A stretch of 64,000 nt of DNA from a virus, in IMG/VR virus record IMGVR_UViG_3300032323_001720, positions 5,902 to 69,901 of that record; one strand, 5' to 3'. Under the pieces are notes generated by a model, which was not told where the DNA came from, searched no databases, and was given only the letters and a program-made list of their open reading frames with translations. This document shows positions 1 to 64,000 of the stretch, one piece after another. How positions within the stretch are numbered: position 1 is the first letter of the stretch; the number at the start of each line of letters is the position of its first letter. Both the position numbers and the translations under genes were made by a program.

Positions 1-1079
1 AAACAATATACATGTTGCGTGTTTATGATTACAATTCAACACCAAACACTGCATTGCCACTGAAAACGGAAAAGAATGTTAACTTGCGAATGGTTAATGC
101 TGCACTAGATCCAAGTTACGGTTCCAATGGTGTAAGAAGATATGGTGATGGTAACGCAAGAGCTAATGCATCTTTCTTGAACGGGCTTGTTGTCAGTCAA
201 GGTCAATATCTGAACTCAAAAGGTAAACCAAGTTCTTCAGACGTACTACAAAGTAAGATTTATAACAACTTCACTTACATAATCAGTGTTGAAAAAGAGA
301 TTGAAAAATACAGAGACATATTATTGAATCTGTTGCACCCAACAGGAATGAATTTCTTGGGTAGATATGTATTAAAATCAAATGCTGAGTATCAACTTGA
401 TACCTACAGTGCGGTATATCAGGGTTACCCACTAGATCACTTTACAGGTTATACTGGTACACACGCACATATCTATACCAGTTTTACAAACGGCAGCAAC
501 AACATAATTTACTTTGACGATTTGGCTGGTTCAAATATTGCAAACATTATATTTGCAAATACAGACACGATTGTATTGAAACCAACAAATGGTCCGTATG
601 TTTCTTCAAAAGTTATCTCTGTCAATAGTGTTGCAAATACAGTAACAGTTGAAAACAATGTATGGCTGACTTATGCAAACGTTGCATTCGTATCTGGCAA
701 TTCTGGTTCGAACTTCATAAATATTAGATCATTGACTGGTGCATATAATATTATAAACAATGGTCAATATAGCAACACGGATTATCCAATCAAAGATATC
801 GTTTACGTGGGCGATACAATTTTGGTAGATAATAACACAAGTAAAGTTGTGCAGAGTGTTGACTTTGAAAACGATAAGATTTATTTGACAGCGAATCTAA
901 CATCAAATGTTGGTAATACACTAATGTCGGTCAACAGAACATTCATTGCAAATACATCTCTGGATTCAAGACAGATATTCATTTATGGTGCAGTTGGTCA
1001 AGTTTATGTACCAGAACTTACAACAGAAGATGGACTTTCAATAACAACTGAAGATGGTAGAACACTTCTATTAGGATAA
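1..1079 (+). CDS. Baseplate wedge protein, T4 gp7-like (C-terminal part; 5' truncated by window edge)
   Basis: Frame is open to the window start (ACA ATA TAC ATG). LQSKIYNNFTYII...YRDILLNLLHPTGM resembles the gp7-like motif of aquatic T4-like phages, and the gene lies upstream of gp8. Confidence 0.65.
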   Translation, partial: TIYMLRVYDYNSTPNTALPLKTEKNVNLRMVNAALDPSYGSNGVRRYGDGNARANASFLNGLVVSQGQYLNSKGKPSSSDVLQSKIYNNFTYIISVEKEIEKYRDILLNLLHPTGMNFLGRYVLKSNAEYQLDTYSAVYQGYPLDHFTGYTGTHAHIYTSFTNGSNNIIYFDDLAGSNIANIIFANTDTIVLKPTNGPYVSSKVISVNSVANTVTVENNVWLTYANVAFVSGNSGSNFINIRSLTGAYNIINNGQYSNTDYPIKDIVYVGDTILVDNNTSKVVQSVDFENDKIYLTANLTSNVGNTLMSVNRTFIANTSLDSRQIFIYGAVGQVYVPELTTEDGLSITTEDGRTLLLG

Positions 1080-1082
1080 AAA

Positions 1083-2441
1083 ATGTCAACAGTAAAAATT
1101 ACAGACTTAGCATCAAAAACGCTGGCAACAAACACTGCAAATACAATATTTGTTGGTGTGGATTTGCCAACTGGCGTAACAGGAAAGTATACAGCCAAAA
1201 ATTTAGTTGATAATCTGTATGCAAATGATCCTTTGCCCATTGGTAATACAATTATATTTGCTGACAGTACCACACAAAATACTTCTTTCGCTGCGGCAGC
1301 ATCATATGCAAATGCTGCGTTCTTAAGAGCCAATGCAGCATACGGTTCACAGAACACAACAGGAACTTATGCCAATGCAGCATTCTTGGTGGCAAATACA
1401 CCACACGCTATTGCAAACTCTGCTGCACTATATGCCAACGGCGCATTCTTACAATCAAATGCTGCATTCTTGGTAGCAAATACACCTACACATGTAGCAA
1501 ACTCAGCAGCTCTCTATGCTAACGGTGCATTCGCAAAAGCAAATGCTGCACTGGCCAATACATCAGGAACATTTGATGGTAACCTATCAGTAACAGGCAA
1601 TTTAAACTTATTGAATGGTTCACTATCTTCTGCTGGAAACATGACTGTCAATGGAACCATGGTTCTCGCTAATAGCAACTTTTCAGCGACAGAATCTGCA
1701 ATAACAATCAAGGCAACTGCAAATACGGCCACACCGTCAAATGATGGTTACATGCTGCACATTTCAGGTAAACAAAACGTTGCTTCACGAATCGTATTTG
1801 ATTCTTATAGTGTGACTGGCAATGCATATGCTGTTGTTGCTGGTAGAACAGCAAGAGGTACAGTCGATGCACCATTAGCCGCAGCAAATGGTGATGTGTT
1901 GATGAGAGTTTCGGGTAACGGCCATGGTGGTGCAGGTGCAGGCTTCACACAGTTTGGTGTTGCTCGTATTGATATCGTTGCAACAGAAAACTATTCTTTG
2001 ACAAATAGAGGATCACAGATTCAATTCTGGAATTGCCCAGTAGGATCTAATACACTACAAAGAATTGCATCATTCAATGGTGATTCTGTAACTTTCACGG
2101 GTGTTGTTGAACCACAAAAAGGATTCATTTACGTACCAACGGTTCTCCCTGGTTCACAAACAGCATTCACAATTGATTTTTCAACAACATCATTAATTAA
2201 AGCAAGTGTGGCCGCAGATTGTACCATATCACTTTCAAATTATGTATATGGTAAAGTTGTTGAGGTTTGGATAACGAATACATCAGGACTTACAAGAACA
2301 ATTACACACGGATGCACAGCAACCAATTCTAGTGAAAATTCTGCCACATTTACAATGCCTGGAACAAGTTCAGCTTATTTGAAGTATTTCAGTATTGATG
2401 GTGATAATGCAAATACATTTGTAGCAATCCAACACGGTTAA
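1083..2441 (+). CDS. Putative tail fibre / virion structural protein with ANSAALYANGAF repeats
   Basis: N-terminal KITDL motif, Ala/Asn repeats, Thr/Ser/Gly-rich beta-type C-terminus, located between baseplate genes. Confidence 0.55.
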   Translation: MSTVKITDLASKTLATNTANTIFVGVDLPTGVTGKYTAKNLVDNLYANDPLPIGNTIIFADSTTQNTSFAAAASYANAAFLRANAAYGSQNTTGTYANAAFLVANTPHAIANSAALYANGAFLQSNAAFLVANTPTHVANSAALYANGAFAKANAALANTSGTFDGNLSVTGNLNLLNGSLSSAGNMTVNGTMVLANSNFSATESAITIKATANTATPSNDGYMLHISGKQNVASRIVFDSYSVTGNAYAVVAGRTARGTVDAPLAAANGDVLMRVSGNGHGGAGAGFTQFGVARIDIVATENYSLTNRGSQIQFWNCPVGSNTLQRIASFNGDSVTFTGVVEPQKGFIYVPTVLPGSQTAFTIDFSTTSLIKASVAADCTISLSNYVYGKVVEVWITNTSGLTRTITHGCTATNSSENSATFTMPGTSSAYLKYFSIDGDNANTFVAIQHG

Positions 2442-2447
2442 TAAATA
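2440..2447 (+). promoter_or_regulatory. T4-type late promoter-like box (AATAAATA)
   Basis: One mismatch to TATAAATA, immediately upstream of gp8; the same variant recurs before several structural genes. Confidence 0.45.
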
Positions 2448-2454
2448 ACTCACT

Positions 2455-3822
2455 ATGACAAATAAAATCGTAATCACACCTGAAGCTAAGCTCTTACAAG
2501 TGCAACAGAGTTATTATGCACCTGTTGCCGTAATCGCATCGAAAAATAACCTACCTGTTGAAACAAACTATTGTTTTCTTTCCAGAGTTGACCCGTGGCC
2601 ACAGGCAAATACACCACCAGTTCCAGGTTTAGATCAAAAGAGTAGAAAAGAAGTTTTCAAAAACATCTTCGCGGTGAAAAAAGTAAACACTTCTGATATT
2701 TCTCCAGTAATTCAAAGAATCGATTGGGAATCAGGAACAATTTACGACTATTATCGTGATGATATTAATATTCTAGAACAAGATGAAAACGGAAATTTAG
2801 TTTACAATTTCTACATCAAAAACAAATACGATCAAGTTTTTAAGTGCTTGTGGAATGGAAATGGTGCAGCTGCAACAGATGAACCAATGTTCACACCAGG
2901 CACATATGGAACAAATAACATTTATGTTGGCTCTGATGGTTACAAATGGAAATTTATCTATGCCATTGATGCCGGTTTAAAAGTTAAATTCATGGACACA
3001 AAATGGATGCCCGTTGGTGTCACCACAAATTCATTGAATCCACTTTCTACCGCGGAAGGTATTGGTGGAGTTGAGGTCATAAACATATACAATGGTGGTT
3101 CAGGTTACGATGCACCCAATGCAACGGTTACTATAACTATAACTGGTGATGGCAATGGTGCAATTGCAACTGCCAATACATCTAATGGATCTATTATTGA
3201 TATCACCATTACAAATCCCGGTGCAAATTACACTTACGCAAATGTAATCGTCACATCAGCTTTAGGTAGCGGCGTGGTTGCGTATGCGAACACATCACCT
3301 GTTGGTGGCCATGGTTACGATCCGATTTCTGAACTTGGTTGTTCACATGTTATGTATTCTGTTGAGTTTAATGGCTCTGAAAATGGTGAAATACCAACAG
3401 ACATTGACTTTCACCAATTAGGTTTGGTAGTAAATCCAACATCTAAACAAACAACTCCAAATCCAGCAAACGGTACAATTTTCAGAACAACAACCGATTT
3501 CGTTGTCTCTTCTGGTTTCGGATCGTTCCTAAAAGATGAGGTTGTTTATCAAGGTCCTTCTTTGGCAGCGGCAACATTTACTGCAAAAGTTTTGAGTTTT
3601 GATGTTGCAAGCAATGTGCTCAGACTCATAAATACAACAGGCACACCAATATTTAATGGTTCCGTTTACGGAAACACATCATCAACAGCAAGAACTGTAC
3701 TAACCATCAGTTATCCAAGCTTTGTTTTATTCTCTGGATATTTGGCATATATAGAAAATAGAGAAGGTATTCAAAGAAGTGCTGACGGCATAGAACAATA
3801 TAGATTCGTATTAGGTTACTAA
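2455..3822 (+). CDS. gp8: Baseplate wedge subunit gp8
   Basis: RIDWESGTIYD, VFKCLWN, DGYKWKFIY and terminal YIENR..IQRS motifs typical of T4-like gp8. Confidence 0.85.
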   Translation: MTNKIVITPEAKLLQVQQSYYAPVAVIASKNNLPVETNYCFLSRVDPWPQANTPPVPGLDQKSRKEVFKNIFAVKKVNTSDISPVIQRIDWESGTIYDYYRDDINILEQDENGNLVYNFYIKNKYDQVFKCLWNGNGAAATDEPMFTPGTYGTNNIYVGSDGYKWKFIYAIDAGLKVKFMDTKWMPVGVTTNSLNPLSTAEGIGGVEVINIYNGGSGYDAPNATVTITITGDGNGAIATANTSNGSIIDITITNPGANYTYANVIVTSALGSGVVAYANTSPVGGHGYDPISELGCSHVMYSVEFNGSENGEIPTDIDFHQLGLVVNPTSKQTTPNPANGTIFRTTTDFVVSSGFGSFLKDEVVYQGPSLAAATFTAKVLSFDVASNVLRLINTTGTPIFNGSVYGNTSSTARTVLTISYPSFVLFSGYLAYIENREGIQRSADGIEQYRFVLGY

Positions 3823-3831
3823 AGGAAAAAA

Positions 3832-6800
3832 ATGGCTCTGAATTTTAACGTTGATCCATATTACGATGATTTTGACCCATCAAAGAATTTTCATCGTATT
3901 CTTTTTAAACCGGGTGTGGCAGTACAGGCAAGAGAGCTAACACAATCCCAAACAATTCTGCAAAGCCAGATTTCTAAGTTTGCAGATAACATCTTCTCTC
4001 AGAATACACCAGTTACCGGTGGTAAAGTTACCATCAATCAGAACTGTTACTATTTAAAACTAAATGCTCAGTACAATAGTGCTGACATTGTTGCTGGCGA
4101 TTTCACCAACAAAATCATTCAAGATTCAACTGGTCAAATTATTGCGAAAGTAATTAAGACAGCAGAAGCCACAGGTACAGACATTGCAGCAGGTGATCCA
4201 CCAACACTGATCGTTACTTATTTGTCTGGTCAAAAGTTCAGTGATGGTATGGATGTTTTCCCAGCCGATGGATCAAACTTCGCAGCAACAATTATTGGTA
4301 CTCTTGGTGGTTCAACAGGTGTTGGTCTATCTTCTGTTGCATCCATTTCTGATGGTGTTTTCTATATTGTCAATGGATATTCACAATCAAACGTACAGAA
4401 TGAAGATGGCACATATACCAAATATTCTATTGGTAACTTTGTGTCCGTTCAACCACAAACAACAATATTAGACAAGTACAGTTCAACACCGTCCTATCGT
4501 GTCGGTTTGTCGATCCAAGAAACGATTGTGGACTATATCGATGATCCATCACTGTTGGATCCGGCAGTTGGTGCATCAAACTATCAAGCACCAGGTGCAG
4601 ACAGATACCAAATCAATCTTTCACTGACAACTTTAGCATTGGAACCAGGTAATGATGATGCATTCGTTGAACTGTTAAGAATCGAAAATGGTAATGTTCG
4701 CAAGCAAGTAAACAACACGGTTTATTCCGTTATCGATGAATACTTTGCAAAGAGAACATCTGAAACAAATGGTGATTATATTGTCAGCAATTTCAAGATA
4801 ACACCTTCTGCAAACACAATCGATGCAAATACATATATCTTAGGCGTTGGTCCTGGTATTGCATATGTTCAAGGTTTCAGATTAGAAAATCAATCAACGT
4901 TACAAATTACATCTGATCGTGCAAGAACAACAGATTCTGTAAACAACAACAGTAACTTTATTGATTATGGCAATTACATCTACATTGATAATCTAAAAGG
5001 ACAAGGTAGCAGTTTCTTTGATATCACAACCGGAAGCCCAGTAGATTTTCACGTTGTTGGTGCTGCAGCTGTTAGCAGAGCAAATACAACAACTTACAAT
5101 TCAACATTGGCAGGCAGTGGTTACATTCGTGCATTGAGTTATGTTCAGGCATCAAACGGTTCGAACACACAAACATACACCTACAAAGCACACATCTTTG
5201 ATCTTGCAAGTAAAACACTTTCAAGCAATGTTTCATCCGCCAACACCAATTTCACGACACTATATGTCGGTTCAGCTGGTCAATTGTCGAACGTAGCAAA
5301 TGCATACGTTGGTTGTTCCATCACAATTAATTCTGGTACAAATGCAGGTGATGCAAGAACAATCACCTACTATGATCCGAACAATAAGACAATTCAAACT
5401 GACGCACCATTCACGATTGCGCCGGACGCAACTTCACAGTTCTCAATTCGTTTTGGTGTAAAAGATTTTGAAACAATGGTACAACCTGTTGTTGGTACAC
5501 CTTACACATATACAGGCAGTGCAAGTATTAGTAATCTAGGTAAAGTGAATAATGTTGCTTCAGGTTATGCACAGTTGTTCAACCCCGGAAATCCTCAACT
5601 GATCTTCCCATTGGGTAACAAGTTTGTTTCTGCCGTAACCGATTCTTCTTTCACCACACTGCAAGAATATAGAGCACAATCTTTTGCTAGTTATTTGACT
5701 GGTTCTAGAAGATATTTACAGTTAGATCCATCATCGACAGGAACATTCGACCTGATCAGAACAGGCACAACAGAATCTGCTGATGCAATCAGACAAAACT
5801 GGATAGTTGTTGTTACAGACAGACTAACCAATACAACAATAAACAATGGTGATGTTATCGACTTCACAACAGGCACCAGAAGCATTGCTGTTGATTCGGA
5901 CAAAAATGGTGCATATCTAACATGCCCAGACCTTGCACCATTCACAGCAACAATCTATGTTAAACTGTCTGTTACAGATGGCAATGATACAAACTATGTG
6001 TTGAAAACCAAAACACTTGTTCAAGCAAACACAACAGTAGCAAGTTCTGCTGGTCCAGATGGAGTTGTCAACAACACATATGTTGACTTGACAAACGGAC
6101 AAATTTGGATTCCAACTGCTGGTGTATTGAGTTATGGTAACAACCAGAAATTGTATGTTTCAGATGTTAAGAGAATTGTTAAGATTATCGACACAAATGG
6201 TGAAACACCAAACACTGCTCTGTTGTCAACCGGAACAGATATAACATCATACTACACATTCAATGACGGTCAAACCGATAGTTATTATGGCCACTCATAC
6301 ATCACACTGAAACCTGGTCGCCAGAAACCAGTTTCATTGTGGATTCTATTTGATCACTTCAGTCATTCTGGTGGTGATGGTTACTTCAGCGCACAGTCAT
6401 ATACAAACGTTGGATTCACCGACAGACCAAAATACTATGCAGGTAACGGTACACTATATGATCTGAAAGACTGTTTAGATTTCAGACCTGCTGTATTGAA
6501 TGGTCAAGGTAACTTTGTATTCAAATACAAAATCACACCAACAACTACAAACAGTTCTGGCTTCTTTATTCCAGCAGACTTGAGTGCATTCACATCTGAT
6601 TATGCATACTATCTGGGAAGAAAAGATATTCTTGTAATTGGTAAAGACAAGGGCATAAGATTAATTCAAGGTGTGCCGGACATTAATCCTGTTTTCCCAA
6701 CTCAACCGGAAGGATCGATGTTACTGGCTAACATATCATTAGATCCATACACCGAATATGTGACGGGACAAACGACAACTGGCCAAGTTGCAAACATCAA

Positions 6801-8898
6801 TGTTCAACCAGTTCTACACAAACGTTGGGCATTCAAAGACATTACGGATTTGCAAACACGTGTTAACAATCTGGAATATTACACATCATTGAATTTGTTG
6901 GAACAAAAGGCAACAAATCTACAAATACCTGATGGTAACGGCTTGAATCGTTTCAAGAACGGTATTCTAGTTGATGACTTCTCAACCTTCAGTGTTGGTG
7001 ACACATTCAATCCAGATTTTAGTGCTGCGATTAATACAAGATTGCAATACTTGTCACCTGCGATATTGGTTAAAAATTATCCTTTACAGAATCAACAACT
7101 ATTGAGTGTTGGTGGATTCAAAGGTTTGTCTAACACAGCAACTACAGGTCTGTCATTCAAGGCAACCAATACAGACAATTCACCACTGTATACTTTAAAA
7201 TATACAGAGGAAATAATTGCAAGTCAACCTCTGGCAAGCAGAACCATTTCTGTTAATCCTTTTGCTGTTGCAGATTCGATTGGTACATTGTCTCTGACTC
7301 CACCTATGGATAACTGGATCGACAACACAAAACAACCAGACTTGTTGTTTATTGATCCAAATCTGAGAATGTACAAACCGTCAAATGAATTCAATTTACT
7401 TGAAGGTGATCCAACATTGGCTGTTCTAGATTGGAAAACAATTCCAGGAACAGAAACAACAACCACACAAACATTAACTGATAGTGACGGTTCATCTTAC
7501 AATGCAAACGTTACAACTGTAGATAAACAAAATATTTACACATACGGTTACTGGTCACAATCATATTCTGTTGAAGGTAATTATATCTCTAATGTTTCGT
7601 TGTTACCATATATCAGAGCACAACAGATTTCATTCAGAGCAACAGACATGTTGTTCAATACTACAGTCAATGCATTCTTTGATGAGAAACGTGTTTCTCG
7701 TATGATAAGAAAGCCAAACATCATTGAATTGAATTCTGTTTCTGGCAAATTCAATATTGGTGATACGATTGGTTTCCTTGTTAGTTCCGTATTCACCAAA
7801 ACAGGCGTGATTTCTGATATCTACACTTATCCAAATGGCAATGTTCGTTTGTATGTTGTGGGTGATATTGGTAGCACAACTTATGGTGCAATCGTAAGAA
7901 ACGGATTCTTCAACACATCAGGTGTATATCAAAATAGCACAGCAAGTGGCACATATGTTTCTGAAACACATTATTCTGGTGCATTTAGAGCAAACACCAC
8001 TTCAGCAAACACTGTGACACTTGCATCATCGGCGTCATCAAGCAATACTGCTTATGTTGGCCAAGAATTTTGGATCGTTAATGGTTCGCAAGAAAGTGTT
8101 CTTTCTATACCTATCGGTCAAAAGGCAACAGTTTCAAGTTATAACGGTGTAACAAAAGTGGCAACGTTGAGTAGAAATGTGATTGCAAAGACTGGTGAAA
8201 CATACTCGATTGGATCATTAACAACAAACGAAGTTGGTTCTGTATCTGGTGTGTTTAATTGTCCTGGTGGTTACTTCAATGTGGGTGAAAGAACTTTCAG
8301 AATAGATAATAGAATTATCACCGAAGGTGCAACCGATTTCTTCTATAATAAAGGCACAGAAACCACATCGGCCGAAGCAACGTTCTTTGCACAAGGTCTT
8401 TCAACAAATTCACAGAAAATTAATTATTCTGCGAGTGTTTCTGGACAAGCAAACACGTTAACTACGATAAAGACATCCAATGATGTTGTAACAAACACTC
8501 AGAGAATACAAACTGGTGGCGGCGGTGGCGGTTGCTGTGTTATCTCTACAGCAATGGCTGACATGGGTATTTGGTCAAAAGATCAGAAGTTTGATCTAAT
8601 CGAATGGTGTGAAAAGTATCTACACAACAAGACACTTGGTGAATGCTTCCGCCGTGGATATCAAGTGATTGGTTCGAAGGTTGCTGTGCCGTTGTTGAGA
8701 GATCAAGGCATTGTCGGTAAGATCGTAAGACCTTATGGCAATTGGGCATTCACCAATGGTACAAACATGGTTCGTGGTAAAAAGTTCTCATGGTTGTCAT
8801 TACCAAACTCTCTGGTTTGGATTGCAGGTTTCATGGCAGTTGGTGCGGTCGTAACAACAAAGTATGCAAACAAGTGCTGGAAAAAACTGTACGAATAA
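3832..8898 (+). CDS. Large virion structural protein, DUF4815/VrlC-like N-terminal part, ending in a CFI-box-CTERM-like domain
   Basis: N-terminal PYYDDF...HRILFKPG.AVQARELTQ.Q, APGADRY, RV.NLEYYTSL.LLE and RFKNGILVDDF motifs; C-terminal GGGGGG-CCVISTA domain with a hydrophobic tail. Confidence 0.8.
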   Translation: MALNFNVDPYYDDFDPSKNFHRILFKPGVAVQARELTQSQTILQSQISKFADNIFSQNTPVTGGKVTINQNCYYLKLNAQYNSADIVAGDFTNKIIQDSTGQIIAKVIKTAEATGTDIAAGDPPTLIVTYLSGQKFSDGMDVFPADGSNFAATIIGTLGGSTGVGLSSVASISDGVFYIVNGYSQSNVQNEDGTYTKYSIGNFVSVQPQTTILDKYSSTPSYRVGLSIQETIVDYIDDPSLLDPAVGASNYQAPGADRYQINLSLTTLALEPGNDDAFVELLRIENGNVRKQVNNTVYSVIDEYFAKRTSETNGDYIVSNFKITPSANTIDANTYILGVGPGIAYVQGFRLENQSTLQITSDRARTTDSVNNNSNFIDYGNYIYIDNLKGQGSSFFDITTGSPVDFHVVGAAAVSRANTTTYNSTLAGSGYIRALSYVQASNGSNTQTYTYKAHIFDLASKTLSSNVSSANTNFTTLYVGSAGQLSNVANAYVGCSITINSGTNAGDARTITYYDPNNKTIQTDAPFTIAPDATSQFSIRFGVKDFETMVQPVVGTPYTYTGSASISNLGKVNNVASGYAQLFNPGNPQLIFPLGNKFVSAVTDSSFTTLQEYRAQSFASYLTGSRRYLQLDPSSTGTFDLIRTGTTESADAIRQNWIVVVTDRLTNTTINNGDVIDFTTGTRSIAVDSDKNGAYLTCPDLAPFTATIYVKLSVTDGNDTNYVLKTKTLVQANTTVASSAGPDGVVNNTYVDLTNGQIWIPTAGVLSYGNNQKLYVSDVKRIVKIIDTNGETPNTALLSTGTDITSYYTFNDGQTDSYYGHSYITLKPGRQKPVSLWILFDHFSHSGGDGYFSAQSYTNVGFTDRPKYYAGNGTLYDLKDCLDFRPAVLNGQGNFVFKYKITPTTTNSSGFFIPADLSAFTSDYAYYLGRKDILVIGKDKGIRLIQGVPDINPVFPTQPEGSMLLANISLDPYTEYVTGQTTTGQVANINVQPVLHKRWAFKDITDLQTRVNNLEYYTSLNLLEQKATNLQIPDGNGLNRFKNGILVDDFSTFSVGDTFNPDFSAAINTRLQYLSPAILVKNYPLQNQQLLSVGGFKGLSNTATTGLSFKATNTDNSPLYTLKYTEEIIASQPLASRTISVNPFAVADSIGTLSLTPPMDNWIDNTKQPDLLFIDPNLRMYKPSNEFNLLEGDPTLAVLDWKTIPGTETTTTQTLTDSDGSSYNANVTTVDKQNIYTYGYWSQSYSVEGNYISNVSLLPYIRAQQISFRATDMLFNTTVNAFFDEKRVSRMIRKPNIIELNSVSGKFNIGDTIGFLVSSVFTKTGVISDIYTYPNGNVRLYVVGDIGSTTYGAIVRNGFFNTSGVYQNSTASGTYVSETHYSGAFRANTTSANTVTLASSASSSNTAYVGQEFWIVNGSQESVLSIPIGQKATVSSYNGVTKVATLSRNVIAKTGETYSIGSLTTNEVGSVSGVFNCPGGYFNVGERTFRIDNRIITEGATDFFYNKGTETTSAEATFFAQGLSTNSQKINYSASVSGQANTLTTIKTSNDVVTNTQRIQTGGGGGGCCVISTAMADMGIWSKDQKFDLIEWCEKYLHNKTLGECFRRGYQVIGSKVAVPLLRDQGIVGKIVRPYGNWAFTNGTNMVRGKKFSWLSLPNSLVWIAGFMAVGAVVTTKYANKCWKKLYE

Positions 8899-8901
8899 AT
8901 T

Positions 8902-9351
8902 ATGGGACTAAGCGTAGCTGAATATTTCGCACAAAAGGAGGCATGTGCCTCCTGTGTGGATCACGGTACCGAAGAACATTGTGTTACCACATTATTGAGT
9001 AGAAAAGAAAATTGTTTTGTTTATAGTATTATACATAACCAAATTGGTGAGTATAAACAAGAAGAGATAGAATTGCTCAGAAAAATGAGGGAAGAATCCT
9101 CAGAAGAAGAGAATGTAATTTATTATGTTAGAGGTGAAAGAATCATCGAAAAGATGCATCTTATGGAGAAACCTTTCTATGAGCAGGTATCTTTTTTTAG
9201 TTATATCAACTTTAAATACATCAAAAGTGTTGTTGAAGCACTAGTTCAGAAACGAACAGAAGATGCAAAACGTCTAATAAATACTATGTTAGAAGTTCTT
9301 GAAAAAGAAAATAACATACCGAAGGAATTAAATGAGTTCAAGTACTATTGA
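8902..9351 (+). CDS. Hypothetical protein, CFI-box-like domain
   Basis: CFVYSII...EIELLRKMRE...YY.RGERII matches the CFIATA...L..LR.FRD...YY..GP.IA pattern by eye. Confidence 0.45.
   Translation: MGLSVAEYFAQKEACASCVDHGTEEHCVTTLLSRKENCFVYSIIHNQIGEYKQEEIELLRKMREESSEEENVIYYVRGERIIEKMHLMEKPFYEQVSFFSYINFKYIKSVVEALVQKRTEDAKRLINTMLEVLEKENNIPKELNEFKYY
9276..9283 (+). promoter_or_regulatory. Late promoter-like box (AATAAATA) upstream of the DUF4815 C-terminal gene
   Basis: About 50 nt upstream of the ATG at 9332, which has an AAGGA RBS. Confidence 0.4.
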
Positions 9352-10987
9352 TCCAGTAGCGCAAACATTTATCATAGATGGTCAAAATTTTCCATCTGGA
9401 GCTTTCTTAAGTTCCGTAAATTTGTTTTTTAGAACAAAGCCAGCGACCAGTATACCGGTTCGTGTTTGCATTTTACCAACTATTAATGGTTATCCAACTG
9501 GCCAGCCTTTGGAATATTCTATCGTTAGTGTGCCAGCCACTTCTGTTAATGTATCTGAAACACCACACTATTTAAATGCGGCCACATATACAAATTTTGC
9601 TTTTTCTTCACCGGTTTATATTAACCCAGATCAGTTATATGCAATAGTTGTACAATCATCTTCTGATGAATATACATTATGGTGTTCACAACAAGGTGAT
9701 AGTGCATTGTTGTCAACATCAAAAGCTCTTCCAACAGACCCAAATCCATCTACACCAACAAAGATTGTTACCACACCATATGTTGGTGACTTGTTTGAAT
9801 CACAGAATGGATTGACTTGGACAGCCGATCTATTAAAAGACTTGATGTTTACAATCAATAGATGTAAGTTTAGTACCAATACATCACCATCAATGTCATT
9901 TGTTGTGCCGGCAGGATTACCAGAAAGAAGAAGAATTGAATCGGATACAGCTCTTGCAACAGCCAATTCTATATACGATGCACTTAACCTATCCACAACA
10001 GACCTAACACCACCAGGAACATCACTTACATATCAGTACACCACAACACTGGCATCTGGTACCGCGGATGGTCCTTACAGTGTGAATCCAGGAAAATACG
10101 GAACACCAAATTCTGAAGATGTTGGTTTAAATGACAACAAAGGTTCAAGAGTATTGAATTATACCGCAAACGATTCGTTCAAATTACAGGTTACTTTATC
10201 TACAGACAATGATGCGGTAAGCCCAGTTATTTCAGAAGACGGATTGAGCCTATGGACAACTCGTTATAGAATCAATAACATGGGTATTTCGAACAGTGAT
10301 ATTTTCTTGATTTCTGGTGGTCGTGGTTACTTGGCCAATGCAAACGGAACAATTTCATATCCACAAATTTCTGTTTCTGCACCGGATTTGGCTGGTGGTG
10401 AACAAGCTTATGTTTCTGCCAACATTTATTTGGGAAATATTGTCAGTGTATATGTCACATCAGAAGGTTCTGGATATTTGACAACACCAACAATTGCCAT
10501 TCCGAATACATCGATTATTGCAGCTAACGTAATTGTTGCGGGTGAAACATCACCTACAGGCGGCAACGGCAGAGCCAGATACATTACACAAACAGTTACA
10601 CTGGCTGAGGGTAGTGATTCTGGTGACCTGAGAGTTTATACAACCGCATACAGACCAACAAATTCTGATATTCATGTATACTACAAGATTGTAGCTAGAG
10701 ATGATACACAGAAAATTGAAGATGGTGATTGGAAACTAATGACAATCACAAGTGGTGCCGGAAGATACTCGACAAGTTTCTCCGATATCGTTGAATATGA
10801 ATTCTCACCAGGCACTTTAAATGTTGCAGATGAATTTGTAAGTTATACTAGCAAAGCAAATGGTCTTTCTTACACATCATTCTACCAGTTTATGATTAAA
10901 GTTGTTATGTCATCTTCGGATTCTACATTCTCACCATTCTTGGAAGACATAAGAGCAATTGCTCTACCACCAGGAACAGGACTATAA
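9332..10987 (+). CDS. Virion structural protein, C-terminal part of a DUF4815/VrlC-like protein
   Basis: Starts DPVAQTF..GAFLSSVNLFF, has LFESQNG.TW..DL.F and ends F.IK.VM...DIRAIAL, the usual C-terminal half of this family. Confidence 0.75.
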   Translation: MSSSTIDPVAQTFIIDGQNFPSGAFLSSVNLFFRTKPATSIPVRVCILPTINGYPTGQPLEYSIVSVPATSVNVSETPHYLNAATYTNFAFSSPVYINPDQLYAIVVQSSSDEYTLWCSQQGDSALLSTSKALPTDPNPSTPTKIVTTPYVGDLFESQNGLTWTADLLKDLMFTINRCKFSTNTSPSMSFVVPAGLPERRRIESDTALATANSIYDALNLSTTDLTPPGTSLTYQYTTTLASGTADGPYSVNPGKYGTPNSEDVGLNDNKGSRVLNYTANDSFKLQVTLSTDNDAVSPVISEDGLSLWTTRYRINNMGISNSDIFLISGGRGYLANANGTISYPQISVSAPDLAGGEQAYVSANIYLGNIVSVYVTSEGSGYLTTPTIAIPNTSIIAANVIVAGETSPTGGNGRARYITQTVTLAEGSDSGDLRVYTTAYRPTNSDIHVYYKIVARDDTQKIEDGDWKLMTITSGAGRYSTSFSDIVEYEFSPGTLNVADEFVSYTSKANGLSYTSFYQFMIKVVMSSSDSTFSPFLEDIRAIALPPGTGL

Positions 10988-10988
10988 G

Positions 10989-11216
10989 ATGTTAGTCAAA
11001 ATAGAGGGCACAAATCTGTATCGTGATACAGAAACTATGGCTTTAATTAACAGAGACACCAAAGAAAAAAATGATTACATAATGAAGTCTCGTTTAATTA
11101 AGAACCAAAAAGATCAAATAAATACCGTAAAAGAAGAAATAGAAGTCATCAAAGGTGAAATGTCAGAAATTAAACAGTTGATGATAAAACTACTCGAAAA
11201 AGGTTCAAATGGCTAA
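10989..11216 (+). CDS. Small conserved coiled-coil hypothetical protein
   Basis: MLVKIEG..LYRD..T.A.IN then heptad helix; typical small gene after the DUF4815 protein. The ATG at 10989 is preferred over the upstream TTG. Confidence 0.6.
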   Translation: MLVKIEGTNLYRDTETMALINRDTKEKNDYIMKSRLIKNQKDQINTVKEEIEVIKGEMSEIKQLMIKLLEKGSNG

Positions 11217-14200
11217 TACAGTTACATCGTTAAGTTACGCAAACACATTTGGTGAGTGGGTTGTTGCGACTAATAATCTTATTAGAGAGAATAATGATCT
11301 TGCTGCAAATGATTATATCAAGAGCACAGGTACAGTTTATCTTAATGAAACGACACAAAACTCACTCCAGGCGAACGGAACTGTAATTGTACAGAAACAG
11401 TTACTTGTACAAGGTACCGGTTCATCTGCAACAGTACAAAATAATTTAAACGTTGGTAGTCAACTATATCTAACAAATGGTACACTAAGTTTAGTTGCTT
11501 CGGGTCAAGCAAACGTTGCTGGTCAAATTAACGGGCAGGCTTCTGGTATTGGCCTGTTTATTGCAAACAATGCACACATTGGTGGTACCACAGTATCTGC
11601 AATAAGACTCACAACAGGAGTATTGCAGGCAAACTCTTCCGTTAATACATCAAACGCTTCGATTGTAAACACGTTATATACCAAAGATTTACAGGCCAAC
11701 TCAACAATCGTTACGCCAACAATTTCTGTAACGGGTACAACGTTTACTAATGCATTACAAGCTAATGCATTTATGAGCGCACCAACAGCTTCGGTAATTA
11801 ATACTACATTTACCAATCTGTTGCAAGCCAACACTTCTACAAATACAGCGACAGCTTCTGTAACAGGAACAACTTTTACTGATGTATTACAGGCCAATAC
11901 GTCCTCAAATACTGCAACGGCTTCTGTTACTGGTACCACATTTACGAATGTATTACAGGCTAACACTTCTACAAATACAGCGACAGCTTCTGTCACTGGC
12001 ACCACATTCACAAATGTATTGCAAGCCAATACATCTACGAACACAAGATTTTCTTCTGTAACTGGTACAACATTTACTGGTACTTTACAAGCAAATACTT
12101 CTGCATTGGTTGGTACACTACAAGCCAACACATCAGTTAGTGCAGTCTCAATTTCTGCATCAGGAACAACGTTTACTAGTTCTTTACAAGCTAACAATGT
12201 TGCTACCGTAAATTCGCTGGTGGCCAATACAAATGTGGGTGCAGCAACAGTTTCTGCTACCGGTTCAACAACCACAAACATACTGCAAGCCAACACTTCT
12301 GTAAATACGGCGACAGCATCTATTACAGGTACAACATTTACGGATATTTTACAGGCGAATACGACTGCCATTGTAAATTCATTAAGAGCCAATAACGCAG
12401 TAAATACAAACTCGTTACTTGCAAATACTATTACTGTCAATAATATAATTAATGGTAATGCGGCCGCCGGTTATTTTAATAGTTTATCTGTTCAAGGTGG
12501 AGGATTAACAGTTGGTGGCAACTTTGTTATAACTGGTACAACTGTATACACTTCGAATACGTTTATTATTTCTTCAAACGTTTCATCTGCAATTTCCAGT
12601 TATTTTAATGTTGACAGAGGATCTACTGGTGTTGATGCTGCATTCCGTTGGAATGAACCAGCCAAATATTGGGACATGTTGAATGTCACATCAAACACAT
12701 ATTTCCGTGTTCTCACAGATGAATATTTGAATGACACACTAACGTCTACCAGTACAACATCTGTTGCAACTGCAAACGCACTTAACGCATTAAATACACT
12801 TTATAATGCATCAAATACATTCTTGCAAGCTGGTGTTGTTTCTGCTGGTTTGTATGCAAACGGAGCATTCCTAAGAGCTAATGCTGCATACAATTCTCAA
12901 AATACAACTGGCACATACGCAAATAATGCATATGCACAGGCAAATACTGCAACTAATAACGCAGCTGGTGCGTCACTGTATGCTAATGGTGCTTTCATAC
13001 AAGCCAATGCTGCATTCTTGGTGGCAAATACACCAACACATGTAGCCAATTCGGCAGCGTTGTATGCTAATGGTGCATTTGTGCAAGCTAATGCTGGATA
13101 TACACAGGCTAATACTGCAACCAACAATGCAGCGGGTGCTTCATTATACGCCAATGGTGCTTTTAGACAGGCTAATGCTGGTTATACTCAAGCAAATACT
13201 GCAACCAACAATGCGGCTGGTGCTTCTCTATATGCCAATGGTGCTTTCACACAAGCTAATGCTGGATATACTCAAGCCAATACTGCCACAACAAATGCAG
13301 CAACAGCAGACTCTAAAGCTGTTACGGCTGGCTCTTATGCAAACTCGGCGTATGGTCAGGCTAATACCGCCACAACAAATGCATCTGTTGCAACCAACAA
13401 TGCGGCTGGTGCTTCTCTATATGCCAATGGTGCTTTCATACAAGCAAACGCAGCATTCTTAAGAGCCAATACGCCAGATGCAATCGCAAACTCGGCCGCA
13501 TTATATGCCAACGGTGCGTTTGTTCAAGCTAACGCAGCTTTCACGACAGCTAATAGCGCATTGAATGCAAGTAATCTTTCTAGTGGTACTGTTCCTCTTG
13601 CTAGACTGAGTGGTATCACAACGACACAATTGAGTGCTAGTGCTGGTATTACGAATACACAGTTGTCGGCCAGCACAATCTCTGGTGTCTCCTTGGGTGG
13701 AACTTTAGCTTCACACACAGCAGGAACATACTTGGTCGGTGATGCTTACAATGGCAGCACATCAAGAACGTGGTCTGTTGATGCCACCACAACAAACACC
13801 ATAAACAAAATTGCTGCGAGAGATGGTAGTGGTGATATTTACGCAACAGTATTCAGAGGGCTTGCAACCAGTGCCAACTACGCTGACTTGGCAGAAAAGT
13901 ATTTGGCTGATCAAGAATATGAAGTTGGAACAGTTGTTGCTGTTGGTGGTGAAGCAGAAGTTACTGCCGGTTCATATGGTGATAGAGCAATCGGAGTAGT
14001 ATCCGCTCATCCTGCTTATATGATGAACAGTGAACTGGAAGGCGGAACTTACATTGCACTTAAAGGTAGGGTTCCAGTGAAAGTATCTGGCACTGTGCGT
14101 AAAGGACAACGTTTGGTTGCATACAACAATGGTGCGGCTGTTGCAGCAGTACCTCATGCAAATGACGTTTTTGCAATTGCACTAGAATCCAGTGATGATA

Positions 14201-14235
14201 CTGGAGTAAAACTAATTGAAGCTGTGATTTTATAA
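11209..14235 (+). CDS. Tail fibre/spike with repeats and C-terminal intramolecular chaperone (peptidase G2/IMC-like) domain
   Basis: 22-aa Thr-rich repeats, ANNAAGASLYANGAF repeats, C-terminal YADLAEKY...IGVVS..PAY.MN...ALKGRVPVKV motif. Confidence 0.7.
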   Translation: MANTVTSLSYANTFGEWVVATNNLIRENNDLAANDYIKSTGTVYLNETTQNSLQANGTVIVQKQLLVQGTGSSATVQNNLNVGSQLYLTNGTLSLVASGQANVAGQINGQASGIGLFIANNAHIGGTTVSAIRLTTGVLQANSSVNTSNASIVNTLYTKDLQANSTIVTPTISVTGTTFTNALQANAFMSAPTASVINTTFTNLLQANTSTNTATASVTGTTFTDVLQANTSSNTATASVTGTTFTNVLQANTSTNTATASVTGTTFTNVLQANTSTNTRFSSVTGTTFTGTLQANTSALVGTLQANTSVSAVSISASGTTFTSSLQANNVATVNSLVANTNVGAATVSATGSTTTNILQANTSVNTATASITGTTFTDILQANTTAIVNSLRANNAVNTNSLLANTITVNNIINGNAAAGYFNSLSVQGGGLTVGGNFVITGTTVYTSNTFIISSNVSSAISSYFNVDRGSTGVDAAFRWNEPAKYWDMLNVTSNTYFRVLTDEYLNDTLTSTSTTSVATANALNALNTLYNASNTFLQAGVVSAGLYANGAFLRANAAYNSQNTTGTYANNAYAQANTATNNAAGASLYANGAFIQANAAFLVANTPTHVANSAALYANGAFVQANAGYTQANTATNNAAGASLYANGAFRQANAGYTQANTATNNAAGASLYANGAFTQANAGYTQANTATTNAATADSKAVTAGSYANSAYGQANTATTNASVATNNAAGASLYANGAFIQANAAFLRANTPDAIANSAALYANGAFVQANAAFTTANSALNASNLSSGTVPLARLSGITTTQLSASAGITNTQLSASTISGVSLGGTLASHTAGTYLVGDAYNGSTSRTWSVDATTTNTINKIAARDGSGDIYATVFRGLATSANYADLAEKYLADQEYEVGTVVAVGGEAEVTAGSYGDRAIGVVSAHPAYMMNSELEGGTYIALKGRVPVKVSGTVRKGQRLVAYNNGAAVAAVPHANDVFAIALESSDDTGVKLIEAVIL

Positions 14236-14237
14236 AT

Positions 14238-14312
14238 TTCGAAATCCTGGGATCCGGCCCGAAAAAAATCTCGGCGCTTCCCAGGTTCCGAAAAGTCATT
14301 TTTACTTTTTAC
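14238..14312 (+). terminator. GC-rich hairpin followed by T-rich tract (possible terminator / structured RNA)
   Basis: CCTGGGA 14246-14252 pairs with TCCCAGG 14279-14285; inner CCGA/TCGG stem; followed by TTTTTACTTTTTACTT. Confidence 0.45.
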
Positions 14313-14317
14313 TTGTT

Positions 14318-14842
14318 ATGATGACACTAGATGAGTTTGAAAACTTCCTGTACACAGATTTGGTATACGAACAGAAAATAATATCTGTTATCGATGACCA
14401 ATCTAGACAAATATTAATTGATGGTATACATCAGTTACACCAATACCCAAACTGTACCATAAAACTGGAACAGATGGAAAAATACAATGAAAGTATTTTC
14501 CAAAAGTGTCAAGAGTTGAAGGCAAAATATTCACATCCAGGTCCAATGACTTGTCACGCATTCCTTGCATTCAAAGGTTCTAAAAGTTTTGGTTTGCATA
14601 CTGATCCAGACAATGTTATAATAGAATGTATTTTTGGTTCAAAGACATTATACGTTGATACCAAAAATGATAGAAAACATGTGCTCAAACAAGGCGAATA
14701 TATATTCATACCAGCCAACACAGAACACGAAATCGTTAATGAAGAGAAGTCATTGATATTGAGTTTTGGATTTGAAAAATTTTACGTTGAAAAGATAAAT
14801 TATGGACTTAATGTTCTATTTGAAAACGACAGAAACTTGTAA
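14318..14842 (+). CDS. JmjC/cupin-like Fe(II) oxygenase
   Basis: SFGLHTD (HxD), GSKT and L..GEYIFIP....H, the cupin-4/JmjC layout. Confidence 0.7.
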   Translation: MMTLDEFENFLYTDLVYEQKIISVIDDQSRQILIDGIHQLHQYPNCTIKLEQMEKYNESIFQKCQELKAKYSHPGPMTCHAFLAFKGSKSFGLHTDPDNVIIECIFGSKTLYVDTKNDRKHVLKQGEYIFIPANTEHEIVNEEKSLILSFGFEKFYVEKINYGLNVLFENDRNL

Positions 14843-15857
14843 CTTAAATTGTTTACATTGTTTCACTAGTGGTTCCAAAGGTGCAAAGATATATTGGAAT
14901 CATGTCAAAGTCGCTGATTGGTTACGTAAAATGTCTGTGGAAACTCAATATGCACCACATGTTCATTTTGAATTTCATGGTGGCGAACCATTTCTTGCAG
15001 ACATTTCTTCACTACAATACGTTTACGACAACTGCCAGAACTTGTGGAAAAGCCAAAGTTGGGGTATCACAACCAATCTGGCTTTCAAACTAGACCAAGA
15101 AAAAATAGACTTCATTATGGGTCCATTGGGTGGCAGAGTCGGTACCAGTTGGGATCCAGATATTCGTTTTGCAAATCCCAAACAGTATGATCTTTGGAGA
15201 AAGAATGTGCAAACACTGATTGATATGGGTGTCGTTGTGAAACTGTTTATCAGCGTAACTAAAGGCACGATTGCAATTGAACCTATCGAACTGCTTGAGT
15301 GGGTAAAGTCACTCGGTGTCAAAGAACTGGCACTGGAACGACTGACTATGAATGGTAGTGCTAAGCAGAACTTACAAATCTTTCCTTCCAATATCGAACA
15401 GGACCAGTGGTTTCTGAAGATGCACCATCAGAGTGAAGAACATGATGCGAGAAGTTGGTTTGATAATGAATTTCTGGAAACGGTGTATAATAAATTCGAA
15501 ACGGGTTTCACCGCAGGCGGAACGTTTTGTAGAGATTGTGAAGAGAAATTATTCACCGTAAATGCAGACGGTACCGTATCTGGTTGTCCCAATTCTGCGC
15601 CAGAATTTCAGTTTGGCACTATAAATGATGATATAAAAAGCCTTATAAATAGTCCAATCAGAACAGAAAACATTGCTTGTGAAAGGTCTAGGGATCCTAG
15701 ATGTTATTCGTGTGATGTATTTGAATATTGTGGTGGAGATTGTCATCAACTTGAATGGGAAAATGATGTGTGTGGTGCACCAAAAAGCTTGATGAGATTC
15801 TTAAAAAGTAATCAAAAAAGAAAAGTATGGATATTAAAAGATGGCAACATTAACTAA
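14802..15857 (+). CDS. Radical SAM protein with SPASM-like domain (rSAM-1)
   Basis: CNLNCLHC, FHGGEP and C-terminal CRDC..GC...CYSC.....CGGDC...C. Confidence 0.9.
   Translation: MDLMFYLKTTETCNLNCLHCFTSGSKGAKIYWNHVKVADWLRKMSVETQYAPHVHFEFHGGEPFLADISSLQYVYDNCQNLWKSQSWGITTNLAFKLDQEKIDFIMGPLGGRVGTSWDPDIRFANPKQYDLWRKNVQTLIDMGVVVKLFISVTKGTIAIEPIELLEWVKSLGVKELALERLTMNGSAKQNLQIFPSNIEQDQWFLKMHHQSEEHDARSWFDNEFLETVYNKFETGFTAGGTFCRDCEEKLFTVNADGTVSGCPNSAPEFQFGTINDDIKSLINSPIRTENIACERSRDPRCYSCDVFEYCGGDCHQLEWENDVCGAPKSLMRFLKSNQKRKVWILKDGNIN
15644..15651 (+). promoter_or_regulatory. Perfect T4 late promoter consensus TATAAATA inside rSAM-1, upstream of the putative substrate gene
   Basis: Exact match about 190 nt upstream of the ATG at 15841; a chance match is possible in AT-rich DNA. 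Confidence 0.4.
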
Positions 15858-16407
15858 CCCTATAAGAACACAAAACATCGTTGATAGATTTGCGGATTAC
15901 GTAACTGCAACATCAGCTACGAGTATCGTATGGGGCACAAATGCGAAACCATTTGCTGAAATGCCCGATTCAACTTTCGGTGGTACAACCAGTGGAAGAG
16001 CAATAGGTATAAATGGAGGAAGTATAGGTTCAGGTGTAATAACCGCAGCAAATATTTACAATACTCTCGTTAATGAAACTGCAGCATATACATCAATAAG
16101 AAATTTAAGAGCAATTTTGTTTGTTGATGGCGGCGGTGGAAATACAGGATCCAGAACAACTCCAGGTATCATTTATGACCAAACAGCTGTTGCATATTTA
16201 AATACCAGTTATTTACAAAGTGTTGGAACTCCATCTAATGCTGGAGTTGCTTCAGGAAATGTTGCGTCAGCAGGAAATTTGGAATCATTTTTCAATAATT
16301 TAAGAACTTCCTATAATACCGCAAGATCAAGTACCGCAACAGTTCAAGTTAATGTTTGTCATGCTTCGTGTCATAGTTCATGCCACGGTTCACGTTCTAG
16401 GAGATAA
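15841..16407 (+). CDS. Putative radical SAM substrate / RiPP-like precursor protein with C-terminal (CHxS)3-RSRR motif
   Basis: Thr/Ser/Gly/Ala/Asn-rich body; all 3 Cys and all 3 His fall in the terminal CHASCHSSCHGSRSRR; overlaps the rSAM-1 stop. Confidence 0.65.
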   Translation: MATLTNPIRTQNIVDRFADYVTATSATSIVWGTNAKPFAEMPDSTFGGTTSGRAIGINGGSIGSGVITAANIYNTLVNETAAYTSIRNLRAILFVDGGGGNTGSRTTPGIIYDQTAVAYLNTSYLQSVGTPSNAGVASGNVASAGNLESFFNNLRTSYNTARSSTATVQVNVCHASCHSSCHGSRSRR

Positions 16408-16409
16408 TA

Positions 16410-17126
16410 ATGAATATCGTTGAAACAACTGCACCAATATCTATTGATAATTTAAAAAAATATTTTGCTGACAAAACAACTTTTTTTGTTATCAATTATA
16501 AAGAAAGTACATTAAAAGGTACAAAATTGTTGACGTATATATCAAACTTGGATATACCGTGCGATATCTCTTTTAAAGACTGTTCAAATGAAGAATGTTT
16601 TGACATGATTAAAGATTATTTGAATACATCCATGATTGTTAATGTATCTTCTTTGGAAAATTCTGTTATTGCAATTCTTCATCAAGCAAAGGAGTTAGCT
16701 CCATTAGTGGATAAAGAATTTATTGAAAGCAACAAAGAAATTATAGATAAATGGGTATCAAAATTGGAAAGTTTGACTCTTTATAATATGCATATCATTA
16801 AAGAGGATGCATTCAAAGAGTTTGTTGATAGTTTTCCAGTTGATGAAACAAAAGAAATGACTGGTGTCAATTTCATAAGTCTCTTGAAACATCACAATTT
16901 TTATTCATTCTTTCAGAACACAAATCAAAATAATTTAAAATTTTATTCACACTATTTTAATGAATATGTTTTTAAAGGTAAGAATTTATTCTCTTACTGG
17001 GCTAATGAAAACAATCCTTTATTTTTACTGACGTACAGTATCGCTGAAGGACTGTTTAAAGAAAATGAATACGTTGAAATGAAAAATAAAACTATTCAGG
17101 AGTTTAAAGATGTTTCATCTGTTTAA
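16410..17126 (+). CDS. Hypothetical protein of the radical SAM island
   Basis: 238-aa ORF tightly coupled to its neighbours; no recognisable motif. Confidence 0.7.
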   Translation: MNIVETTAPISIDNLKKYFADKTTFFVINYKESTLKGTKLLTYISNLDIPCDISFKDCSNEECFDMIKDYLNTSMIVNVSSLENSVIAILHQAKELAPLVDKEFIESNKEIIDKWVSKLESLTLYNMHIIKEDAFKEFVDSFPVDETKEMTGVNFISLLKHHNFYSFFQNTNQNNLKFYSHYFNEYVFKGKNLFSYWANENNPLFLLTYSIAEGLFKENEYVEMKNKTIQEFKDVSSV

Positions 17127-18147
17127 TAAAGTTTATGTCGTTTCAGATAGTTTGATTGACATAAACTATGATAGAGTAGTACTATCAAAGAGATATGGAA
17201 TCAAAATGTATGAACAACTCGACAACGTTTCACAGGGTGAGTTGTTAATGTATGCAGATGGTTTCGCAAGTCTCGGAAAGTCTTTCGATGTTTTCATAAA
17301 AGAACTGAACGATCATATTACAAAAACAAACAAAAGAATTGCTGTTTATGTTGATGACAATTCTTTCATGGAATTGATTAGTAATTGGTTGTTCAGAATG
17401 TTTAAAAACATGGACGCAAACACCGCATGGTTTGTTGTTGATTTATATCTAAAGAAATCAAAGAAACACCAATCTTGGAGAAGCAATCATTCTTCTTTAC
17501 AGGTGGAAATATACAAAGATGTTAATGAAACCGATTTCAAGAAGATTTTCAATGGTCTTGCAGTTGATAAAATTGACACAGTATATTCCACAATTAAAGA
17601 ACAGATAAGCGTGGAATTTTTAATTGCATCATACAAACATGACGGTTCAAATCTAACACCATTGATTTCTTCTTTGGAAAAATTGTTAACAAGATCATTT
17701 CAGGAAATTTTGTTGGAAATAAAACACACTGTATATAAAAATCAACACAAATCCAACTTCAACATTTCATTTGACGAAACTTTTTTTAGTAATTCAACTC
17801 TTTATAAATCAGAATTTCTCGGAAAAGTTGGCAGTGCAAGTAACGTTGATATCACAAATTCATCCGCAGATGATGTTAAGAAGTTTAAAGACATAGCCAA
17901 ACAAGTCTATATTAATTGGGATAAATTCTCCGAGAATTCTCCTATCTTCAATAAACTAGACTGGTTCGATCTGCTTCGTGGTGGTTTAACGAAGGAAGAA
18001 GTTGATAAAATTTTACAAATGGAAAAAGAAGATACTTCCAATATCAGAATGTATTCATCTCACGATGAAGAATTAATCAATATTTACTTACTAGATCATA
18101 TACTAAATCAAAATTCGGAGCAATTGAAATCATATCAACTTAGATAA
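17110..18147 (+). CDS. Hypothetical protein of the radical SAM island
   Basis: 345-aa ORF with AGGAG RBS, overlapping the upstream gene; no recognisable motif. Confidence 0.7.
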   Translation: MFHLFNKVYVVSDSLIDINYDRVVLSKRYGIKMYEQLDNVSQGELLMYADGFASLGKSFDVFIKELNDHITKTNKRIAVYVDDNSFMELISNWLFRMFKNMDANTAWFVVDLYLKKSKKHQSWRSNHSSLQVEIYKDVNETDFKKIFNGLAVDKIDTVYSTIKEQISVEFLIASYKHDGSNLTPLISSLEKLLTRSFQEILLEIKHTVYKNQHKSNFNISFDETFFSNSTLYKSEFLGKVGSASNVDITNSSADDVKKFKDIAKQVYINWDKFSENSPIFNKLDWFDLLRGGLTKEEVDKILQMEKEDTSNIRMYSSHDEELINIYLLDHILNQNSEQLKSYQLR

Positions 18148-18158
18148 ATCAATGAATT

Positions 18159-18797
18159 ATGAATCATGTGAATCACAACAATTACTATGATTTAGGTTTT
18201 TTTCGAACGAATGTACCTGATGATATTTTAAAATTACTTTGGTCGGAAGTTTATCTGACAGAATGGATAAATGATTCTGAAGAGGGTATTTACAAACAAA
18301 TACCCTCTTGGTACAAAAAGAAAAACAAATATGCATTGAAGAAAGATGGTTCGAATAGATCCGAATATGAACGTCTGATCGGAAAAGAAATTTTCGAAAA
18401 GACTCCAAGTACACTGATAGAAATTGGCAATAAGCTTATACAGAATGAACAATTTGATTTTTTCAGAACGTACTACAAATCACACGAATTAAAATACATC
18501 GATCTCTGGAATGGTTCAGAGAGTATTGATTACCATTTCGATACAATAAATGGATGTGACACATTCATTCTGATTTACCTTACAGACTCCGAAAAATGGT
18601 CAAGTGAGTGGGGTGGTTCTATAACCATGAAGAAACAGGTCGGCAGTCTTTGTCACTATGAACAAAAAATTCTTCCTGATAATGCAACCATGTTGGTTGT
18701 AAACAATGCAAATCCACTTGTCATGCATAAGGTGGAAAAACTCCACAACACATCAATAAATAGATACACCTTCTCTTTTATTTACAAGTGGTTTTAA
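18159..18797 (+). CDS. 2OG-Fe(II) oxygenase (prolyl-hydroxylase-like)
   Basis: YHFD (HxD), LIYL...W..EWGG, distal HKV and RYT motifs. Confidence 0.8.
   Translation: MNHVNHNNYYDLGFFRTNVPDDILKLLWSEVYLTEWINDSEEGIYKQIPSWYKKKNKYALKKDGSNRSEYERLIGKEIFEKTPSTLIEIGNKLIQNEQFDFFRTYYKSHELKYIDLWNGSESIDYHFDTINGCDTFILIYLTDSEKWSSEWGGSITMKKQVGSLCHYEQKILPDNATMLVVNNANPLVMHKVEKLHNTSINRYTFSFIYKWF
18755..18762 (+). promoter_or_regulatory. Late promoter-like box (AATAAATA)
   Basis: About 37 nt upstream of the rSAM-2 start codon. Confidence 0.3.
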
Positions 18798-18798
18798 A

Positions 18799-19803
18799 TT
18801 GATAGCTGAACATGTATTGAATATACACAATAAAAGGCCAGATACTGGTGAAATTATTGTAACACTGTTTGAATATTGTGATTTGAGTTGTTTATTCTGC
18901 AACCAAGACCACGATAGCTATGAGGGTATCGATACAATAGTCGGTAAATTTGACTCAGTTAAATTATCAATCGACCAACAAATAAAAAAAGGCAAAAAAC
19001 AAATCTCCATACACATGATGGGTGGAGAATTATTCTCGGATACAGTAGAAGATAAAGTATTCGATGACTACGCCGAACTCACCAAGAAATTACTGGCATA
19101 CGGCAAAGAAATAAACATACCTCTAGAAGTTTCTTTTATTACCAACTTTGTATGGGAAAAGAAACAAAGAATAAAGAAATTTCTGGATGATAACGACATA
19201 TCGGTTATGACCAGTTATGACCCGTCAGGTAGATTCAACAAAAAAACTTTTGAAGTCTACAAAAAAAACATACAAGATTTCAAAGAATATATAATCAGTG
19301 TCAACGTCATTATGACGAAGCCAAATATAGATAAGTTCATGTCGGACAATGTACCGTTTTTCGATTACTTGTATGAAAACTTCCCAATCTATTTTGATTA
19401 TTATGGACCAGGAAAAAACCATGAATTTCTAATGGCAAAAGACGTTGAGATTCGTGACTTTATGAAATACATGTTTGAGAACTGGAACAATTGTCATCCG
19501 TTCAAAACATTTACTAATAAAACCGCAAACAAAATGTCATGTATGGATACGCATACTGTTATGCCATCCGGAAAATGGGGTGGTTGTGGTTACTTTGAGA
19601 ATTTAGAGAAAGTTATACCAATTAAACTTGTAACCGAACAAAAATGGTTTGATGATTACAATTGTTATGAATGTGAACATCTACAAAGATGCACTATGGG
19701 ATGTTTTATGAGTAATCATGTTAAAGATATGAGAACACAAAATGAATGTTGGTTAAAAGAAGTTTATGATTATGTTGATTTAGAAATTGAAAAGGAGAAA
19801 TGA
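18799..19803 (+). CDS. Radical SAM protein with Cys-rich C-terminus (rSAM-2)
   Basis: CDLSCLFC, MGGE and C-terminal C...GC...CYEC.....C..GC...C; TTG start. Confidence 0.85.
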   Translation: MIAEHVLNIHNKRPDTGEIIVTLFEYCDLSCLFCNQDHDSYEGIDTIVGKFDSVKLSIDQQIKKGKKQISIHMMGGELFSDTVEDKVFDDYAELTKKLLAYGKEINIPLEVSFITNFVWEKKQRIKKFLDDNDISVMTSYDPSGRFNKKTFEVYKKNIQDFKEYIISVNVIMTKPNIDKFMSDNVPFFDYLYENFPIYFDYYGPGKNHEFLMAKDVEIRDFMKYMFENWNNCHPFKTFTNKTANKMSCMDTHTVMPSGKWGGCGYFENLEKVIPIKLVTEQKWFDDYNCYECEHLQRCTMGCFMSNHVKDMRTQNECWLKEVYDYVDLEIEKEK

Positions 19804-19804
19804 A

Positions 19805-20905
19805 ATGATTGTACCATTAATTGAATCGAATAAAGATTTTATTGCTGCCGAAGCGGTTGATTTTGTTCGTAGAACTTATCCAGATTTCAAGTTCGATAAC
19901 GAACTTCTTCGCAGAGATGTGCATATGGTCATCGATATCTTTATGGGTGAGTTGCATATCAAAGGCGGCGTTTATTCTTATGACATTGAGGATGGTCGTG
20001 ACATTTCATCTTTTCAATTAAATAGATATATAAAGTCATTCATTGTATTCAGAAATCATTCTGAACAAACAATTAATTGTATTCAATACACTGCTGATTT
20101 AATAAAAAAAGTTATAACAAACCAGAAAGTGGAACCTGTTTATAACACACACTACCAACAATCATACAACAATGAACAAGAATTTGATAAAGAAAAATTG
20201 AATGAATTCGATACCATTTGCAGTTTAATTATTGCAAATTCCGATTCAGGTTCAAACAGAAACTATCACATCGATTTCATTGAAGAATATTTCGACAAGG
20301 GTTTCATAGTTACGAAAATTCCACCACATATACATGAAAAATTGTGGCAAGAAGTTAAAAACACCAAATGGATTGATGCCGAAAAAACAACATATAAAAA
20401 AATACCAGATTGGTATCACGAAAATGAAAAGCATTATGTTGATCCAACAGGTTTCGATAGACCTTCTTATGAAAGAAAAATTGCAGCCGATATTTTTACA
20501 AATGCACCAAAGAGTTTGATTGATATTTCGGATGAATTAATACGGGATCCATTGTTTGATCCATTACGAATGTATCGTCCACCAAATCCTGTCACAAAGT
20601 TTTTACATTTTTGGAATGGAAGTGAAAATTCACCACACCATGTTGATGCCATTGATGGTTCTGATCTTATGGTGTTTTGCTATCTCACTGAGGCAGAAGA
20701 TTGGAAAGAAGAATGGGGTGGATATATCAACATCTTGAAAGAAGTTAATTCTGAAATTACAAACACTAAAATTGTATTGCCAAATAACGGAGTAATGGTA
20801 TTAGTTAACAACTCCGCACCAATTTTTAAACATGGTATCAGAAATTTAGTTAAAAAAGATGTTAATAGATATACATACATCTTTCATTACACTTGGACAT
20901 ACTGA
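19805..20905 (+). CDS. 2OG-Fe(II) oxygenase with N-terminal extension
   Basis: HHVD, EEWGG, FKHGI and NRYT motifs; C-terminal half paralogous to 18159-18797. The ATG at 19805 follows an AAGGAG RBS. Confidence 0.8.
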   Translation: MIVPLIESNKDFIAAEAVDFVRRTYPDFKFDNELLRRDVHMVIDIFMGELHIKGGVYSYDIEDGRDISSFQLNRYIKSFIVFRNHSEQTINCIQYTADLIKKVITNQKVEPVYNTHYQQSYNNEQEFDKEKLNEFDTICSLIIANSDSGSNRNYHIDFIEEYFDKGFIVTKIPPHIHEKLWQEVKNTKWIDAEKTTYKKIPDWYHENEKHYVDPTGFDRPSYERKIAADIFTNAPKSLIDISDELIRDPLFDPLRMYRPPNPVTKFLHFWNGSENSPHHVDAIDGSDLMVFCYLTEAEDWKEEWGGYINILKEVNSEITNTKIVLPNNGVMVLVNNSAPIFKHGIRNLVKKDVNRYTYIFHYTWTY

Positions 20906-20920
20906 ATCTAAATTTTTGTT

Positions 20921-21991
20921 ATGGAATTAATTATTAAACCAACTGAGAAGTGCAACTTCAAGTGTACCTTTTGTTCAAGTACGCACATCACCGATGATAA
21001 GACAGCGGAGTTGGATCACGAATATATCTTTAAGTTTTTAAAAAGATATCCAGAAACAAACACCATCATTGTTAATGGTGGTGATCCACTAATGATGAGC
21101 CCAGAATATTACTGGAAAATAATTGAACACCTGGAAGAAATTGGTAGTGATGCTCGCATATCATTTACCAGTAATCTATGGCCATTCTATAAGAATCCTA
21201 AAAAATGGACCGAATTGTTTACGCATCCTCGCATGGGTATTACAACCAGTTTCCAGTATGGTGGTGGAAGACTTAAAGGTGACTTGACAGAATTCAGTGA
21301 AGAAGACTTCTGGAACGTCAGTGATATGATGTTGGACGTTGTTGGTTATCGCCCAGACTTCATAAGTGTTATCACTAAGGAGAATGAACATCTGGCCATC
21401 AAGAACGTTGAACTGGCAAAAAAGATGGATGTGGAATGTAAATTGAACTATGCTTTCAGTAGTGGACCTCCGGTAAAATTTAAAAACATTATCATGGGAC
21501 AACAAGGGCAACCATATTTACTAGCAGATATGTACAAAATATATGTTGAAATATGGAAGAGAAATTTGACACAGTGGGAATATAACACAAAACAGATGGT
21601 CAAGAGACTGGTTGGCCATGCAACCACTTGCCCACAAAATAGAAACTGTGATGCAAACATCCGAACATTACAACCAAGTGGTGATTATTATAGTTGCGGT
21701 GCATTTGGTGATGATAAACTTTATCAAATAAATTTTGAAAAAGAAATGTCAGGTGAAAAGATATTTCCTCTCAGATTTCAACCGGAATTACAGAGTCTTA
21801 AAGGTTCCTGTTTCACCTGCCCAATGTTTCAAATCTGTAATGGTTGCAAGAAAACAATCAAAGATTTAAAAGACCATGACTTGGTAGAAGAACACTGTTC
21901 TAAAATGAAACTGTTGGCACCAGATATCATTGAGTCAAATGGAATGACAGGTATTCTGGAACCTACACCGTATGTTAGAGAATACGCATGA
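20921..21991 (+). CDS. Radical SAM protein with SPASM-like domain (rSAM-3)
   Basis: CNFKCTFC, NGGDP and CP....C...SCG...CFTC.....C.GC...C. Confidence 0.9.
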   Translation: MELIIKPTEKCNFKCTFCSSTHITDDKTAELDHEYIFKFLKRYPETNTIIVNGGDPLMMSPEYYWKIIEHLEEIGSDARISFTSNLWPFYKNPKKWTELFTHPRMGITTSFQYGGGRLKGDLTEFSEEDFWNVSDMMLDVVGYRPDFISVITKENEHLAIKNVELAKKMDVECKLNYAFSSGPPVKFKNIIMGQQGQPYLLADMYKIYVEIWKRNLTQWEYNTKQMVKRLVGHATTCPQNRNCDANIRTLQPSGDYYSCGAFGDDKLYQINFEKEMSGEKIFPLRFQPELQSLKGSCFTCPMFQICNGCKKTIKDLKDHDLVEEHCSKMKLLAPDIIESNGMTGILEPTPYVREYA

Positions 21992-22896
21992 ACGTTTCTA
22001 TTAATCCCAGTTACTTCTGCAATTTTCGATGTGACTTTTGTTATCTAACGGAAGAACAACTGTCCGACCAGAAGAAAATAGAACTAGAAAAACTTGACGA
22101 ATTATTATCACAGGTACCCAACATCGAACATATAGATTTGTATGGTGGTGAAATTGGCGCATTGAAAAAAGATTATTTCTATGGTTTGAGAGATACAATT
22201 CGCAAACATTATGGTGGTAAAATCAATATTAATACCAATTATTCCATGTTGCACGATGGTTTCTATGAGGATGATTTTTACCTGAGTGTCAGTTATGATT
22301 GGGAAGCCAGAGAAAAGTCCGATAGAGTTTACCAGAACATGTTGATGAGTCCAGTACCCATAGCCGTACTGGTCCTGGCCAGTCCTAAAGTACTGGAGAT
22401 GAATGTTGATGAACTGATCATGTCCATGAACTTGTGCAGTAGTGTAAAAAGCCTGGAGATAAAACCTTACAGTACCAACCAGGCGAACCAACATCCTGTC
22501 ACACACAAAGACTTTGAGGAATTTGTTAAAAAGTGGGTTGAAAGTCCAGTAAAAAAGAACTTTGAATTCATTAATGAATATTATATTGAAGATGTTTTGG
22601 ATGGTAACCGAAATGCGTTCAGTGATGATCACATCTATATCACACCAAATGGCAAGTTTGCTGTATTAGAATTCGATCTAAACGACAATGAATATTTCCT
22701 GGAACTGGATAGTTGGGATGACTATGTGAAATGGACACAAAAAGAAAAACGAAGTAACGTTAGTGACATTTGTAAAAGTTGTGAATTCTATGGCAAATGT
22801 CTGACAGAACACTACCGTTATGTGAAGGATCTAAATAATAGTTGCAATGGTTATAAATTTTTAATAGAGTGGTATCGTGAACGACTGGAAAATTAG
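21988..22896 (+). CDS. Radical SAM protein (rSAM-4)
   Basis: CNFRCDFC, YGGE and C-terminal CKSC.....C...H...C; ATGA overlap with rSAM-3. Confidence 0.85.
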   Translation: MNVSINPSYFCNFRCDFCYLTEEQLSDQKKIELEKLDELLSQVPNIEHIDLYGGEIGALKKDYFYGLRDTIRKHYGGKININTNYSMLHDGFYEDDFYLSVSYDWEAREKSDRVYQNMLMSPVPIAVLVLASPKVLEMNVDELIMSMNLCSSVKSLEIKPYSTNQANQHPVTHKDFEEFVKKWVESPVKKNFEFINEYYIEDVLDGNRNAFSDDHIYITPNGKFAVLEFDLNDNEYFLELDSWDDYVKWTQKEKRSNVSDICKSCEFYGKCLTEHYRYVKDLNNSCNGYKFLIEWYRERLEN

Positions 22897-23275
22897 ACAA
22901 GAAATTTATCATAGACTTAATACCGATTTTGATGATGATTTAAAAACTAAATCGGTTGAAATGTCGGATGATATTGTGGGTAATGCTGTTCGTTATTTCA
23001 ATGAACGCGATATCGGATGGATCTATCCAGCCAAAAGTTACATGGTTGGAATATGTTATGCACGTTGGCTATCCGAACATTTTGGTGGAGAACCATTAGA
23101 TTATCTCAAAGATCAGAGTTTATTATATCACAATGATCCATATTTTAATAATTATGAACTTGATCAAAAAACATACGATGAAATATTAAGTAAAATCAAT
23201 CATTGGAATTTTGAGGAAAAAAATGGTTTGGTTCCTGATGTGAAAAAATATTTCACAGAAGAGTTTATGTTATGA
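22877..23275 (+). CDS. Hypothetical protein of the radical SAM island
   Basis: 132-aa ORF with GTG start, overlapping both neighbours. Confidence 0.65.
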   Translation: MNDWKIRQEIYHRLNTDFDDDLKTKSVEMSDDIVGNAVRYFNERDIGWIYPAKSYMVGICYARWLSEHFGGEPLDYLKDQSLLYHNDPYFNNYELDQKTYDEILSKINHWNFEEKNGLVPDVKKYFTEEFML

Positions 23276-23844
23276 TTCAAAATTTGTGGCCAACACCACT
23301 ACTAAAAACAAATTTTTCGGAAGAAATAAGAAATGATTTATTGAGTCATTTTTTAACAAAATATGACTTTTTAAATTCTTCCGGCGATCTCAGTAATGTA
23401 AACATTTTTGACGATGAATCGGATATTATCTATAAGTTTACTGATGAGGTTGTGTTACCACTTTTTGATACCTTTCTGAAAGAGAGTTTGGGGAAAGGTA
23501 TGTTAAGTTGGAAAAGTTATAAACTAAAAGGTTGGCTGACTGGATCAGGAAAAAACTACGCCTCAAATTTACACAACCATAAGGGCGCAGTAATCTCTTC
23601 AGTATTTTATTTGCTTTGTGAAGAAGTGGATGTTGGTGGTGAAATTTACTTCACCGACCCCAGACAAAATTCAAATAGAGGATATGATAATCAATTCTCC
23701 AAATGGTTTGATCATCTTTCTTTAACACCAAAAAGTGGTGATGTTGTGATTTTTCCAAGCTTTTTATATCATTATGTTGCAACTTATAGAGGAAACATCA
23801 GAATAGCCATGCCTGTTGATTTGTTTCTCTATACGAACGAGTGA
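23272..23844 (+). CDS. Putative 2OG-Fe(II) oxygenase (TIGR02466-like phage family)
   Basis: LWPTP start, HNH..A.ISSVFY, FTDPR and P..GDVVIFPSFLYH.V....R motifs. Confidence 0.8.
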   Translation: MIQNLWPTPLLKTNFSEEIRNDLLSHFLTKYDFLNSSGDLSNVNIFDDESDIIYKFTDEVVLPLFDTFLKESLGKGMLSWKSYKLKGWLTGSGKNYASNLHNHKGAVISSVFYLLCEEVDVGGEIYFTDPRQNSNRGYDNQFSKWFDHLSLTPKSGDVVIFPSFLYHYVATYRGNIRIAMPVDLFLYTNE

Positions 23845-23852
23845 TAACAAGC

Positions 23853-23897
23853 CATAAATATCCTAAATATTTTAGTGTCTTTTAGACATGATAAATA
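23853..23897 (+). promoter_or_regulatory. Cluster of three late promoter-like boxes
   Basis: CATAAATA 23853, CCTAAATA 23862 and GATAAATA 23890 upstream of the resumed structural genes. Confidence 0.55.
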
Positions 23898-23928
23898 CCG
23901 ATATAATAATAAAAGGTAGAAATAACCC

Positions 23929-24270
23929 ATGGCAGCAGGATATCAAGAACTATTCATTGAACAAGGCGCCGACTTCTCGACTTCTATCACCTTGGATGAT
24001 GTAGACAACGAACCTTTCGATTTAACTGGATACCAAGCAAAAAGTCAGATAAAGAAGTCTTACTATTCAAGTACCTCGGCAGCTCAATTCGTCATAACCA
24101 TTCCCACACCAGTGAATGGTGTGTTAAGCATGTCTATAAGTGCAGCAAATACAGCAAACATATCTGCGGGAAGATATGTGTATGACGTTTTAATTAAAAA
24201 TTCTAGTAACAATACGACTAGAGTTCTGGAAGGAATCGTTAATATTGTGCCACAAGTTACTAAATTTTAA
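23929..24270 (+). CDS. Conserved virion structural protein (beta-sandwich, tail-associated)
   Basis: L.IEQGADF, DLTGY...SQI.KSY and GRYVYDV...RVLEG, a family common in T4-like tail regions. Confidence 0.65.
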   Translation: MAAGYQELFIEQGADFSTSITLDDVDNEPFDLTGYQAKSQIKKSYYSSTSAAQFVITIPTPVNGVLSMSISAANTANISAGRYVYDVLIKNSSNNTTRVLEGIVNIVPQVTKF

Positions 24271-24279
24271 AGGATAAAA

Positions 24280-24816
24280 ATGCCTACAGTAACTGTCTCA
24301 CAACCTTCAGTAATAAAAGTCAAAATTGATAGTCAACAGGCTAAGGTCAGCACTATCAATTATGCAACGAAGTCGATAAAGGATTCTCCTGACGTAGACA
24401 TGACTGGTGCAAGAACTGGTGATGTTCTTGTCTACGATGCAAATACACAGATTTTCAGTTCCAGAAGAGTTGGTTCGGCAACTCCTATTACTGGAGCATT
24501 GATACCAACATCCACAAGAGCTTTCGATATTGGTAGTAGAACACAGAGATTCAGAAGTATGTATTTGAGTGGAAATACAATCGATCTGGACGGAACTCAA
24601 ATGAAGGCGGATGCAGCTAATGGTACAATATCCTTTAGTGCGCCTCCAACACCAGAATTTCCAAATCCAGTGGCGATTGTGATAACACCACAAGGTGGTT
24701 TTGCACCGGTACAGACCGTAGGTGGTGAAATACCTGCAACAACAAACATACAAAGCATTATAGCAAACACTGCGACCTATTTACAGTTCACAGGTGGAGA
24801 CGCAGGGTTCTTTTAA
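24280..24816 (+). CDS. Putative tail fibre-associated protein
   Basis: DVD....GDVLVYD and FDIGS...RFR..YLS fibre motifs; ends GGDAGFF. Confidence 0.55.
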   Translation: MPTVTVSQPSVIKVKIDSQQAKVSTINYATKSIKDSPDVDMTGARTGDVLVYDANTQIFSSRRVGSATPITGALIPTSTRAFDIGSRTQRFRSMYLSGNTIDLDGTQMKADAANGTISFSAPPTPEFPNPVAIVITPQGGFAPVQTVGGEIPATTNIQSIIANTATYLQFTGGDAGFF

Positions 24817-25041
24817 ATGTCGAATACCGTAATACAGATTTTAAGATCATACTCAAACGTTGCGCCAACAACTTTGGCTGACGGTGAGTTGGCTTACTCA
24901 TTTCTCGCAAACGCATTATACATCGGTTCAAATACTGGTCAGGTCATACTGATTGGTGGTTCAAGCTTTGCACAAAACGTTACTGTTGCAGTCGCAAATA
25001 CGTCAATTGAAACTTTGAATGCTGACGGTGGCGAATTTTAA
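24817..25041 (+). CDS. Small Mtd_N-like (fibre N-terminal module) protein
   Basis: IQILRS...P..LADGELAY...LYIG; ends ADGGEF. Confidence 0.55.
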   Translation: MSNTVIQILRSYSNVAPTTLADGELAYSFLANALYIGSNTGQVILIGGSSFAQNVTVAVANTSIETLNADGGEF

Positions 25042-25089
25042 TAAATAGACAGTAGGATTGTTACAAAAACAACAAAAAGGACAATAATA

Positions 25090-26991
25090 ATGGCGAATAC
25101 ATCGATTAGAATTAAACGCTCAACCTCGGCAAGCTCACCAGGTAGTTTAGCTTCCGGCGAATTAGCGTACTCATACCTGTCAAATACTATCTTTATCGGT
25201 TCGCCAGCAGGTACCGGTGTAGTCAACGTTGGTGGTCAATTTTATACCTCACAAATTGATGCTGCAACCAACACAAACACTGGTGGAACGATTGTTCGCC
25301 GTGACGCTAACGGTAACGCAGCGTTCGGTACCATTACTGCAACAACAATCAATGCTGCAATCGAAGGTAATGCGAACTCTGCAACAAGATTACAAACAGC
25401 AAGAGACTTCAGTATCAGTGGCGGTGATATTTCTGCTACAGCAGTTTCTTTTGATGGTACACAGAACGTAACATTAAATGCGTCACTAGGTGCTGTAACA
25501 GGTTTATCTGCTGGTACATATGGTGGTACCACAACAGTACCTATTGTTACTGTTGCTGCAAACGGCCGTGTTATGGCCATTGCAAACTCTGCAACTATTG
25601 CAACATCTTTAAATATTCAAGGTGATACTGGTACAGATACAGTTAATCTTGCAACAGATACACTGGATTTTGAAGGTGGTTCTGGTGTCGTAACAACCGT
25701 TTCGAACAACAAAGTTGCAATCGCTGTTGATAGTGCAACAGTATTAAGAACAAATACTGCGATTCAAAATCAAATCATTGATGGTAACGTTGAAATTAGT
25801 GGTAACCTGATTGTTCTTGGTACAGAAACAACCATTAACGTTGAAACACTGAACATTTCTGACCCGTTAATTTTCTTGGCGGCTAATAACGACATATCTG
25901 ACAGCGTAGATATCGGTTTTGTTGGTAATTACAGTGATGGTACCTCAAAACATACTGGTGTGTTTAGACATGCTGGTACAAAAGACTTCTATGTCTTCGA
26001 TAATTACACCGGATCACATGCAAACAACGTTATCGATGTTGGCGATGCTAGTTTCCGTGTTGCAAACTTACGTGCAAACTTAATTTCTCAGTCTGCTAAC
26101 ATTGGTACATTACAAGCCAGCACAATGGTTGTTGGCAGCCTATCACTGACAACAGACCTGGCTGTTTCTAGTGGCGGTACTGGTGCAAGTTCCTTCACCA
26201 ACGGTGCGATCCTGGTTGGTGCTGGTACAGGTGCATTGACAACATTAGCAAATAGCACATACACCGCAACAGGTTCAGGTGGAGCTAATAAAACTCTGTC
26301 TTCATTGACAGTTGACGCATACGGAAGAACCACAGCAGCAACATTTGAAAACATTTCTGGTCTGACTGTTGCACAAGGTGGTACTGGTGTTAACACATTC
26401 AATGCTGGTCAAATTGTTGTTGGTGATGGCACCAACGGTCTGAAACAGATTGCTAACGTAACATACACTCAAACAGGTACGTTAACAACCGCAAATACAG
26501 TTTCTGCAATTACTGTAGATGCTTATGGTCGTGTTAGTGCATTAACATCTTCAGCAATTGCTCTAGGTGCAGATCAGATCACTAGCGGAACATTAGCTGT
26601 AGGTAGAGGCGGTACTGGTGCAACATCATTTACAAGTGGTGCTCTGCTTGTTGGTAACGGATCTGGTGCAATCAGTGAACTAGCCAACTCAACATACACA
26701 GCAACAGGTTCTGCTGGTGCAGCAAAGACAGTCACTTCACTGACAGTTGACGCATATGGTCGCGTAACTGCTGCAACATTCGCAGACATTTCTGGTCTGA
26801 CAGTATCTCAAGGTGGTACAGGTGCATCTACATTCACCACAAACGGTATTGTATACGGCAACGGCACAGGTGCAATGCAAGTTACTGCCGCTGCTGGTTC
26901 ATCGGATCAAACATGGTCTAATCAAATTCTGACAGTAACCAATGCTGGTGTTCCAGTTTGGTCTTCTGCACTAGACGGAGGTCAATTCTAA
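25090..26991 (+). CDS. Tail fibre protein with Mtd_N-like start and internal GGTG/TVDAYGR repeats
   Basis: IRIKRS...LASGELAY, repeated V..GGTG...TVDAYGR units; ends LDGGQF; AATAAATA box at 25040. Confidence 0.7.
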   Translation: MANTSIRIKRSTSASSPGSLASGELAYSYLSNTIFIGSPAGTGVVNVGGQFYTSQIDAATNTNTGGTIVRRDANGNAAFGTITATTINAAIEGNANSATRLQTARDFSISGGDISATAVSFDGTQNVTLNASLGAVTGLSAGTYGGTTTVPIVTVAANGRVMAIANSATIATSLNIQGDTGTDTVNLATDTLDFEGGSGVVTTVSNNKVAIAVDSATVLRTNTAIQNQIIDGNVEISGNLIVLGTETTINVETLNISDPLIFLAANNDISDSVDIGFVGNYSDGTSKHTGVFRHAGTKDFYVFDNYTGSHANNVIDVGDASFRVANLRANLISQSANIGTLQASTMVVGSLSLTTDLAVSSGGTGASSFTNGAILVGAGTGALTTLANSTYTATGSGGANKTLSSLTVDAYGRTTAATFENISGLTVAQGGTGVNTFNAGQIVVGDGTNGLKQIANVTYTQTGTLTTANTVSAITVDAYGRVSALTSSAIALGADQITSGTLAVGRGGTGATSFTSGALLVGNGSGAISELANSTYTATGSAGAAKTVTSLTVDAYGRVTAATFADISGLTVSQGGTGASTFTTNGIVYGNGTGAMQVTAAAGSSDQTWSNQILTVTNAGVPVWSSALDGGQF

Positions 26992-27038
26992 TCTGACTAT
27001 ATAATGTAACTGTTTCTTTTATATGATAGGAGTTTGAA

Positions 27039-27707
27039 ATGGGTAATGAAAAATATTTAAATTATTACATTGAGACATTGACCAGCACAATGACAGATTG
27101 TGTTATTCGGAATGTCTCAATGCAGGCAAACGCAAAAGTTACTGATGAGGTTATCAAAGATCAAAGTGAAAAAATTGAAAACTTATCAAATTTAAATTCA
27201 GAATTACAATCAACTATTCAGAATTTAAAGAATGATATTTCGAAAAATGAAAGTGCTTTGGTTCAGGATTTGAAAAACAAATTGGCTGAAAGTGATAAAC
27301 TGGTAACCAAATTGGGAAATGATTTAAACGAATTGACAACAAAGTACCGTGATTATGATAGTGTTAAAAATCAATCGACTCACGTTGAAACTTTTAAAGC
27401 TGAATTGATTAAAGCTAGAGAAGAGACTAATAGGGTTCGTGCAGAACTGGAACTAAAAATCAATTCTCTAATATCAGAAAGTGCAGGAAAAATTTCTGCA
27501 TTAACTGAACAACATGAAAAAGATATTGTGCGTTTGAACCAAAATCACGATAAAAAAGTTAAAGAACTAACTGATAAAATTGACTATTTACAATTGCCTC
27601 CTGCCAAAAGAAAAAAAATTGATGAGCTAAATAAACAAGTAGAACCAGAAATTGTAATAGATTCTGGCGAATTAAGTAGCCCAATCAAAGATGGCGGATC
27701 GTTTTAA
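27039..27707 (+). CDS. Coiled-coil hypothetical protein
   Basis: Lys/Glu-rich heptads, AGGAG RBS; ends KDGGSF. Confidence 0.65.
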   Translation: MGNEKYLNYYIETLTSTMTDCVIRNVSMQANAKVTDEVIKDQSEKIENLSNLNSELQSTIQNLKNDISKNESALVQDLKNKLAESDKLVTKLGNDLNELTTKYRDYDSVKNQSTHVETFKAELIKAREETNRVRAELELKINSLISESAGKISALTEQHEKDIVRLNQNHDKKVKELTDKIDYLQLPPAKRKKIDELNKQVEPEIVIDSGELSSPIKDGGSF

Positions 27708-27711
27708 GTAA

Positions 27712-30700
27712 ATGTCAAACACATCAATACAGTTAAAAAAATCAGGCGCAACAGGCAACACACCAACAGGCTTAGCCTTTGGTGAGGTTGCCATTAACTA
27801 CGCCGATGGTAAACTGTATTACAAGAATGCACTGGGTGGAACATCTTACATTTCCAACCAGTTTTCATTCGACACCATCAATGCAAATAACTCACTGATA
27901 CTTGCTACTGGTGTTTCAGATACTCTTTCTTTTGTTGCTGGTAATAATATATCGATCAGTACAAATACCACAACAAAAACAATCACAATTAATTCCACGG
28001 GCACTGCTACAGATCAGTTTGCAAGAGATGTAGCTAACTCAGGATATACACAAGCAAATACCGCAACAAATAATGCGGCTGGTGCTTCTCTATATGCTAA
28101 TGGTGCCTTTGCACAAGCCAATGCTGCATTTAATAAAGCAAATACTTACCCAGGTAATCCAAACCAGATACTATATAAAAATTCTAGTAACGTTCTTACA
28201 AGTAGTTCGGGTTTAGTATATGATGGTGTGAGTATAAAAGTTAATGGTAACCTTGAATCCACTTTTCAGAACGGAGATGAAGGTGGTGAGATATTCCTTA
28301 ACAAATCCGTTACTAACACCACACTCTCAAGTGGTGTAAGCATCGATGTATATCAAAACAGATTAAGAATTTTTGAAACAGGTGGTTCAAATCGTGGTGT
28401 TTACATCGATATGGCTAACGGTGCCGCAAGTGGTATCGGTACCAATCTGTTGTCACCACCTGGTGGATCTGTAACCTCTGTCGCTGGCGCCACAGGTACA
28501 GTTTCAAATACACAGTTAATTGCAGGCATACAAACTGTTTCTTCTTCATACGGAATAACTTTTGATTATGTTGCAACTGCAAATAATGGGCAAGGAACAA
28601 ATTTCAAAGTTGGTGATGATGCATGGATTGGCGACTATAATACCGCAGACTCCTTAAAAATTAAAGGTCAACAAAACGCAGCAAACGGTTATGTTTCTTT
28701 TGGTTCCAACACTTCACAACTTGGTGCAGCAGGTTCAGGCCAATTAACTTACGGCGGCAATATAGTTTGGCACGCTGGTAATGATGGTGCAGGTTCAGGA
28801 TTAGATGCTGATTTGTTGGATGGATTGAATGGTTCCGACTTTGCAAGAGTTTCAGCTGAATCATACGCAAACTCAGCATATACTCAGGCAAATACTGCCA
28901 CAACCAATGCTGCAACAGCAGACAGTAAAGCCGTAACTGCTGGATCTTATGCCAACTCTTCATTTGGTGTAGCAAACTCTGCTGCATTATATGCAAACGC
29001 AGCATTTATTCAAGCGAACGCAGCCTTTATTAAGGCCAATTCGATACCCAGTTCAGCCAACACAGCTAACTCAGCTAATATTGCAGGCGTAGCAGTAAAT
29101 GCAAGAATCACAAACGTAACAACAGGAACTTATTATCCAATTGTTACGGACACAACAATTACTGGTAGTGATACGTTCCATTATTCAAGTAATGACTTCT
29201 TAATGTATGCTGCGAATAATACATTTAAAGCTTCTGGTAACGTTTGGGCTGGGCAATTCCTTGCTGTTGGTACAAATATACCTGTTGTCAATTCTACTGG
29301 TCATTGGGTTGGTCAAACTGTAAATGGCATTGATTCTTTTGCCAGATCAACAGCAAACTCTGCCGCACTTTATGCCAATGGTGCTTTCATACAGGCTAAT
29401 GCTGCTTTCAATAGAGCAAATTCCATTTCAAATATTTCCAATGGAACAAGTAATGTAAACATTGCAACAGCAAATGGTAATGTATTGGTATCAGTTGCAG
29501 GAACCGCAAACATTGCATCATTTAGCAATGTAGGTTTAAGTGTTGGTCTAGGATCGTTATCTAGATCACCAAACGTTGGCGCAGCTAGTCCTTTGTATGT
29601 AGTTAGTAATATAAATTCAACTGCACCACCGATATCTATTCAAAATAGATTTGCTAATGGATACTCTAGTTTAGACATGCATAACTCGTCTAACGTATTC
29701 ATGGGCGCGGTGGGTGCTGCAAATCCTGGCACAACTTTATTAAATAATCGTGTTTATCTTTACAGCGATACTGCAGCATCAGGATTGGGACTTTATGCCA
29801 CAACCGGAAATGTAACTATAAGTGTTTTAGGCAATACTGTAGCAACTGTTACAAATACAGGTGTTATACTTTCTGGCACAAACTTAACAGGTGCCAATAA
29901 CATTTATGCAGGAACAATTATAGCAAACTCAACTCTGAGTATTGCTGGTTCTGGCGGTGACATTACTGGTGCAAATAATATTTTTGCAGGTGTTATCAAT
30001 GTAACCACAGCATCTATAGTTGCAGGTTTCAATGTAATACCATACATTCAAAGTGCATTCACTCAAGCCAATGCGGCTTATGCACAGGCCAATACTGGTG
30101 GCGGAGGCGGCGGTTCAGGTAACGCTTCGTTTATCTTTAGTGGAACAAGTAATGTTTTCTTTGCAACCGCTAACGGAAACATAGTTGCAAATGTGGGTGG
30201 AAACACCATTGCAACAGTGACAAATACCGGCATTCAAATGGCTGGTCTTGAAGGTGATATCTCCGGTGCAAATAATGTATATGCGAATACTTTCATAGCA
30301 AATACTGCTTTGAGTATTGCAGGTTCAGGTGGTAACATTCGTGGTGCAAATAATATTTTCGCCAATGTAATTAATGTAACCACGGCATCTATTGTTGCTG
30401 GCGTTAATGTGGTGCCATATATTCAAAGTGCTTTCGACAAAGCAAACACCGCTGGCGCAGCATCATTTATTTTTAATGGTACAAGTAATGTTTTCTTTGC
30501 AACAGCAAATGGCAATATAGTCGCCAACGTTGGCGGTAATACTATTGCGACAGTCACAAATACCGGCATTCAAATGGCTGGTCTTGAAGGTGACATTTCT
30601 GGTGCAAATAACGTATATGCAAACACATTCATTGCAAACGCAGCCATTTCTATCAGTGGTTCTGGTGGTAATATCCGCGGCGCAAATAACATTTTTGCTA

Positions 30701-31842
30701 ATGTAATTAACGTAACAACTTCTTCAATTGTTGCTGGTGTCAATGTAGTACCATTTATTCAAAGTGCATTCACACAGGCAAACACTGGTGTAAATAATGC
30801 AGCTGGTGCATCACTGTATGCTAACGGTGCTTTTGTGCAAGCCAATGCAGGTTATACACAAGCAAACACTGCTACAAACAATGCAGCTGGTGCTTCTTTA
30901 TATGCCAATGGTGCATTTGTTCAAGCGAACGCAGGATACACTCAAGCCAATACAGCAACGAACAATGCGGCTGGCGCATCGTTGTATGCTAATGGATCTT
31001 TTATACAAGCCAATGCAGCATTCTTGGTTGCAAACACACCAACACATGTAGCAAACTCTGCTGCATTGTATGCAAACGCAGCCTTCATACAAGCTAATGC
31101 TGCTTTTGCTGCAGCAAATTCTGGCGGTGGAGGCGGTGGTGCAGGAACAGATAACGTAGCGAGACAAACGGCTAATGCGGCTTTCATTCAGGCTAATGCT
31201 GCATTTGCAAAAGCCAATGTTGGTGGTGGAGGTTCCGATTTACTAGTCTACACCAATTTGTACACTGCGAATGGTAATACAACAACCTTCAGTTTAAGCA
31301 CAACACCACAAAATATAGATTATACAATAGTAAATATCAATGGTGTTATTCAATTAAAGAATACTTATTCATTGAGTGGAAACACGGTTGTATTATCTGA
31401 AGTTGTTCCAGTAAACACAACCATTGAGATAACTGTTTTTGGTGGCGGAAGCGTTTCAGAATATTATAATCGTTCTTATACTGGTGATAATACAACCACC
31501 ACTTTTGCTGTAACAAGTGGTGTAACAAGTAACAGCATAATTGTTACCGAAAACGGTATCATACAACAACCTGGTGTTGACTACTATGTAAGTGGTTCGA
31601 ATGTTATTTTCACAACAGCACCAAGTTCTACAATAAGTATTGGTATACGCGAGCTTTCACGCGGAGTTTCAAATGGATCAAGTGCAAATGTTGAAGTTGG
31701 ATTTGTTACTCAAAATAAAACTAACATAGATAGTAATGTGACAATAGGTGCTGGTTATAGTGGAGTCAGTGTTGGTCCATTATCTATAGCAAACAATGTG
31801 GTCATCTCAATAGCTGCTGGCCAAAAATGGGTAATTTTATAA
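27712..31842 (+). CDS. Large tail fibre / virion adhesin protein
   Basis: Mtd_N-like start, WHAGNDG.GSGLDADLLDG fibre motif, Ala/Asn repeats, 112-aa tandem duplication, NG.TTTF repeats. Confidence 0.75.
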   Translation: MSNTSIQLKKSGATGNTPTGLAFGEVAINYADGKLYYKNALGGTSYISNQFSFDTINANNSLILATGVSDTLSFVAGNNISISTNTTTKTITINSTGTATDQFARDVANSGYTQANTATNNAAGASLYANGAFAQANAAFNKANTYPGNPNQILYKNSSNVLTSSSGLVYDGVSIKVNGNLESTFQNGDEGGEIFLNKSVTNTTLSSGVSIDVYQNRLRIFETGGSNRGVYIDMANGAASGIGTNLLSPPGGSVTSVAGATGTVSNTQLIAGIQTVSSSYGITFDYVATANNGQGTNFKVGDDAWIGDYNTADSLKIKGQQNAANGYVSFGSNTSQLGAAGSGQLTYGGNIVWHAGNDGAGSGLDADLLDGLNGSDFARVSAESYANSAYTQANTATTNAATADSKAVTAGSYANSSFGVANSAALYANAAFIQANAAFIKANSIPSSANTANSANIAGVAVNARITNVTTGTYYPIVTDTTITGSDTFHYSSNDFLMYAANNTFKASGNVWAGQFLAVGTNIPVVNSTGHWVGQTVNGIDSFARSTANSAALYANGAFIQANAAFNRANSISNISNGTSNVNIATANGNVLVSVAGTANIASFSNVGLSVGLGSLSRSPNVGAASPLYVVSNINSTAPPISIQNRFANGYSSLDMHNSSNVFMGAVGAANPGTTLLNNRVYLYSDTAASGLGLYATTGNVTISVLGNTVATVTNTGVILSGTNLTGANNIYAGTIIANSTLSIAGSGGDITGANNIFAGVINVTTASIVAGFNVIPYIQSAFTQANAAYAQANTGGGGGGSGNASFIFSGTSNVFFATANGNIVANVGGNTIATVTNTGIQMAGLEGDISGANNVYANTFIANTALSIAGSGGNIRGANNIFANVINVTTASIVAGVNVVPYIQSAFDKANTAGAASFIFNGTSNVFFATANGNIVANVGGNTIATVTNTGIQMAGLEGDISGANNVYANTFIANAAISISGSGGNIRGANNIFANVINVTTSSIVAGVNVVPFIQSAFTQANTGVNNAAGASLYANGAFVQANAGYTQANTATNNAAGASLYANGAFVQANAGYTQANTATNNAAGASLYANGSFIQANAAFLVANTPTHVANSAALYANAAFIQANAAFAAANSGGGGGGAGTDNVARQTANAAFIQANAAFAKANVGGGGSDLLVYTNLYTANGNTTTFSLSTTPQNIDYTIVNINGVIQLKNTYSLSGNTVVLSEVVPVNTTIEITVFGGGSVSEYYNRSYTGDNTTTTFAVTSGVTSNSIIVTENGIIQQPGVDYYVSGSNVIFTTAPSSTISIGIRELSRGVSNGSSANVEVGFVTQNKTNIDSNVTIGAGYSGVSVGPLSIANNVVISIAAGQKWVIL

Positions 31843-31871
31843 AATTTGATATTGAAGAAAACGGATAAAAC

Positions 31872-32519
31872 ATGCCAAGTATTATTAACGCATCAGCTGC
31901 ATCAACAGGTCTTTTGCAATCAGCAGACGCCAGTGGTATTCTACAGTTACAGAGTAACGGTACAACAGGATTAACTATAGGAAATACAGCCAATGTTATA
32001 GTCGATACAAATTTGTTTGTGTCGGGATCAGAAGTAGAACCTTTGGTGTTGGGAACAGCACAAGCTACAACTAGTGGTACTAGTAGAGACTTCACCGGTA
32101 TTCCAAGTTGGGTTAAAAGAATTACATTAATGTTTAGTGGAGTTAGTGGCAGTGGAACTTCTCCATTAGTTTGTCAAATAGGGACAACATCAGGCATAAC
32201 AACAACCGGATATTTCAGTGTGTATCAAGGCATCAACACTTCCGGCGGTACCAGTAGCGTTGCAATTTTAACAACATCATTTGGTTTAATGGGTGGATTG
32301 GCTGCCACAGATATTTGTTATGGTAATGTAATATTAAGCACAATGGGTAATAACATTTGGACAATTACTGGAACTGTGGCTCGTGACTCTGCGACAGATG
32401 CAGTCTATATGACTTCGGGTTCAGTTACTCTTAGTGGCATTTTAGATCGTTTGCGTTTCACTTGGTCCAACGGCACAGACACTTTTGATGCTGGCTCAGT
32501 TAATATCATGTACGAATAA
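31872..32519 (+). CDS. Small virion/fibre-tip protein (paralogue of 33483-34025)
   Basis: Shared GTAQA.TSGTS..FTGIPSWVKRIT and TDTFDAGSVNI.YE motifs. Confidence 0.6.
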   Translation: MPSIINASAASTGLLQSADASGILQLQSNGTTGLTIGNTANVIVDTNLFVSGSEVEPLVLGTAQATTSGTSRDFTGIPSWVKRITLMFSGVSGSGTSPLVCQIGTTSGITTTGYFSVYQGINTSGGTSSVAILTTSFGLMGGLAATDICYGNVILSTMGNNIWTITGTVARDSATDAVYMTSGSVTLSGILDRLRFTWSNGTDTFDAGSVNIMYE

Positions 32520-32531
32520 TAGGATTAAATA

Positions 32532-33176
32532 ATGCCATACGGAACATTAGCACTAGACACAATAGAAAGTTCTGGAAACTTATCGATTGCAGGCAACTTA
32601 GCTGTTACTGGAAATTCTGCTGTTACTGGTAATTTAGCCGTCACTGGAAGTTCCTCTGTTACCGGTAACTTTAGAGTTACTGGAAGGTTAAATGCACCAA
32701 ACACAATGATAAGAATTTATCAAGTGGTTAAAACAGATACATTTACTACTGCATCAACATCGTATGCAAACGTTACTGGTCTTTCAATCACTGTTACTCC
32801 ATCAAACGCAAATAGTAGATTTTTACTTATATCCGATTTATCTACAGGACCCAATCCTGGTGCAGGTTCTTTTGCACAGAGATTCGCAAGAGATGGAAAC
32901 GCAATCACTGCATACATAGGTGACGCCGCAAGTACTCGTCCTAGAGCTATGGCAACAGCATATGCAGGAGATACAGCGGGAACTGCTGGGTCAATGAACA
33001 CCACAAAAATGTATCTGGATAGTCCAGCTACGGCGGCAAACGTGACATATACAATCCAAGTTGCAGGATCAACTACCTCACCTGGTTTTATAAACAGATC
33101 ACAAGCGGATAGAGACACTTCTACTTATGATTCTAGAACAGCTTCATCATTTACTATATTTGAAATAGGAGGTTAA
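32532..33176 (+). CDS. Small virion/fibre-associated protein
   Basis: QVV.....T.STSY..VTGLS.T.TP....S....YLDSPAT...TY..Q family pattern; short 12-aa GNLAVTG repeats. Confidence 0.6.
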   Translation: MPYGTLALDTIESSGNLSIAGNLAVTGNSAVTGNLAVTGSSSVTGNFRVTGRLNAPNTMIRIYQVVKTDTFTTASTSYANVTGLSITVTPSNANSRFLLISDLSTGPNPGAGSFAQRFARDGNAITAYIGDAASTRPRAMATAYAGDTAGTAGSMNTTKMYLDSPATAANVTYTIQVAGSTTSPGFINRSQADRDTSTYDSRTASSFTIFEIGG

Positions 33177-33470
33177 ATGATAGACTTAGCAATTTTATCA
33201 CTAAGACCTGGTGCGGAGTGGACATTAAATGGTGACACTTATGAGGGTTTGAATTGGTTAGATGAAACTCAAACAAAACCAACGGCAGAAGAAATTGATG
33301 CAGAGGTATTAAGACTGAAACAAGAATATGAAAATAAAGAATATCAACGTTTGAGACAGAAAGAATATCCTAGTTTTGCGGATCAATTTGATTTATTGTA
33401 TCACGGTGGTTATGATGCATGGAAATCTGCAATAGATTTTGTGAAAAACAAATATCCAAAACCAGAATAA
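33177..33470 (+). CDS. Tail fibre assembly chaperone-like (XkdW-like) protein
   Basis: LRPGAEW, W.D....KPT and Y.R.R..EYP...DQ.D.LYH...K.KYPK motifs. Confidence 0.6.
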   Translation: MIDLAILSLRPGAEWTLNGDTYEGLNWLDETQTKPTAEEIDAEVLRLKQEYENKEYQRLRQKEYPSFADQFDLLYHGGYDAWKSAIDFVKNKYPKPE

Positions 33471-33482
33471 AGTTGAAATAAT

Positions 33483-34025
33483 ATGCCAATTACATTAGAC
33501 GGAACTTTAGGATTAACTTTACCCGGTACTGGAACCGGCGTACAAGTTGGATCGTTAACTTTAGGAACAGCACAAGCTTCGACCAGTGGTACTAGCATAA
33601 ATTTTACTGGAATTCCAAGTTGGGTCAAAAGAATTACAGTAATGATGAATGGTATTTCGACCAACGGAACAAGCGGATATATAGCACAGTTAATAGTGAA
33701 CGGCACTCCGGTTACTAGTGGTTATATTGGAGCAACCGATCTTATGATCTCAGGCGTGGCTCCGGCTGCACACACCATTGGTTTTGGAATATCAGATACT
33801 TCATTTTCTTCATCAGCATTCTTAACACATTGTTGTTTGACATACATTAAATTTTCGGATACTGTATGGAACGGTTCGCTTGCTGGGGGATCCACTAGTT
33901 CTGCCGGTGTTGTAATAGGAGGAGGATATGTGCCGATTTCTGGTACTGTGACCGGCATTCGCATAACTACATTGAACGGAACAGATACCTTTGACGCAGG
34001 TTCAGTTAACATTTTATATGAGTAA
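33483..34025 (+). CDS. Small virion/fibre-tip protein (paralogue of 31872-32519)
   Basis: GIPSWVKRIT and TFDAGSVNILYE shared with the paralogue. Confidence 0.6.
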   Translation: MPITLDGTLGLTLPGTGTGVQVGSLTLGTAQASTSGTSINFTGIPSWVKRITVMMNGISTNGTSGYIAQLIVNGTPVTSGYIGATDLMISGVAPAAHTIGFGISDTSFSSSAFLTHCCLTYIKFSDTVWNGSLAGGSTSSAGVVIGGGYVPISGTVTGIRITTLNGTDTFDAGSVNILYE

Positions 34026-34031
34026 AGAATT

Positions 34032-34919
34032 ATGCCAATCGATATAGGTGCAGGTATCACAATAGAAAGAGGAATAACACTCGAAAACATTATTGTTCGA
34101 GCGTCTTCTATTGAGTATCTTATTGTTGCTGCCGGTGGTGCTGGTGGTTTCAGTCTCAGTAATGCAGGCGGTGGCGGTGGCGGTGCAGGTGGTGTATTAA
34201 CCGGCAATACAAGTGTTGATGGCACAACATATTCTATTGTCATTGGCGCAGGTGGATCAGGATCAAAACCAACACCCACGAATGGAGCCAACAGTTCAGC
34301 ATTCGGAATTACAACTATCGGTGGTGGACGAGGCGGCTCAGACGCAATCCTTCCTGGTAACGGTGGATCAGGCGGTGGCGCGGATGGAAATCAATTTACC
34401 TCAGTGGGTCTTGGTACCGCTGGTCCACCTAGACAAGGTTATGACGGCGGCATCGGCGGAACTGGGGGCGGCGGCCAGCAAGGTGCTGCTGGCGGTGGTG
34501 GTGCCGGAGGAGTTGGTCAAAACCGTAGTAGTGGAAATGCCGGTGCTGGCGGTGTTGGAATTCAAAATAGCATAACAGGAACAAATACATTTTATGGTGG
34601 TGGCGGTGGCGGTGGTGCCTCGGCTAGCCGTGTAGATAGCAACGCAGCAGGAGGATCTGGCGGAGGAGGAACTGGTGGTCAGGGCAACTCACCCACCAGT
34701 GCTCAAGCGGGTACACCCAACACCGGCGGCGGCGGCGGTGGTGGTGGACAAAATTATGCAACCAATACAAACGTTGGTGGCAATGGTGGTTCCGGTGTAG
34801 TGATCATTCGATATCCTTCTTCGTTCCCAGAAGCTGCAACAACAGGTTCACCAACAACAAGCGTTTCTGGTGGATTCAGAATATATACTTTTACTGGTTC
34901 AGGTACAATTACTTTTTAA
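34032..34919 (+). CDS. Glycine-rich domain virion protein
   Basis: EYLIVA.GG.GG, poly-Gly runs and GGSGVVIIRY terminal motif. Confidence 0.7.
   Translation: MPIDIGAGITIERGITLENIIVRASSIEYLIVAAGGAGGFSLSNAGGGGGGAGGVLTGNTSVDGTTYSIVIGAGGSGSKPTPTNGANSSAFGITTIGGGRGGSDAILPGNGGSGGGADGNQFTSVGLGTAGPPRQGYDGGIGGTGGGGQQGAAGGGGAGGVGQNRSSGNAGAGGVGIQNSITGTNTFYGGGGGGGASASRVDSNAAGGSGGGGTGGQGNSPTSAQAGTPNTGGGGGGGGQNYATNTNVGGNGGSGVVIIRYPSSFPEAATTGSPTTSVSGGFRIYTFTGSGTITF
34867..34909 (+). repeat. 43-bp exact direct repeat, copy 1
   Basis: CTGGTGGATTCAGAATATATACTTTTACTGGTTCAGGTACAAT, identical to 36701-36743. Confidence 0.9.
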
Positions 34920-34922
34920 AAA

Positions 34923-35846
34923 ATGCCATTACAATTTGGTGCAGGAATTAATATTGGTCCAGGAATTATAGTCCGATCAAGTTTCTTTTTATACATAAAT
35001 GGTTCGGTGGTACCACTGGCGGGCAATGCGTATGATTTAAATACACCTGGAGAATATACACTAACTGTTAGTGAATCAAAATCCATAACATTTAAGATGT
35101 GGGGAGCAGGCGGCGGCTCAGGTGATGGGCTTGCTGGTTTGGGTGGTTATACCACAGGAACAATGACACTACAACCAAATCAAACTTATATTGTTTGGGT
35201 TGGCGGCGGCGGTAGAAGAAACTCATCATCCACCACAGGTTATGATGGTGGTTTCGGTGGCGGAGGTTTATGTGGCAGAACAGGTAGTGCCAGTTCTTTT
35301 ATTGGATCTGGCGGTGGTTTAACGGGATTGTTTTCTACTAGTGCAACATTAGCAAACAGTATATTGATTGCTGGTGGCGGCGGTGGTTCTGGTGGCGGCG
35401 GCGCAGGCGGTAATGGTGGTGGTACAAATGGTGGTTCTGGAGGAAACAGTGGTAATGGCGGTGGTGGTGTAGGAGGAACACAAAGTTCGGGTGGAAGTGT
35501 GGGAGGCAATGGTCCCGGTTATGTTGCCGGAGGTTCTAATGGTTCAGCTCTAACGGGTGGTCGGGGAGCTACTAATGTCACAACACTTTATTCTGGCGGC
35601 GGTGGCGGTGGTGGTTACTACGGCGGTGGCGGCGGTGGTGGAAATAACTTCGCTGGTGGAGGCGGTGGTGCAGGATCAGGTTATGTAAATACTGGATTAG
35701 TAACTGGAGGCAGCACAAGCAATGCATCTGGTGGAGTTGTACCAAACAATACAGACAGTTATTATAAAAATGCTGCAGGAACAGGATCAGGATCTACAGC
35801 AGGAGACACCGCACCAGCAGGTTTATTTGTATTGATAGCCAATTAA
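34923..35846 (+). CDS. Glycine-rich domain virion protein
   Basis: KMWGAGGG, LIAGGGGG and GGGGGYYGGGGG motifs. Confidence 0.7.
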   Translation: MPLQFGAGINIGPGIIVRSSFFLYINGSVVPLAGNAYDLNTPGEYTLTVSESKSITFKMWGAGGGSGDGLAGLGGYTTGTMTLQPNQTYIVWVGGGGRRNSSSTTGYDGGFGGGGLCGRTGSASSFIGSGGGLTGLFSTSATLANSILIAGGGGGSGGGGAGGNGGGTNGGSGGNSGNGGGGVGGTQSSGGSVGGNGPGYVAGGSNGSALTGGRGATNVTTLYSGGGGGGGYYGGGGGGGNNFAGGGGGAGSGYVNTGLVTGGSTSNASGGVVPNNTDSYYKNAAGTGSGSTAGDTAPAGLFVLIAN

Positions 35847-35868
35847 TATACATCAAAGAGAAAATAAA

Positions 35869-36753
35869 ATGGGAATTAATATAGGCAGAGGAATCAGAAT
35901 TGCAGGCGGATTAAGATTTAACTATCAACCAGATCCAACATACAATCTACCAATTGATTATCTCGTTGTTGCTGGCGGTGGTGGTGGCGCTTACTATGGT
36001 GGCGGTGGTGGTGCCGGCGGTGTTCGTTTTCTATCCAATGTAACTGTAGGCAGTGGTAATACAATAAGTGTTGTTGTCGGTGCCGGCGGCGTGAAGGGAT
36101 CATCAACACAAACTTCAGGTGCTGGAGGAAATTCAGCATTCTTAAATATAACTACTTTTGGTGGTGGATTTGGTGGTCAAAATGCGGGATCAGGAAATGC
36201 ACCGGGTGGTAACGGTGGTTCTGGTGGCGGTGGTTATATCAACTCAAGTGCAGGCGGTATAGGTGTTTATCCGGGTTCTACGTTCATAAGTACCGATAGA
36301 CAAGGTTATAATGGTGCAGCCGGTTCAGCAGGAAACTCAGACTATTCTGGTGGCGGTGGTGGTGCAGGCGCAGCAGGCACATCAGGTAGTACTGGTGCAC
36401 CAGCTGGCGGTAGTGGTAACACATATTCTATAACTGGCACAGCAACAACTTATGGTGGCGGTGGCGGCGGTGGTGGTTGGGTCGGCAATGGCGCCGGCGG
36501 ACTTGGTGGCGGTGGTTCTGGTGGTTTGAATGGAGGAAATGGTTCTCCAAACACAGGCGGTGGCGGTGGTGGTTCCAGATTGGTATCACAAGGCAACACC
36601 ACTGGCGCAGGCACAGGCGGATCAGGTGTAGTCATCATTCGTTATGCAAACACATTCCCGGCTGCAGCAAACACAACAGGTAGTCCAACAGTCACTCAAG
36701 CTGGTGGATTCAGAATATATACTTTTACTGGTTCAGGTACAATCACATTTTAA
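35869..36753 (+). CDS. Glycine-rich domain virion protein (paralogue of 34032-34919)
   Basis: DYLVVAGGGGG, GGSGVVIIRY and an identical C-terminal GGFRIYTFTGSGTITF. Confidence 0.7.
   Translation: MGINIGRGIRIAGGLRFNYQPDPTYNLPIDYLVVAGGGGGAYYGGGGGAGGVRFLSNVTVGSGNTISVVVGAGGVKGSSTQTSGAGGNSAFLNITTFGGGFGGQNAGSGNAPGGNGGSGGGGYINSSAGGIGVYPGSTFISTDRQGYNGAAGSAGNSDYSGGGGGAGAAGTSGSTGAPAGGSGNTYSITGTATTYGGGGGGGGWVGNGAGGLGGGGSGGLNGGNGSPNTGGGGGGSRLVSQGNTTGAGTGGSGVVIIRYANTFPAAANTTGSPTVTQAGGFRIYTFTGSGTITF
36701..36743 (+). repeat. 43-bp exact direct repeat, copy 2
   Basis: Identical to 34867-34909. Confidence 0.9.
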
Positions 36754-36764
36754 GAGGTTAAAGA

Positions 36765-37136
36765 ATGGCACATTTTGCACAATTGGATGAAAATAATATT
36801 GTCACACAAGTAATCGTAGTAAACAACCAAGAATTATTGGATGAAAACAATATCGAGCAAGAAGAAAAAGGTATTGCTTTTTGCCAATCACTTTTGGGTG
36901 GCAATTGGAAACAAACAAGTTACAATGCAAACATTAGAAAAAATTATGCAGGTGCAGGTTACACATACGATGCACAAAGAGATGCTTTCATTCCACCAAA
37001 ACCATTTGAATCTTGGATTTTAGATGAAGATACATGCAGATGGGAAGCACCAACTGCTTATCCAGATGATGGCAAAGCGTATCTATGGAACGAAGAAACT
37101 GTTTCTTGGCAAGAGGTGATCCGAGATCCCGAATAA
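36765..37136 (+). CDS. Conserved hypothetical protein often found next to glycine-rich fibre genes
   Basis: MAHFAQLD, W.QTSYN...RKNYAG.GYTYD...DAFI.P.P..SW motifs. Confidence 0.65.
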   Translation: MAHFAQLDENNIVTQVIVVNNQELLDENNIEQEEKGIAFCQSLLGGNWKQTSYNANIRKNYAGAGYTYDAQRDAFIPPKPFESWILDEDTCRWEAPTAYPDDGKAYLWNEETVSWQEVIRDPE

Positions 37137-37163
37137 ATACTTTATTTAAGAGACACTTAAAAC

Positions 37164-40100
37164 ATGCCACTAACTAGAATACAACCGCAAGGATTAGATA
37201 GCACTGGAAATTATACATTCAATGGGATTGTAGCAAACACTGCTATTATTGCTGGCAATGATATCTCTTCTGGTGGCGGACCTAAAATAACCAATATACA
37301 AATAACCGATAGTTCATACAATGTATTGGACGATACAGCTGTAAGTACATCCGGCGGTTACATTAAAATTACGGGTACAGGTTTTGCAGCTGGTTGTCAA
37401 GTATTAATCAATAATATTCCAGTAACATCAGTAACCTTTGTAAGTGCAACAGAAGTTAGAGCACAAGTTCCTGCAACCACTGCTGGAACATATGTTGTAT
37501 ATTTGGTAAACAGTGATGGTGGCGTAGCAATACGAGTTAATGGCATTACATTTAGTGGTACACCAAATTGGGTAACATCAAGCTCGTTGCCCGACAGTGT
37601 AACAACAGTATCAATTCAATTGAGTGCAACAAGTGATAGTGCAATTGTATATTCCTTGGCTGCAGGCAGCACTTTACCTACTGGTTTAACACTTTCTAGC
37701 AGTGGTTTATTAAGTGGTACAGCAACATCAACATCTGGCGTTGTTACTTATAACTTTACTGTGAATGCCACAGACGTAGAGTTGCAGGATAGTCCAAGAA
37801 CATTTAGTATAACGATATCTTTTAATGATCCAAGTTTTCCTTATGTGTCAACTTTGTTAAGTGCAGATGTTGAAACTTTGCCATATGACAGCGATTCTAG
37901 CAACAACAGTTTTGTTTTAACACCAAATGGTGACGTTAAACCAAACAACTTTAATCCATACACACCAGGTTATTACAGTAACTATTTTGATGGTACCGGT
38001 GATAATTTGACATTTCCAAACTCAGCACAATTTGCTTTTGGTACGGATTCTTTTACGATTGAATTTTGGATCAATGCACCTTCAAACAACGATAAATTTA
38101 TTTTAGGTGGCCGAGGTGCAGTTGGTACTATGCACATCACAACTGGTGGATTTTCTTCTACTGTTGGTGTTTTGCGTTACGTTGGAAGTTCAACAATTGT
38201 TTCTAGTAGTGTCATTACTGATGATAGATGGCACCATTGTGCTATTGTTAGAAACGGGTCAACTAATATCACTTTATATGTGGATGGTGTAAGTGTAGGC
38301 ACCGGCACCGATTCTACTAATTACACAACTACCAGTGGAACATGGATTATTGGTAAGAATGATACCAGCGATGCTAATTATATTACTGGATATATTAGTA
38401 ATTTCAGAATTATAAAAGGCACGGCACTTTACACCTCAAACTTTACACCATCTACCTCACCATTAACTGCTGTTGCAAATACCAGTTTGTTAACATGCCA
38501 ATCAAATAGATTGATAGACACATCGAATAATAATTTAACAATAACTAGAACTGGTGATGTGAAAGTTTTAGGTTTTGATCCATTTGTTTTAGATAGTAAT
38601 TTCACTAGTCGTGGCAGCACACTCTTTGATGGTACGGGTGATTATTTGACCATGCCATACAATGTATCAACTGTACAATGGTGGGACACAGATTACACAA
38701 TTGAAATGTGGATGTATAATACTGTTAATGCACAAAGCACTTTAAATAGCCTACCATTACAAATAGGTTATGGTTATCCCACAAGTCAAGATACCTATTG
38801 GAGTTTTGGAACAAACTCATCCGGAAATTTATATTTCAATTATTTTAATGGTGCATCAATAACGAATGCAGTAAGCACATCAACTGTTCCATTAAATCAA
38901 TGGACACATGCTGCAATGGTTTACAACAACTCAAACAGCACCTTGACTGGTTATATTAATGGTGTGCAAGCGTTTTCTGTTTCAAAATCTGGAACACCAC
39001 AAGCTCCTTCAGGATTAACATTGAATGTGGGTACAGTGCAAAATATTGGTTACAACGGATACATATCAAATTTAAGAATTGTTAGGGGTACGACTGTATA
39101 TACTTCGGCATTCACACCACCGACAGCACCATTGACTGCGATTGCGAACACCCGTTTACTAACATGTCAAACAAATAGACCGGATAATAACAGTACCTTT
39201 TTAGACGAAAGTAGTTTTAATTCTTTTATCACAAGAAACGGGAATACTACACAAGGTTCTTTCAGTCCATATGGACCATTGTGGAGTAATTATTTTGATG
39301 GCACAGATGACTTTTTATCATATTCATCAAACACTACTTTAAATTTTGGCACATCGGATTTTACAGTAGAATCTTGGATAAATTTGGCCAATGTTACTCC
39401 ATCTGACGTAATCATAAGTGGCACTGCATCCAATTCTTTCGGTTTTAGATTTGGAACTGCTTTCAACGGATCATCTGGATTAAGCATTTACAGAGCAGGA
39501 CAAGCAGATTTAGAAAATTGTTCTTTTTCATTTGTTGTTAACACATGGTATCATGTTGCTGTCACACGACAATCTGGTGTAATTAGATTTTTTATTAATG
39601 GTCAACAACAAACTACATCAGGTTCTGGCGGCGCATCTTATTCCTTTCCAACAGAAACAAACGTTCGTATAGGCACAGGTGACGGAGGATTAGAAGATTT
39701 TGCAGGTTATATTTCCAATCTTAGAGTAGTGAAAGGTACAGCTCTTTATACAGCATCATTCACAACACCAACATCACCATTAACTGCTGTCGCAAATACA
39801 AGTTTGTTAACATGTAATGAAAATAGATTTGTTGATGATTCACCAAACAGATTTGCATTAACACGTAATGGTGATACGAGAATAGAAAGATTTAGTCCAT
39901 TCAATCCACAAACTTTACCAACTTTTTACAGTGGTTATTTTGATGGCACTGGAGATTATTTAACTGCAGCAAACAACACAATTTCAAATTTTGGCACCAG
40001 TGATTTTACTATCGAATGTTGGTTTTATCGAACAACCACAAATACAACACTTTTAAGTAACTCGGGCCCAGGAACAGATGTTAATTATTTTGTTCTTAAT

Positions 40101-41756
40101 TCTAGCACTACCGAGTCAGTTTTTCAAATTAGAGATAGTGGCAGTCAGGCATATGCATATGGTCCCGCAACCACAAGTAATACTTGGAATCATATAGCAG
40201 TTACCAGAAGTTCTGGAAGTGTAAGAGTGTTTGTCAATGGTGTTTCGGGAACGCCAGTGACCATTACAAAAACAATTACATCTCGTTCTACTTTTGTTAG
40301 TGGATTTTTATACTCAACATTTGAAGGTTATTTTGGAGGGTATATCTCCAATCTACGCATAGTAAAAAATCAAGCATTGTATACTTCTAATTTTACACCG
40401 AGCACAAGTCCATTAACAACAATAAGCCAGGGAGCAACGGCAGCTAACGTTAGTTTACTAACTTGTCAAAGTGAAACTTTTATTGATAATTCAACCAACA
40501 ACTTTGCTATCACGATTAATGGAGATGCAAGACCAACTACAGTCACACCATTTACACCAACAGCCACAACCGGTGTTTCTTATACACCAAGCATATATGG
40601 TGGCAGTATGTACTTCGATGGCACAGGTGATTATCTGAATACACAATCCAGTGCTGCATTTACTCTTGGTACTGGTGATTTAACTTTGGAATGTTGGATT
40701 TATCAGACTGCTACCTCCGCTTCTACTTATCGGGTTATTTTTGGAGACAATGTGTATGGTAACTCTGGCGGTTATACACTTTACAGTTATAACAATGCAC
40801 TAAATTTATGGAAAGGTGGTTCTGGCGGAGTAGAATTAATTGCTCCAGCAGGTACAATTCCTCTAAATTCTTGGACTCATGTTGCTTGGACAAGATCAGG
40901 ATCATCAAACAGGTTGTTTATCAATGGAACTCAAGTTGGTGCCACAACGTCAGATAGCACCAACTATACTGCAACTGTATCGTATATTGGAGCTAGCCAA
41001 GTAGGTACTTTACCTTTTATAGGTTACATCTCAAATTTACGTATAGTAAAAGGCACATCAGTCTACACATCAAACTTTGTACCTCCTGTTACACCATTAA
41101 GAGCAATTCAAAATACAGTATTATTGCTAAATGGCACCTCAGCAGCTATCTATGATAGTGCCATGTTGTTTAATTATGAGAGTGTTGGCAATGCATCTCT
41201 AGCCTCAAACATCAAAAAATACGGCAACAGTAGTTTATTTTTTGATGGATCAGGAGATTATTTGGTGTCACCAAGTAATTTAAATTTATTATTTGGTACG
41301 GGAGATTTCACAATTGAATTATGGGCATATCCTATTACTGGTTCAAATAATGGACTGTTTCAAATATCCGGAACAGCTGGAGGATTTGTAACCACCGGTT
41401 TGAATATTGCAATTGTTTTGGCTTCGAATAATAATGTTCAAGTTAATATAAACAATTCAAACTATATTACATCGACTAACAATGTTTTCCCACACAATTC
41501 TTGGACACATTTGGCATTGGTTCGTTCCAGTGGAGTATGTAGATTGTACATTAATGGAGTCTTGAATACAACCATTGGTAGTTCTGGAGCTATATCAGAT
41601 ACCAGTAATTATACGGGAACAAATATGGTAATTGGTGGTTATCATTCATCTCCATATGTTTGGAATGGTTATATTGATGATTTACGCATCACTAGAGGAG
41701 TTGCACGTTATACCGCAAACTTCACTCCAACCACCACGCCGTTCCTAACCAAATAA
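37164..41756 (+). CDS. Multi-domain LamG/concanavalin A-like adhesin with N-terminal IPT/Ig-like domains
   Basis: Six FDG.(G/D)D...(F/Y/L)T.E.W...W.H.A...GYI..(L/F)R units; AATAAATA box at 37132. Confidence 0.8.
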   Translation: MPLTRIQPQGLDSTGNYTFNGIVANTAIIAGNDISSGGGPKITNIQITDSSYNVLDDTAVSTSGGYIKITGTGFAAGCQVLINNIPVTSVTFVSATEVRAQVPATTAGTYVVYLVNSDGGVAIRVNGITFSGTPNWVTSSSLPDSVTTVSIQLSATSDSAIVYSLAAGSTLPTGLTLSSSGLLSGTATSTSGVVTYNFTVNATDVELQDSPRTFSITISFNDPSFPYVSTLLSADVETLPYDSDSSNNSFVLTPNGDVKPNNFNPYTPGYYSNYFDGTGDNLTFPNSAQFAFGTDSFTIEFWINAPSNNDKFILGGRGAVGTMHITTGGFSSTVGVLRYVGSSTIVSSSVITDDRWHHCAIVRNGSTNITLYVDGVSVGTGTDSTNYTTTSGTWIIGKNDTSDANYITGYISNFRIIKGTALYTSNFTPSTSPLTAVANTSLLTCQSNRLIDTSNNNLTITRTGDVKVLGFDPFVLDSNFTSRGSTLFDGTGDYLTMPYNVSTVQWWDTDYTIEMWMYNTVNAQSTLNSLPLQIGYGYPTSQDTYWSFGTNSSGNLYFNYFNGASITNAVSTSTVPLNQWTHAAMVYNNSNSTLTGYINGVQAFSVSKSGTPQAPSGLTLNVGTVQNIGYNGYISNLRIVRGTTVYTSAFTPPTAPLTAIANTRLLTCQTNRPDNNSTFLDESSFNSFITRNGNTTQGSFSPYGPLWSNYFDGTDDFLSYSSNTTLNFGTSDFTVESWINLANVTPSDVIISGTASNSFGFRFGTAFNGSSGLSIYRAGQADLENCSFSFVVNTWYHVAVTRQSGVIRFFINGQQQTTSGSGGASYSFPTETNVRIGTGDGGLEDFAGYISNLRVVKGTALYTASFTTPTSPLTAVANTSLLTCNENRFVDDSPNRFALTRNGDTRIERFSPFNPQTLPTFYSGYFDGTGDYLTAANNTISNFGTSDFTIECWFYRTTTNTTLLSNSGPGTDVNYFVLNSSTTESVFQIRDSGSQAYAYGPATTSNTWNHIAVTRSSGSVRVFVNGVSGTPVTITKTITSRSTFVSGFLYSTFEGYFGGYISNLRIVKNQALYTSNFTPSTSPLTTISQGATAANVSLLTCQSETFIDNSTNNFAITINGDARPTTVTPFTPTATTGVSYTPSIYGGSMYFDGTGDYLNTQSSAAFTLGTGDLTLECWIYQTATSASTYRVIFGDNVYGNSGGYTLYSYNNALNLWKGGSGGVELIAPAGTIPLNSWTHVAWTRSGSSNRLFINGTQVGATTSDSTNYTATVSYIGASQVGTLPFIGYISNLRIVKGTSVYTSNFVPPVTPLRAIQNTVLLLNGTSAAIYDSAMLFNYESVGNASLASNIKKYGNSSLFFDGSGDYLVSPSNLNLLFGTGDFTIELWAYPITGSNNGLFQISGTAGGFVTTGLNIAIVLASNNNVQVNINNSNYITSTNNVFPHNSWTHLALVRSSGVCRLYINGVLNTTIGSSGAISDTSNYTGTNMVIGGYHSSPYVWNGYIDDLRITRGVARYTANFTPTTTPFLTK

Positions 41757-41778
41757 ATAGTCCATAAAGGACAAAAAA

Positions 41779-42552
41779 ATGGCCACAATAACAACAAGAG
41801 CAGATTTCAAAGATTATTGTCTAAGACGTTTGGGTTTTCCTGTCATCGAAATCAATATTGATGATGATCAGGTAGAAGATCGTATAGATGACGCATTGCA
41901 GTATTGGCAAGACTATCATTTCGATGGTCTGCAAAAGTTATATTTCATCAAACGAATTGATCAAACCGATATTGATAATCATTATTTGGATCTTAGCCAA
42001 GCCAGAGACACCGCAAACAACGTTTCGGAAATTACTGGTGTAACCAGAATATTTCCAATGTATGATTCTCAAGCATCGATTAACATGTTCGACTTGAGAT
42101 ATCAGTTACGACTAAACGAATTGTATGATTTCACTTCTGCATCATACATCAATTACACAATGACGATGCAACATCTACGTATGTTGGAACAGTTGTTCGT
42201 TGGTGAAGTTCCTATCCGTTACCAAAGACATATGCAGAAACTGTTTATTGATTGGGCTTGGGGATCCTCGCAAGCACCGGTTGGTACAGTAGTTGTTGTC
42301 GAATGTTATGGTTTAATTGATCCTGGTGCATATGGTAGAGTCTGGAATGATCGTTGGTTGAAAGAATATGCAACTGCACTCATCAAGAGAAGCTGGGGTA
42401 ATAACCTGAAGAAGTTTGCCGGTGTTCAATTACCAGGTGGTGTAACTCTAAACGGAGATAAAATATACACCGAAGCTGTCGATGAAATAAAGATGTTAGA
42501 AGCCGACATGGAAAAGAACTACGGTGGCATTTTGGAATTCTACTTGAACTAA
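41779..42552 (+). CDS. gp13: Neck protein gp13
   Basis: YCLRRLG.PVIEIN..DDQ..DRIDDAL and W..NL.KF.GVQLPGGVTLNG; synteny. Confidence 0.92.
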   Translation: MATITTRADFKDYCLRRLGFPVIEINIDDDQVEDRIDDALQYWQDYHFDGLQKLYFIKRIDQTDIDNHYLDLSQARDTANNVSEITGVTRIFPMYDSQASINMFDLRYQLRLNELYDFTSASYINYTMTMQHLRMLEQLFVGEVPIRYQRHMQKLFIDWAWGSSQAPVGTVVVVECYGLIDPGAYGRVWNDRWLKEYATALIKRSWGNNLKKFAGVQLPGGVTLNGDKIYTEAVDEIKMLEADMEKNYGGILEFYLN

Positions 42553-42553
42553 T

Positions 42554-43438
42554 ATGGCAACCTCAGTATATTTCAATAATTACAACTCGATTGCGGAACA
42601 GAGGGTTGTTGAGGACTTAATAGTCGAATCCATTAAAATTATGGGTTTCGATGCATATTACTGCCCAATCTTCAATGAAGAAGATAGAGATATACTGTAC
42701 GGTGAAGATCCAATCAAAAAATTCAAGTCTGCTTTCCCTGTTGAATTCTATCTTTCGAATGCTTTGGAATACATGGGCGACAAAGAATTCTTTACCAAGT
42801 TTGGTTTAGAAATTCGAAACAACGCAAACGTTGTTATTTCAAAGCGTTCTTTCTCTCAACGTGTTCCACAGAATATATTTACAAGACCACGTGAGGGCGA
42901 TTTGATTTATGTGCCGTTCTTAAATGGTACTGGTGAATTGTTTGAGATTAAATTTGTGAATCAAACAAAAGATTTCTTCACATTGGGTCGCAAGATTCCA
43001 TTCTTCTATGAATTGGAACTTGAGAAGTTCAAGTATTCACAAGAAGTTATCGATACAGGTATTGCTGATATCGATGATGTTGTCACACAATCTAGTTACA
43101 CAATCGATCTTACAGTTCGTAACGGAAATGCAAGAAACTATACACTAAAAGAAATTGTGTATCAATCTAGTGACCAAACACTGGCAAATGCATCGTCTAG
43201 TGCAACTGTACAAAATTGGGATGCATCATCAAATACCATAAGTGTCACAAACATTTATGGTGAGTTTACAGACAACGTTACAATTATCGGCGAAACAAGC
43301 AATGCTCGATATATGTTAACGACTTACAATCCTTTGAAAGATAGTACGCCAAACGAAAACTATGACAATATGTACATAGAAAATCAGGCAAATAACATTA
43401 TTAATACTGCGGAAATTAATCCGTTTGGAAGTATTTAA
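42554..43438 (+). CDS. gp14: Neck protein gp14
   Basis: EQ..VEDL..ESIK..G, FTKFGLE and RPREGDLIY.P motifs; synteny. Confidence 0.92.
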   Translation: MATSVYFNNYNSIAEQRVVEDLIVESIKIMGFDAYYCPIFNEEDRDILYGEDPIKKFKSAFPVEFYLSNALEYMGDKEFFTKFGLEIRNNANVVISKRSFSQRVPQNIFTRPREGDLIYVPFLNGTGELFEIKFVNQTKDFFTLGRKIPFFYELELEKFKYSQEVIDTGIADIDDVVTQSSYTIDLTVRNGNARNYTLKEIVYQSSDQTLANASSSATVQNWDASSNTISVTNIYGEFTDNVTIIGETSNARYMLTTYNPLKDSTPNENYDNMYIENQANNIINTAEINPFGSI

Positions 43439-44463
43439 TGGCAGCAATTCAATACAATCGAATCATAAGAAAAATTGTTGTTGGGTTTGGTGACCTATTC
43501 AACAATATTACGTTGGTACGTTACGATTCGAATCAAGTTGAAAAAGAAAGATTCTTGATACCTATTGCATACGCTTCCAAGGAACGTTATGTAATGCGTT
43601 TAGAGGATGATCCAAATCTGGACAAAAAGGTACAGATCGCTTTACCTCGCCTATCGTTTGAAATGACTGGTCTTTCCTACGATAGTTCCAGAAAGCAAAA
43701 CACAAACGTCAAGAATTTCTTTTCTGGTGCATCTGGTGTATTATCACAATACAATCCTGTACCATACAATTTCGATTTCAATCTATATTTGTATGTTCGT
43801 AATATTGAAGATGCAACACAAGTTATTGAACACATTGTACCATATTTTACACCAGATTATACGGTAAAAATAAACATGATACCTGAAATGGGAATCGTGA
43901 AGGAAGTACCTATAATTTTAAATTCGACGGATCACGAAATAGTTTATGAAGGTGATAGAGATCAATCGACCAGAATGATCATTTGGACTTTAAGATTTAC
44001 TGTCAAAGGGTTTATATTTGGTAAACAAACAGCGACAAATCTCATTAGACATTCTATTACTTCTGTATACAATTTAAATTCTGAAAATGATGTTGTATCA
44101 TTCACAATGAATCCAAGTACAGGAAGAGGATCTTATGGAGTAGGAGATACTGTTTATCAAGGTTATTCTTTGAGTACAGCCACAGCAACGGCAAAAGTTG
44201 TGCAGTGGGTGCCTTCTCTAAATATCTTAAGACTGACAGATATAAATGGAGATTTTAATTCAACATCACCAATTGTTTCTGCACAAACGAACGCAAGTTA
44301 TACGTATACATCGTATTCACCAATCGAAGGCAAGTATGCACAAATTAATACTGCTGCTGCAACATTCGATTTGAATACATATACCATGGACAGCACTGCT
44401 GGTGACATTACGATGGACCTGGATTCAGGCAATTATCCATCATCAATAAGGGAATACAACTAA
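43438..44463 (+). CDS. gp15: Tail sheath stabiliser / terminator gp15
   Basis: IRK.VV.FG.LFN, LPRLSFEM, PVPYN and EHIVPYF.P motifs. Confidence 0.9.
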   Translation: MAAIQYNRIIRKIVVGFGDLFNNITLVRYDSNQVEKERFLIPIAYASKERYVMRLEDDPNLDKKVQIALPRLSFEMTGLSYDSSRKQNTNVKNFFSGASGVLSQYNPVPYNFDFNLYLYVRNIEDATQVIEHIVPYFTPDYTVKINMIPEMGIVKEVPIILNSTDHEIVYEGDRDQSTRMIIWTLRFTVKGFIFGKQTATNLIRHSITSVYNLNSENDVVSFTMNPSTGRGSYGVGDTVYQGYSLSTATATAKVVQWVPSLNILRLTDINGDFNSTSPIVSAQTNASYTYTSYSPIEGKYAQINTAAATFDLNTYTMDSTAGDITMDLDSGNYPSSIREYN

Positions 44464-44464
44464 A

Positions 44465-45301
44465 ATGGCTCAAGAAGTAATAGGCACAGGAACATTACCA
44501 AATGATGGTAAGGGCGACACTTTAAGGGTAGCTGCACAAAAAATAAACAATAACTTTTTTGAATTGTTTAATGTCGGTGCCGTAACAGACAATACAGCCA
44601 GACAAAGAGCTAACGCAGCTTTCGATACAGCAAACACAAAAATTACAAAAACGGGTGATGTTGTTACTGGTTCATTGATCTTTAGAACGGATGCAAATAA
44701 CGCATATCCAAATACAAGAATAGGTAACATTCAAGAAGCAAACAGTATTGATGTTTTTGCAGGAAATGTAAATGACTTTGCTCAATTAAACTGGTCAAAC
44801 ACAAATTTTGCAATCGTTGATAGTACTGGTGTTGTCTGTCAAACAGCAAACACAGCAGTACAATTAAAAGATGAATTGCAAGAGGTTATTATTGTTGTAG
44901 ACACAAATAGTTGGGCATTTGGTAGTAACGGAAGAGTAATTCTTTTTGATAGTTCAATAGGATCACGATCAACTTTGGCTCCAGGTTTCAGAAATGTAGT
45001 AAAAGTATCTTCGAATACTTTCAACGCATCAAACACAAGTGATGTTATCTTCTGTGATCCAAACGCAGCCGGAGGAGTTGTAACAGTTAACTTATCTGCC
45101 AACACAGATCCAGGTAAAAGCATAACGATTAAAAACATTAACACCGGATCATATAATGTTAAAGTTTCTGGTACAGAAAGAGCTTATCCTTACATAGAAC
45201 ATCCCACAGATCATAATTTTGTAACAACGTTCACAATACCTTTTACGGGTGAAGTTTATACTTGGGTTTTTGAAAGCGGAGTATACCGATACATTGGTTG
45301 A
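44465..45301 (+). CDS. Virion protein with T4 gp9/gp10-like N-terminal motif
   Basis: GT.PNDGKGDTLR.A..KIN.NF.EL at the N-terminus; C-terminal DP....VTVNL....G..ITIK fibre-like module. Confidence 0.6.
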   Translation: MAQEVIGTGTLPNDGKGDTLRVAAQKINNNFFELFNVGAVTDNTARQRANAAFDTANTKITKTGDVVTGSLIFRTDANNAYPNTRIGNIQEANSIDVFAGNVNDFAQLNWSNTNFAIVDSTGVVCQTANTAVQLKDELQEVIIVVDTNSWAFGSNGRVILFDSSIGSRSTLAPGFRNVVKVSSNTFNASNTSDVIFCDPNAAGGVVTVNLSANTDPGKSITIKNINTGSYNVKVSGTERAYPYIEHPTDHNFVTTFTIPFTGEVYTWVFESGVYRYIG

Positions 45302-45302
45302 A

Positions 45303-45722
45303 ATGAACACATTTGATAAAAATATGGAAAAAATATTTGATGTTACTCCCGTTGAAGTGACAGAAGATAAACCGTTGGTGCCAATGAAAAGTAAGTCTGA
45401 TGAATTGGACTTGAAACAAGACCTTACGGATGCCTACGAACAATCCAAAAGTAATCTTCAAGATATCATCGAACAAGGCAAAGATGCCATGGATGAAATT
45501 CTTCAGATTGCAAAAGCGGGTCAACATCCAAGAGCATTTGAAGTTTATGGCACTCTACTAAAGAATATGGTAGAAGCCAATGACCGTCTTCTAAAGATGC
45601 AAAAAGAAATGCGTGAGATGGACGGCAAGAAAAAAGATAATGGTGATACAAAAATTGACAAGGCTATTTTTGTTGGTTCGACTGCGGAACTATCAAAAAT
45701 TTTAAAGAATAATGGACAATAA
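45303..45722 (+). CDS. gp16: Terminase small subunit gp16
   Basis: HPRAFEV and AIFVGSTAEL motifs, directly upstream of gp17; the ATG at 45303 is preferred. Confidence 0.9.
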   Translation: MNTFDKNMEKIFDVTPVEVTEDKPLVPMKSKSDELDLKQDLTDAYEQSKSNLQDIIEQGKDAMDEILQIAKAGQHPRAFEVYGTLLKNMVEANDRLLKMQKEMREMDGKKKDNGDTKIDKAIFVGSTAELSKILKNNGQ

Positions 45723-47388
45723 AGATTCTTACCGCGACAATCCGTTATTAAAGAGAGCTGGTGTACAACTTGAATATACTCAGGAACAAGTCGATGAGTA
45801 TATAAAATGTGCAAAAGATCCAATTTATTTCGCAAAAAATTATGTAAAAATTGTTAACGTTGATGAGGGCATCATCAACTTCAGAATGTGGCCTTTCCAA
45901 GAAGAGATGTTGAATCTGTTTAAGGACAATCGTTTCGTAATCACAAAATGTCCTCGCCAGGTTGGTAAAACCACAACAACAGTTGCATATCTACTACATG
46001 CAACACTGTTTCAAGATTCACAAAACGTTGCCGTTCTGGCCAACAAAGGTTCTTTGGCTAGAGATATTCTTGCAAAGTATCAACTTGCATATGAAAACTT
46101 ACCAATGTGGTTACAACAAGGTGTGATCACATGGAACAAAGGTAACGTAGAACTGGAAAACGGTTCAAAGATTATCGCTGCGTCTACATCATCCAGTGCT
46201 ATCCGAGGTGGTGCATTCAACATCGTATTCTTGGACGAATTTGCGTTCGTTCCACAAAACATTGCGACAGAATTCTTCAACTCTGTTTATCCCGTTATCT
46301 CATCTGGTAAAAAGACAAAGATCATTATTGTTTCCACACCAAATGGTATGAATCTATTCTACAAACTATGGATGGATTCGATCAACAAGAAGAATGATTA
46401 TGTTCCGTTTGAGATTCACTGGTCGAACGTACCGGGAAGAGATGAGAAATGGAAAGAAGAAACAATTCGTAATACTTCATTACGTCAGTTCCAACAGGAG
46501 TTTGAAACTGAATTCTTGGGTTCTTCAAATACACTGATCTCCGGTTACAAACTACAACAATTGGTTTACATAGATCCAATTGCTGACCATGACATGTTGA
46601 AAATCTATGAACATCCGATCAAAGAAATCAACGGGCATCCAAAAGACAATCTTTATGCAATCGTTGTCGATGTGTCAGAAGGTAAAAACTTGGACAGTTC
46701 TGCGTTCTCTGTGATTGATATATCTCAGACACCTTACAAACAGGTTGCAACGTACAAGAGTTCATCGATTTCGCCGATATTGTTCCCGACAGTCATCTAT
46801 AACGCAGCAAAATACTATAACGATGCATACGTTTTGGTGGAAATCAATAACAACCCACAGGTTGCAGACTCACTACATGCAGATTTTGAGTATGAAAACC
46901 TATGGAAAGTATTCACAGGTAATAAGAAACCACAACAACTATCTGCCGGTTTTGCAAGAGGTGTGCAGATGGGCATTAAAATGTCACCTCAGGTCAAAGC
47001 AATTGGTTGTTCCAACCTAAAAACTTTGATCGAAGGCGACAAACTATTAATTAATGACTTTGATACCTATTCCGAACTAACAACTTTTGTTCAACAGAAC
47101 AATTCATTTAAAGCGGAAGAAGGTGCAAACGATGACTTGGTTATGGGTTTAGTTATTTTTGGATGGTTAACAACACAAAAATACTTTAAAGAAATCGTCA
47201 ACCACGATGTAAGAAAACAAATTCAGTTGGAAAGCATGAACCAGGTAGATGAAGAAACTTTACCTGCACCAATTATCGAAAATGGTTTAGATAACGAATT
47301 TGAAATAATGGGTGGTGATATATGGGAAGTTGCAAATGGAGGAGAAACTTATGCAAACTTCATAAGAAAGACACTGAACGGTTTATAA
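45712..47388 (+). CDS. gp17: Terminase large subunit gp17
   Basis: PRQVGKTT Walker A, FLDEFAF Walker B, STPNG and DDLVM nuclease motif. Confidence 0.97.
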   Translation: MDNKDSYRDNPLLKRAGVQLEYTQEQVDEYIKCAKDPIYFAKNYVKIVNVDEGIINFRMWPFQEEMLNLFKDNRFVITKCPRQVGKTTTTVAYLLHATLFQDSQNVAVLANKGSLARDILAKYQLAYENLPMWLQQGVITWNKGNVELENGSKIIAASTSSSAIRGGAFNIVFLDEFAFVPQNIATEFFNSVYPVISSGKKTKIIIVSTPNGMNLFYKLWMDSINKKNDYVPFEIHWSNVPGRDEKWKEETIRNTSLRQFQQEFETEFLGSSNTLISGYKLQQLVYIDPIADHDMLKIYEHPIKEINGHPKDNLYAIVVDVSEGKNLDSSAFSVIDISQTPYKQVATYKSSSISPILFPTVIYNAAKYYNDAYVLVEINNNPQVADSLHADFEYENLWKVFTGNKKPQQLSAGFARGVQMGIKMSPQVKAIGCSNLKTLIEGDKLLINDFDTYSELTTFVQQNNSFKAEEGANDDLVMGLVIFGWLTTQKYFKEIVNHDVRKQIQLESMNQVDEETLPAPIIENGLDNEFEIMGGDIWEVANGGETYANFIRKTLNGL

Positions 47389-47461
47389 AAACAGTGTTTC
47401 ATAAATAACCATTATGGTATTCAACTGCCAAAAGAACAAATATTAATTCAAGGAGAATAAA

Positions 47462-49150
47462 ATGGCATTTCAAATCTCTCCAGGCGTAAATGTCTCAGAA
47501 GTAGACTTAACTACAGTAGTCCCTTCAGTACTTACAACCGCCGGTGCTTTTGTTGGAACATTCGATTGGGGTCCAGCACAAGAAATCATACTGACTGACA
47601 GCGAAGTTAACTTACTGAAGACCTTTGGACAGCCTAGTTCAAACTCGGCCGTATCTTTCTTTTCGGCAGCAAACTTCTTGGCATACGGAAATAATTTAAG
47701 AACTGTTCGTGCTGTCGGCGCAAATTGCAAAAATGCAACAGTTACATCAGGTGAAGCTATCAGAGTTAACAACGAAGATATTTTCCAAGAAACATACTTG
47801 AGCGCAAACACCAACACTTATGGTTCTTTCATGGCCAGATATCCTGGCGCATTAGGCAATTCCCTAAACGTTTCTGTTTGTTCTAGCAGCACACAATTCA
47901 GTACATGGGAACACAAATCACTTTTCACATCAGCACCAGGTTCATCTGATTACGCATCTTCACTAGGTGGTTCAAATGACGAATTGCACGTTGTTGTTGT
48001 GGATGAAGATGGTTTGTTTACCGGTGTTAGAGGTACCGTTTTGGAAACATTCCAATTCCTTTCAAAAGCATCAGACGCAAAGATCAATGGTCAATCAAAC
48101 TATTACAAACAAGTAATTTTTGACACATCAAACTATGTGTATGCAGTTGCACCTGTAGATTATGCAAATACTGTAGACACATGGGGCCAAACAGCCGCAA
48201 ATAGAGCATTTGATACTGCATTAAATACATATCAATCTTTGGCTGGCGGAAATGATGAGTTGCCAACAAATGCTAACCTGCAAACTGGTTGGGACTTATT
48301 TGCCAACAAAGACACAGTTGATGTTTCTCTAGTTGTTACTGGCGATGCAAGCACAACAGTTCAACAATACGTTATTGACAACGTTGTTAATGGACGTAAA
48401 GACTGTGTTGCATTCATTTCACCTGCTCAAGGTGATGTTGTTAACGAAACAGATGCTACCGCAACAACCAATATTACTACATGGTTGACAAACCTGTCAC
48501 GTAGATCATCATATGTTGTTGCTGATTCTGGTTGGAAATATCAGTTCGACAAGTACAACAACGTATATCGTTGGATTCCACTGAACGGTGATATTGCTGG
48601 TCTGTGTGTATATACTGACAACGTAACAGATCCTTGGTTCTCTCCAGCAGGTTACAACCGTGGCGCTATCAAGAACGTCATCAAACTGGCTTGGAACCCA
48701 CCAAAAACATATCGTGACACACTATATGCAGCAGGTGTAAACCCAGTTGTTTCTTTCCCTGGTCAAGGAACCATACTGTTTGGAGACAAGACACTGTTGA
48801 ACAAACCTTCAGCATTTGATCGTATCAATGTACGTAGACTGTTCATTGTTCTGGAAAAAGCAATCTCTGAAGCATCTAAGTTCTCTCTGTTTGAATTGAA
48901 TGATGAATTCACCAGATCACAATTTGTGTCTCTGATTACTCCTTTCCTACGTGACATTCAAGGTCGCCGTGGCATCGTTGACTTTAAAGTTGTTTGCGAT
49001 GCGACAAATAATACACCACAAGTTATTGACAACAATCAATTTGTTGGTGATATTTACATTAAGCCTGCTCGTTCAATTAACTACATTCAACTGAATTTTG
49101 TTGCTGTTGCTACAGGTGTTGAGTTCAACACAATTGTTGGTGCAGCTTAA
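47462..49150 (+). CDS. gp18: Tail sheath protein gp18
   Basis: SPGV...EVDLT, PWFSPAG.NRG and FDRINVRRLF motifs; CATAAATA late box at 47400. Confidence 0.97.
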   Translation: MAFQISPGVNVSEVDLTTVVPSVLTTAGAFVGTFDWGPAQEIILTDSEVNLLKTFGQPSSNSAVSFFSAANFLAYGNNLRTVRAVGANCKNATVTSGEAIRVNNEDIFQETYLSANTNTYGSFMARYPGALGNSLNVSVCSSSTQFSTWEHKSLFTSAPGSSDYASSLGGSNDELHVVVVDEDGLFTGVRGTVLETFQFLSKASDAKINGQSNYYKQVIFDTSNYVYAVAPVDYANTVDTWGQTAANRAFDTALNTYQSLAGGNDELPTNANLQTGWDLFANKDTVDVSLVVTGDASTTVQQYVIDNVVNGRKDCVAFISPAQGDVVNETDATATTNITTWLTNLSRRSSYVVADSGWKYQFDKYNNVYRWIPLNGDIAGLCVYTDNVTDPWFSPAGYNRGAIKNVIKLAWNPPKTYRDTLYAAGVNPVVSFPGQGTILFGDKTLLNKPSAFDRINVRRLFIVLEKAISEASKFSLFELNDEFTRSQFVSLITPFLRDIQGRRGIVDFKVVCDATNNTPQVIDNNQFVGDIYIKPARSINYIQLNFVAVATGVEFNTIVGAA

Positions 49151-49177
49151 TAAATAAACAATAACGGGAGAAAAAAA

Positions 49178-49765
49178 ATGGCATTTAATGTAGCAGAATT
49201 CAGATCAAACATGATTGGTGACGGCGCACGTGCCAATCTGTTTTCTGTAGACATGATTCTACCAAGCTATGCACAAGCTGCACAAGCTGCAACAAACAAA
49301 GTCAGATTCATGGCTAAGTCGGCACAGTTACCTGGTTCCACAATCGGAACAGTACCTATGTTCTACTTTGGTCGTGAAATGAAGTTTGCCGGTAACAGAT
49401 CATTCGCAGATTGGACAATTACGATTGTAAACGATGAAGACTTCCTAATCAGAAATGCAATGGAAAGTTGGATGAATTCAATCAATAACCACAGATCAAA
49501 CACAAGAGCTGGTGTTGCACTAAGAAGCGGTTCTGGTCCAGCAACAACTGTTGGTGGTTATACAACTGATGCAAACGTTGTTCAATATGGCAAAACAGGA
49601 AACGTACTAAAGAATTACAATTTTGTTGGTATTTTCCCAATTGACATATCTGCAATCGATTTAGATTGGGGTTCAAACGATGCTATCGAAGAATTCACAG
49701 TGACATTCGCATATCAGTATTGGGAAACCAATTCAACACCACCTTCTGAATTACCAGCGGGTTAA
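49178..49765 (+). CDS. gp19: Tail tube protein gp19
   Basis: GAR.NLF, AQLPGS, GR..KFAG.R.F..WT.T..NDEDF and IEEF.VTF.Y motifs. Confidence 0.95.
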   Translation: MAFNVAEFRSNMIGDGARANLFSVDMILPSYAQAAQAATNKVRFMAKSAQLPGSTIGTVPMFYFGREMKFAGNRSFADWTITIVNDEDFLIRNAMESWMNSINNHRSNTRAGVALRSGSGPATTVGGYTTDANVVQYGKTGNVLKNYNFVGIFPIDISAIDLDWGSNDAIEEFTVTFAYQYWETNSTPPSELPAG

Positions 49766-49789
49766 TGGTGTTTACAACTTGAATTAAAC

Positions 49790-49822
49790 GGAAGGGCCCA
49801 CGGGCTCTTCCATTTATGTTTT
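49790..49822 (+). terminator. Rho-independent terminator after gp19
   Basis: Stem GGAAGGGCC / GGCTCTTCC with CACG loop, followed by a T-rich tract. Confidence 0.65.
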
Positions 49823-49851
49823 ATTGATTTTATTATTAATTTTTAAAAAAT

Positions 49852-51579
49852 ATGGCCGATACTAATAAATTTTCACTTTTCGGATTTACAATCTCACGTG
49901 ATAAGAGAGAACAAGAGGATGTTCTCCAGCAATCTTTTGCGCCTCCGGCCGCAGATGATGGCGCATTAACTATTTCATCAGCCGCTTATTATGGTACATA
50001 CGTTGACTTAGACGGTACTGCAAAGAATGAAGTCGAATTGATTTCTAGATACCGCGAAATGTCAATGCAACCAGAAATTGAATCTGCAATCGATGACATA
50101 GTTAATGAAGCTATTTGTCAAGACGATGACGGTAAAATTATCAATATCGTTTTAGACAATCTAAAACAACCCGATAGAATCAAAAAAGCCTTAAAAGAAG
50201 AGTTCAACATCATTCTTAAATTGTTGAACTACAATAATATGGCTCACGATATCTTCCGTAGATATTATGTTGATGGTAGAATGTATTACCACATCATCAT
50301 CGACAAAGAAAATCCTGCTGAAGGTATTAAAGAATTAAGATATATCGATCCTCGTAAACTACGCAAGGTTCGTGAAATCAAAAAACAAAAAGATGAAAGA
50401 ACTGGTGCAGAGATAATGGCAACAGTCAATGAGTATTATCTCTATAATGACAAGGTTGTCACTGGAAGTTCTTCCAACTATGGACCTGTTGGTGTTCGTA
50501 TCACGACAGACTCTATTATCTCCGTAGTCTCAGGACTTATGGATTCACGCCGTGCAGTTGTTTTGAGTTACCTACACAAGGCAATCAAACCACTGAACCA
50601 GTTGCGTATGATTGAAGACGCAACGGTTATCTACCGCATCTCTAGAGCACCAGAACGCCGCATCTTCTATATTGACGTAGGCAACTTACCAAAGTTAAAA
50701 GCAGAACAATACCTGCGCGACATTATGGTCAAATACAAAAACAAACTTGTATATGACGCAAACACTGGTGAAATCCGTGATGACAGAAAATTCTTATCCA
50801 TGATGGAAGACTTCTGGTTACCACGTAGAGAAGGTGGCAAGGGCACAGAAATCACCACACTACCAGGTGGTCAAAACCTAGGTGAACTGGAAGACGTTAA
50901 GTATTTCCAGAAAAAACTATATGGTGCGTTGAACGTTCCAGTTTCTAGACTAGAAACAAACCAAAGTTTCTCTTTAGGTCGTTCATCAGAAATTACACGT
51001 GATGAAATTAAGTTCTCTAAGTTTGTTGCACGTATGCGTAACAAGTTTTCAGATGTTTTTGACCAAGCAATGCGTGTTCAGTGTGTACTGAAAGGTATTT
51101 GTACCGCAGATGAGTGGGATGTCTTTAAAGAAAACATCTATTTCGATTTCATTCAAGACAACAACTTCACGGAACTTAAAGACGCGGAGTTGATGAGAGA
51201 AAGACTTTCATTGTTGCAGTCTGTCGATCCTTATACTGGTCGTTATTTCTCACAAAAGTGGATTCAACAAAACGTGTTGCGTCTGACAGATGATGAAATT
51301 AAAGAGATGCAAGATCAAATCGATTTGGAAAAAGAACAAGGTTTAGGTTTACCAGTTGAGGTAACAAACTCAGTTGCACAACAACAAATGGCAGGTGACA
51401 TTCAAACGCAGCAACAGTTGCAAATGGCACAAGGGCAAGCTGAGATACAACAAGATATGCAACCTCAACAACAAGCACCTGCGGCAAATAATTCAAGTGA
51501 CAAAAAGAAACAAACCAGTTCTAGAGCCGACTTGAGTTTAGAAGATACTACATTCACTAAATTGAAACGTATATTATAA
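49852..51579 (+). CDS. gp20: Portal vertex protein gp20
   Basis: YR..RAPERRIFYIDVGNLPK.KAEQYL and EDFWLPRREGGKGTEITTLPGG motifs. Confidence 0.98.
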   Translation: MADTNKFSLFGFTISRDKREQEDVLQQSFAPPAADDGALTISSAAYYGTYVDLDGTAKNEVELISRYREMSMQPEIESAIDDIVNEAICQDDDGKIINIVLDNLKQPDRIKKALKEEFNIILKLLNYNNMAHDIFRRYYVDGRMYYHIIIDKENPAEGIKELRYIDPRKLRKVREIKKQKDERTGAEIMATVNEYYLYNDKVVTGSSSNYGPVGVRITTDSIISVVSGLMDSRRAVVLSYLHKAIKPLNQLRMIEDATVIYRISRAPERRIFYIDVGNLPKLKAEQYLRDIMVKYKNKLVYDANTGEIRDDRKFLSMMEDFWLPRREGGKGTEITTLPGGQNLGELEDVKYFQKKLYGALNVPVSRLETNQSFSLGRSSEITRDEIKFSKFVARMRNKFSDVFDQAMRVQCVLKGICTADEWDVFKENIYFDFIQDNNFTELKDAELMRERLSLLQSVDPYTGRYFSQKWIQQNVLRLTDDEIKEMQDQIDLEKEQGLGLPVEVTNSVAQQQMAGDIQTQQQLQMAQGQAEIQQDMQPQQQAPAANNSSDKKKQTSSRADLSLEDTTFTKLKRIL

Positions 51580-51589
51580 GGAGATAGAG

Positions 51590-51781
51590 ATGAGCGAAGT
51601 AACAAGAACCATAGTTGATTTTGCGGATGAAGGTGATGCAAAGAACATGCGTGATGCATTGTATGCAGCCATTCAAGACAGAGTGATGGCACATATAGAT
51701 TCTCACAAACAGAGTATTGCAAAAACATTAATTGCACCAGAAGAGTCGGAAGATTCAACTGATGCGGTTGAAAACGCTTAA
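51590..51781 (+). CDS. Small acidic prohead core protein (gp67-position)
   Basis: 63-aa acidic ORF with AGGAG RBS directly after the portal gene. Confidence 0.55.
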   Translation: MSEVTRTIVDFADEGDAKNMRDALYAAIQDRVMAHIDSHKQSIAKTLIAPEESEDSTDAVENA

Positions 51782-51809
51782 ATACCTCAAATAATACTAG
51801 GAATAAAAA

Positions 51810-52355
51810 ATGGCCAACAAATATACTTATCAAGTACTAAAGGACGATACACAATTTGCAGTCATCAAACTGACAGCAGATTTTGACGGTACTGGCCAAG
51901 AGAACAATACAGCAAGAATTGCCGCAAACACTCTTTATGGTGCTTTGGCAACAAACGGTTTCTTAGTTGCAAATTCTCAAGGCGGCGCAGCAAACACAAC
52001 ACTATCATATTACGGTTTAAATGTGAATCGTATTTGGTACGACACAGACACAGGAACAGGTGATGTTCAATTGTATTGGTCAAATACTGCAAGTGCATTA
52101 GCTAATGCAGGTGTACCAATTATGTTCTTACAGGGTAATGGTGAGTATGATGCCGGTGGAAACTGGATTACTATTAGAAATCCCAACAGAACATCATTTC
52201 ACAATGGAGACATTGGTATAGTCACCAGAGGTCAAGTTGCAAATTCAAGTTACACAATTATTCTAGAATTGCGTAAAGAAAACGAATACTACCAGCGCGG
52301 TCAGTTCAACGATCCTGCTGCATTCAACTACGGCGAATATTCGATCCGTCCATAA
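51810..52355 (+). CDS. Conserved hypothetical protein of the head module
   Basis: ORF between the portal and the prohead protease, with AGGA RBS and upstream CTTAAATA box. Confidence 0.65.
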   Translation: MANKYTYQVLKDDTQFAVIKLTADFDGTGQENNTARIAANTLYGALATNGFLVANSQGGAANTTLSYYGLNVNRIWYDTDTGTGDVQLYWSNTASALANAGVPIMFLQGNGEYDAGGNWITIRNPNRTSFHNGDIGIVTRGQVANSSYTIILELRKENEYYQRGQFNDPAAFNYGEYSIRP

Positions 52356-52367
52356 TAAGGTAATAAA

Positions 52368-53012
52368 ATGAAACTTATTAAAGAAATTACCGAGTCCGTA
52401 AATTACTTAACGGAAGAAAAAGATGGAAAGAAAACTCTCTTCATTGAGGGTCCTTTCCTTGTTTCCGAAAGAACAAATAAAAATGGACGTATGTATAAAG
52501 AAGAAACTATGCGTAAAGAAGTTTCTCGTTATACAGAAGAATACATCAATAAAAATCGTGCCTTCGGTGAACTGGGACATCCAGATACACCTTCAATCAA
52601 TCTCGACCGCGTTTCACACTTAATCGTGGGTTTGCGTCAAGAAGGAAATGATTGGATAGGCAAAGCTAAAATTCTTGAAACACCAATGGGCAATATTGCA
52701 AAGAACCTGATCGAGGGTGGCGCACAACTAGGTGTGTCTTCTCGCGGTATGGGTTCTCTGAAAGCAGTCAATGGTGTTAACATAGTTCAAGATGACTTTC
52801 ATCTGGCCACAGCGGCAGATATCGTAGCAGATCCTTCTGCGCCTGGAGCTTTTGTTCAAGGTATTATGGAAGGTAAAGAATGGGTGTTTGTTAACGGAAT
52901 TTGGACCGAACAACATATCGAAGAATCACAGAAGTTAATTAAAAAGGCTTCTCGTAAAGATATCGAAAAAGTAAGTTTACAAATTTTCGAAAACTTCATC
53001 AAAAAACTTTAA
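52368..53012 (+). CDS. gp21: Prohead core protease gp21
   Basis: MKLI.E, GELGHP, LGVSSRGMGSL and DIVADPSAP.AFV.GIME motifs. Confidence 0.96.
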   Translation: MKLIKEITESVNYLTEEKDGKKTLFIEGPFLVSERTNKNGRMYKEETMRKEVSRYTEEYINKNRAFGELGHPDTPSINLDRVSHLIVGLRQEGNDWIGKAKILETPMGNIAKNLIEGGAQLGVSSRGMGSLKAVNGVNIVQDDFHLATAADIVADPSAPGAFVQGIMEGKEWVFVNGIWTEQHIEESQKLIKKASRKDIEKVSLQIFENFIKKL

Positions 53013-53013
53013 T

Positions 53014-53021
53014 TATAAATA
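53014..53021 (+). promoter_or_regulatory. T4 late promoter TATAAATA
   Basis: Perfect consensus about 30 nt upstream of the gp22 ATG. Confidence 0.8.
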
Positions 53022-53051
53022 TCCAATATATAAATCAAGGAGATTCTCAAA

Positions 53052-54311
53052 ATGGGAAAATTTAATCTGACAGAAGCCGCTAAAGACATTTTGCAAGGCA
53101 ACGTATCTGCAAAACACGGTGGCCAAGATGCACCACAAAAACTAAGTGGCGCCGTTGCTTATGGCACAAAAGAAGCTGGCGAAGTTGCTGGTGTCGTTGA
53201 CAAACAAGATGACGATAAGCCAGATTATACAAAAGGCACACCAAGTGCTACACCTCCTGGTGCAACACCACCAGTTGGTGCTCAGCCTGGTGGCAAGTTG
53301 TCTGGACCAGCAGATTCAGAAGGACGTAAAGATTTGGCACAGACTGTTCAAGCAGATGCCACAGAATACGCTTCGATCCGTGACCGTGTAAAAGCTCGTC
53401 TGGCTACACAAACAATGCAGTCAAATCCTGGCGCAGTTTTCCATGCCGTTCCAGAAGAAACAGAAGTTGATTCTGAAGTTATTGCTGAAGCTGAGAAAGA
53501 AGAAAAAGAAGGTCACGAGGACGAAGCTCAAGACAAAGCAATGATCAAGAAGATGATGAAAAAACAAAAAATGAAAGAAGACATGGACGCTGACGTTGAT
53601 GCACTTCTTTCTGGTGAAAATCTCTCTGAAGAATTCAAAGAGAAAGCACAAACAATTTTTGAAGCTGCCGTTATTGCACGTTCACACGCAATCGTTGAAG
53701 AAGTTGAAGAAGCTCTGTACGAAGAGTTCGAATTGGCTGTTGAAGAAGTCAAAAACGAATTGGCAACAAAGCTTGATGACTACATCAACTACATGGCAGA
53801 AGAGTGGGTCAAAGAGAACCAACTGGCAATCGAAAAAGGTCTGCGTTCTGAAATCGTTGAAGATTTTATCCGTGGATTACACGACCTGTTCAAAGAACAC
53901 TACATCGATATTCCAGAAGAAAAAGTGGATGTTGTCGAAGAACTGACAAACAAAGTTGAAGAACTTGAAGCCACAATCAACGAACAGATCGAATCTGCTG
54001 TTAAGTTGAAAAAGGAATTGAACGAACACAAAAAGAATGAGGCTATACATGCAGTATGTGAGGGCCTAACGCAGACTCAAGTGGAAAAAATGAAATCACT
54101 CGCAGAGAGTGTTGATTTTACCACTGACGAAGATTTCGCAGACAAACTAGTTACACTGAGACAATCATATTTCAGTGCATCAGTTAAACCTGCGGACAGT
54201 TCTGCTCTGAACGAAGCAGTGGAGATCGAGGAAGAAAAGAAGGAACAACCTTCTGCCGATCCAATGATCAACATGTATGCAAAAACAATCTCAAAAACAT
54301 TGGCTAAATAA
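53052..54311 (+). CDS. gp22: Prohead core scaffold protein gp22
   Basis: LSEEFK.KA.TIFEAAV, Y..EEW..EN.LA.E.G and LF.EHYID.P motifs; synteny. Confidence 0.93.
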   Translation: MGKFNLTEAAKDILQGNVSAKHGGQDAPQKLSGAVAYGTKEAGEVAGVVDKQDDDKPDYTKGTPSATPPGATPPVGAQPGGKLSGPADSEGRKDLAQTVQADATEYASIRDRVKARLATQTMQSNPGAVFHAVPEETEVDSEVIAEAEKEEKEGHEDEAQDKAMIKKMMKKQKMKEDMDADVDALLSGENLSEEFKEKAQTIFEAAVIARSHAIVEEVEEALYEEFELAVEEVKNELATKLDDYINYMAEEWVKENQLAIEKGLRSEIVEDFIRGLHDLFKEHYIDIPEEKVDVVEELTNKVEELEATINEQIESAVKLKKELNEHKKNEAIHAVCEGLTQTQVEKMKSLAESVDFTTDEDFADKLVTLRQSYFSASVKPADSSALNEAVEIEEEKKEQPSADPMINMYAKTISKTLAK

Positions 54312-54351
54312 ATAAAATTTACCAATATTAGAAACTCACAAGGAGAAATCA

Positions 54352-55698
54352 ATGTTTCTATCTGAAGAATTACAAAAGAAATGGACTCCTGTTCTGGAAC
54401 ACCCAGAACTGGAAAAAATTACAGATCCATACAAGAAAGCCGTTACTGCTGTAGTGTTGGAAAACCAACAACAAGCAATGAAGGAATCTGCACAACAACT
54501 GAATGAAACAACCTACTCAGCTGCGCCAACAAACGTAACTGGTGGTGTTTCAAACTACGACCCAATCTTAATCAGCTTGGTTCGCCGTGCTCTGCCTAAC
54601 CTGATTGCTTATGACGTTGCTGGCGTTCAGCCAATGACAGGTCCTACAGGCCTGATCTTCGCAATGCGTGCTCGTTACGACACACAATCTGGCGGTCCTT
54701 CTAATACAAACGAAGCCTTCTTCAACGAAGCTAACACCATCTTCTCTGGTGCTGGTTCTTCTACTAACCTGTATGGCTTCCGTGGTAACAACACAACAGA
54801 CGTTAGAACAAACTCTGTTGCAGACTTTACTGCTAACAGCTACACAACTGGTATCGGCATGACAACAACACGTGCTGAAGGCCTGGGTGCAGACACAGAC
54901 ACAGGTATGTTCAACCAGATGGCATTCAGCATTGAGAAAGTTACTGTAACTGCTCAATCACGTGCTCTGAAGGCTGAGTACTCTCTGGAACTGGCACAAG
55001 ACCTGAAAGCAGTTCATGGTCTGGATGCTGAAACAGAATTGTCTAACATTCTGTCTACAGAGATTCTTGCTGAAATCAACCGTGAAGTTATCCGTACAAT
55101 CTACACATGCGCTGTTGGCGGTGCTCAGTTCGGTACAACAACCGCTGGTGTGTTCGACTTAGACACAGACTCTAACGGTCGTTGGTCTGTTGAGCGTTTC
55201 AAAGGTCTGATTTTCCAAATCGAACGTGATGCTAACGTTATCGCTAAGCAGACTCGTCGTGGAAAAGGTAACGTTCTGATCGTTTCTTCAGACGTTGCTT
55301 CTGCTATGGCTATGGCTGGTGTTCTGCAATACACACCTGGTCTGCAAGCTGACCTGCAAGTTGATGACACAGGCAACACCTTCGCTGGTCTGTTGCACGG
55401 TCGTATCAAGGTCTACATCGATCCATACTTCGGTGGATACACATCCAACCAAGAATTGGTAACTGTTGGTTATAAGGGTACTTCTCCTTATGACGCTGGT
55501 CTATTCTACTGCCCATACGTTCCTCTACAAATGGTTCGTGCAGTTGACCAGTATACATTCCAACCAAAGATTGGATTCAAGACACGTTACGGCATGGTTG
55601 CAAACCCATTCGCAACAGGTCTGACAACTGGCAACGGTGCTCTGAACGCACGTAGCAACGTTTACTACAGAATCTTCCAAGTTAAGAACCTGATGTAA
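54352..55698 (+). CDS. gp23: Major capsid protein gp23
   Basis: GVQPMTGPTGLIFAMR, RALKAEYS.ELAQDLKA.HGLDAE and FQPKIGFKTRYG motifs. Confidence 0.99.
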   Translation: MFLSEELQKKWTPVLEHPELEKITDPYKKAVTAVVLENQQQAMKESAQQLNETTYSAAPTNVTGGVSNYDPILISLVRRALPNLIAYDVAGVQPMTGPTGLIFAMRARYDTQSGGPSNTNEAFFNEANTIFSGAGSSTNLYGFRGNNTTDVRTNSVADFTANSYTTGIGMTTTRAEGLGADTDTGMFNQMAFSIEKVTVTAQSRALKAEYSLELAQDLKAVHGLDAETELSNILSTEILAEINREVIRTIYTCAVGGAQFGTTTAGVFDLDTDSNGRWSVERFKGLIFQIERDANVIAKQTRRGKGNVLIVSSDVASAMAMAGVLQYTPGLQADLQVDDTGNTFAGLLHGRIKVYIDPYFGGYTSNQELVTVGYKGTSPYDAGLFYCPYVPLQMVRAVDQYTFQPKIGFKTRYGMVANPFATGLTTGNGALNARSNVYYRIFQVKNLM

Positions 55699-55728
55699 TC
55701 GGTAAGTCACCGTTAAGAGTGACACTTT

Positions 55729-55755
55729 AAAAGGGACCTTCGGGTCCCTTTTTTT
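55729..55755 (+). terminator. Rho-independent terminator with C(UUCG)G tetraloop
   Basis: AAAAGGGACC-TTCG-GGTCCCTTTTTTT after gp23. Confidence 0.92.
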
Positions 55756-55786
55756 ATGGTTCCTAAATACCTACAAGGAGATTTAA

Positions 55787-56299
55787 ATGACCGCCCTGAA
55801 CAGAAATCCAGAAAATACAAATCTATTACAACCAACAAAGTTTTTGTTGACGTTTAGTAGGATTACTGCGACACAATATTTTTGTCAATCAGTTAGTATA
55901 CCAAGTATCTCTTTAGGTGAAGTGGATAGAGTTACACCATTTCTGGACTTATATTCTCCTGGCACAAAACTAAAATACGATCCACTGGACATTTCTTTCA
56001 TAATAGATGAAGAATTACAATCTTGGAAAAACTTATATGATTGGTTCATTTCAATTGCCGATCCGGATGGTTTTGGTGGAAGATCACCTAACAGAGAGTT
56101 GCAACAACAGAAATACTTTTCCGATGCAACGTTAACCGTATTGAGTGCTCTGAATAATCCAATTTTGAGAATCGAATTTACTAATATTTTCCCTTTGTCT
56201 TTGTCGAGTATTGATTTTGATACCAGACTATCAGCAGATACTATAGTCACATGTAATGCAACTTTTAGGTATCAATCATATAAGTACTTGACAATTTAA
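55787..56299 (+). CDS. gp3: Tail completion / tube terminator protein gp3
   Basis: N.L.P..F, YFCQ...IP, F.IDE....W...Y.W and SDATL motifs; position after gp23. Confidence 0.85.
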   Translation: MTALNRNPENTNLLQPTKFLLTFSRITATQYFCQSVSIPSISLGEVDRVTPFLDLYSPGTKLKYDPLDISFIIDEELQSWKNLYDWFISIADPDGFGGRSPNRELQQQKYFSDATLTVLSALNNPILRIEFTNIFPLSLSSIDFDTRLSADTIVTCNATFRYQSYKYLTI

Positions 56300-56316
56300 C
56301 TGAAAACCTTTATAAT
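56288..56316 (+). promoter_or_regulatory. Consensus sigma70-type (early) promoter for uvsY-uvsW
   Basis: TTGACA (56288-56293), 17-bp spacer, TATAAT (56311-56316). Confidence 0.85.
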
Positions 56317-56384
56317 GTTTTGAAACAATTTATTTGATGTAAGCTGTTGATCTATATAATAAAAACTGAATTTGTGAAACGATT

Positions 56385-56819
56385 ATGGAAACAATTGAAA
56401 ACATATTGAAGATGTGGGAAAACGATGCGGTTATAGACCAAACGGAACCCAGCAAAGAACTTATCAAGATACCTACACTACACAGCAAGTATCTTGGATT
56501 TCTAACCAAACACAAAATCGCATCGAAAAAGGCACACTTCGATTACCTTCGTATGCGTAAAATCAAATGGGAATACTTCACTGGTAAGTTGTCTCAAGAA
56601 GAACTGGAACAATATGGTTGGGAACCTTTTCAGTTTGCACTCAAATCTGATATCACTACATATCTTGAAGCAGACAAAGACTTAATCAAGTTACTTGAAA
56701 AGAAAGTATACCATGACGAAACTGTGTCGGTCATTGAATCGATTATGAATGAACTGAAACAAAGAACATGGCAATTACGTGATTTTATCTCATGGGAGAA
56801 ATTCGTTGGAGGCCAATGA
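56385..56819 (+). CDS. uvsY: Recombination mediator UvsY
   Basis: W..D..ID, IP.LHSKY, YL.AD and R.WQ....I.W.KF motifs; upstream of uvsW. Confidence 0.9.
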   Translation: METIENILKMWENDAVIDQTEPSKELIKIPTLHSKYLGFLTKHKIASKKAHFDYLRMRKIKWEYFTGKLSQEELEQYGWEPFQFALKSDITTYLEADKDLIKLLEKKVYHDETVSVIESIMNELKQRTWQLRDFISWEKFVGGQ

Positions 56820-58299
56820 CCTAATTATAACAAAGAAAGATGAAGTGTTCGCCAAAGTGGTATGTGAACGTCACCTTGCGATGGAACTGTCAGAGTACTT
56901 CACATTCTTTGTACCAGGTTATCAATTCGTTCCAGCCTATCGGAATCGAATCTGGGACGGTAAAATACGTCTATTCAATCTAACGACACAACAAATCTAT
57001 TTGGGTTTGATACCCTATCTAAAAGAATTCTGTGAAGAACGCAATTACACCTACTCGATAGAAGAAACTCAAGACGAATATTCAATTTATCATTTCGATA
57101 AGTTTGCAAAGACTTTGAATCTGCATTCTCAAGGAAAACCAATTGGTGTAAGAGAACATCAGAGGAAAGCATTCATTCATGCAATGCAACACAGAAGAGC
57201 GCTGTTGTTGTCACCGACCGCTTCTGGTAAATCACTCATAATTTATCTTTTAGTCAGGCAACTTCTTGATTACCAAAAGTTAAAAGGTCTTATCATTGTA
57301 CCAACAACATCACTAGTTGAACAGTTGTATTCAGACTTTGCCGATTACTCATCAGAAAATAATTTCGTTGTTTCAGAAAACGTACACAGAATATACCAAG
57401 GAAAAGAAAAAGTTTCTGATAAACCAGTAATTATTTCTACATGGCAGTCACTGTATCAACTACCAAAAGAATACTTTGAACAGTTTGATTACGTCATTGG
57501 AGATGAGGCACACTTGTTCAAGGCACAGTCACTAACAACAATTATGACTGCCGCAAACAAAACAAAGTATCGTATTGGTTTAACTGGTACTTTAGATGGC
57601 ACCAAGACTCACAAACTGGTCTTGGAAGGTTTGTTTGGTACTGTAGAGAAGGTAATCACAACAAAAGAGTTGATCGATAAGAAACAATTGTCGCCTTTCA
57701 ATATCAAATGTCTGGTACTCAAACATTCACCAGAGGTATGTGAAAAACATAAAGATGATTCTTATCAAGAAGAAATAGAATACCTTATCACATCCGAAAA
57801 CAGAAATAGATTCATTAGAAATCTATGCATCAGTTTAGACAAAAATACCCTAGTGCTTTATCAAATGGTTGAAAAACATGGTAAAATATTGTATAATATA
57901 ATTAAAGAAAAAGCAAACGGCCGCAAGGTATTTTTTGTACATGGCGGAGTAGAAACAGAAGACAGGGAAAATATTCGCAAGATTATGGAGACAGAAAATG
58001 ATGCTATTGTTGTGGCTTCTTTTGGGACTTTTTCTACTGGAATTAATATTAGGAATTTACATAATATTATCTTCGCATCTCCGTCAAAGTCAAGAGTTCG
58101 AAATCTTCAATCGATTGGACGATCTCTTAGACAGTCGGAAGGTAAAGAAATGGCAACGCTCTATGATATCGCAGACGATCTCAGACACGGAAAGAAAATG
58201 AACTTTACTCTACAACATTTCGTGGAGAGAGTGAAAATATATAATGAAGAGAAGTTCTCTTTTAAAATTTACAACATAGGATTAAAAGATGGAAAATAA
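56806..58299 (+). CDS. uvsW: DNA helicase UvsW (start codon uncertain)
   Basis: WDGKIRLF, SPTASGKS, GDEAH, GLTGT and LQSIGR motifs. Confidence 0.95.
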   Translation: MEANDLIITKKDEVFAKVVCERHLAMELSEYFTFFVPGYQFVPAYRNRIWDGKIRLFNLTTQQIYLGLIPYLKEFCEERNYTYSIEETQDEYSIYHFDKFAKTLNLHSQGKPIGVREHQRKAFIHAMQHRRALLLSPTASGKSLIIYLLVRQLLDYQKLKGLIIVPTTSLVEQLYSDFADYSSENNFVVSENVHRIYQGKEKVSDKPVIISTWQSLYQLPKEYFEQFDYVIGDEAHLFKAQSLTTIMTAANKTKYRIGLTGTLDGTKTHKLVLEGLFGTVEKVITTKELIDKKQLSPFNIKCLVLKHSPEVCEKHKDDSYQEEIEYLITSENRNRFIRNLCISLDKNTLVLYQMVEKHGKILYNIIKEKANGRKVFFVHGGVETEDRENIRKIMETENDAIVVASFGTFSTGINIRNLHNIIFASPSKSRVRNLQSIGRSLRQSEGKEMATLYDIADDLRHGKKMNFTLQHFVERVKIYNEEKFSFKIYNIGLKDGK

Positions 58300-58651
58300 C
58301 ATTTACGCTCTCAGATTCAAGGATGGAACTGATGTTATTTGCATTATGGAACAAATTGATTCATATCAAATGAAAGTTACAAACCCCATGATGTTTGAAG
58401 TGAGGAATTCAAATCTGCTTTTGCAACATTGGTTACCGGTAGATATTATGAAAGGTGATTCGGTGGCAATAAACAATGAGGATATTCTTTGTGTTTTTGA
58501 ACCAACCGATGAATTTAAGGAATATTACCTGAATACTGTGGAACGTATGGCAGAATTATTGAATAATAAGTCTAAGGTAAAGGAACAAGATATTAATATG
58601 ATGGAGATGCTAAAAGAGATGGAATCAATTAAAGGAAATTTATTACATTAA
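58289..58651 (+). CDS. Conserved hypothetical protein between uvsW and gp55
   Basis: Sm-like beta-rich N-terminus (F.DG.DVI...NPM...WLP); typical position. Confidence 0.65.
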   Translation: MENNIYALRFKDGTDVICIMEQIDSYQMKVTNPMMFEVRNSNLLLQHWLPVDIMKGDSVAINNEDILCVFEPTDEFKEYYLNTVERMAELLNNKSKVKEQDINMMEMLKEMESIKGNLLH

Positions 58652-58673
58652 TATCATCGGGGCTACACCGTGA

Positions 58674-58702
58674 ACTGTATCACGTGTCAAGCCTTTTGTC
58701 AA
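58674..58702 (-). promoter_or_regulatory. Possible antisense sigma70-type promoter
   Basis: On the - strand TTGACA (58702-58697), 17-bp spacer ending TGA, then TACAGT (58679-58674). Confidence 0.4.
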
Positions 58703-58724
58703 CAACTTTTTATGGTATACTTGA

Positions 58725-59264
58725 ATGAACAAACAGAAACACTACATCAATAATGAAGATTTCCTAAAGGCATTAGTCGCATACAAAGAGCTATGCATAG
58801 AGTCTGAAAAGAATGGTAAACCGAAACCCAACATACCAAATTATATTGGTGAATGTTGGATGAAAATTGCCGAAGGACTCTCACACAAACCAAACTTTAT
58901 CAACTATACTTACCGAGATGAAATGATTTCGGATGGCATTGAAAACTGTCTGATGTATTTTGAGAACTTTGATCCAAACAAATCCAAAAATCCGTTCGCA
59001 TACTTCACTCAGATCATTTACTATGCATTCCTTAGGAGAATTCAAAAGGAAAAGAAACAACTGTATGTGAAGTACAAATCTACCGAACAGATTGGTATTC
59101 TGGATGAATTTGAAACCATGGAGTTTGAAGATGGTACAACTAAACAGTTTGAACTGTATGACAACATTGCCGAGTTTATTGAGAACTACGAAGTTGCCAA
59201 AAAAAGCAAAAAAGAAATGAAGTTGGTAAAGAAGCCCAAAGGCGTTGAAAAATTTATGGAGTGA
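58725..59264 (+). CDS. gp55: Late transcription sigma factor gp55
   Basis: HY.NN..F, YIGEC..KIA..LS..PNF.NY and NPFAYFTQI.Y.AF.RRI.KEK motifs. Confidence 0.96.
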   Translation: MNKQKHYINNEDFLKALVAYKELCIESEKNGKPKPNIPNYIGECWMKIAEGLSHKPNFINYTYRDEMISDGIENCLMYFENFDPNKSKNPFAYFTQIIYYAFLRRIQKEKKQLYVKYKSTEQIGILDEFETMEFEDGTTKQFELYDNIAEFIENYEVAKKSKKEMKLVKKPKGVEKFME

Positions 59265-59671
59265 TTATGAAAGTAGGATTTACATGTTCATGTTTCGATC
59301 TGTTTCATGCAGGTCATGTAATGATGTTGAGAGAAGCAAAAACTCAATGTGACTATTTAATTGTGGGGTTACAAACTGATCCAACAATTGATAGAAATTG
59401 GAAAAATAAACCCGTTCAATCGGTATTGGAAAGATTCATTCAGTTAGATGCTTGCAAATACGTGGATCAAATTGTACCATATGCCACAGAAAAAGAACTG
59501 AAGGATATATTGACTTCTTATCCAATTGATGTTAGAATCATTGGAGAAGAGTATCGTGATAAACAATTTACTGGTCACGATCTACCAATGCAAGTCTATT
59601 TTAATAGTAGACAACATAGTTTTTCAACAACCGAATTGCGGCAGCGAGTAACAGAATCCACAAGTAAATGA
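59261..59671 (+). CDS. Cytidylyltransferase (glycerol-3-phosphate cytidylyltransferase / TagD-like)
   Basis: FDLFHAGH (HxGH), LIVGLQTDP, KPVQS..ER and R.H.FSTT motifs. Confidence 0.85.
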   Translation: MIMKVGFTCSCFDLFHAGHVMMLREAKTQCDYLIVGLQTDPTIDRNWKNKPVQSVLERFIQLDACKYVDQIVPYATEKELKDILTSYPIDVRIIGEEYRDKQFTGHDLPMQVYFNSRQHSFSTTELRQRVTESTSK

Positions 59672-60741
59672 AAATTGCGATAATAACTGATCAACATTTT
59701 GGTGCAAGAAATGATTCGGTTCATTTTTTGGATTTCTATGAAAAGTTTTATAGAGACACCTTCTTTCCAAAATTAAAGGAAGAAAAGATTCAAACCGTAT
59801 TGATTCTTGGTGACACCTTTGATCGCAGGAAATACATGAACTTTTACACACTGAAACGTGCAAAAGAAATGTTTTTTGATCCACTCTCACAACTTGGTAT
59901 TCAGGTTCACATCTTGGCTGGTAACCATGATACCTATTTTAAAAACACAAACGATGTAAATTCGGTTGACTTGTTGTTGAATGAGTATGGCATCAGTTTC
60001 AATGTGATTGATCACCCATCACACATATATGTTGGTCCTCATAAAATTTGCATGATGCCATGGATTTGTCCTGAAAATTATGAGGACAGTATGGCAACAT
60101 TGAATGAATCCGATTCAAATTTTTGCATGGGTCATTTTGAAATAGCTGGCTTTGCAATGTATCGTGGCATGCCTAGTGAAGGCGGACTAGATCGTTCGTT
60201 GTTTAGAAAATTCAGACATACATTCAGTGGTCACTACCACCACAAATCAAGTGCAGATGGTATAACATACTTGGGTAATCCGTATGAATTGACTTGGCAG
60301 GACTATAATGATGAAAGAGGATTTCATATTTTTGATTTAGATTCTGAAGAACTCACATTCGTAAAAAATCCTAATGTCATGTTTCACAGAATTAAATATG
60401 ACGATAAAGAAGAAACCATTACCGAAATTAACAGCAGAGACTTGAGCATTTATAACAACACATACGTAAAAGTGGTTGTAATCAACAAAACGAATCCGTA
60501 TTTGTTTGACAAGTTTATGAATAATCTGTATAATGTCAATCCAATTGATATCACTATTGCAGAAGATTTCACAGAGTTGTCTGAAGGTATTGATGATAAG
60601 ATGATTGATCAAGCGGAAGATACGTTGACGATCCTTAACAAGTATGTTGACTCAATCAAAGAAGACAGCATAGATAATAATGAACTGAAAAACTTATTGA
60701 AAGAACTCTACGTAGAGGCCTTGAATACTGAACAAGCATGA
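59668..60741 (+). CDS. gp47: Recombination endonuclease subunit gp47 (Mre11/SbcD-like)
   Basis: TDQHFG, LGD.FD.R, GNHD and SGHYH phosphoesterase motifs. Confidence 0.95.
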   Translation: MKIAIITDQHFGARNDSVHFLDFYEKFYRDTFFPKLKEEKIQTVLILGDTFDRRKYMNFYTLKRAKEMFFDPLSQLGIQVHILAGNHDTYFKNTNDVNSVDLLLNEYGISFNVIDHPSHIYVGPHKICMMPWICPENYEDSMATLNESDSNFCMGHFEIAGFAMYRGMPSEGGLDRSLFRKFRHTFSGHYHHKSSADGITYLGNPYELTWQDYNDERGFHIFDLDSEELTFVKNPNVMFHRIKYDDKEETITEINSRDLSIYNNTYVKVVVINKTNPYLFDKFMNNLYNVNPIDITIAEDFTELSEGIDDKMIDQAEDTLTILNKYVDSIKEDSIDNNELKNLLKELYVEALNTEQA

Positions 60742-62456
60742 TACTATTTCGAAAGATTCGTTGGAAAAACCTGTTGTCTACAGGCAATGTATTTACTGAG
60801 ATTGATTTCACCAAATCACAGAACACATTGATCATTGGCCAAAATGGTGCGGGAAAATCCACCATTTTGGATGCATTGTGTTTTGGTTTGTTTGGTAAGC
60901 CCTTTCGCAAAATTAATAAACCACAATTGCTTAATTCTATCAACTCGCGTGATGCGGTAGTTGAGATTGAATTTTCTATTGGTAAAAAATCATATAAAGT
61001 TGTACGTGGCATCAAACCAAATCTGTTTGAAATTTACGTCAACGATGTGTTGTTGAACCAAGATGCAGCTGCAAAAGACTATCAAGAAATCCTAGAGAAG
61101 AACATTCTCAAACTAAACTACAAGTCTTTTACGCAGGTTGTTATTCTTGGTTCAGCATCTTTTGTTCCTTTTATGCAACTATCTGCATCAGATCGCAGAA
61201 CAATCATTGAAGACCTACTTGACATTCAAATCTTTTCTTCAATGAATGCCGTTGTTAAGGACAAACTCTCCAATATCAAAGATGATATCACTAAGGTTAA
61301 ATTCGATATCAATTTGGTAGAAGAGAAAATAAAATTACAGAAACAAAATATCGAAGAACACAAATTGCGTAATGATGTGGAAATCGAAAACAAGAAAAAG
61401 GAAATTCAAAACTCACGGAACCAGATAGATAAGATTACGAAAGATATTGAACTGATACAGAAACATGTATCAGTCTTGACTTCCAAGGTCGGAGATGGAA
61501 AAGAACTTCTACAGAATAAGTCTAAAAAACTTATTCAGATAGAAGCCAAGATCGAAAACAATATTACCAAAAACGAAAAGGATATTGAATTCTATGAAAA
61601 AAACGACAACTGCCCAACCTGTAAACAATCTATTGAAACACATTTCAAAGAACAACAAATTGAAGAAAGAAAATCCAAAGTCGGTGTTCAACAAAAGGGT
61701 CTTGAGGAAGTTAAGGCCGAGATTAACAAAATCACACAACGAATGAAAGAAATCACCGGAGTGTTGGAACATATCAATGCACACAACGGTGAAATCATCA
61801 AACACAATTCAACCATTTCGGCCATTCAGCAATACATTACCAAGTTGAACGTTGAAATCAATAGTCTTTCCACAAACAAAGACAACCTTGAAGAAGAGAA
61901 TGAAAAACTGAAGGGTTTGAAATCTGAATTGACCACATATTCTTTGTCTTATGAAAAACTAATCTCGGCAAAACACTATCACGAATTTGCCAGTGGTCTA
62001 TTGAAAGATACCGGTATCAAAACCAAAATCATCAAACAGTATTTGCCGATTATGAATAAACTGATCAACAAGTACCTGACTGCGATGGACTTCTTTGTCA
62101 ACTTTAATATCAATGAGAACTTTGAAGAGACAATCAAGAGTAGACACCGTGATGAGTTTTCATATGCCAATTTCTCTGAAGGAGAAAAGATGCGTATTGA
62201 CCTGGCATTGTTGTTCACGTGGCGACAAATTGCCAAGTTAAAGAATTCAACAAACACAAACCTTCTGATTCTAGATGAGGTCTTTGATTCTTCACTTGAT
62301 ACAGTTGGTACAGAAGAGTTCCTAAAACTGATTCACGAAATGGGAACAGATACAAACGTATTTGTTATTTCACATAAAGGCGACCAATTATTCGACAAGT
62401 TCCGTAGTGTAATTAGGTTCGAAAAGAAAAATAATTTTTCAAGGATTGCAAAATGA
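60738..62456 (+). CDS. gp46: Recombination endonuclease subunit gp46 (Rad50/SbcC-like)
   Basis: GQNGAGKST Walker A, CPTC zinc hook, FSEGEK signature and LILDEVFD. Confidence 0.96.
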   Translation: MILFRKIRWKNLLSTGNVFTEIDFTKSQNTLIIGQNGAGKSTILDALCFGLFGKPFRKINKPQLLNSINSRDAVVEIEFSIGKKSYKVVRGIKPNLFEIYVNDVLLNQDAAAKDYQEILEKNILKLNYKSFTQVVILGSASFVPFMQLSASDRRTIIEDLLDIQIFSSMNAVVKDKLSNIKDDITKVKFDINLVEEKIKLQKQNIEEHKLRNDVEIENKKKEIQNSRNQIDKITKDIELIQKHVSVLTSKVGDGKELLQNKSKKLIQIEAKIENNITKNEKDIEFYEKNDNCPTCKQSIETHFKEQQIEERKSKVGVQQKGLEEVKAEINKITQRMKEITGVLEHINAHNGEIIKHNSTISAIQQYITKLNVEINSLSTNKDNLEEENEKLKGLKSELTTYSLSYEKLISAKHYHEFASGLLKDTGIKTKIIKQYLPIMNKLINKYLTAMDFFVNFNINENFEETIKSRHRDEFSYANFSEGEKMRIDLALLFTWRQIAKLKNSTNTNLLILDEVFDSSLDTVGTEEFLKLIHEMGTDTNVFVISHKGDQLFDKFRSVIRFEKKNNFSRIAK

Positions 62457-63046
62457 ATACTGATGAAGTTGTATTATACGATACACAAGAACAAAGTAAG
62501 GTTGCGTCAACCGCACCAATCTTTAAACTTGCTCCTCCTGACTGGCCAACTCTTTATCAAGTTTTGCCAGAGTTTAACTTTAAGAAACCACCCGTCAATC
62601 CGGCAGAGTTTGCTTCTTCTTTGGTAGAAACGTGTAAAGCAAATAATGGATTAGGTCTTTCTGCCAATCAGTGTGGTTTTCCACACCGGGTTTTTGTCAT
62701 GGGTACCGGCGAAGAATATGTTGCGTTCTTTAATCCAGAATTAATCTCGACAGAGGGAGAAGTTCACATGGATGAGGGTTGCCTTTCTTTTCCAATGTTG
62801 ACACTAAAGGTAACAAGACCTAAAACAATTCAGGTAAAATATCAAGACTTCAAAGGTGAAACACATACCAAAACTTTTGAGGGATTAACCGCCAGATGTT
62901 TCCTGCATGAACTTGACCACATGAACGGAATAGTGTATACTGATAGGACTAAACCTCTTGCACTTCAACTTGGTTTGAAAAAACTGAGTAAGTTAAACAA
63001 GAAGATGCTTAAGTTCCAAAAGTTTAATCTATCAAAAAAGAAATAA
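62453..63046 (+). CDS. def: Peptide deformylase
   Basis: GLSANQ, EGCLS and HELDH, the three PDF motifs. Confidence 0.93.
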   Translation: MNTDEVVLYDTQEQSKVASTAPIFKLAPPDWPTLYQVLPEFNFKKPPVNPAEFASSLVETCKANNGLGLSANQCGFPHRVFVMGTGEEYVAFFNPELISTEGEVHMDEGCLSFPMLTLKVTRPKTIQVKYQDFKGETHTKTFEGLTARCFLHELDHMNGIVYTDRTKPLALQLGLKKLSKLNKKMLKFQKFNLSKKK

Positions 63047-63049
63047 TTA

Positions 63050-64000
63050 ATGGCGAAGAAAAAAGTATATCCATCGTTCGATGAACAGTGGCGTCTTTGG
63101 CAAATTGAAAATGATCCAGAGCGTTTCACTCATATCGATACCGAGAAACTAAAACAATCCCTGGTCGATGACTTGACGAAGGCATCCAACATGGATGTCC
63201 GTGAATATACTTTGTATCAAAAGTGGTGTGAGGTACATGAGAAGTATCCCACAAGAGAGATCAATACACTCACAGATGGTTATGAGATTCAATTGATTGA
63301 CGATAATCAATTGAAGATGGTTAAACAGGTCAAATCAAATTTCTGGATGCCAGAAACACCAGAGTGTTATGAGAAACTGAAACCTAAAATGGTCTTGTCG
63401 AATGGACCTTTGGCAGAAACCTGGAACACCATTCGTACCTTCTCTTCAACAATGAAGAACAATTCGAACATTGGTCGTAACCTGTTCTACACTGTTCAAG
63501 ATGAAGTTTCAGGTAAATATCTTGGTGTCATTTGCATTTCATCCGACTTTCTTGACTTGACACCGCGAGACAAGGCCATCGGTTGGGAACGAACCATTAA
63601 GACACAAGGCAATATGATTAATCATACTGCAATCGGTTCAACCATTGTACCTCTGCAACCGCTTGGATTCAATTATATGGGCGGCAAATTGTTGGCACTA
63701 CTCTGTCTCTCTGATACAGTACAGAAAGACTGGAAGAAACAATATGGTGATGTACTCGTAGGCGTGACAACAACATCACTGTATGGTAACACTAAATCAA
63801 ATGGTCTGTCTCAGTATGACGGGCTTGAACACTGGAACAAAATGGGTTTCTCTAGTGGTTCAGTTGCATTCGAACCGACAAAGAAGACTGTTAATGCTGT
63901 CTATGATTGGGTAAAAGAGAATCACACTCAAAAATATTTCGAATGGTGGGAAGCCAAAAAACCAAATGGTCTGCCTTTTAAACGTGACCATAAAAACCGC
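63050..64000 (+). CDS. DUF4338 (Druantia DruA-like) protein, 3' truncated
   Basis: Absent from the ORF track because it has no stop in the window. My translation MAKKKVYPSF... contains GRNL...LGVI, RD..IGW, P.QPLGFNY.GGKLLAL and TTSLYG...SQY motifs. Confidence 0.7.
   Translation, partial: MAKKKVYPSFDEQWRLWQIENDPERFTHIDTEKLKQSLVDDLTKASNMDVREYTLYQKWCEVHEKYPTREINTLTDGYEIQLIDDNQLKMVKQVKSNFWMPETPECYEKLKPKMVLSNGPLAETWNTIRTFSSTMKNNSNIGRNLFYTVQDEVSGKYLGVICISSDFLDLTPRDKAIGWERTIKTQGNMINHTAIGSTIVPLQPLGFNYMGGKLLALLCLSDTVQKDWKKQYGDVLVGVTTTSLYGNTKSNGLSQYDGLEHWNKMGFSSGSVAFEPTKKTVNAVYDWVKENHTQKYFEWWEAKKPNGLPFKRDHKNR

Follow-up and report, generated by a model that had tools for sequence, protein, structure and literature searches.

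A tail-module cassette of radical SAM enzymes and iron oxygenases in a T4-like phage as a candidate maturation line for a virion protein

What do four radical SAM (rSAM) enzymes and four iron oxygenases do in the tail module of a phage, and on what do they act? The window (the whole 64,000-nucleotide stretch of viral DNA analysed here) belongs, by its annotation, to a T4-like myovirus and carries within its tail module a cassette of 12 open reading frames, g1 to g12, at 14318-23844, all on the + strand and each overlapping or abutting the next (Table 1). An earlier note, made from the sequence alone, had proposed a machinery devoted to modifying a phage protein.

Gene content of the cassette

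The coordinates bear out the gene order given in the earlier note. CxxxCxxC motifs and profile matches likewise confirm its count of four rSAM enzymes and four iron oxygenases (one JmjC-type cupin and three 2OG oxygenases); the CHxS-ended protein, of 188 aa, is present too, the remaining three genes being unknowns. The position between tail-fibre genes also holds, with the fibre gene at 11209-14235 on one side and, on the other, first an LtfC-like gene and then several that resemble fibre genes. The block had further been described as an AT-rich island. Its GC content is indeed lower (0.337, against 0.390 and 0.399 in the flanks), but a foreign origin is not supported: the block has a GC3 of 0.303 and the DNA outside it one of 0.289, so that low GC gives no sign of a foreign island, and the deficit sits at codon position 2 because the flanks encode fibres rich in Ala, Gly, Thr and Ser. 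No transporter, peptidase or PqqD/RRE model of Pfam or NCBIfam matched any of the 12 proteins, in line with the earlier note; for the RRE, g4 was the only unknown of which a folded model was compared.

Table 1 Features of the cassette and its fibre neighbour (window coordinates)
Feature	Position	Strand	Description
Long tail fibre, 1008 aa	11209..14235	+	PHROG tail-fibre matches; probable partner of modified protein
Peptidase_G2 intramolecular chaperone, fibre residues 893-1008	13885..14235	+	PF11962
g1, JmjC-type cupin oxygenase	14318..14842	+	Cupin_2/JmjC_2 over cut-off; H94/D96/H137 invariant
g2, rSAM-SPASM A	14802..15857	+	TIGR04085, PF13186 over cut-off; 8 auxiliary Cys
T4-type late promoter box TATAAATA	15644..15651	+	inside g2, 197 bases 5' of g3
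g3, substrate, 188 aa	15841..16407	+	folded body and tail; 860 homologues
Tail CHAS-CHSS-CHGS-RSRR, residues 173-188	16357..16404	+	predicted modification site
g4, 238 aa	16410..17126	+	phrog_20767; nearly always immediately 3' of substrate
g5, 345 aa	17110..18147	+	MxHLFNKVY start; at times 2-3 paralogues
g6, accessory 2OG-Fe(II) oxygenase	18159..18797	+	2OG-Fe(II) model match; H126/D128/H190
g7, rSAM-SPASM B	18799..19803	+	7 invariant auxiliary Cys
g8, accessory 2OG oxygenase	19787..20905	+	2OG-Fe(II) match; additional N-terminal ~165-aa domain
g9, rSAM-SPASM C	20921..21991	+	best-conserved enzyme; 8 auxiliary Cys
g10, rSAM D	21988..22896	+	reduced cluster region at C-terminus; invariant 4 Cys and 2 His
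g11, 132 aa	22877..23275	+	phrog_20737; YPAKSY motif
g12, 2OG-Fe(II) oxygenase	23272..23844	+	PF13759 / phrog_81 type

All four rSAM proteins, A to D, match PF04055 and phrog_1802 (E 9e-64, 9e-42, 5e-61 and 2e-34), and an N-terminal CxxxCxxC, kept in 99-100% of 73-82 relatives per enzyme, places them in the superfamily. The SPASM class seen previously is present, in three enzymes rather than the two counted: A, B and C have the complete set of 7-8 auxiliary cysteines, whereas D has four Cys and two invariant His. TIGR04085 and PF13186 match C slightly below cut-off. From sequence, we infer that the seven auxiliary cysteines of B leave space for an open iron site. The best models are peptide or protein maturases, all far under cut-off: PapB for A (50 bits of 340) and also for B, DynA (48 of 450 bits) and anSME for C. 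None of these best models is of the cofactor- or nucleotide-modifying families that would have spoken against a protein substrate; viperin, MoaA and heme d1 models match C and D weakly, in the N-terminal CxxxCxxC region and far under cut-off.

Core genes of the kit occur in 36-43 of 43 viral loci (g2 in 42, g7 and g10 in 41 each, g4 in 42, g5 in 36, g11 in 40), g1 in 34, g12 in 35, and g6 or g8, which are 40% identical, in 19. In bacterial loci g4 is found in 15/15, g5 in 12/15 and g11 in 14/15. The three core unknowns gave little: the confident model of g4 (AF2, pLDDT 92) has no meaningful fold match, none above Z 5, g5 has no family match in model and profile searches, and g11 no PDB relative. 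Possibly, g4 is a substrate-presenting partner.

The Cys-His-x-Ser tail and its coupling to the enzymes

The g3 protein ends in V-CHAS-CHSS-CHGS-RSRR-stop. AF2 predicts (pLDDT 89) a body of three helices, a beta-hairpin and a C-terminal strand, while the low pLDDT of the tail points to a free end. Mean column conservation is 0.83 in the tail against 0.43 in the body; CH..CH..CH is kept in 140 of 150 distant relatives, and the Ser at i+3, the RxRR and the exact C-terminal end are also near-invariant. Across 259 of 270 proteins, the residue at i+3 after Cys is Ser 707 times, Asn 49, Ala 16 and another 5 times. This spectrum is consistent with His-x-X C-beta chemistry, which the available text of PMC11499958 gives as established for HAA, HTK and HNR motifs. 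RiPP precursor models did not match g3. In one homologue (P0151) the g3 domain is fused to a glycine-rich N-terminal region, and some loci hold two paralogues or longer repeat tails. We consider it very probable that the tail is modified; that the bonds are His-to-C-beta three-residue rings (triceptide-type) and/or Cys thioethers is a proposition on which we stand evenly divided.

Tail and enzymes travel together. When the search was anchored on the enzyme, a tail ORF was found in 49 of the 52 rSAM-C loci having at least 9.9 kb upstream, and 15 of 15 cultured-phage records with rSAM C also carry g4. Loci throughout are related, and two of the locus sets share some contigs, so that counts of loci are not independent. 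Gene order is kept across IMG/VR loci. The enzymes are thus seldom found without the CHxS protein, which supports a machinery dedicated to a phage protein rather than an exported peptide. At one locus (L142), g1, g2 and g9 are present and no tail ORF was found nearby.

Carriers of the kit include T4-like and phiKZ-like phages and Bdellovibrionota, and a related, tail-bearing set is found in megaplasmids; cultured carriers are phages Atu_ph07 and Phosso and plasmid pQBR57. An rSAM cluster has long been noticed, unexplained, in Ralstonia/Burkholderia jumbo phages and in pQBR and IncP-2-type plasmids. Literature searches turned up no functional description of the kit, nor any virion protein said to be matured by rSAM enzymes. 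On Bdellovibrionota chromosomes (20 of the 32 pattern matches), order and strand are shuffled and the gene set is retained; several bacterial loci carry an extra GT8-like or B12-rSAM gene. In the Pseudomonas megaplasmid pQBR57, the tail (CHTA-CHGA-CHGA-CHGS-RGWR, i+3 mostly Ala) ends an exported 124-aa protein with a body unrelated to g3, near prepilins and six rSAMs; g4, g5, g11 and oxygenases were not detected among the 16 genes scanned.

Late expression, particles and the neighbouring fibre

The late promoter box before g3 is one of two exact copies in the window. A late box lies within 300 bases 5' of g3 in 26 of 27 distinct relatives, against 0-5 of 20-26 for other well-sampled cassette genes, and in 13 loci it stands elsewhere than the -197 site. 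The GC3 of g3 (0.185) is the lowest among the 56 window genes tabulated. In the particle proteome of Atu_ph07, gp170 (31.89 kDa) is listed with 8 peptides, 35% coverage and a peak in band 1 (PMC6102473 Table S5); we assign it as the g3 homologue, with matching mass. Its neighbours among the kit genes, gp164-169, gp171 and gp172, are not listed there, and the kit enzymes are absent from the published proteome. Band 1 is the top gel band, in which 3 of 25 examined rows of 28-37 kDa peak, gp170 being the only one with more than two peptides. The preparation was PEG-purified only and its buffer, as written, contained no reductant; band 1 may therefore reflect disulfide aggregates. With a late promoter here and a homologue detected in particles, we are highly confident that g3 belongs to the particle of the present phage, and the alternative option of a host-directed effector gains no support from either observation. 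The separate, strong promoter suggests more than one g3 copy per fibre, which counts against a single cap.

The neighbouring fibre ends in a Peptidase_G2 domain (27.4 bits, cut-off 25). PF11962 matches 26 of 37 aligned fibre-end relatives, and D60 and E63 of a D-x-x-E motif are invariant across all 37 rows. The PDB offers weak matches to the Dpo31 chaperone D4 and phi29 gp12, and by analogy to phi29 the cut would presumably fall between ...SANYA and DLAEKY. The G2 fibre of Atu_ph07, gp176 (66 kDa), peaks in band 4 alongside 50-55 kDa proteins, in agreement with a predicted 52.5 kDa cut form. Among 50 distinct viral loci, 23 have a fibre of this G2-ended kind no more than 3.5 kb from the substrate (abutting it in 4), a fibre with a WxxVWPxxW end is present in a further 9, neither type occurs within covered sequence in 13, and in 5 more they lie farther away. 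The kit is absent in 26 of 29 cultured-phage records with G2 fibres of the same type. The WxxVW motif is a general fibre-tip element: in the kit-less phages 2050HW and LPKP23, the gene 3' of the fibre begins with three copies of it. In bacteria, a G2-like 'RHWVKVK' protein (linked to a PF11962 cluster with Atlas 0.95) and g4 occur together in 9 of 251 genomes (counted alone, 10 and 13), at most 14 kb apart in 8 of the 9, and in 4 of 13 genomes no cassette lies within 10 kb of the G2-like protein. S74 fibres lie within 20 kb of the bacterial kit in 4 of 5 genomes, which hold 1-4 each. The 'tip' part of the crosslinked, hydroxylated metal-binding tip suggested earlier is strengthened; its chemistry stays conjectural. 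We see the chances as balanced for a location of g3 on the fibre tip, and no better for a role of its tail in adhesion.

Proposed maturation, alternatives and known systems

We lean towards the kit being a maturation line for one virion protein with a cross-linked/hydroxylated tail, most likely a fibre-tip cap. Late in infection, g3 would be expressed from its own promoter and fold, its free 16-residue end serving as enzyme substrate. The four core rSAMs, aided by g4, g5 and g11, would install a number of distinct links in the three Cys-His-x-Ser repeats; the likeliest are three-residue rings from His to C-beta on H-x-S/N/A and/or Cys thioethers. The JmjC/2OG enzymes would hydroxylate His, Arg or Asn, a decoration that varies. 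Matured g3 would enter the particle and most likely cap the neighbouring trimeric fibre tip after chaperone self-cleavage, much as is proposed for gp38 on gp37 in T2/S16-like phages. Its end, rigid, cationic and rich in Cys and His, would then face the host surface.

Alternatively, the tail could be a covalent staple, its links or oxidised cysteines joining g3 to g3 or to the fibre in a collar, whisker or filament. The band-1 peak of gp170, seen for few rows of comparable mass, would fit, as would the separate late promoter, the hair-like whiskers of Atu_ph07 and the paralogues or longer repeat tails of some loci. However, rSAM enzymes are cytoplasmic, oxygen-sensitive and act mostly within one chain, band 1 is explicable by non-reducing conditions, and gp176 peaks at monomer size, so that the majority of fibre chains carry no covalent tie; we rate the staple as unlikely. 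It is less likely still that the tail is the core of a true RiPP, modified and then cut off to work as a small molecule or, inside the cell, as an effector, with the body as a long leader or carrier. The core would stand at the C-terminus, the best HMMs are RiPP maturases, in pQBR57 this tail ends an exported protein whose body is unrelated, and a use against superinfecting DNA can be suggested by analogy with DNA-binding HxsA (available part of PMC13128918). Yet the 12 genes include no peptidase or transporter, the body has a confidently predicted fold and conserved core residues, with fibre-like domains fused to it or extending it, the homologue is found in particles, and the fibre linkage persists across three replicon kinds.

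An unmodified metal site (three Cys and three His, or haem on CxxxCH), with the enzymes acting on the fibre, glycans or something else, is just as improbable as a RiPP. Cys/His invariance suits metal ligation, 2OG genes are frequent in hypervariable phage regions (phrog_81), and the added GT8-like or B12-rSAM genes would fit another target; but the non-ligand Ser, the RxRR and the exact end are near-invariant too, tail and rSAMs stay coupled while body, fibre type and gene order change, and no haem-attachment genes were seen in the window annotation. Finally, an auxiliary metabolic or nucleotide/cofactor-modifying island unrelated to g3, to which the viperin, MoaA and heme d1 matches and the labels 'accessory' or 'arylsulfatase/SAM' of earlier papers might point, is very improbable indeed: those matches are confined to CxxxCxxC, and two-way co-occurrence with g3, above all the reverse test, largely refutes it.

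Beyond the maturation line, we raise tentatively, as a doubtful but possible reading, that the tail is a polycyclic 'grip', ribosomally encoded and portable, which the fibres of phages and predators and the pili of plasmids display at their tips and which binds one conserved target on the Gram-negative surface. Made of His/Cys rings fused to one another, with RxRR at the end and perhaps a metal load, it would account for an invariant tail across such different carriers while body and fibre change. Comparable cases are darobactin-type rings, which bind BamA, and siderophores, which bind their transporters; the grip, if true, would be a natural-product-like receptor ligand carried on a virion. 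The maturation line, if true, would extend virion post-translational modification by a new class, and viruses, predatory bacteria and conjugative megaplasmids would share a host-contact structure of a new kind. The long-noticed rSAM cluster would gain a function open to testing, and so would three new protein families and at least four new rSAM clades, which would work on a single 16-residue tag.

Judged by sequence comparison, the kit is not a member of HXS or of any tested RiPP class. HxsB scored 36.1 of 370 bits and HxsC 28.7 of 267.9, and at E 0.1 no NCBIfam or Pfam match naming HxsA or HxsD was found for g3, g4 or g11. In the HXS anti-phage system, as the available text of PMC13128918 describes it, several rSAMs and a small partner likewise mature His-x-Ser repeats beside basic residues, on a folded protein acting outside the cytoplasm; HxsA has five HxS repeats, which bind DNA once matured. 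HXS, however, is a host defence with a periplasmic effector, a peptidoglycan-binding domain, N-terminal repeats and two rSAMs, whereas the present kit is virus-encoded, with C-terminal Cys-His-x-Ser, at least four rSAMs of other clades, and oxygenases. The g3 tail, with three H-x-S/N/A motifs, matches the aromatic-X2-X3 substrate motif of triceptides, whose synthases HaaB, HtkB and YhhB are also rSAM-SPASM enzymes acting on His-X2-X3 repeated 2-3 times, X3 being Ala, Asn-type or other (PMC11499958, available text). Unlike the short precursors and released peptides described there, the substrate here is a 188-aa protein with Cys before each His, and the 3-CyFE maturase family was rejected (AmcB, FxsB, YhhB and GrrM below 30 bits against cut-offs of 310-445). 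Ranthipeptide or sactipeptide membership was rejected as well (PapB 50 of 340 bits, SCIFF maturase 24 of 425). PapB, SCIFF/CteB, QhpD and CrpC/CrpA share the CxxxC periodicity, and SCIFF has CxxS repeats; the ranthipeptide acceptor is Asp/Glu, whereas here it would be Ser/Asn/Ala, in a viral, multi-enzyme setting in which no Pfam match to an RRE was found. CrpC/CrpA, in the available text of PMC13692751, places rSAM thioethers on a folded protein. A classical RiPP cluster was rejected on the absence of peptidase and exporter from the 12 genes and on the folded 188-aa substrate.

The layout resembles gp37/gp38 of T2/S16-like phages, where a trimeric fibre and self-cleaving chaperone are followed by a small protein, gp38, proposed to dock on the exposed gp37 tip (PMC7917993, available text). 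There, however, the chaperone is of S74 type and gp38 is a polyglycine sandwich needing no modifying enzymes, whereas here the chaperone is of G2 type; no long polyglycine motifs were found in g3, and no sequence-profile or fold match to gp38 among the matches listed (best Z 3.6). Bdellovibrio MAT fibres are S74-chaperoned, phage-like adhesive trimers (PMC10769870, in whose available text 'radical SAM' does not occur), and bacterial kit copies adjoin S74 fibres; unlike MAT fibres, the kit's neighbours begin with N-termini of pilin type, and a G2-like protein stands separately beside them. The 'arylsulfatase/SAM region' of pQBR57/pQBR103, adjoining a type IV pilus cluster, shares related rSAMs and a Cys-His-repeat-ended protein with the present kit, and the available texts of PMC4989453 and bioRxiv 10.64898/2026.03.27.714766 note just its conservation, assigning it no function and naming no substrate. 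The chemistry proposed here would thus be of known kinds, rSAM cross-linking and 2OG hydroxylation, in a system that itself stands outside the tested families.

A twelve-gene cassette in the tail region

The earlier note had described twelve co-oriented genes, among them those for four radical SAM (rSAM) enzymes, a cupin/JmjC protein and three 2OG oxygenases, within a tail module. We found twelve plus-strand open reading frames (g1-g12), and Pfam, NCBIfam and PHROGs returned the same enzyme set: rSAM A, B, C and D are g2, g7, g9 and g10, g1 is a JmjC-type cupin, and g6, g8 and g12 are 2OG oxygenases. The putative substrate, g3, has 188 residues and ends in CHAS-CHSS-CHGS-RSRR (the tail). The window, from a record of 69.9 kb, belongs to a T4-like myovirus and is its baseplate-fibre-neck-head region. 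The block had also been called AT-rich. Its lower GC is real, and is seen because the flanking fibres are rich in Ala, Gly, Thr and Ser; an island of foreign DNA was rejected on a GC3 of 0.303 within the block and 0.289 beyond it. Sigma-70 promoters and terminators were not above chance.

All four rSAMs score far under every curated family cut-off, and the models that score best, PapB, DynA and anaerobic sulfatase maturase, describe enzymes that mature peptides or proteins. They are only 21-30% alike and therefore represent old, distinct clades. Conserved auxiliary cysteines number 8 in rSAM A, 7 in B and 8 in C, while rSAM D conserves 4 Cys and 2 His; the oxygenase metal triads are invariant among relatives. 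Sequence and fold searches gave no match of g4 to an RRE or a known enzyme, and profiles of g5 and g11 gave only weak matches in the PDB (best E 0.008 and 0.24, respectively), which were set aside.

Elsewhere in the window, a large virion protein (phrog_358) is divided between two ORFs. The end of the first resembles CFI-box C-terminal domains; the region had no NCBIfam match.

Coordinates of the cassette and of other features discussed
Feature	Location	Strand	Remarks
Cassette g1-g12	window 14318-23844	+	twelve genes
phrog_358 protein, first ORF	window 3832-8898		ends in Gly run and 'CCVISTA...' helical segment
ORF between the phrog_358 ORFs	window 8902-9351		149 aa; similar Cys-led start
phrog_358 protein, second ORF	window 9332-10987		
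Cytidylyl/adenylyltransferase	window 59261-59671		HldE/TagD type
Peptide deformylase, phage-encoded	window 62453-63046		over TIGR00079 cut-off
PA5oct gp360	L159:7453-8673		right behind G2 fibre of kit-less phage
Small gene behind 2050HW fibre	L161:6682-7209		starts with three GGxW repeats
Small gene behind LPKP23 fibre	L162:7614-8144		starts with three GGxW repeats

The tail protein and its enzymes

Homologues of g3 form 860 clusters (321 at 50% clustering). Of the 120 closest homologues, 118 keep a CH..CH..CH motif near the C-terminus, as do 140 of the 150 top-ranked distant homologues, and x-S-R-x-R-R-stop usually follows it. Conservation averages 0.83 over the tail and 0.43 over the body. 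The residue three past each tail Cys (i+3) is Ser at 707 of 777 places, Asn at 49 and Ala at 16. In the AlphaFold2 model the body is predicted with confidence (pLDDT 89) as three helices, a hairpin and a final strand, and the tail is loose. Foldseek found no PDB match at E 0.001, VIA no solved relative (best Z 3.6) and a profile search of the PDB nothing useful; matches in BFVD were uncharacterised phage proteins only. A tblastn search with g3 against cultured phages gave no match; homologues were found via rSAM C, g4 and the fold search.

Eight loci (L049, L050, L055, L100, L119, L137, L113 and L147) carry tail variants, among them extra CHxS repeats, a Gly-rich end replacing RxRR, tails that lack the third Cys and, next to rSAMs, a degenerate tail (..ICHSNCY..RSRR); such natural variation could help to show which enzyme makes which link. 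Seven loci (L042, L048, L061, L087, L135, L034 and L040) have two tandem substrate paralogues, which in phage loci are just 125-140 aa and adjoin a giant fibre with a G2 end (Peptidase_G2, a self-cleaving chaperone, PF11962).

Substrate-anchored viral loci (31) reproduce the gene order of the window. On whether the enzymes commonly occur without the CHxS protein, a tail ORF was present in 49 of the 52 rSAM C loci whose upstream sequence extends 9.9 kb or more, 28 shorter loci being excluded; of the three exceptions, two have a cassette running toward or off the sequence edge, and the third, L142, is a real partial case. In the 43 distinct loci that have enough sequence on either side, g2, g3, g4, g7, g9, g10 and g11 each occur in 40-43, g5 in 36, g1 and g12 in 34-35 and g6/g8 in 19. 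The kit is thus a core with variable oxygenases, and its loci often hold extra rSAM and B12-rSAM genes. In cultured phages (phiKZ-like Ralstonia, Burkholderia and Pseudomonas phages, Atu_ph07 and Phosso), all 15 records with rSAM C also carry g4.

Scanning 185,579 prokaryote genomes for the tail pattern returned 32 loci; 20 are labelled Bdellovibrionota, one is a chance match and another yielded no tail ORF. The loci hold the same genes with order and strand shuffled, several on megabase contigs amid housekeeping genes. We do not trust the labels of L035, L036, L063, L049 and L056 (Marinovum, Rickettsiales, an archaeon, Dysosmobacter and Flavobacteriaceae); judged by their genes, these five resemble phage or mis-binned contigs. 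Distant rSAM C occurs in 136 plasmid records; in the one examined in detail, pQBR57, two prepilins precede six rSAM genes, which surround an exported protein of 124 aa bearing a tail of this kind. Because the sequences are related by descent, the kit counts show linkage and not independent events.

A late promoter, particles and the fibre

Two exact TATAAATA late boxes occur in the window, one preceding scaffold/capsid genes and the other 197 bases upstream of g3. Of 27 distinct relatives, 26 have a late box no more than 300 bases before the substrate, compared with 0-5 of 20-26 for other cassette genes. The box at -197 shares bases with the conserved codons for L-I-N-S in rSAM A; it is placed elsewhere in 13 loci.

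In Atu_ph07, gene numbers were assigned by counting back from gp180, with three exact masses confirming, which makes the g3 homologue gp170. In the available part of PMC6102473 (Table S5), gp170 has 8 peptides and 35% coverage and is most abundant in band 1, where only 3 of the 25 rows of 28-37 kDa examined peak; gp164-169, 171 and 172 are not in that part. Since the particles had been purified with PEG, and the buffer as described contains no reductant, these data show that gp170 is associated with particles in a complex that resists SDS or is held by disulfides; they do not show an enzymatic link.

The fibre upstream of the kit has a self-cutting Peptidase_G2 chaperone at its end. When it is aligned with phi29 gp12, the cut site of the latter would leave a mature fibre ending in ...ATSANYA. 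In the Atu_ph07 band data, the G2 fibre gp176 (66 kDa) peaks with proteins of 50-55 kDa, which matches the 52.5 kDa predicted after the cut, the relation of band to mass being loose. Among 50 viral loci, a G2 fibre lies at most 3.5 kb from the substrate in 23 and farther off in 5, the upstream fibre ends in WxxVWPxxW in 9, and neither type is seen in 13. Bacterial cassettes carry a G2-like protein of about 200 aa with VWNAVWN|D at the corresponding position, and 8 of 20 bacterial loci have S74 fibres. The G2-like assignment rests mainly on Atlas and the phi29 alignment (E 0.23); direct profile comparison with the phage fibre end was weak (probability 9-40%, E 3e-4 to 2e-3) and a Pfam scan of single members gave no match. 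Among 251 genomes of the Bdellovibrionota phylum, g4 occurs in 10, the G2-like protein in 13 and both in 9 (p 7e-13, naive, with no tree correction). An S74 gene lies within 20 kb in 4 of 5 genomes (chance 1-5% each), three of them known to have S74 when picked. Four genomes (L143-L146) have the G2-like 'RHWVKVK' protein with neither a cassette nor an S74 gene nearer than 10 kb.

Chaperone release in T2/S16-like phages exposes the docking site of gp38, a small fibre-tip protein (PMC7917993). Against a strict link, the kit is absent from 26 of 29 cultured records with the same G2 end; PA5oct has another particle protein behind its G2 fibre, and kit-less phiKZ-like phages a different small gene. 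This fits, without proving, g3 as one of several alternative caps. A tail-less g3 homologue was sought among 15 proteins behind fibres of kit-less phages, none being significant (best full E 0.23). PA5oct gp360 starts with two g3-like G/N-x-x-I-x-A-x-x-x-N helices at a non-significant profile score, and by sequence may be such a cap. The GGxW motif of two further small genes (table) occurs once at the fibre C-terminus itself in cassette-bearing relatives.

Proposed mechanism and known systems

We favour, with moderate confidence, a pathway in which g3 would be made late in infection, its tail cross-linked by the rSAMs in several steps into His-to-C-beta rings and/or Cys thioethers and optionally hydroxylated, after which matured g3 would assemble on the matured fibre tip and present a rigid cationic end. 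Such rings are known from HAA/HTK/HNR triceptides (PMC11499958) and rSAM thioethers from CrpA (PMC13692751). That Ala and Asn are tolerated at i+3 would favour C-beta abstraction over use of the Ser hydroxyl.

A covalent staple or filament could also place gp170 in band 1, where disulfides would serve equally, and we consider it rather unlikely. Maturase-like rSAMs would suit a released RiPP as well; the kit has no exporter, peptidase or RRE matches, in line with what the earlier note saw, and release appears improbable. We give similarly little weight to an unmodified metal site, which the Cys and His of the tail might form; attachment genes for haem c on CxxxCH were not seen. Metabolism unrelated to g3 is very hard to credit beside the tail ORF at nearly all rSAM C loci.

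Our literature search found passing annotations and no functional account of the system, with subscription journals mostly uncovered, so that one could be missed. Papers on carriers, in the parts available, treat the genes as accessory or unknown (PMC8066314, PMC11898562, PMC4989453, bioRxiv 10.64898/2026.03.27.714766); the available part of the Bdellovibrio MAT fibre paper (PMC10769870) does not mention kit genes, and PMC12801897 was set aside as concerning an unrelated rSAM. The kit works similarly to HXS (PMC13128918) and to triceptide or ranthionine maturation. Its enzymes reach no family cut-off, HxsA and HxsD are missing, and searches gave no RRE match, peptidase or exporter. Overall, the system is real, widespread and, as far as the literature search reached, undescribed.

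What the first reader, a model, noticed from the sequence alone, without database searches (positions are those of the whole stretch)
15841..16407. 188-aa virion-like protein with a terminal CHASCHSSCHGSRSRR core
Seen: every Cys and His of the protein lies in the last 16 residues (16357-16404) as three CHxS units with a basic tail. The body has fibre-like composition and two loosely repeated G.(V/I)..A.N helical segments. Knowledge: the motif combines CxxxCxxxC spacing, as in Cys-rich rSAM target peptides, with His-Xaa-Ser triplets, as in the HxsA/HxsBC radical SAM system (period 3 there, period 4 here). Inference: a long structural leader carrying a modified core. Cys/His clustering suggests metal binding, perhaps mimicking a metallophore to engage an uptake receptor.
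Basis: partly seen in the sequence, partly recalled or inferred. Interest (0 to 1): 0.85.

Follow-up and report, generated by a model that had tools for sequence, protein, structure and literature searches.

The report
Enzyme-matured Cys-His tail on phage protein
A small late protein in the tail-fibre region of a marine T4-like phage ends in an almost invariant Cys-His-x-Ser tail and is always encoded beside a set of radical-SAM enzymes, which points to an undescribed chemical finishing step for a phage protein.

Summary
The ORF (15841-16407, 188 aa) is real, and all its Cys and His lie in the terminal CHASCHSSCHGSRSRR. It is a large family: 855 cluster representatives (50% identity) at E<=0.001. 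Of the best 150, 136 end in exactly CHxxCHxxCHxxRxRR-stop. Tail identity is 0.80 against 0.35 for the body. In every in-frame genuine case found the motif is the very C-terminus.

The body is not fibre-like. AlphaFold gives a compact alpha/beta domain (pLDDT 85.8) with no known fold and a disordered tail.

The gene sits in a conserved cassette: JmjC-type cupin, rSAM/SPASM, this protein, two proteins of unknown fold, three more rSAMs, and variable 2OG oxygenases. All 73 testable loci found through the rSAM alone carry the tailed ORF downstream.

The cassette occurs in T4-like and jumbo phages (Atu_ph07, RSL2, a Pseudomonas phage) and in Bdellovibrionota, always near fibre genes. About half of the genes have their own TATAAATA late-promoter motif.

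Best reading: a folded late protein whose tail is modified by the rSAM enzymes. The chemistry is unknown. It is not a released RiPP, and no evidence supports a metallophore mimic. I found no description in print. Earlier agents of this scan reported the same system on other DNA.

The parts
14318..14842 (+). JmjC-type cupin oxygenase, first gene of the cassette
   Evidence: Pfam Cupin_2 E 1.9e-7 and JmjC_2 E 3.7e-6. phrog_8014 E 1.5e-25. H94-x-D96...H137 is conserved in 42 orthologues. It lies upstream of rSAM1 in most loci.
14802..15857 (+). rSAM1: radical SAM/SPASM enzyme whose 3' end overlaps the substrate gene's start by 17 nt
   Evidence: phrog_1802 E 8.8e-64. The SPASM domain TIGR04085 scores 35.4 bits against a cut-off of 27; the best named families are PapB (50.4 bits) and anSME (46.7 bits), both far below their cut-offs. 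C13/C17/C20 and eight C-terminal Cys are conserved in 75 orthologues.
15644..15651 (+). TATAAATA, a T4-type late-promoter-like motif 197 nt upstream of the substrate ATG, inside rSAM1
   Evidence: It is one of only 2 exact copies in the window; the other lies just before the scaffold gene. 68 of 146 family genes have the motif within 300 nt upstream, against 0.024 expected per 300 nt. That this 8-mer is the T4 late-promoter consensus is recalled knowledge.
15841..16407 (+). Substrate protein (P0001, 188 aa): folded alpha/beta body plus C-terminal tail
   Evidence: establish the gene and its family. AF2 gives pLDDT 85.8 and pTM 0.79. No match to a solved structure.
16357..16404 (+). Invariant tail CHASCHSSCHGSRSRR, the probable modification site
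   Evidence: Exact motif at the C-terminus in 136 of 150 representatives and in 138 of 138 ORFs from the viral scan. The tail is predicted disordered, pLDDT 52-63.
16410..17126 (+). p238, a conserved partner of unknown fold
   Evidence: phrog_20767 E 7.1e-70. It lies directly downstream of the substrate in 59 of 68 loci. AF2 pLDDT 93.6. No Foldseek match; best VIA Z 5.0, covering residues 1-58 only.
17110..18147 (+). p345, a conserved unknown protein
   Evidence: No Pfam, PHROG or NCBIfam hit. Homologues follow p238 in many loci.
18159..18797 (+). 2OG-Fe(II) oxygenase, variable accessory
   Evidence: Pfam 2OG-FeII_Oxy_3 E 1.5e-5, 26.3 bits against a cut-off of 27. Present in only some loci.
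18799..19803 (+). rSAM2
   Evidence: phrog_1802 E 8.6e-42. CX3CX2C and 7 C-terminal Cys are conserved in 56 orthologues.
19787..20905 (+). 2OG-Fe(II) oxygenase with an N-terminal extension, variable accessory
   Evidence: Pfam 2OG-FeII_Oxy_3 E 1.9e-5.
20921..21991 (+). rSAM3 (radical SAM/SPASM)
   Evidence: Pfam Radical_SAM E 1.5e-10. phrog_1802 E 5.4e-61. Its SPASM part matches anSME 4k36 at E 1.6e-5. Eight C-terminal Cys are conserved in 35 orthologues.
21988..22896 (+). rSAM4, with a reduced auxiliary Cys set
   Evidence: Pfam Radical_SAM E 8.4e-8. phrog_1802 E 2e-34. Only 4 C-terminal Cys and 2 His are conserved in 25 orthologues.
23272..23844 (+). 2OG-FeII_Oxy_5 oxygenase at the end of the cassette
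   Evidence: Pfam PF13759 E 9.9e-13.

Best explanation
The 188-aa protein is the dedicated protein substrate of a conserved multi-enzyme maturation cassette. The cassette comprises a JmjC-type cupin, four radical-SAM paralogues and two partner proteins of unknown fold. It is carried in the tail-fibre/host-recognition module of T4-like and jumbo phages and in some Bdellovibrionota.

Shown:
- a folded, family-wide homologous alpha/beta body;
- a disordered, nearly invariant C-terminal (Cys-His-x-Ser/Asn)x3-Arg-x-Arg-Arg tail;
- obligate linkage to the rSAM genes;
- catalytic motifs intact in all enzymes;
- no protease or exporter hit in the cassette;
- its own late-promoter motif in about half of the genes.

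Inferred:
- The protein is made late and in excess over the enzymes.
- The RRE-less, anSME-like rSAM/SPASM enzymes bind the exposed tail directly and perform Cys-centred radical chemistry on it. I favour intramolecular thioether-type links from each Cys to the Ser/Asn three residues on.
- The cupin and the 2OG enzymes may add hydroxyl groups.
- The finished protein stays whole and acts with the fibre/baseplate apparatus, probably as a virion component.
For: Family and tail:
- 860 homologues and 855 representatives at 50% identity.
- 136 of 150 end in the exact terminal motif.
- Tail identity is 0.80 against 0.35 for the body.
- Position 4 of each unit is Ser or Asn in 135, 131 and 131 of 136 representatives. 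Ser is encoded from both codon boxes.
- The motif is always terminal: 138 of 138 ORFs and 17 of 17 genuine bacterial cases.

Linkage:
- rSAM1 is directly upstream in 60 of 68 loci, and within 1.3 kb in 4 more. p238 is directly downstream in 59 of 68.
- Reciprocal test: 73 of 73 loci found through rSAM1 have the tailed ORF downstream.
- The same order occurs in Atu_ph07, RSL2, SURPRISE13 and pPa_SNUABM_DT01.
- In the small tandem type, 0 of 21 loci have an adjacent rSAM1. In 5 of 5 records checked, rSAM genes lie elsewhere on the contig; three records carry four tandem rSAMs about 8-12 kb away.

Enzymes look competent:
- CX3CX2C and the auxiliary Cys are conserved, as is the HxD...H triad of the cupin.
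- The radical-SAM motif starts within 30 residues of each N-terminus, so there is no room for an RRE domain.

Folded body: pLDDT 85.8 with the tail at 52-63. 142 of 158 bodies fall in one homology cluster.

Late expression: TATAAATA within 300 nt upstream in 68 of 146 genes, against 0.024 expected, and at different positions in different lineages.

Structural context:
- The window holds baseplate, fibre, LtfC-like, sheath, portal and capsid genes.
- The small tandem pair in L058 follows collagen-like fibre genes.
- Fusions to a Gly_rich_2 domain exist; that domain also hits a PHROG annotated 'tail fiber assembly'.
- The Atu_ph07 paper places most MS-identified virion proteins in clusters, one of which is 'CDS 170-215'. 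gp170 is the homologue (section 29 read).
Against: - No modification has been observed, and nothing here reveals the chemistry. The best named rSAM families score 7-fold or more below their cut-offs.
- Four rSAMs for three Cys is unexplained.
- Virion residence is not shown. The Atu_ph07 evidence is only a cluster boundary, because Table S5 was closed. The paper's CDS numbers are assumed to equal the RefSeq gp numbers.
- RSL2, FLC6, SURPRISE13 and DT01 annotate the homologue as hypothetical, not as a virion protein.
- Small tandem homologues are not adjacent to rSAM genes: 0 of 21. One record of the five checked had only weak rSAM hits (G004).
- The TATAAATA count in the window alone is not above chance: 2 found against 4.3 expected. 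Many of the -176 to -200 copies share ancestry.
Confidence: 0.68

Rival explanations
1. Same cassette and same substrate, but the chemistry is anSME-like. One or more Cys are oxidised to C-alpha-formylglycine, an aldehyde, which could then form covalent links to partner proteins.
For: - anSME is the second-best named family for rSAM1 (46.7 bits) and for rSAM3 (46.3 bits).
- anSME is the only solved relative of rSAM3, at E 1.6e-5.
- The enzymes have anSME-like size and no N-terminal extension.
- The last unit, C-H-[G/S/N]-S-R, has the Cys...Arg spacing of the sulfatase C-x-[P/A]-x-R motif. That motif is recalled knowledge; the small residue at +2 and the invariant Arg at +4 are.
Against: - The scores are far below the anSME cut-off of 349.
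- The first two units have Cys, not Arg, at +4.
- There is no sulfatase domain.
- The invariant His and the Ser/Asn are not explained.
Confidence: 0.12
2. The tail is not modified. It is a Cys/His metal or iron-sulfur site. The protein would be either a metalloprotein of the fibre apparatus or an electron or cluster donor that serves the neighbouring radical-SAM enzymes, whose real substrate is something else.
For: - Three Cys and three His lie in 10 residues, and the body is nearly Cys-free: 0 Cys outside the tail in 86 of 136 representatives.
- Radical-SAM enzymes need a reductant, and phage fibres often bind metals through His. Both points are recalled knowledge.
- The variable 2OG oxygenases may well act on other proteins.
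Against: - Ser/Asn at position 4 and the R-x-R-R end are conserved as strongly as the ligand residues. A simple metal site does not require that.
- An own late promoter, tandem duplicated copies, divergent bodies and loop insertions fit a product better than a redox helper.
- rSAM1 to tail linkage is 73 of 73.
Confidence: 0.12
3. One reading: a RiPP precursor. The body would be a leader, and the modified 16-residue core would be released, for instance as a metallophore mimic that engages an uptake receptor.
For: - The core is far more conserved than the rest.
- rSAM/SPASM enzymes of peptide-maturase type lie beside it.
Against: - None of the cassette genes searched has a protease or transporter hit.
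- The enzymes have no RRE.
- The 'leader' is a 172-residue, confidently folded and conserved domain. It is sometimes fused behind a glycine-rich domain that also hits a PHROG annotated 'tail fiber assembly'.
- The gene lies in fibre modules and has late-promoter motifs.
Confidence: 0.05

Closest known systems
HXS antiphage system (HxsA matured by rSAM enzymes HxsB/HxsC with HxsD; Nat Commun 2026, PMC13128918; abstract and section 9 read)
   Same: A whole protein, not a short peptide, carries short His-x-Ser repeats rich in basic residues. More than one radical-SAM enzyme matures it, together with small partner proteins. Each unit of the phage tail contains H-x-S.
   Different: - The period is 4 with an invariant Cys, against 3 without Cys.
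- The phage repeats are at the extreme C-terminus.
- There is no signal peptide or peptidoglycan-binding domain.
- It is encoded by a phage or a predator, not as a defence system.
- There are four rSAMs plus a cupin.
- HxsB and HxsC models score 36.1 and 28.7 bits against cut-offs of 370 and 268.
Ranthipeptide/sactipeptide maturases (PapB with freyrasin, SCIFF; recalled knowledge)
   Same: SPASM radical-SAM enzymes act on regularly spaced Cys in a repeated C-x-x-x motif. PapB is the best named hit of rSAM1.
   Different: - The score is 50.4 bits against a cut-off of 340.
- The acceptor would be Ser/Asn at i+3, not Asp/Glu at i+4.
- The substrate is a folded 188-aa protein without leader processing.
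- Several paralogous enzymes are involved.
Anaerobic sulfatase-maturating enzyme with its sulfatase (formylglycine; recalled knowledge)
   Same: An RRE-less rSAM/SPASM enzyme modifies a Cys in a short linear motif ending in Arg, within a full-size protein that stays intact.
   Different: - There is no sulfatase fold.
- The motif is repeated three times and is C-terminal.
- His is invariant.
- The scores are far below the cut-off.
QhpC/QhpD of quinohemoprotein amine dehydrogenase (recalled knowledge; weak hit of rSAM2, E 1.3e-4)
   Same: An rSAM/SPASM enzyme installs several Cys thioether cross-links in a small protein subunit that remains part of a larger assembly.
   Different: There is no sequence relationship at family level (20.8 bits against a cut-off of 453), no dehydrogenase partners, and the setting is a phage fibre module.

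Membership tests
HXS system (HxsA/B/C/D) | The effector matches the NCBIfam models, which include the His-Xaa-Ser system | tested here: not met
   P0001 has no NCBIfam family at E<=0.01 and no Pfam family.
HXS system (HxsA/B/C/D) | The rSAM enzymes reach the HxsB (TIGR03978) and HxsC (TIGR03977) cut-offs | tested here: not met
   rSAM1 against HxsB scores 36.1 bits (cut-off 370). rSAM3 against HxsC scores 28.7 bits (cut-off 267.9).
HXS system (HxsA/B/C/D) | Tandem HxS repeats of period 3, N-terminal processing and a peptidoglycan-binding domain (from PMC13128918, abstract and section 9) | tested here: not met
   The phage tail has period 4 with Cys at the C-terminus. No domain hit. Processing could not be tested.
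Ranthipeptide (PapB type) | The maturase reaches the NF047865 cut-off | tested here: not met
   50.4 bits against a cut-off of 340.
Ranthipeptide (PapB type) | Cys-X3-Asp/Glu acceptor motifs in a short precursor (recalled definition) | tested here: not met
   The tail has no Asp or Glu, and the protein is 188 aa with a folded body.
anSME / formylglycine | The maturase reaches the TIGR03942 cut-off | tested here: not met
   rSAM1 scores 46.7 bits and rSAM3 46.3 bits against a cut-off of 349.45.
anSME / formylglycine | The substrate is a sulfatase with C/S-x-P/A-x-R (recalled definition) | tested here: not met
   No sulfatase domain. Only the third unit has Cys...Arg spacing, with G/S/N at +2.
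Radical SAM/SPASM superfamily (the enzymes) | A CX3CX2C motif plus a C-terminal Cys-rich SPASM domain | tested here: met
   TIGR04085 scores 35.4 bits against a cut-off of 27 for rSAM1. Pfam SPASM scores 24.1 against 21.5. The Cys residues are conserved. rSAM4 keeps only a reduced set.
RiPP (strict sense) | A leader/core precursor with proteolytic release of the modified core | tested here: inconclusive
   No protease or exporter hit in the cassette genes searched, and the 'leader' is folded. A host protease cannot be excluded.
Virion structural protein | Detected in purified particles | not testable with these tools
   There is only the cluster boundary 'CDS 170-215' in the Atu_ph07 paper. 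Its Table S5 is closed. Other records say 'hypothetical'.

The most novel reading that the evidence does not exclude
Phages and predatory Bdellovibrionota share a previously unrecognised kind of protein maturation. Four radical-SAM enzymes and iron oxygenases would build a cross-linked, possibly metal-binding Cys/His knot at the C-terminus of a fibre-associated protein. This chemically finished tail would be a working part of the machinery that recognises or breaches Gram-negative envelopes.
Probability: 0.3. Interest if true: 0.88.

Novelty: new variant of a known kind. Interest (0 to 1): 0.8.

Why it matters
Radical-SAM maturation is known for small peptides and a handful of cellular proteins. 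I found no description of it for proteins of a phage's host-recognition module.

This cassette is abundant: 855 sequence clusters at 50% identity. It spans marine T4-like phages, soil jumbo phages with cultured hosts, and predatory bacteria. Its product therefore probably matters for attacking Gram-negative cells.

The system offers three things:
- new enzymology: four paralogous rSAMs, a JmjC-type cupin and at least one partner of no known fold (p238; p345 was not folded), all around one 16-residue motif;
- a directly testable substrate;
- a possible new principle of virion chemistry.

Cultured carriers such as Atu_ph07 and pPa_SNUABM_DT01 make it experimentally reachable.

Tried and rejected
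- **tblastn of P0001 against the GenBank phage collection:** no match. The bodies of the jumbo-phage homologues are too divergent. They were reached through rSAM1 and p238 instead.
- **Fibre-like fold:** rejected. The model is a compact alpha/beta domain.
- **Known fold for the body:** Foldseek on the PDB gave a best E of 0.94. BFVD returned only uncharacterised phage proteins, including the Atu_ph07 homologue. VIA wide gave a best Z of 3.7. The PDB profile search gave one chance-level hit at E 0.008.
- **Known fold for p238:** Foldseek gave a best E of 0.59. VIA gave Z 5.0 over residues 1-58 only. The PDB profile search found nothing.
- **ESM Atlas for p238 and p345:** no usable hit.
- **Complex prediction of the substrate with p238:** no verdict, score 0.00. 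This is not evidence either way.
- **The look-up of sequencing runs (RNA):** no RNA holder was listed.
- **Plasmids:** no tblastn match for the window's p238 (E<=1e-3) or rSAM3 (E<=1e-20). An earlier agent's 'megaplasmid' note was therefore not reproduced with these queries.
- **Myovirus prophage in Bdellovibrionota:** the tail-sheath family phrog_23 was found in 0 of 5 carrier genomes. These genomes may be incomplete.
- **c-type haem attachment:** the tail contains two CX3CH strings. I considered this and set it aside because there is no signal peptide and no haem-lyase hit in the cassette. It would also not explain Ser/Asn at position 4 or the RxRR end.
- **Lanthionine-type dehydration:** less likely, because Asn replaces Ser at position 4 in 8, 27 and 10 of 136 representatives.
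- **Virion proteomics:**
  - Atu_ph07 (PMC6102473, passages and section 29 read) gives only the cluster range; its Table S5 is closed.
  - RP12/RP31 (PMC5468394, passages and section 14 read) and FLC6 (PMC8066314, passages only) do not list the homologue.
  - AP-J-162 (PMC11242549, passages only) adds nothing.
- **Literature:**
  - 0 papers for 'SPASM + bacteriophage + precursor peptide + radical SAM'.
  - 0 papers for 'phage-encoded + radical SAM + post-translational modification + virion'.
  - The listings held nothing on this system.
  - PMC7029224 (passages only) merely mentions radical-SAM cassettes in the host-recognition cluster of pelagimyophages.
  - PMC12801897 (passages only) calls a cyanophage rSAM an 'antibiotic synthesis gene'.
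Full report
**The observation**

Window 15841-16407 (+) is an ATG-started ORF of 188 codons. Its only Cys and His residues are C173/H174, C177/H178 and C181/H182. They form CHAS-CHSS-CHGS, followed by RSRR and a stop (16357-16404).

The composition claim holds: T, A, G, N and S make up 97 of the 172 body residues. The 'two repeated G.(V/I)..A.N helical segments' do not hold up. The strict pattern occurs once, at 139, which is a loop in the model, and a loosened version occurs at 65.

**How conserved is the tail?**

A word-indexed search found 860 homologues at E<=0.001. Of the 120 best (61-100% identity), 118 keep all three Cys-His pairs and all 120 end in RR.

An exhaustive profile search with alignment A1 (73 sequences) found 855 representatives of 50%-identity clusters at E<=0.001, and 589 at E<=1e-10. 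Of the best 150:
- 136 end in exactly CHxxCHxxCHxxRxRR;
- the other 14 are one-residue insertions, two- or four-unit variants, or truncated ends.

Position 4 of each unit is Ser or Asn in 135, 131 and 131 of the 136.

I aligned 139 of these representatives; 11 were dropped by a length filter. The tail is 0.80 identical to P0001 and the body 0.35.

Among 135 distinct tail DNAs, the conserved residues use synonymous codons freely: TGT and TGC, Ser from both AGY and TCN, Arg from both AGR and CGN. Selection is therefore on the peptide.

**The motif is always the C-terminus**

I scanned IMG/VR with a degenerate DNA pattern that did not include a stop codon. In 112 of them the match lies in an ORF. 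All 138 such ORFs, including the window, Atu_ph07 and RSL2, end exactly at the motif. Seven loci had no ORF match.

The same scan of one genome per prokaryotic species returned 120 loci. This served as a control:
- 70 matches lay in no ORF of at least 40 aa;
- 33 were internal low-complexity strings such as CHRRCHRR;
- 17 were genuine C-terminal CHxS-type tails.

**The neighbourhood**

The window is the structural module of a T4-like myovirus. It holds a baseplate wedge gene, a phrog_358 protein, long fibre genes, an LtfC-like protein, terminase, sheath, portal, scaffold and major head protein.

The gene sits in a co-directional, overlapping block:
1. cupin/JmjC (14318-14842);
2. rSAM/SPASM (14802-15857, overlapping the substrate's start by 17 nt);
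3. the substrate;
4. p238;
5. p345;
6. a 2OG oxygenase;
7. rSAM2;
8. a 2OG oxygenase;
9. rSAM3;
10. rSAM4;
11. an unknown protein;
12. a 2OG oxygenase.

None of the cassette genes searched hits a protease or transporter family.

phmmer with the window's proteins shows the same order across the viral loci: cupin, rSAM1, substrate, p238, p345, rSAM2, then rSAM3 and rSAM4. Counting only loci with enough flank, among substrates longer than 145 aa:
- rSAM1 is directly upstream in 60 of 68, and within 1.3 kb in 4 more;
- p238 is directly downstream in 59 of 68, and within 1.3 kb in 4 more.

The reciprocal test does not depend on the motif. I fetched 78 IMG/VR loci through rSAM1 homology (45-94% identity). 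Of these, 73 had at least 900 nt downstream, and all 73 carry an ORF ending in the strict motif within 2.9 kb on the same strand.

**A second architecture**

In 29 loci the tailed proteins are small (124-140 aa), mostly in tandem pairs. None has rSAM1 adjacent: 0 of 21 testable.

I searched five such contigs whole, and all five hold phrog_1802 genes. Three have four tandem rSAMs about 8-12 kb away, one has a strong hit at the contig edge, and one has only weak hits. These records are 11-30% complete.

In L058 the pair lies directly behind two collagen-like tail-fibre genes.

**Named phages and bacteria**

In the GenBank phage collection, rSAM1 and p238 find the same jumbo phages at 30-50% identity: Atu_ph07, Phosso, RSL2, RSF1, RsoM3USA, the FLC phages, SURPRISE13 and pPa_SNUABM_DT01.

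In Atu_ph07, RSL2, SURPRISE13 and DT01 the gene after the rSAM ends in the same tail, although the bodies are very different. All four are annotated 'hypothetical'.

Of the 17 genuine bacterial loci, 12 are in Bdellovibrionota assemblies, on contigs of up to 1.29 Mb. The other five are MAG contigs with phage-like content.

In Bdellovibrionota:
- A sample of 201 genomes of that phylum held p238 in 7.
- Five carrier genomes had no phrog_23 tail sheath.
- In L199 a neighbouring ORF carries the Peptidase_S74 fibre-chaperone domain.
- The Bdellovibrionota proteins show no obvious signal peptide.

**The protein itself**

AlphaFold2 with A1 gives pLDDT 85.8 and pTM 0.79. The model has three long helices packed on a sheet (H10-25, H69-85, E86-95, E109-120, H144-162, E165-172). 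The tail, residues 173-188, has pLDDT 52-63.

No solved structure resembles it: Foldseek best E 0.94, VIA best Z 3.7, and a PDB profile search with only a chance-level hit. BFVD returns only uncharacterised phage proteins, including the Atu_ph07 homologue.

With the tail removed, 142 of 158 bodies join one homology cluster. The body is therefore a conserved domain with variable loops and insertions, not a leader.

Longer forms exist in which a Gly_rich_2 domain precedes the whole domain. That domain also hits a PHROG annotated 'tail fiber assembly'.

p238 folds confidently (pLDDT 93.6), and it too has no known fold.

**Expression signal**

The T4 late-promoter consensus TATAAATA (recalled knowledge) occurs twice in the window: 197 nt before this gene, inside rSAM1, and just before the scaffold gene. 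That count is not above chance, at 4.3 expected.

Across the family, however, 68 of 146 genes have the 8-mer within 300 nt upstream. The background in the same loci is 0.024 per 300 nt. The motif sits at lineage-specific positions: about -13, -34 to -45, -72 to -77, -97, and -176 to -200. This suggests the substrate is transcribed late on its own. It is sequence inference only.

Its third-position GC (0.185) is the lowest of the 20 genes compared. It is nearer the fibre genes (0.24-0.26) than the enzymes (0.30-0.37).

**The enzymes**

All four rSAMs keep CX3CX2C within 34 residues of the N-terminus, so there is no RRE domain. Conserved C-terminal Cys counts are:
- rSAM1 and rSAM3: eight each, a full SPASM set;
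- rSAM2: seven;
- rSAM4: four, plus two His.

The cupin keeps HxD...H.

The named families only brush them. For rSAM1, PapB scores 50.4 bits against a cut-off of 340, anSME 46.7 against 349, and HxsB 36.1 against 370. For rSAM3, DynA scores 47.8 against 450 and HxsC 28.7 against 268. Only the generic SPASM domain passes its cut-off.

**Interpretation**

The evidence fits a whole-protein substrate whose exposed C-terminal tail is modified by RRE-less SPASM enzymes. This resembles how anSME treats sulfatases or how HxsB/C treat HxsA, which carries a +8 Da change on an SHRSS motif (PMC13128918, section 9).

I favour Cys-to-Ser/Asn (i+3) thioether rings, for three reasons: the acceptor position is conserved, the spacing is regular, and the best family hit is a ranthipeptide maturase. 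This is inference. Formylglycine formation and His/Ser chemistry of the HXS type remain open.

The function of the finished protein is unknown. Its constant place among fibre genes, in phages and beside a fibre-chaperone-type gene in a predator, points to the apparatus that engages the prey envelope. Virion residence is only hinted at by the Atu_ph07 virion-protein cluster 'CDS 170-215', which begins at the homologue.

**Novelty**

My searches of the held library found no description of this system. Papers on carrier phages list the rSAM genes without comment.

Earlier agents of this scan reported the same system on other genomes and named HXS as the closest known system. I reproduced the following independently:
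- the conservation of the tail;
- the linkage to the rSAM genes;
- the occurrence in predatory bacteria;
- the late-promoter motif.

I could not verify their statement that a homologue is in purified particles. I did not reproduce a megaplasmid occurrence.

Noticed in passing
window 53014-53021: The only other exact TATAAATA in the window lies 31 nt before the head scaffolding gene (53052), as expected for a T4-type late promoter.
   Followed up: partly
L003, L029, L037, L058, L079 and 24 more loci (e.g. L058:6046-6857): A second class of tailed proteins: 124-140 aa, mostly in tandem pairs, not adjacent to the rSAM genes but on the same contigs. In L058 the pair lies directly behind collagen-like fibre genes and is followed by three phrog_31457 paralogues.
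   Followed up: partly
P0182, P0294-P0297 (metagenomic proteins, 374-461 aa): Fusion forms in which a Gly_rich_2 (PF21722) domain precedes the complete body and tail. The N-terminal part also hits phrog_863, annotated 'tail fiber assembly'.
   Followed up: partly
L036:8105-8878 (-): A 257-aa homologue with four CHxN units (CHSNCHSNCHSNCHTNRSRR). Five rSAM-like ORFs lie in the same locus. This is the only hint that the number of units and the number of enzymes might co-vary.
   Followed up: no
P0267, P0274, P0281: Variants with four CH units whose end is a Gly/Pro-rich stretch instead of RxRR. They may be frameshifted or a true subclass.
   Followed up: no
L199:448-1575 (-), Bacteriovoracaceae contig: An ORF with the Peptidase_S74 fibre-chaperone domain lies about 1.2 kb from the cassette's first rSAM gene in a predatory bacterium whose genome has no phrog_23 tail sheath.
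   Followed up: partly
window 23929-24270: The 113-aa protein just after the cassette matches the LtfC-like beta-sandwich domain (E 6.4e-7). LtfC is a fibre-attachment protein type, so the fibre module resumes here.
   Followed up: no
window 11523-12440 (-) and 13064-13462 (+): Long ORFs lie inside or antisense to the 1008-aa repeat-rich fibre gene. They are most likely artefacts of its repetitive Thr/Ala/Asn coding sequence.
   Followed up: no
window 15841-16407: Third-position GC of the substrate gene (0.185) is the lowest of the 20 genes compared. The surrounding enzyme genes range from 0.23 to 0.37.
   Followed up: no
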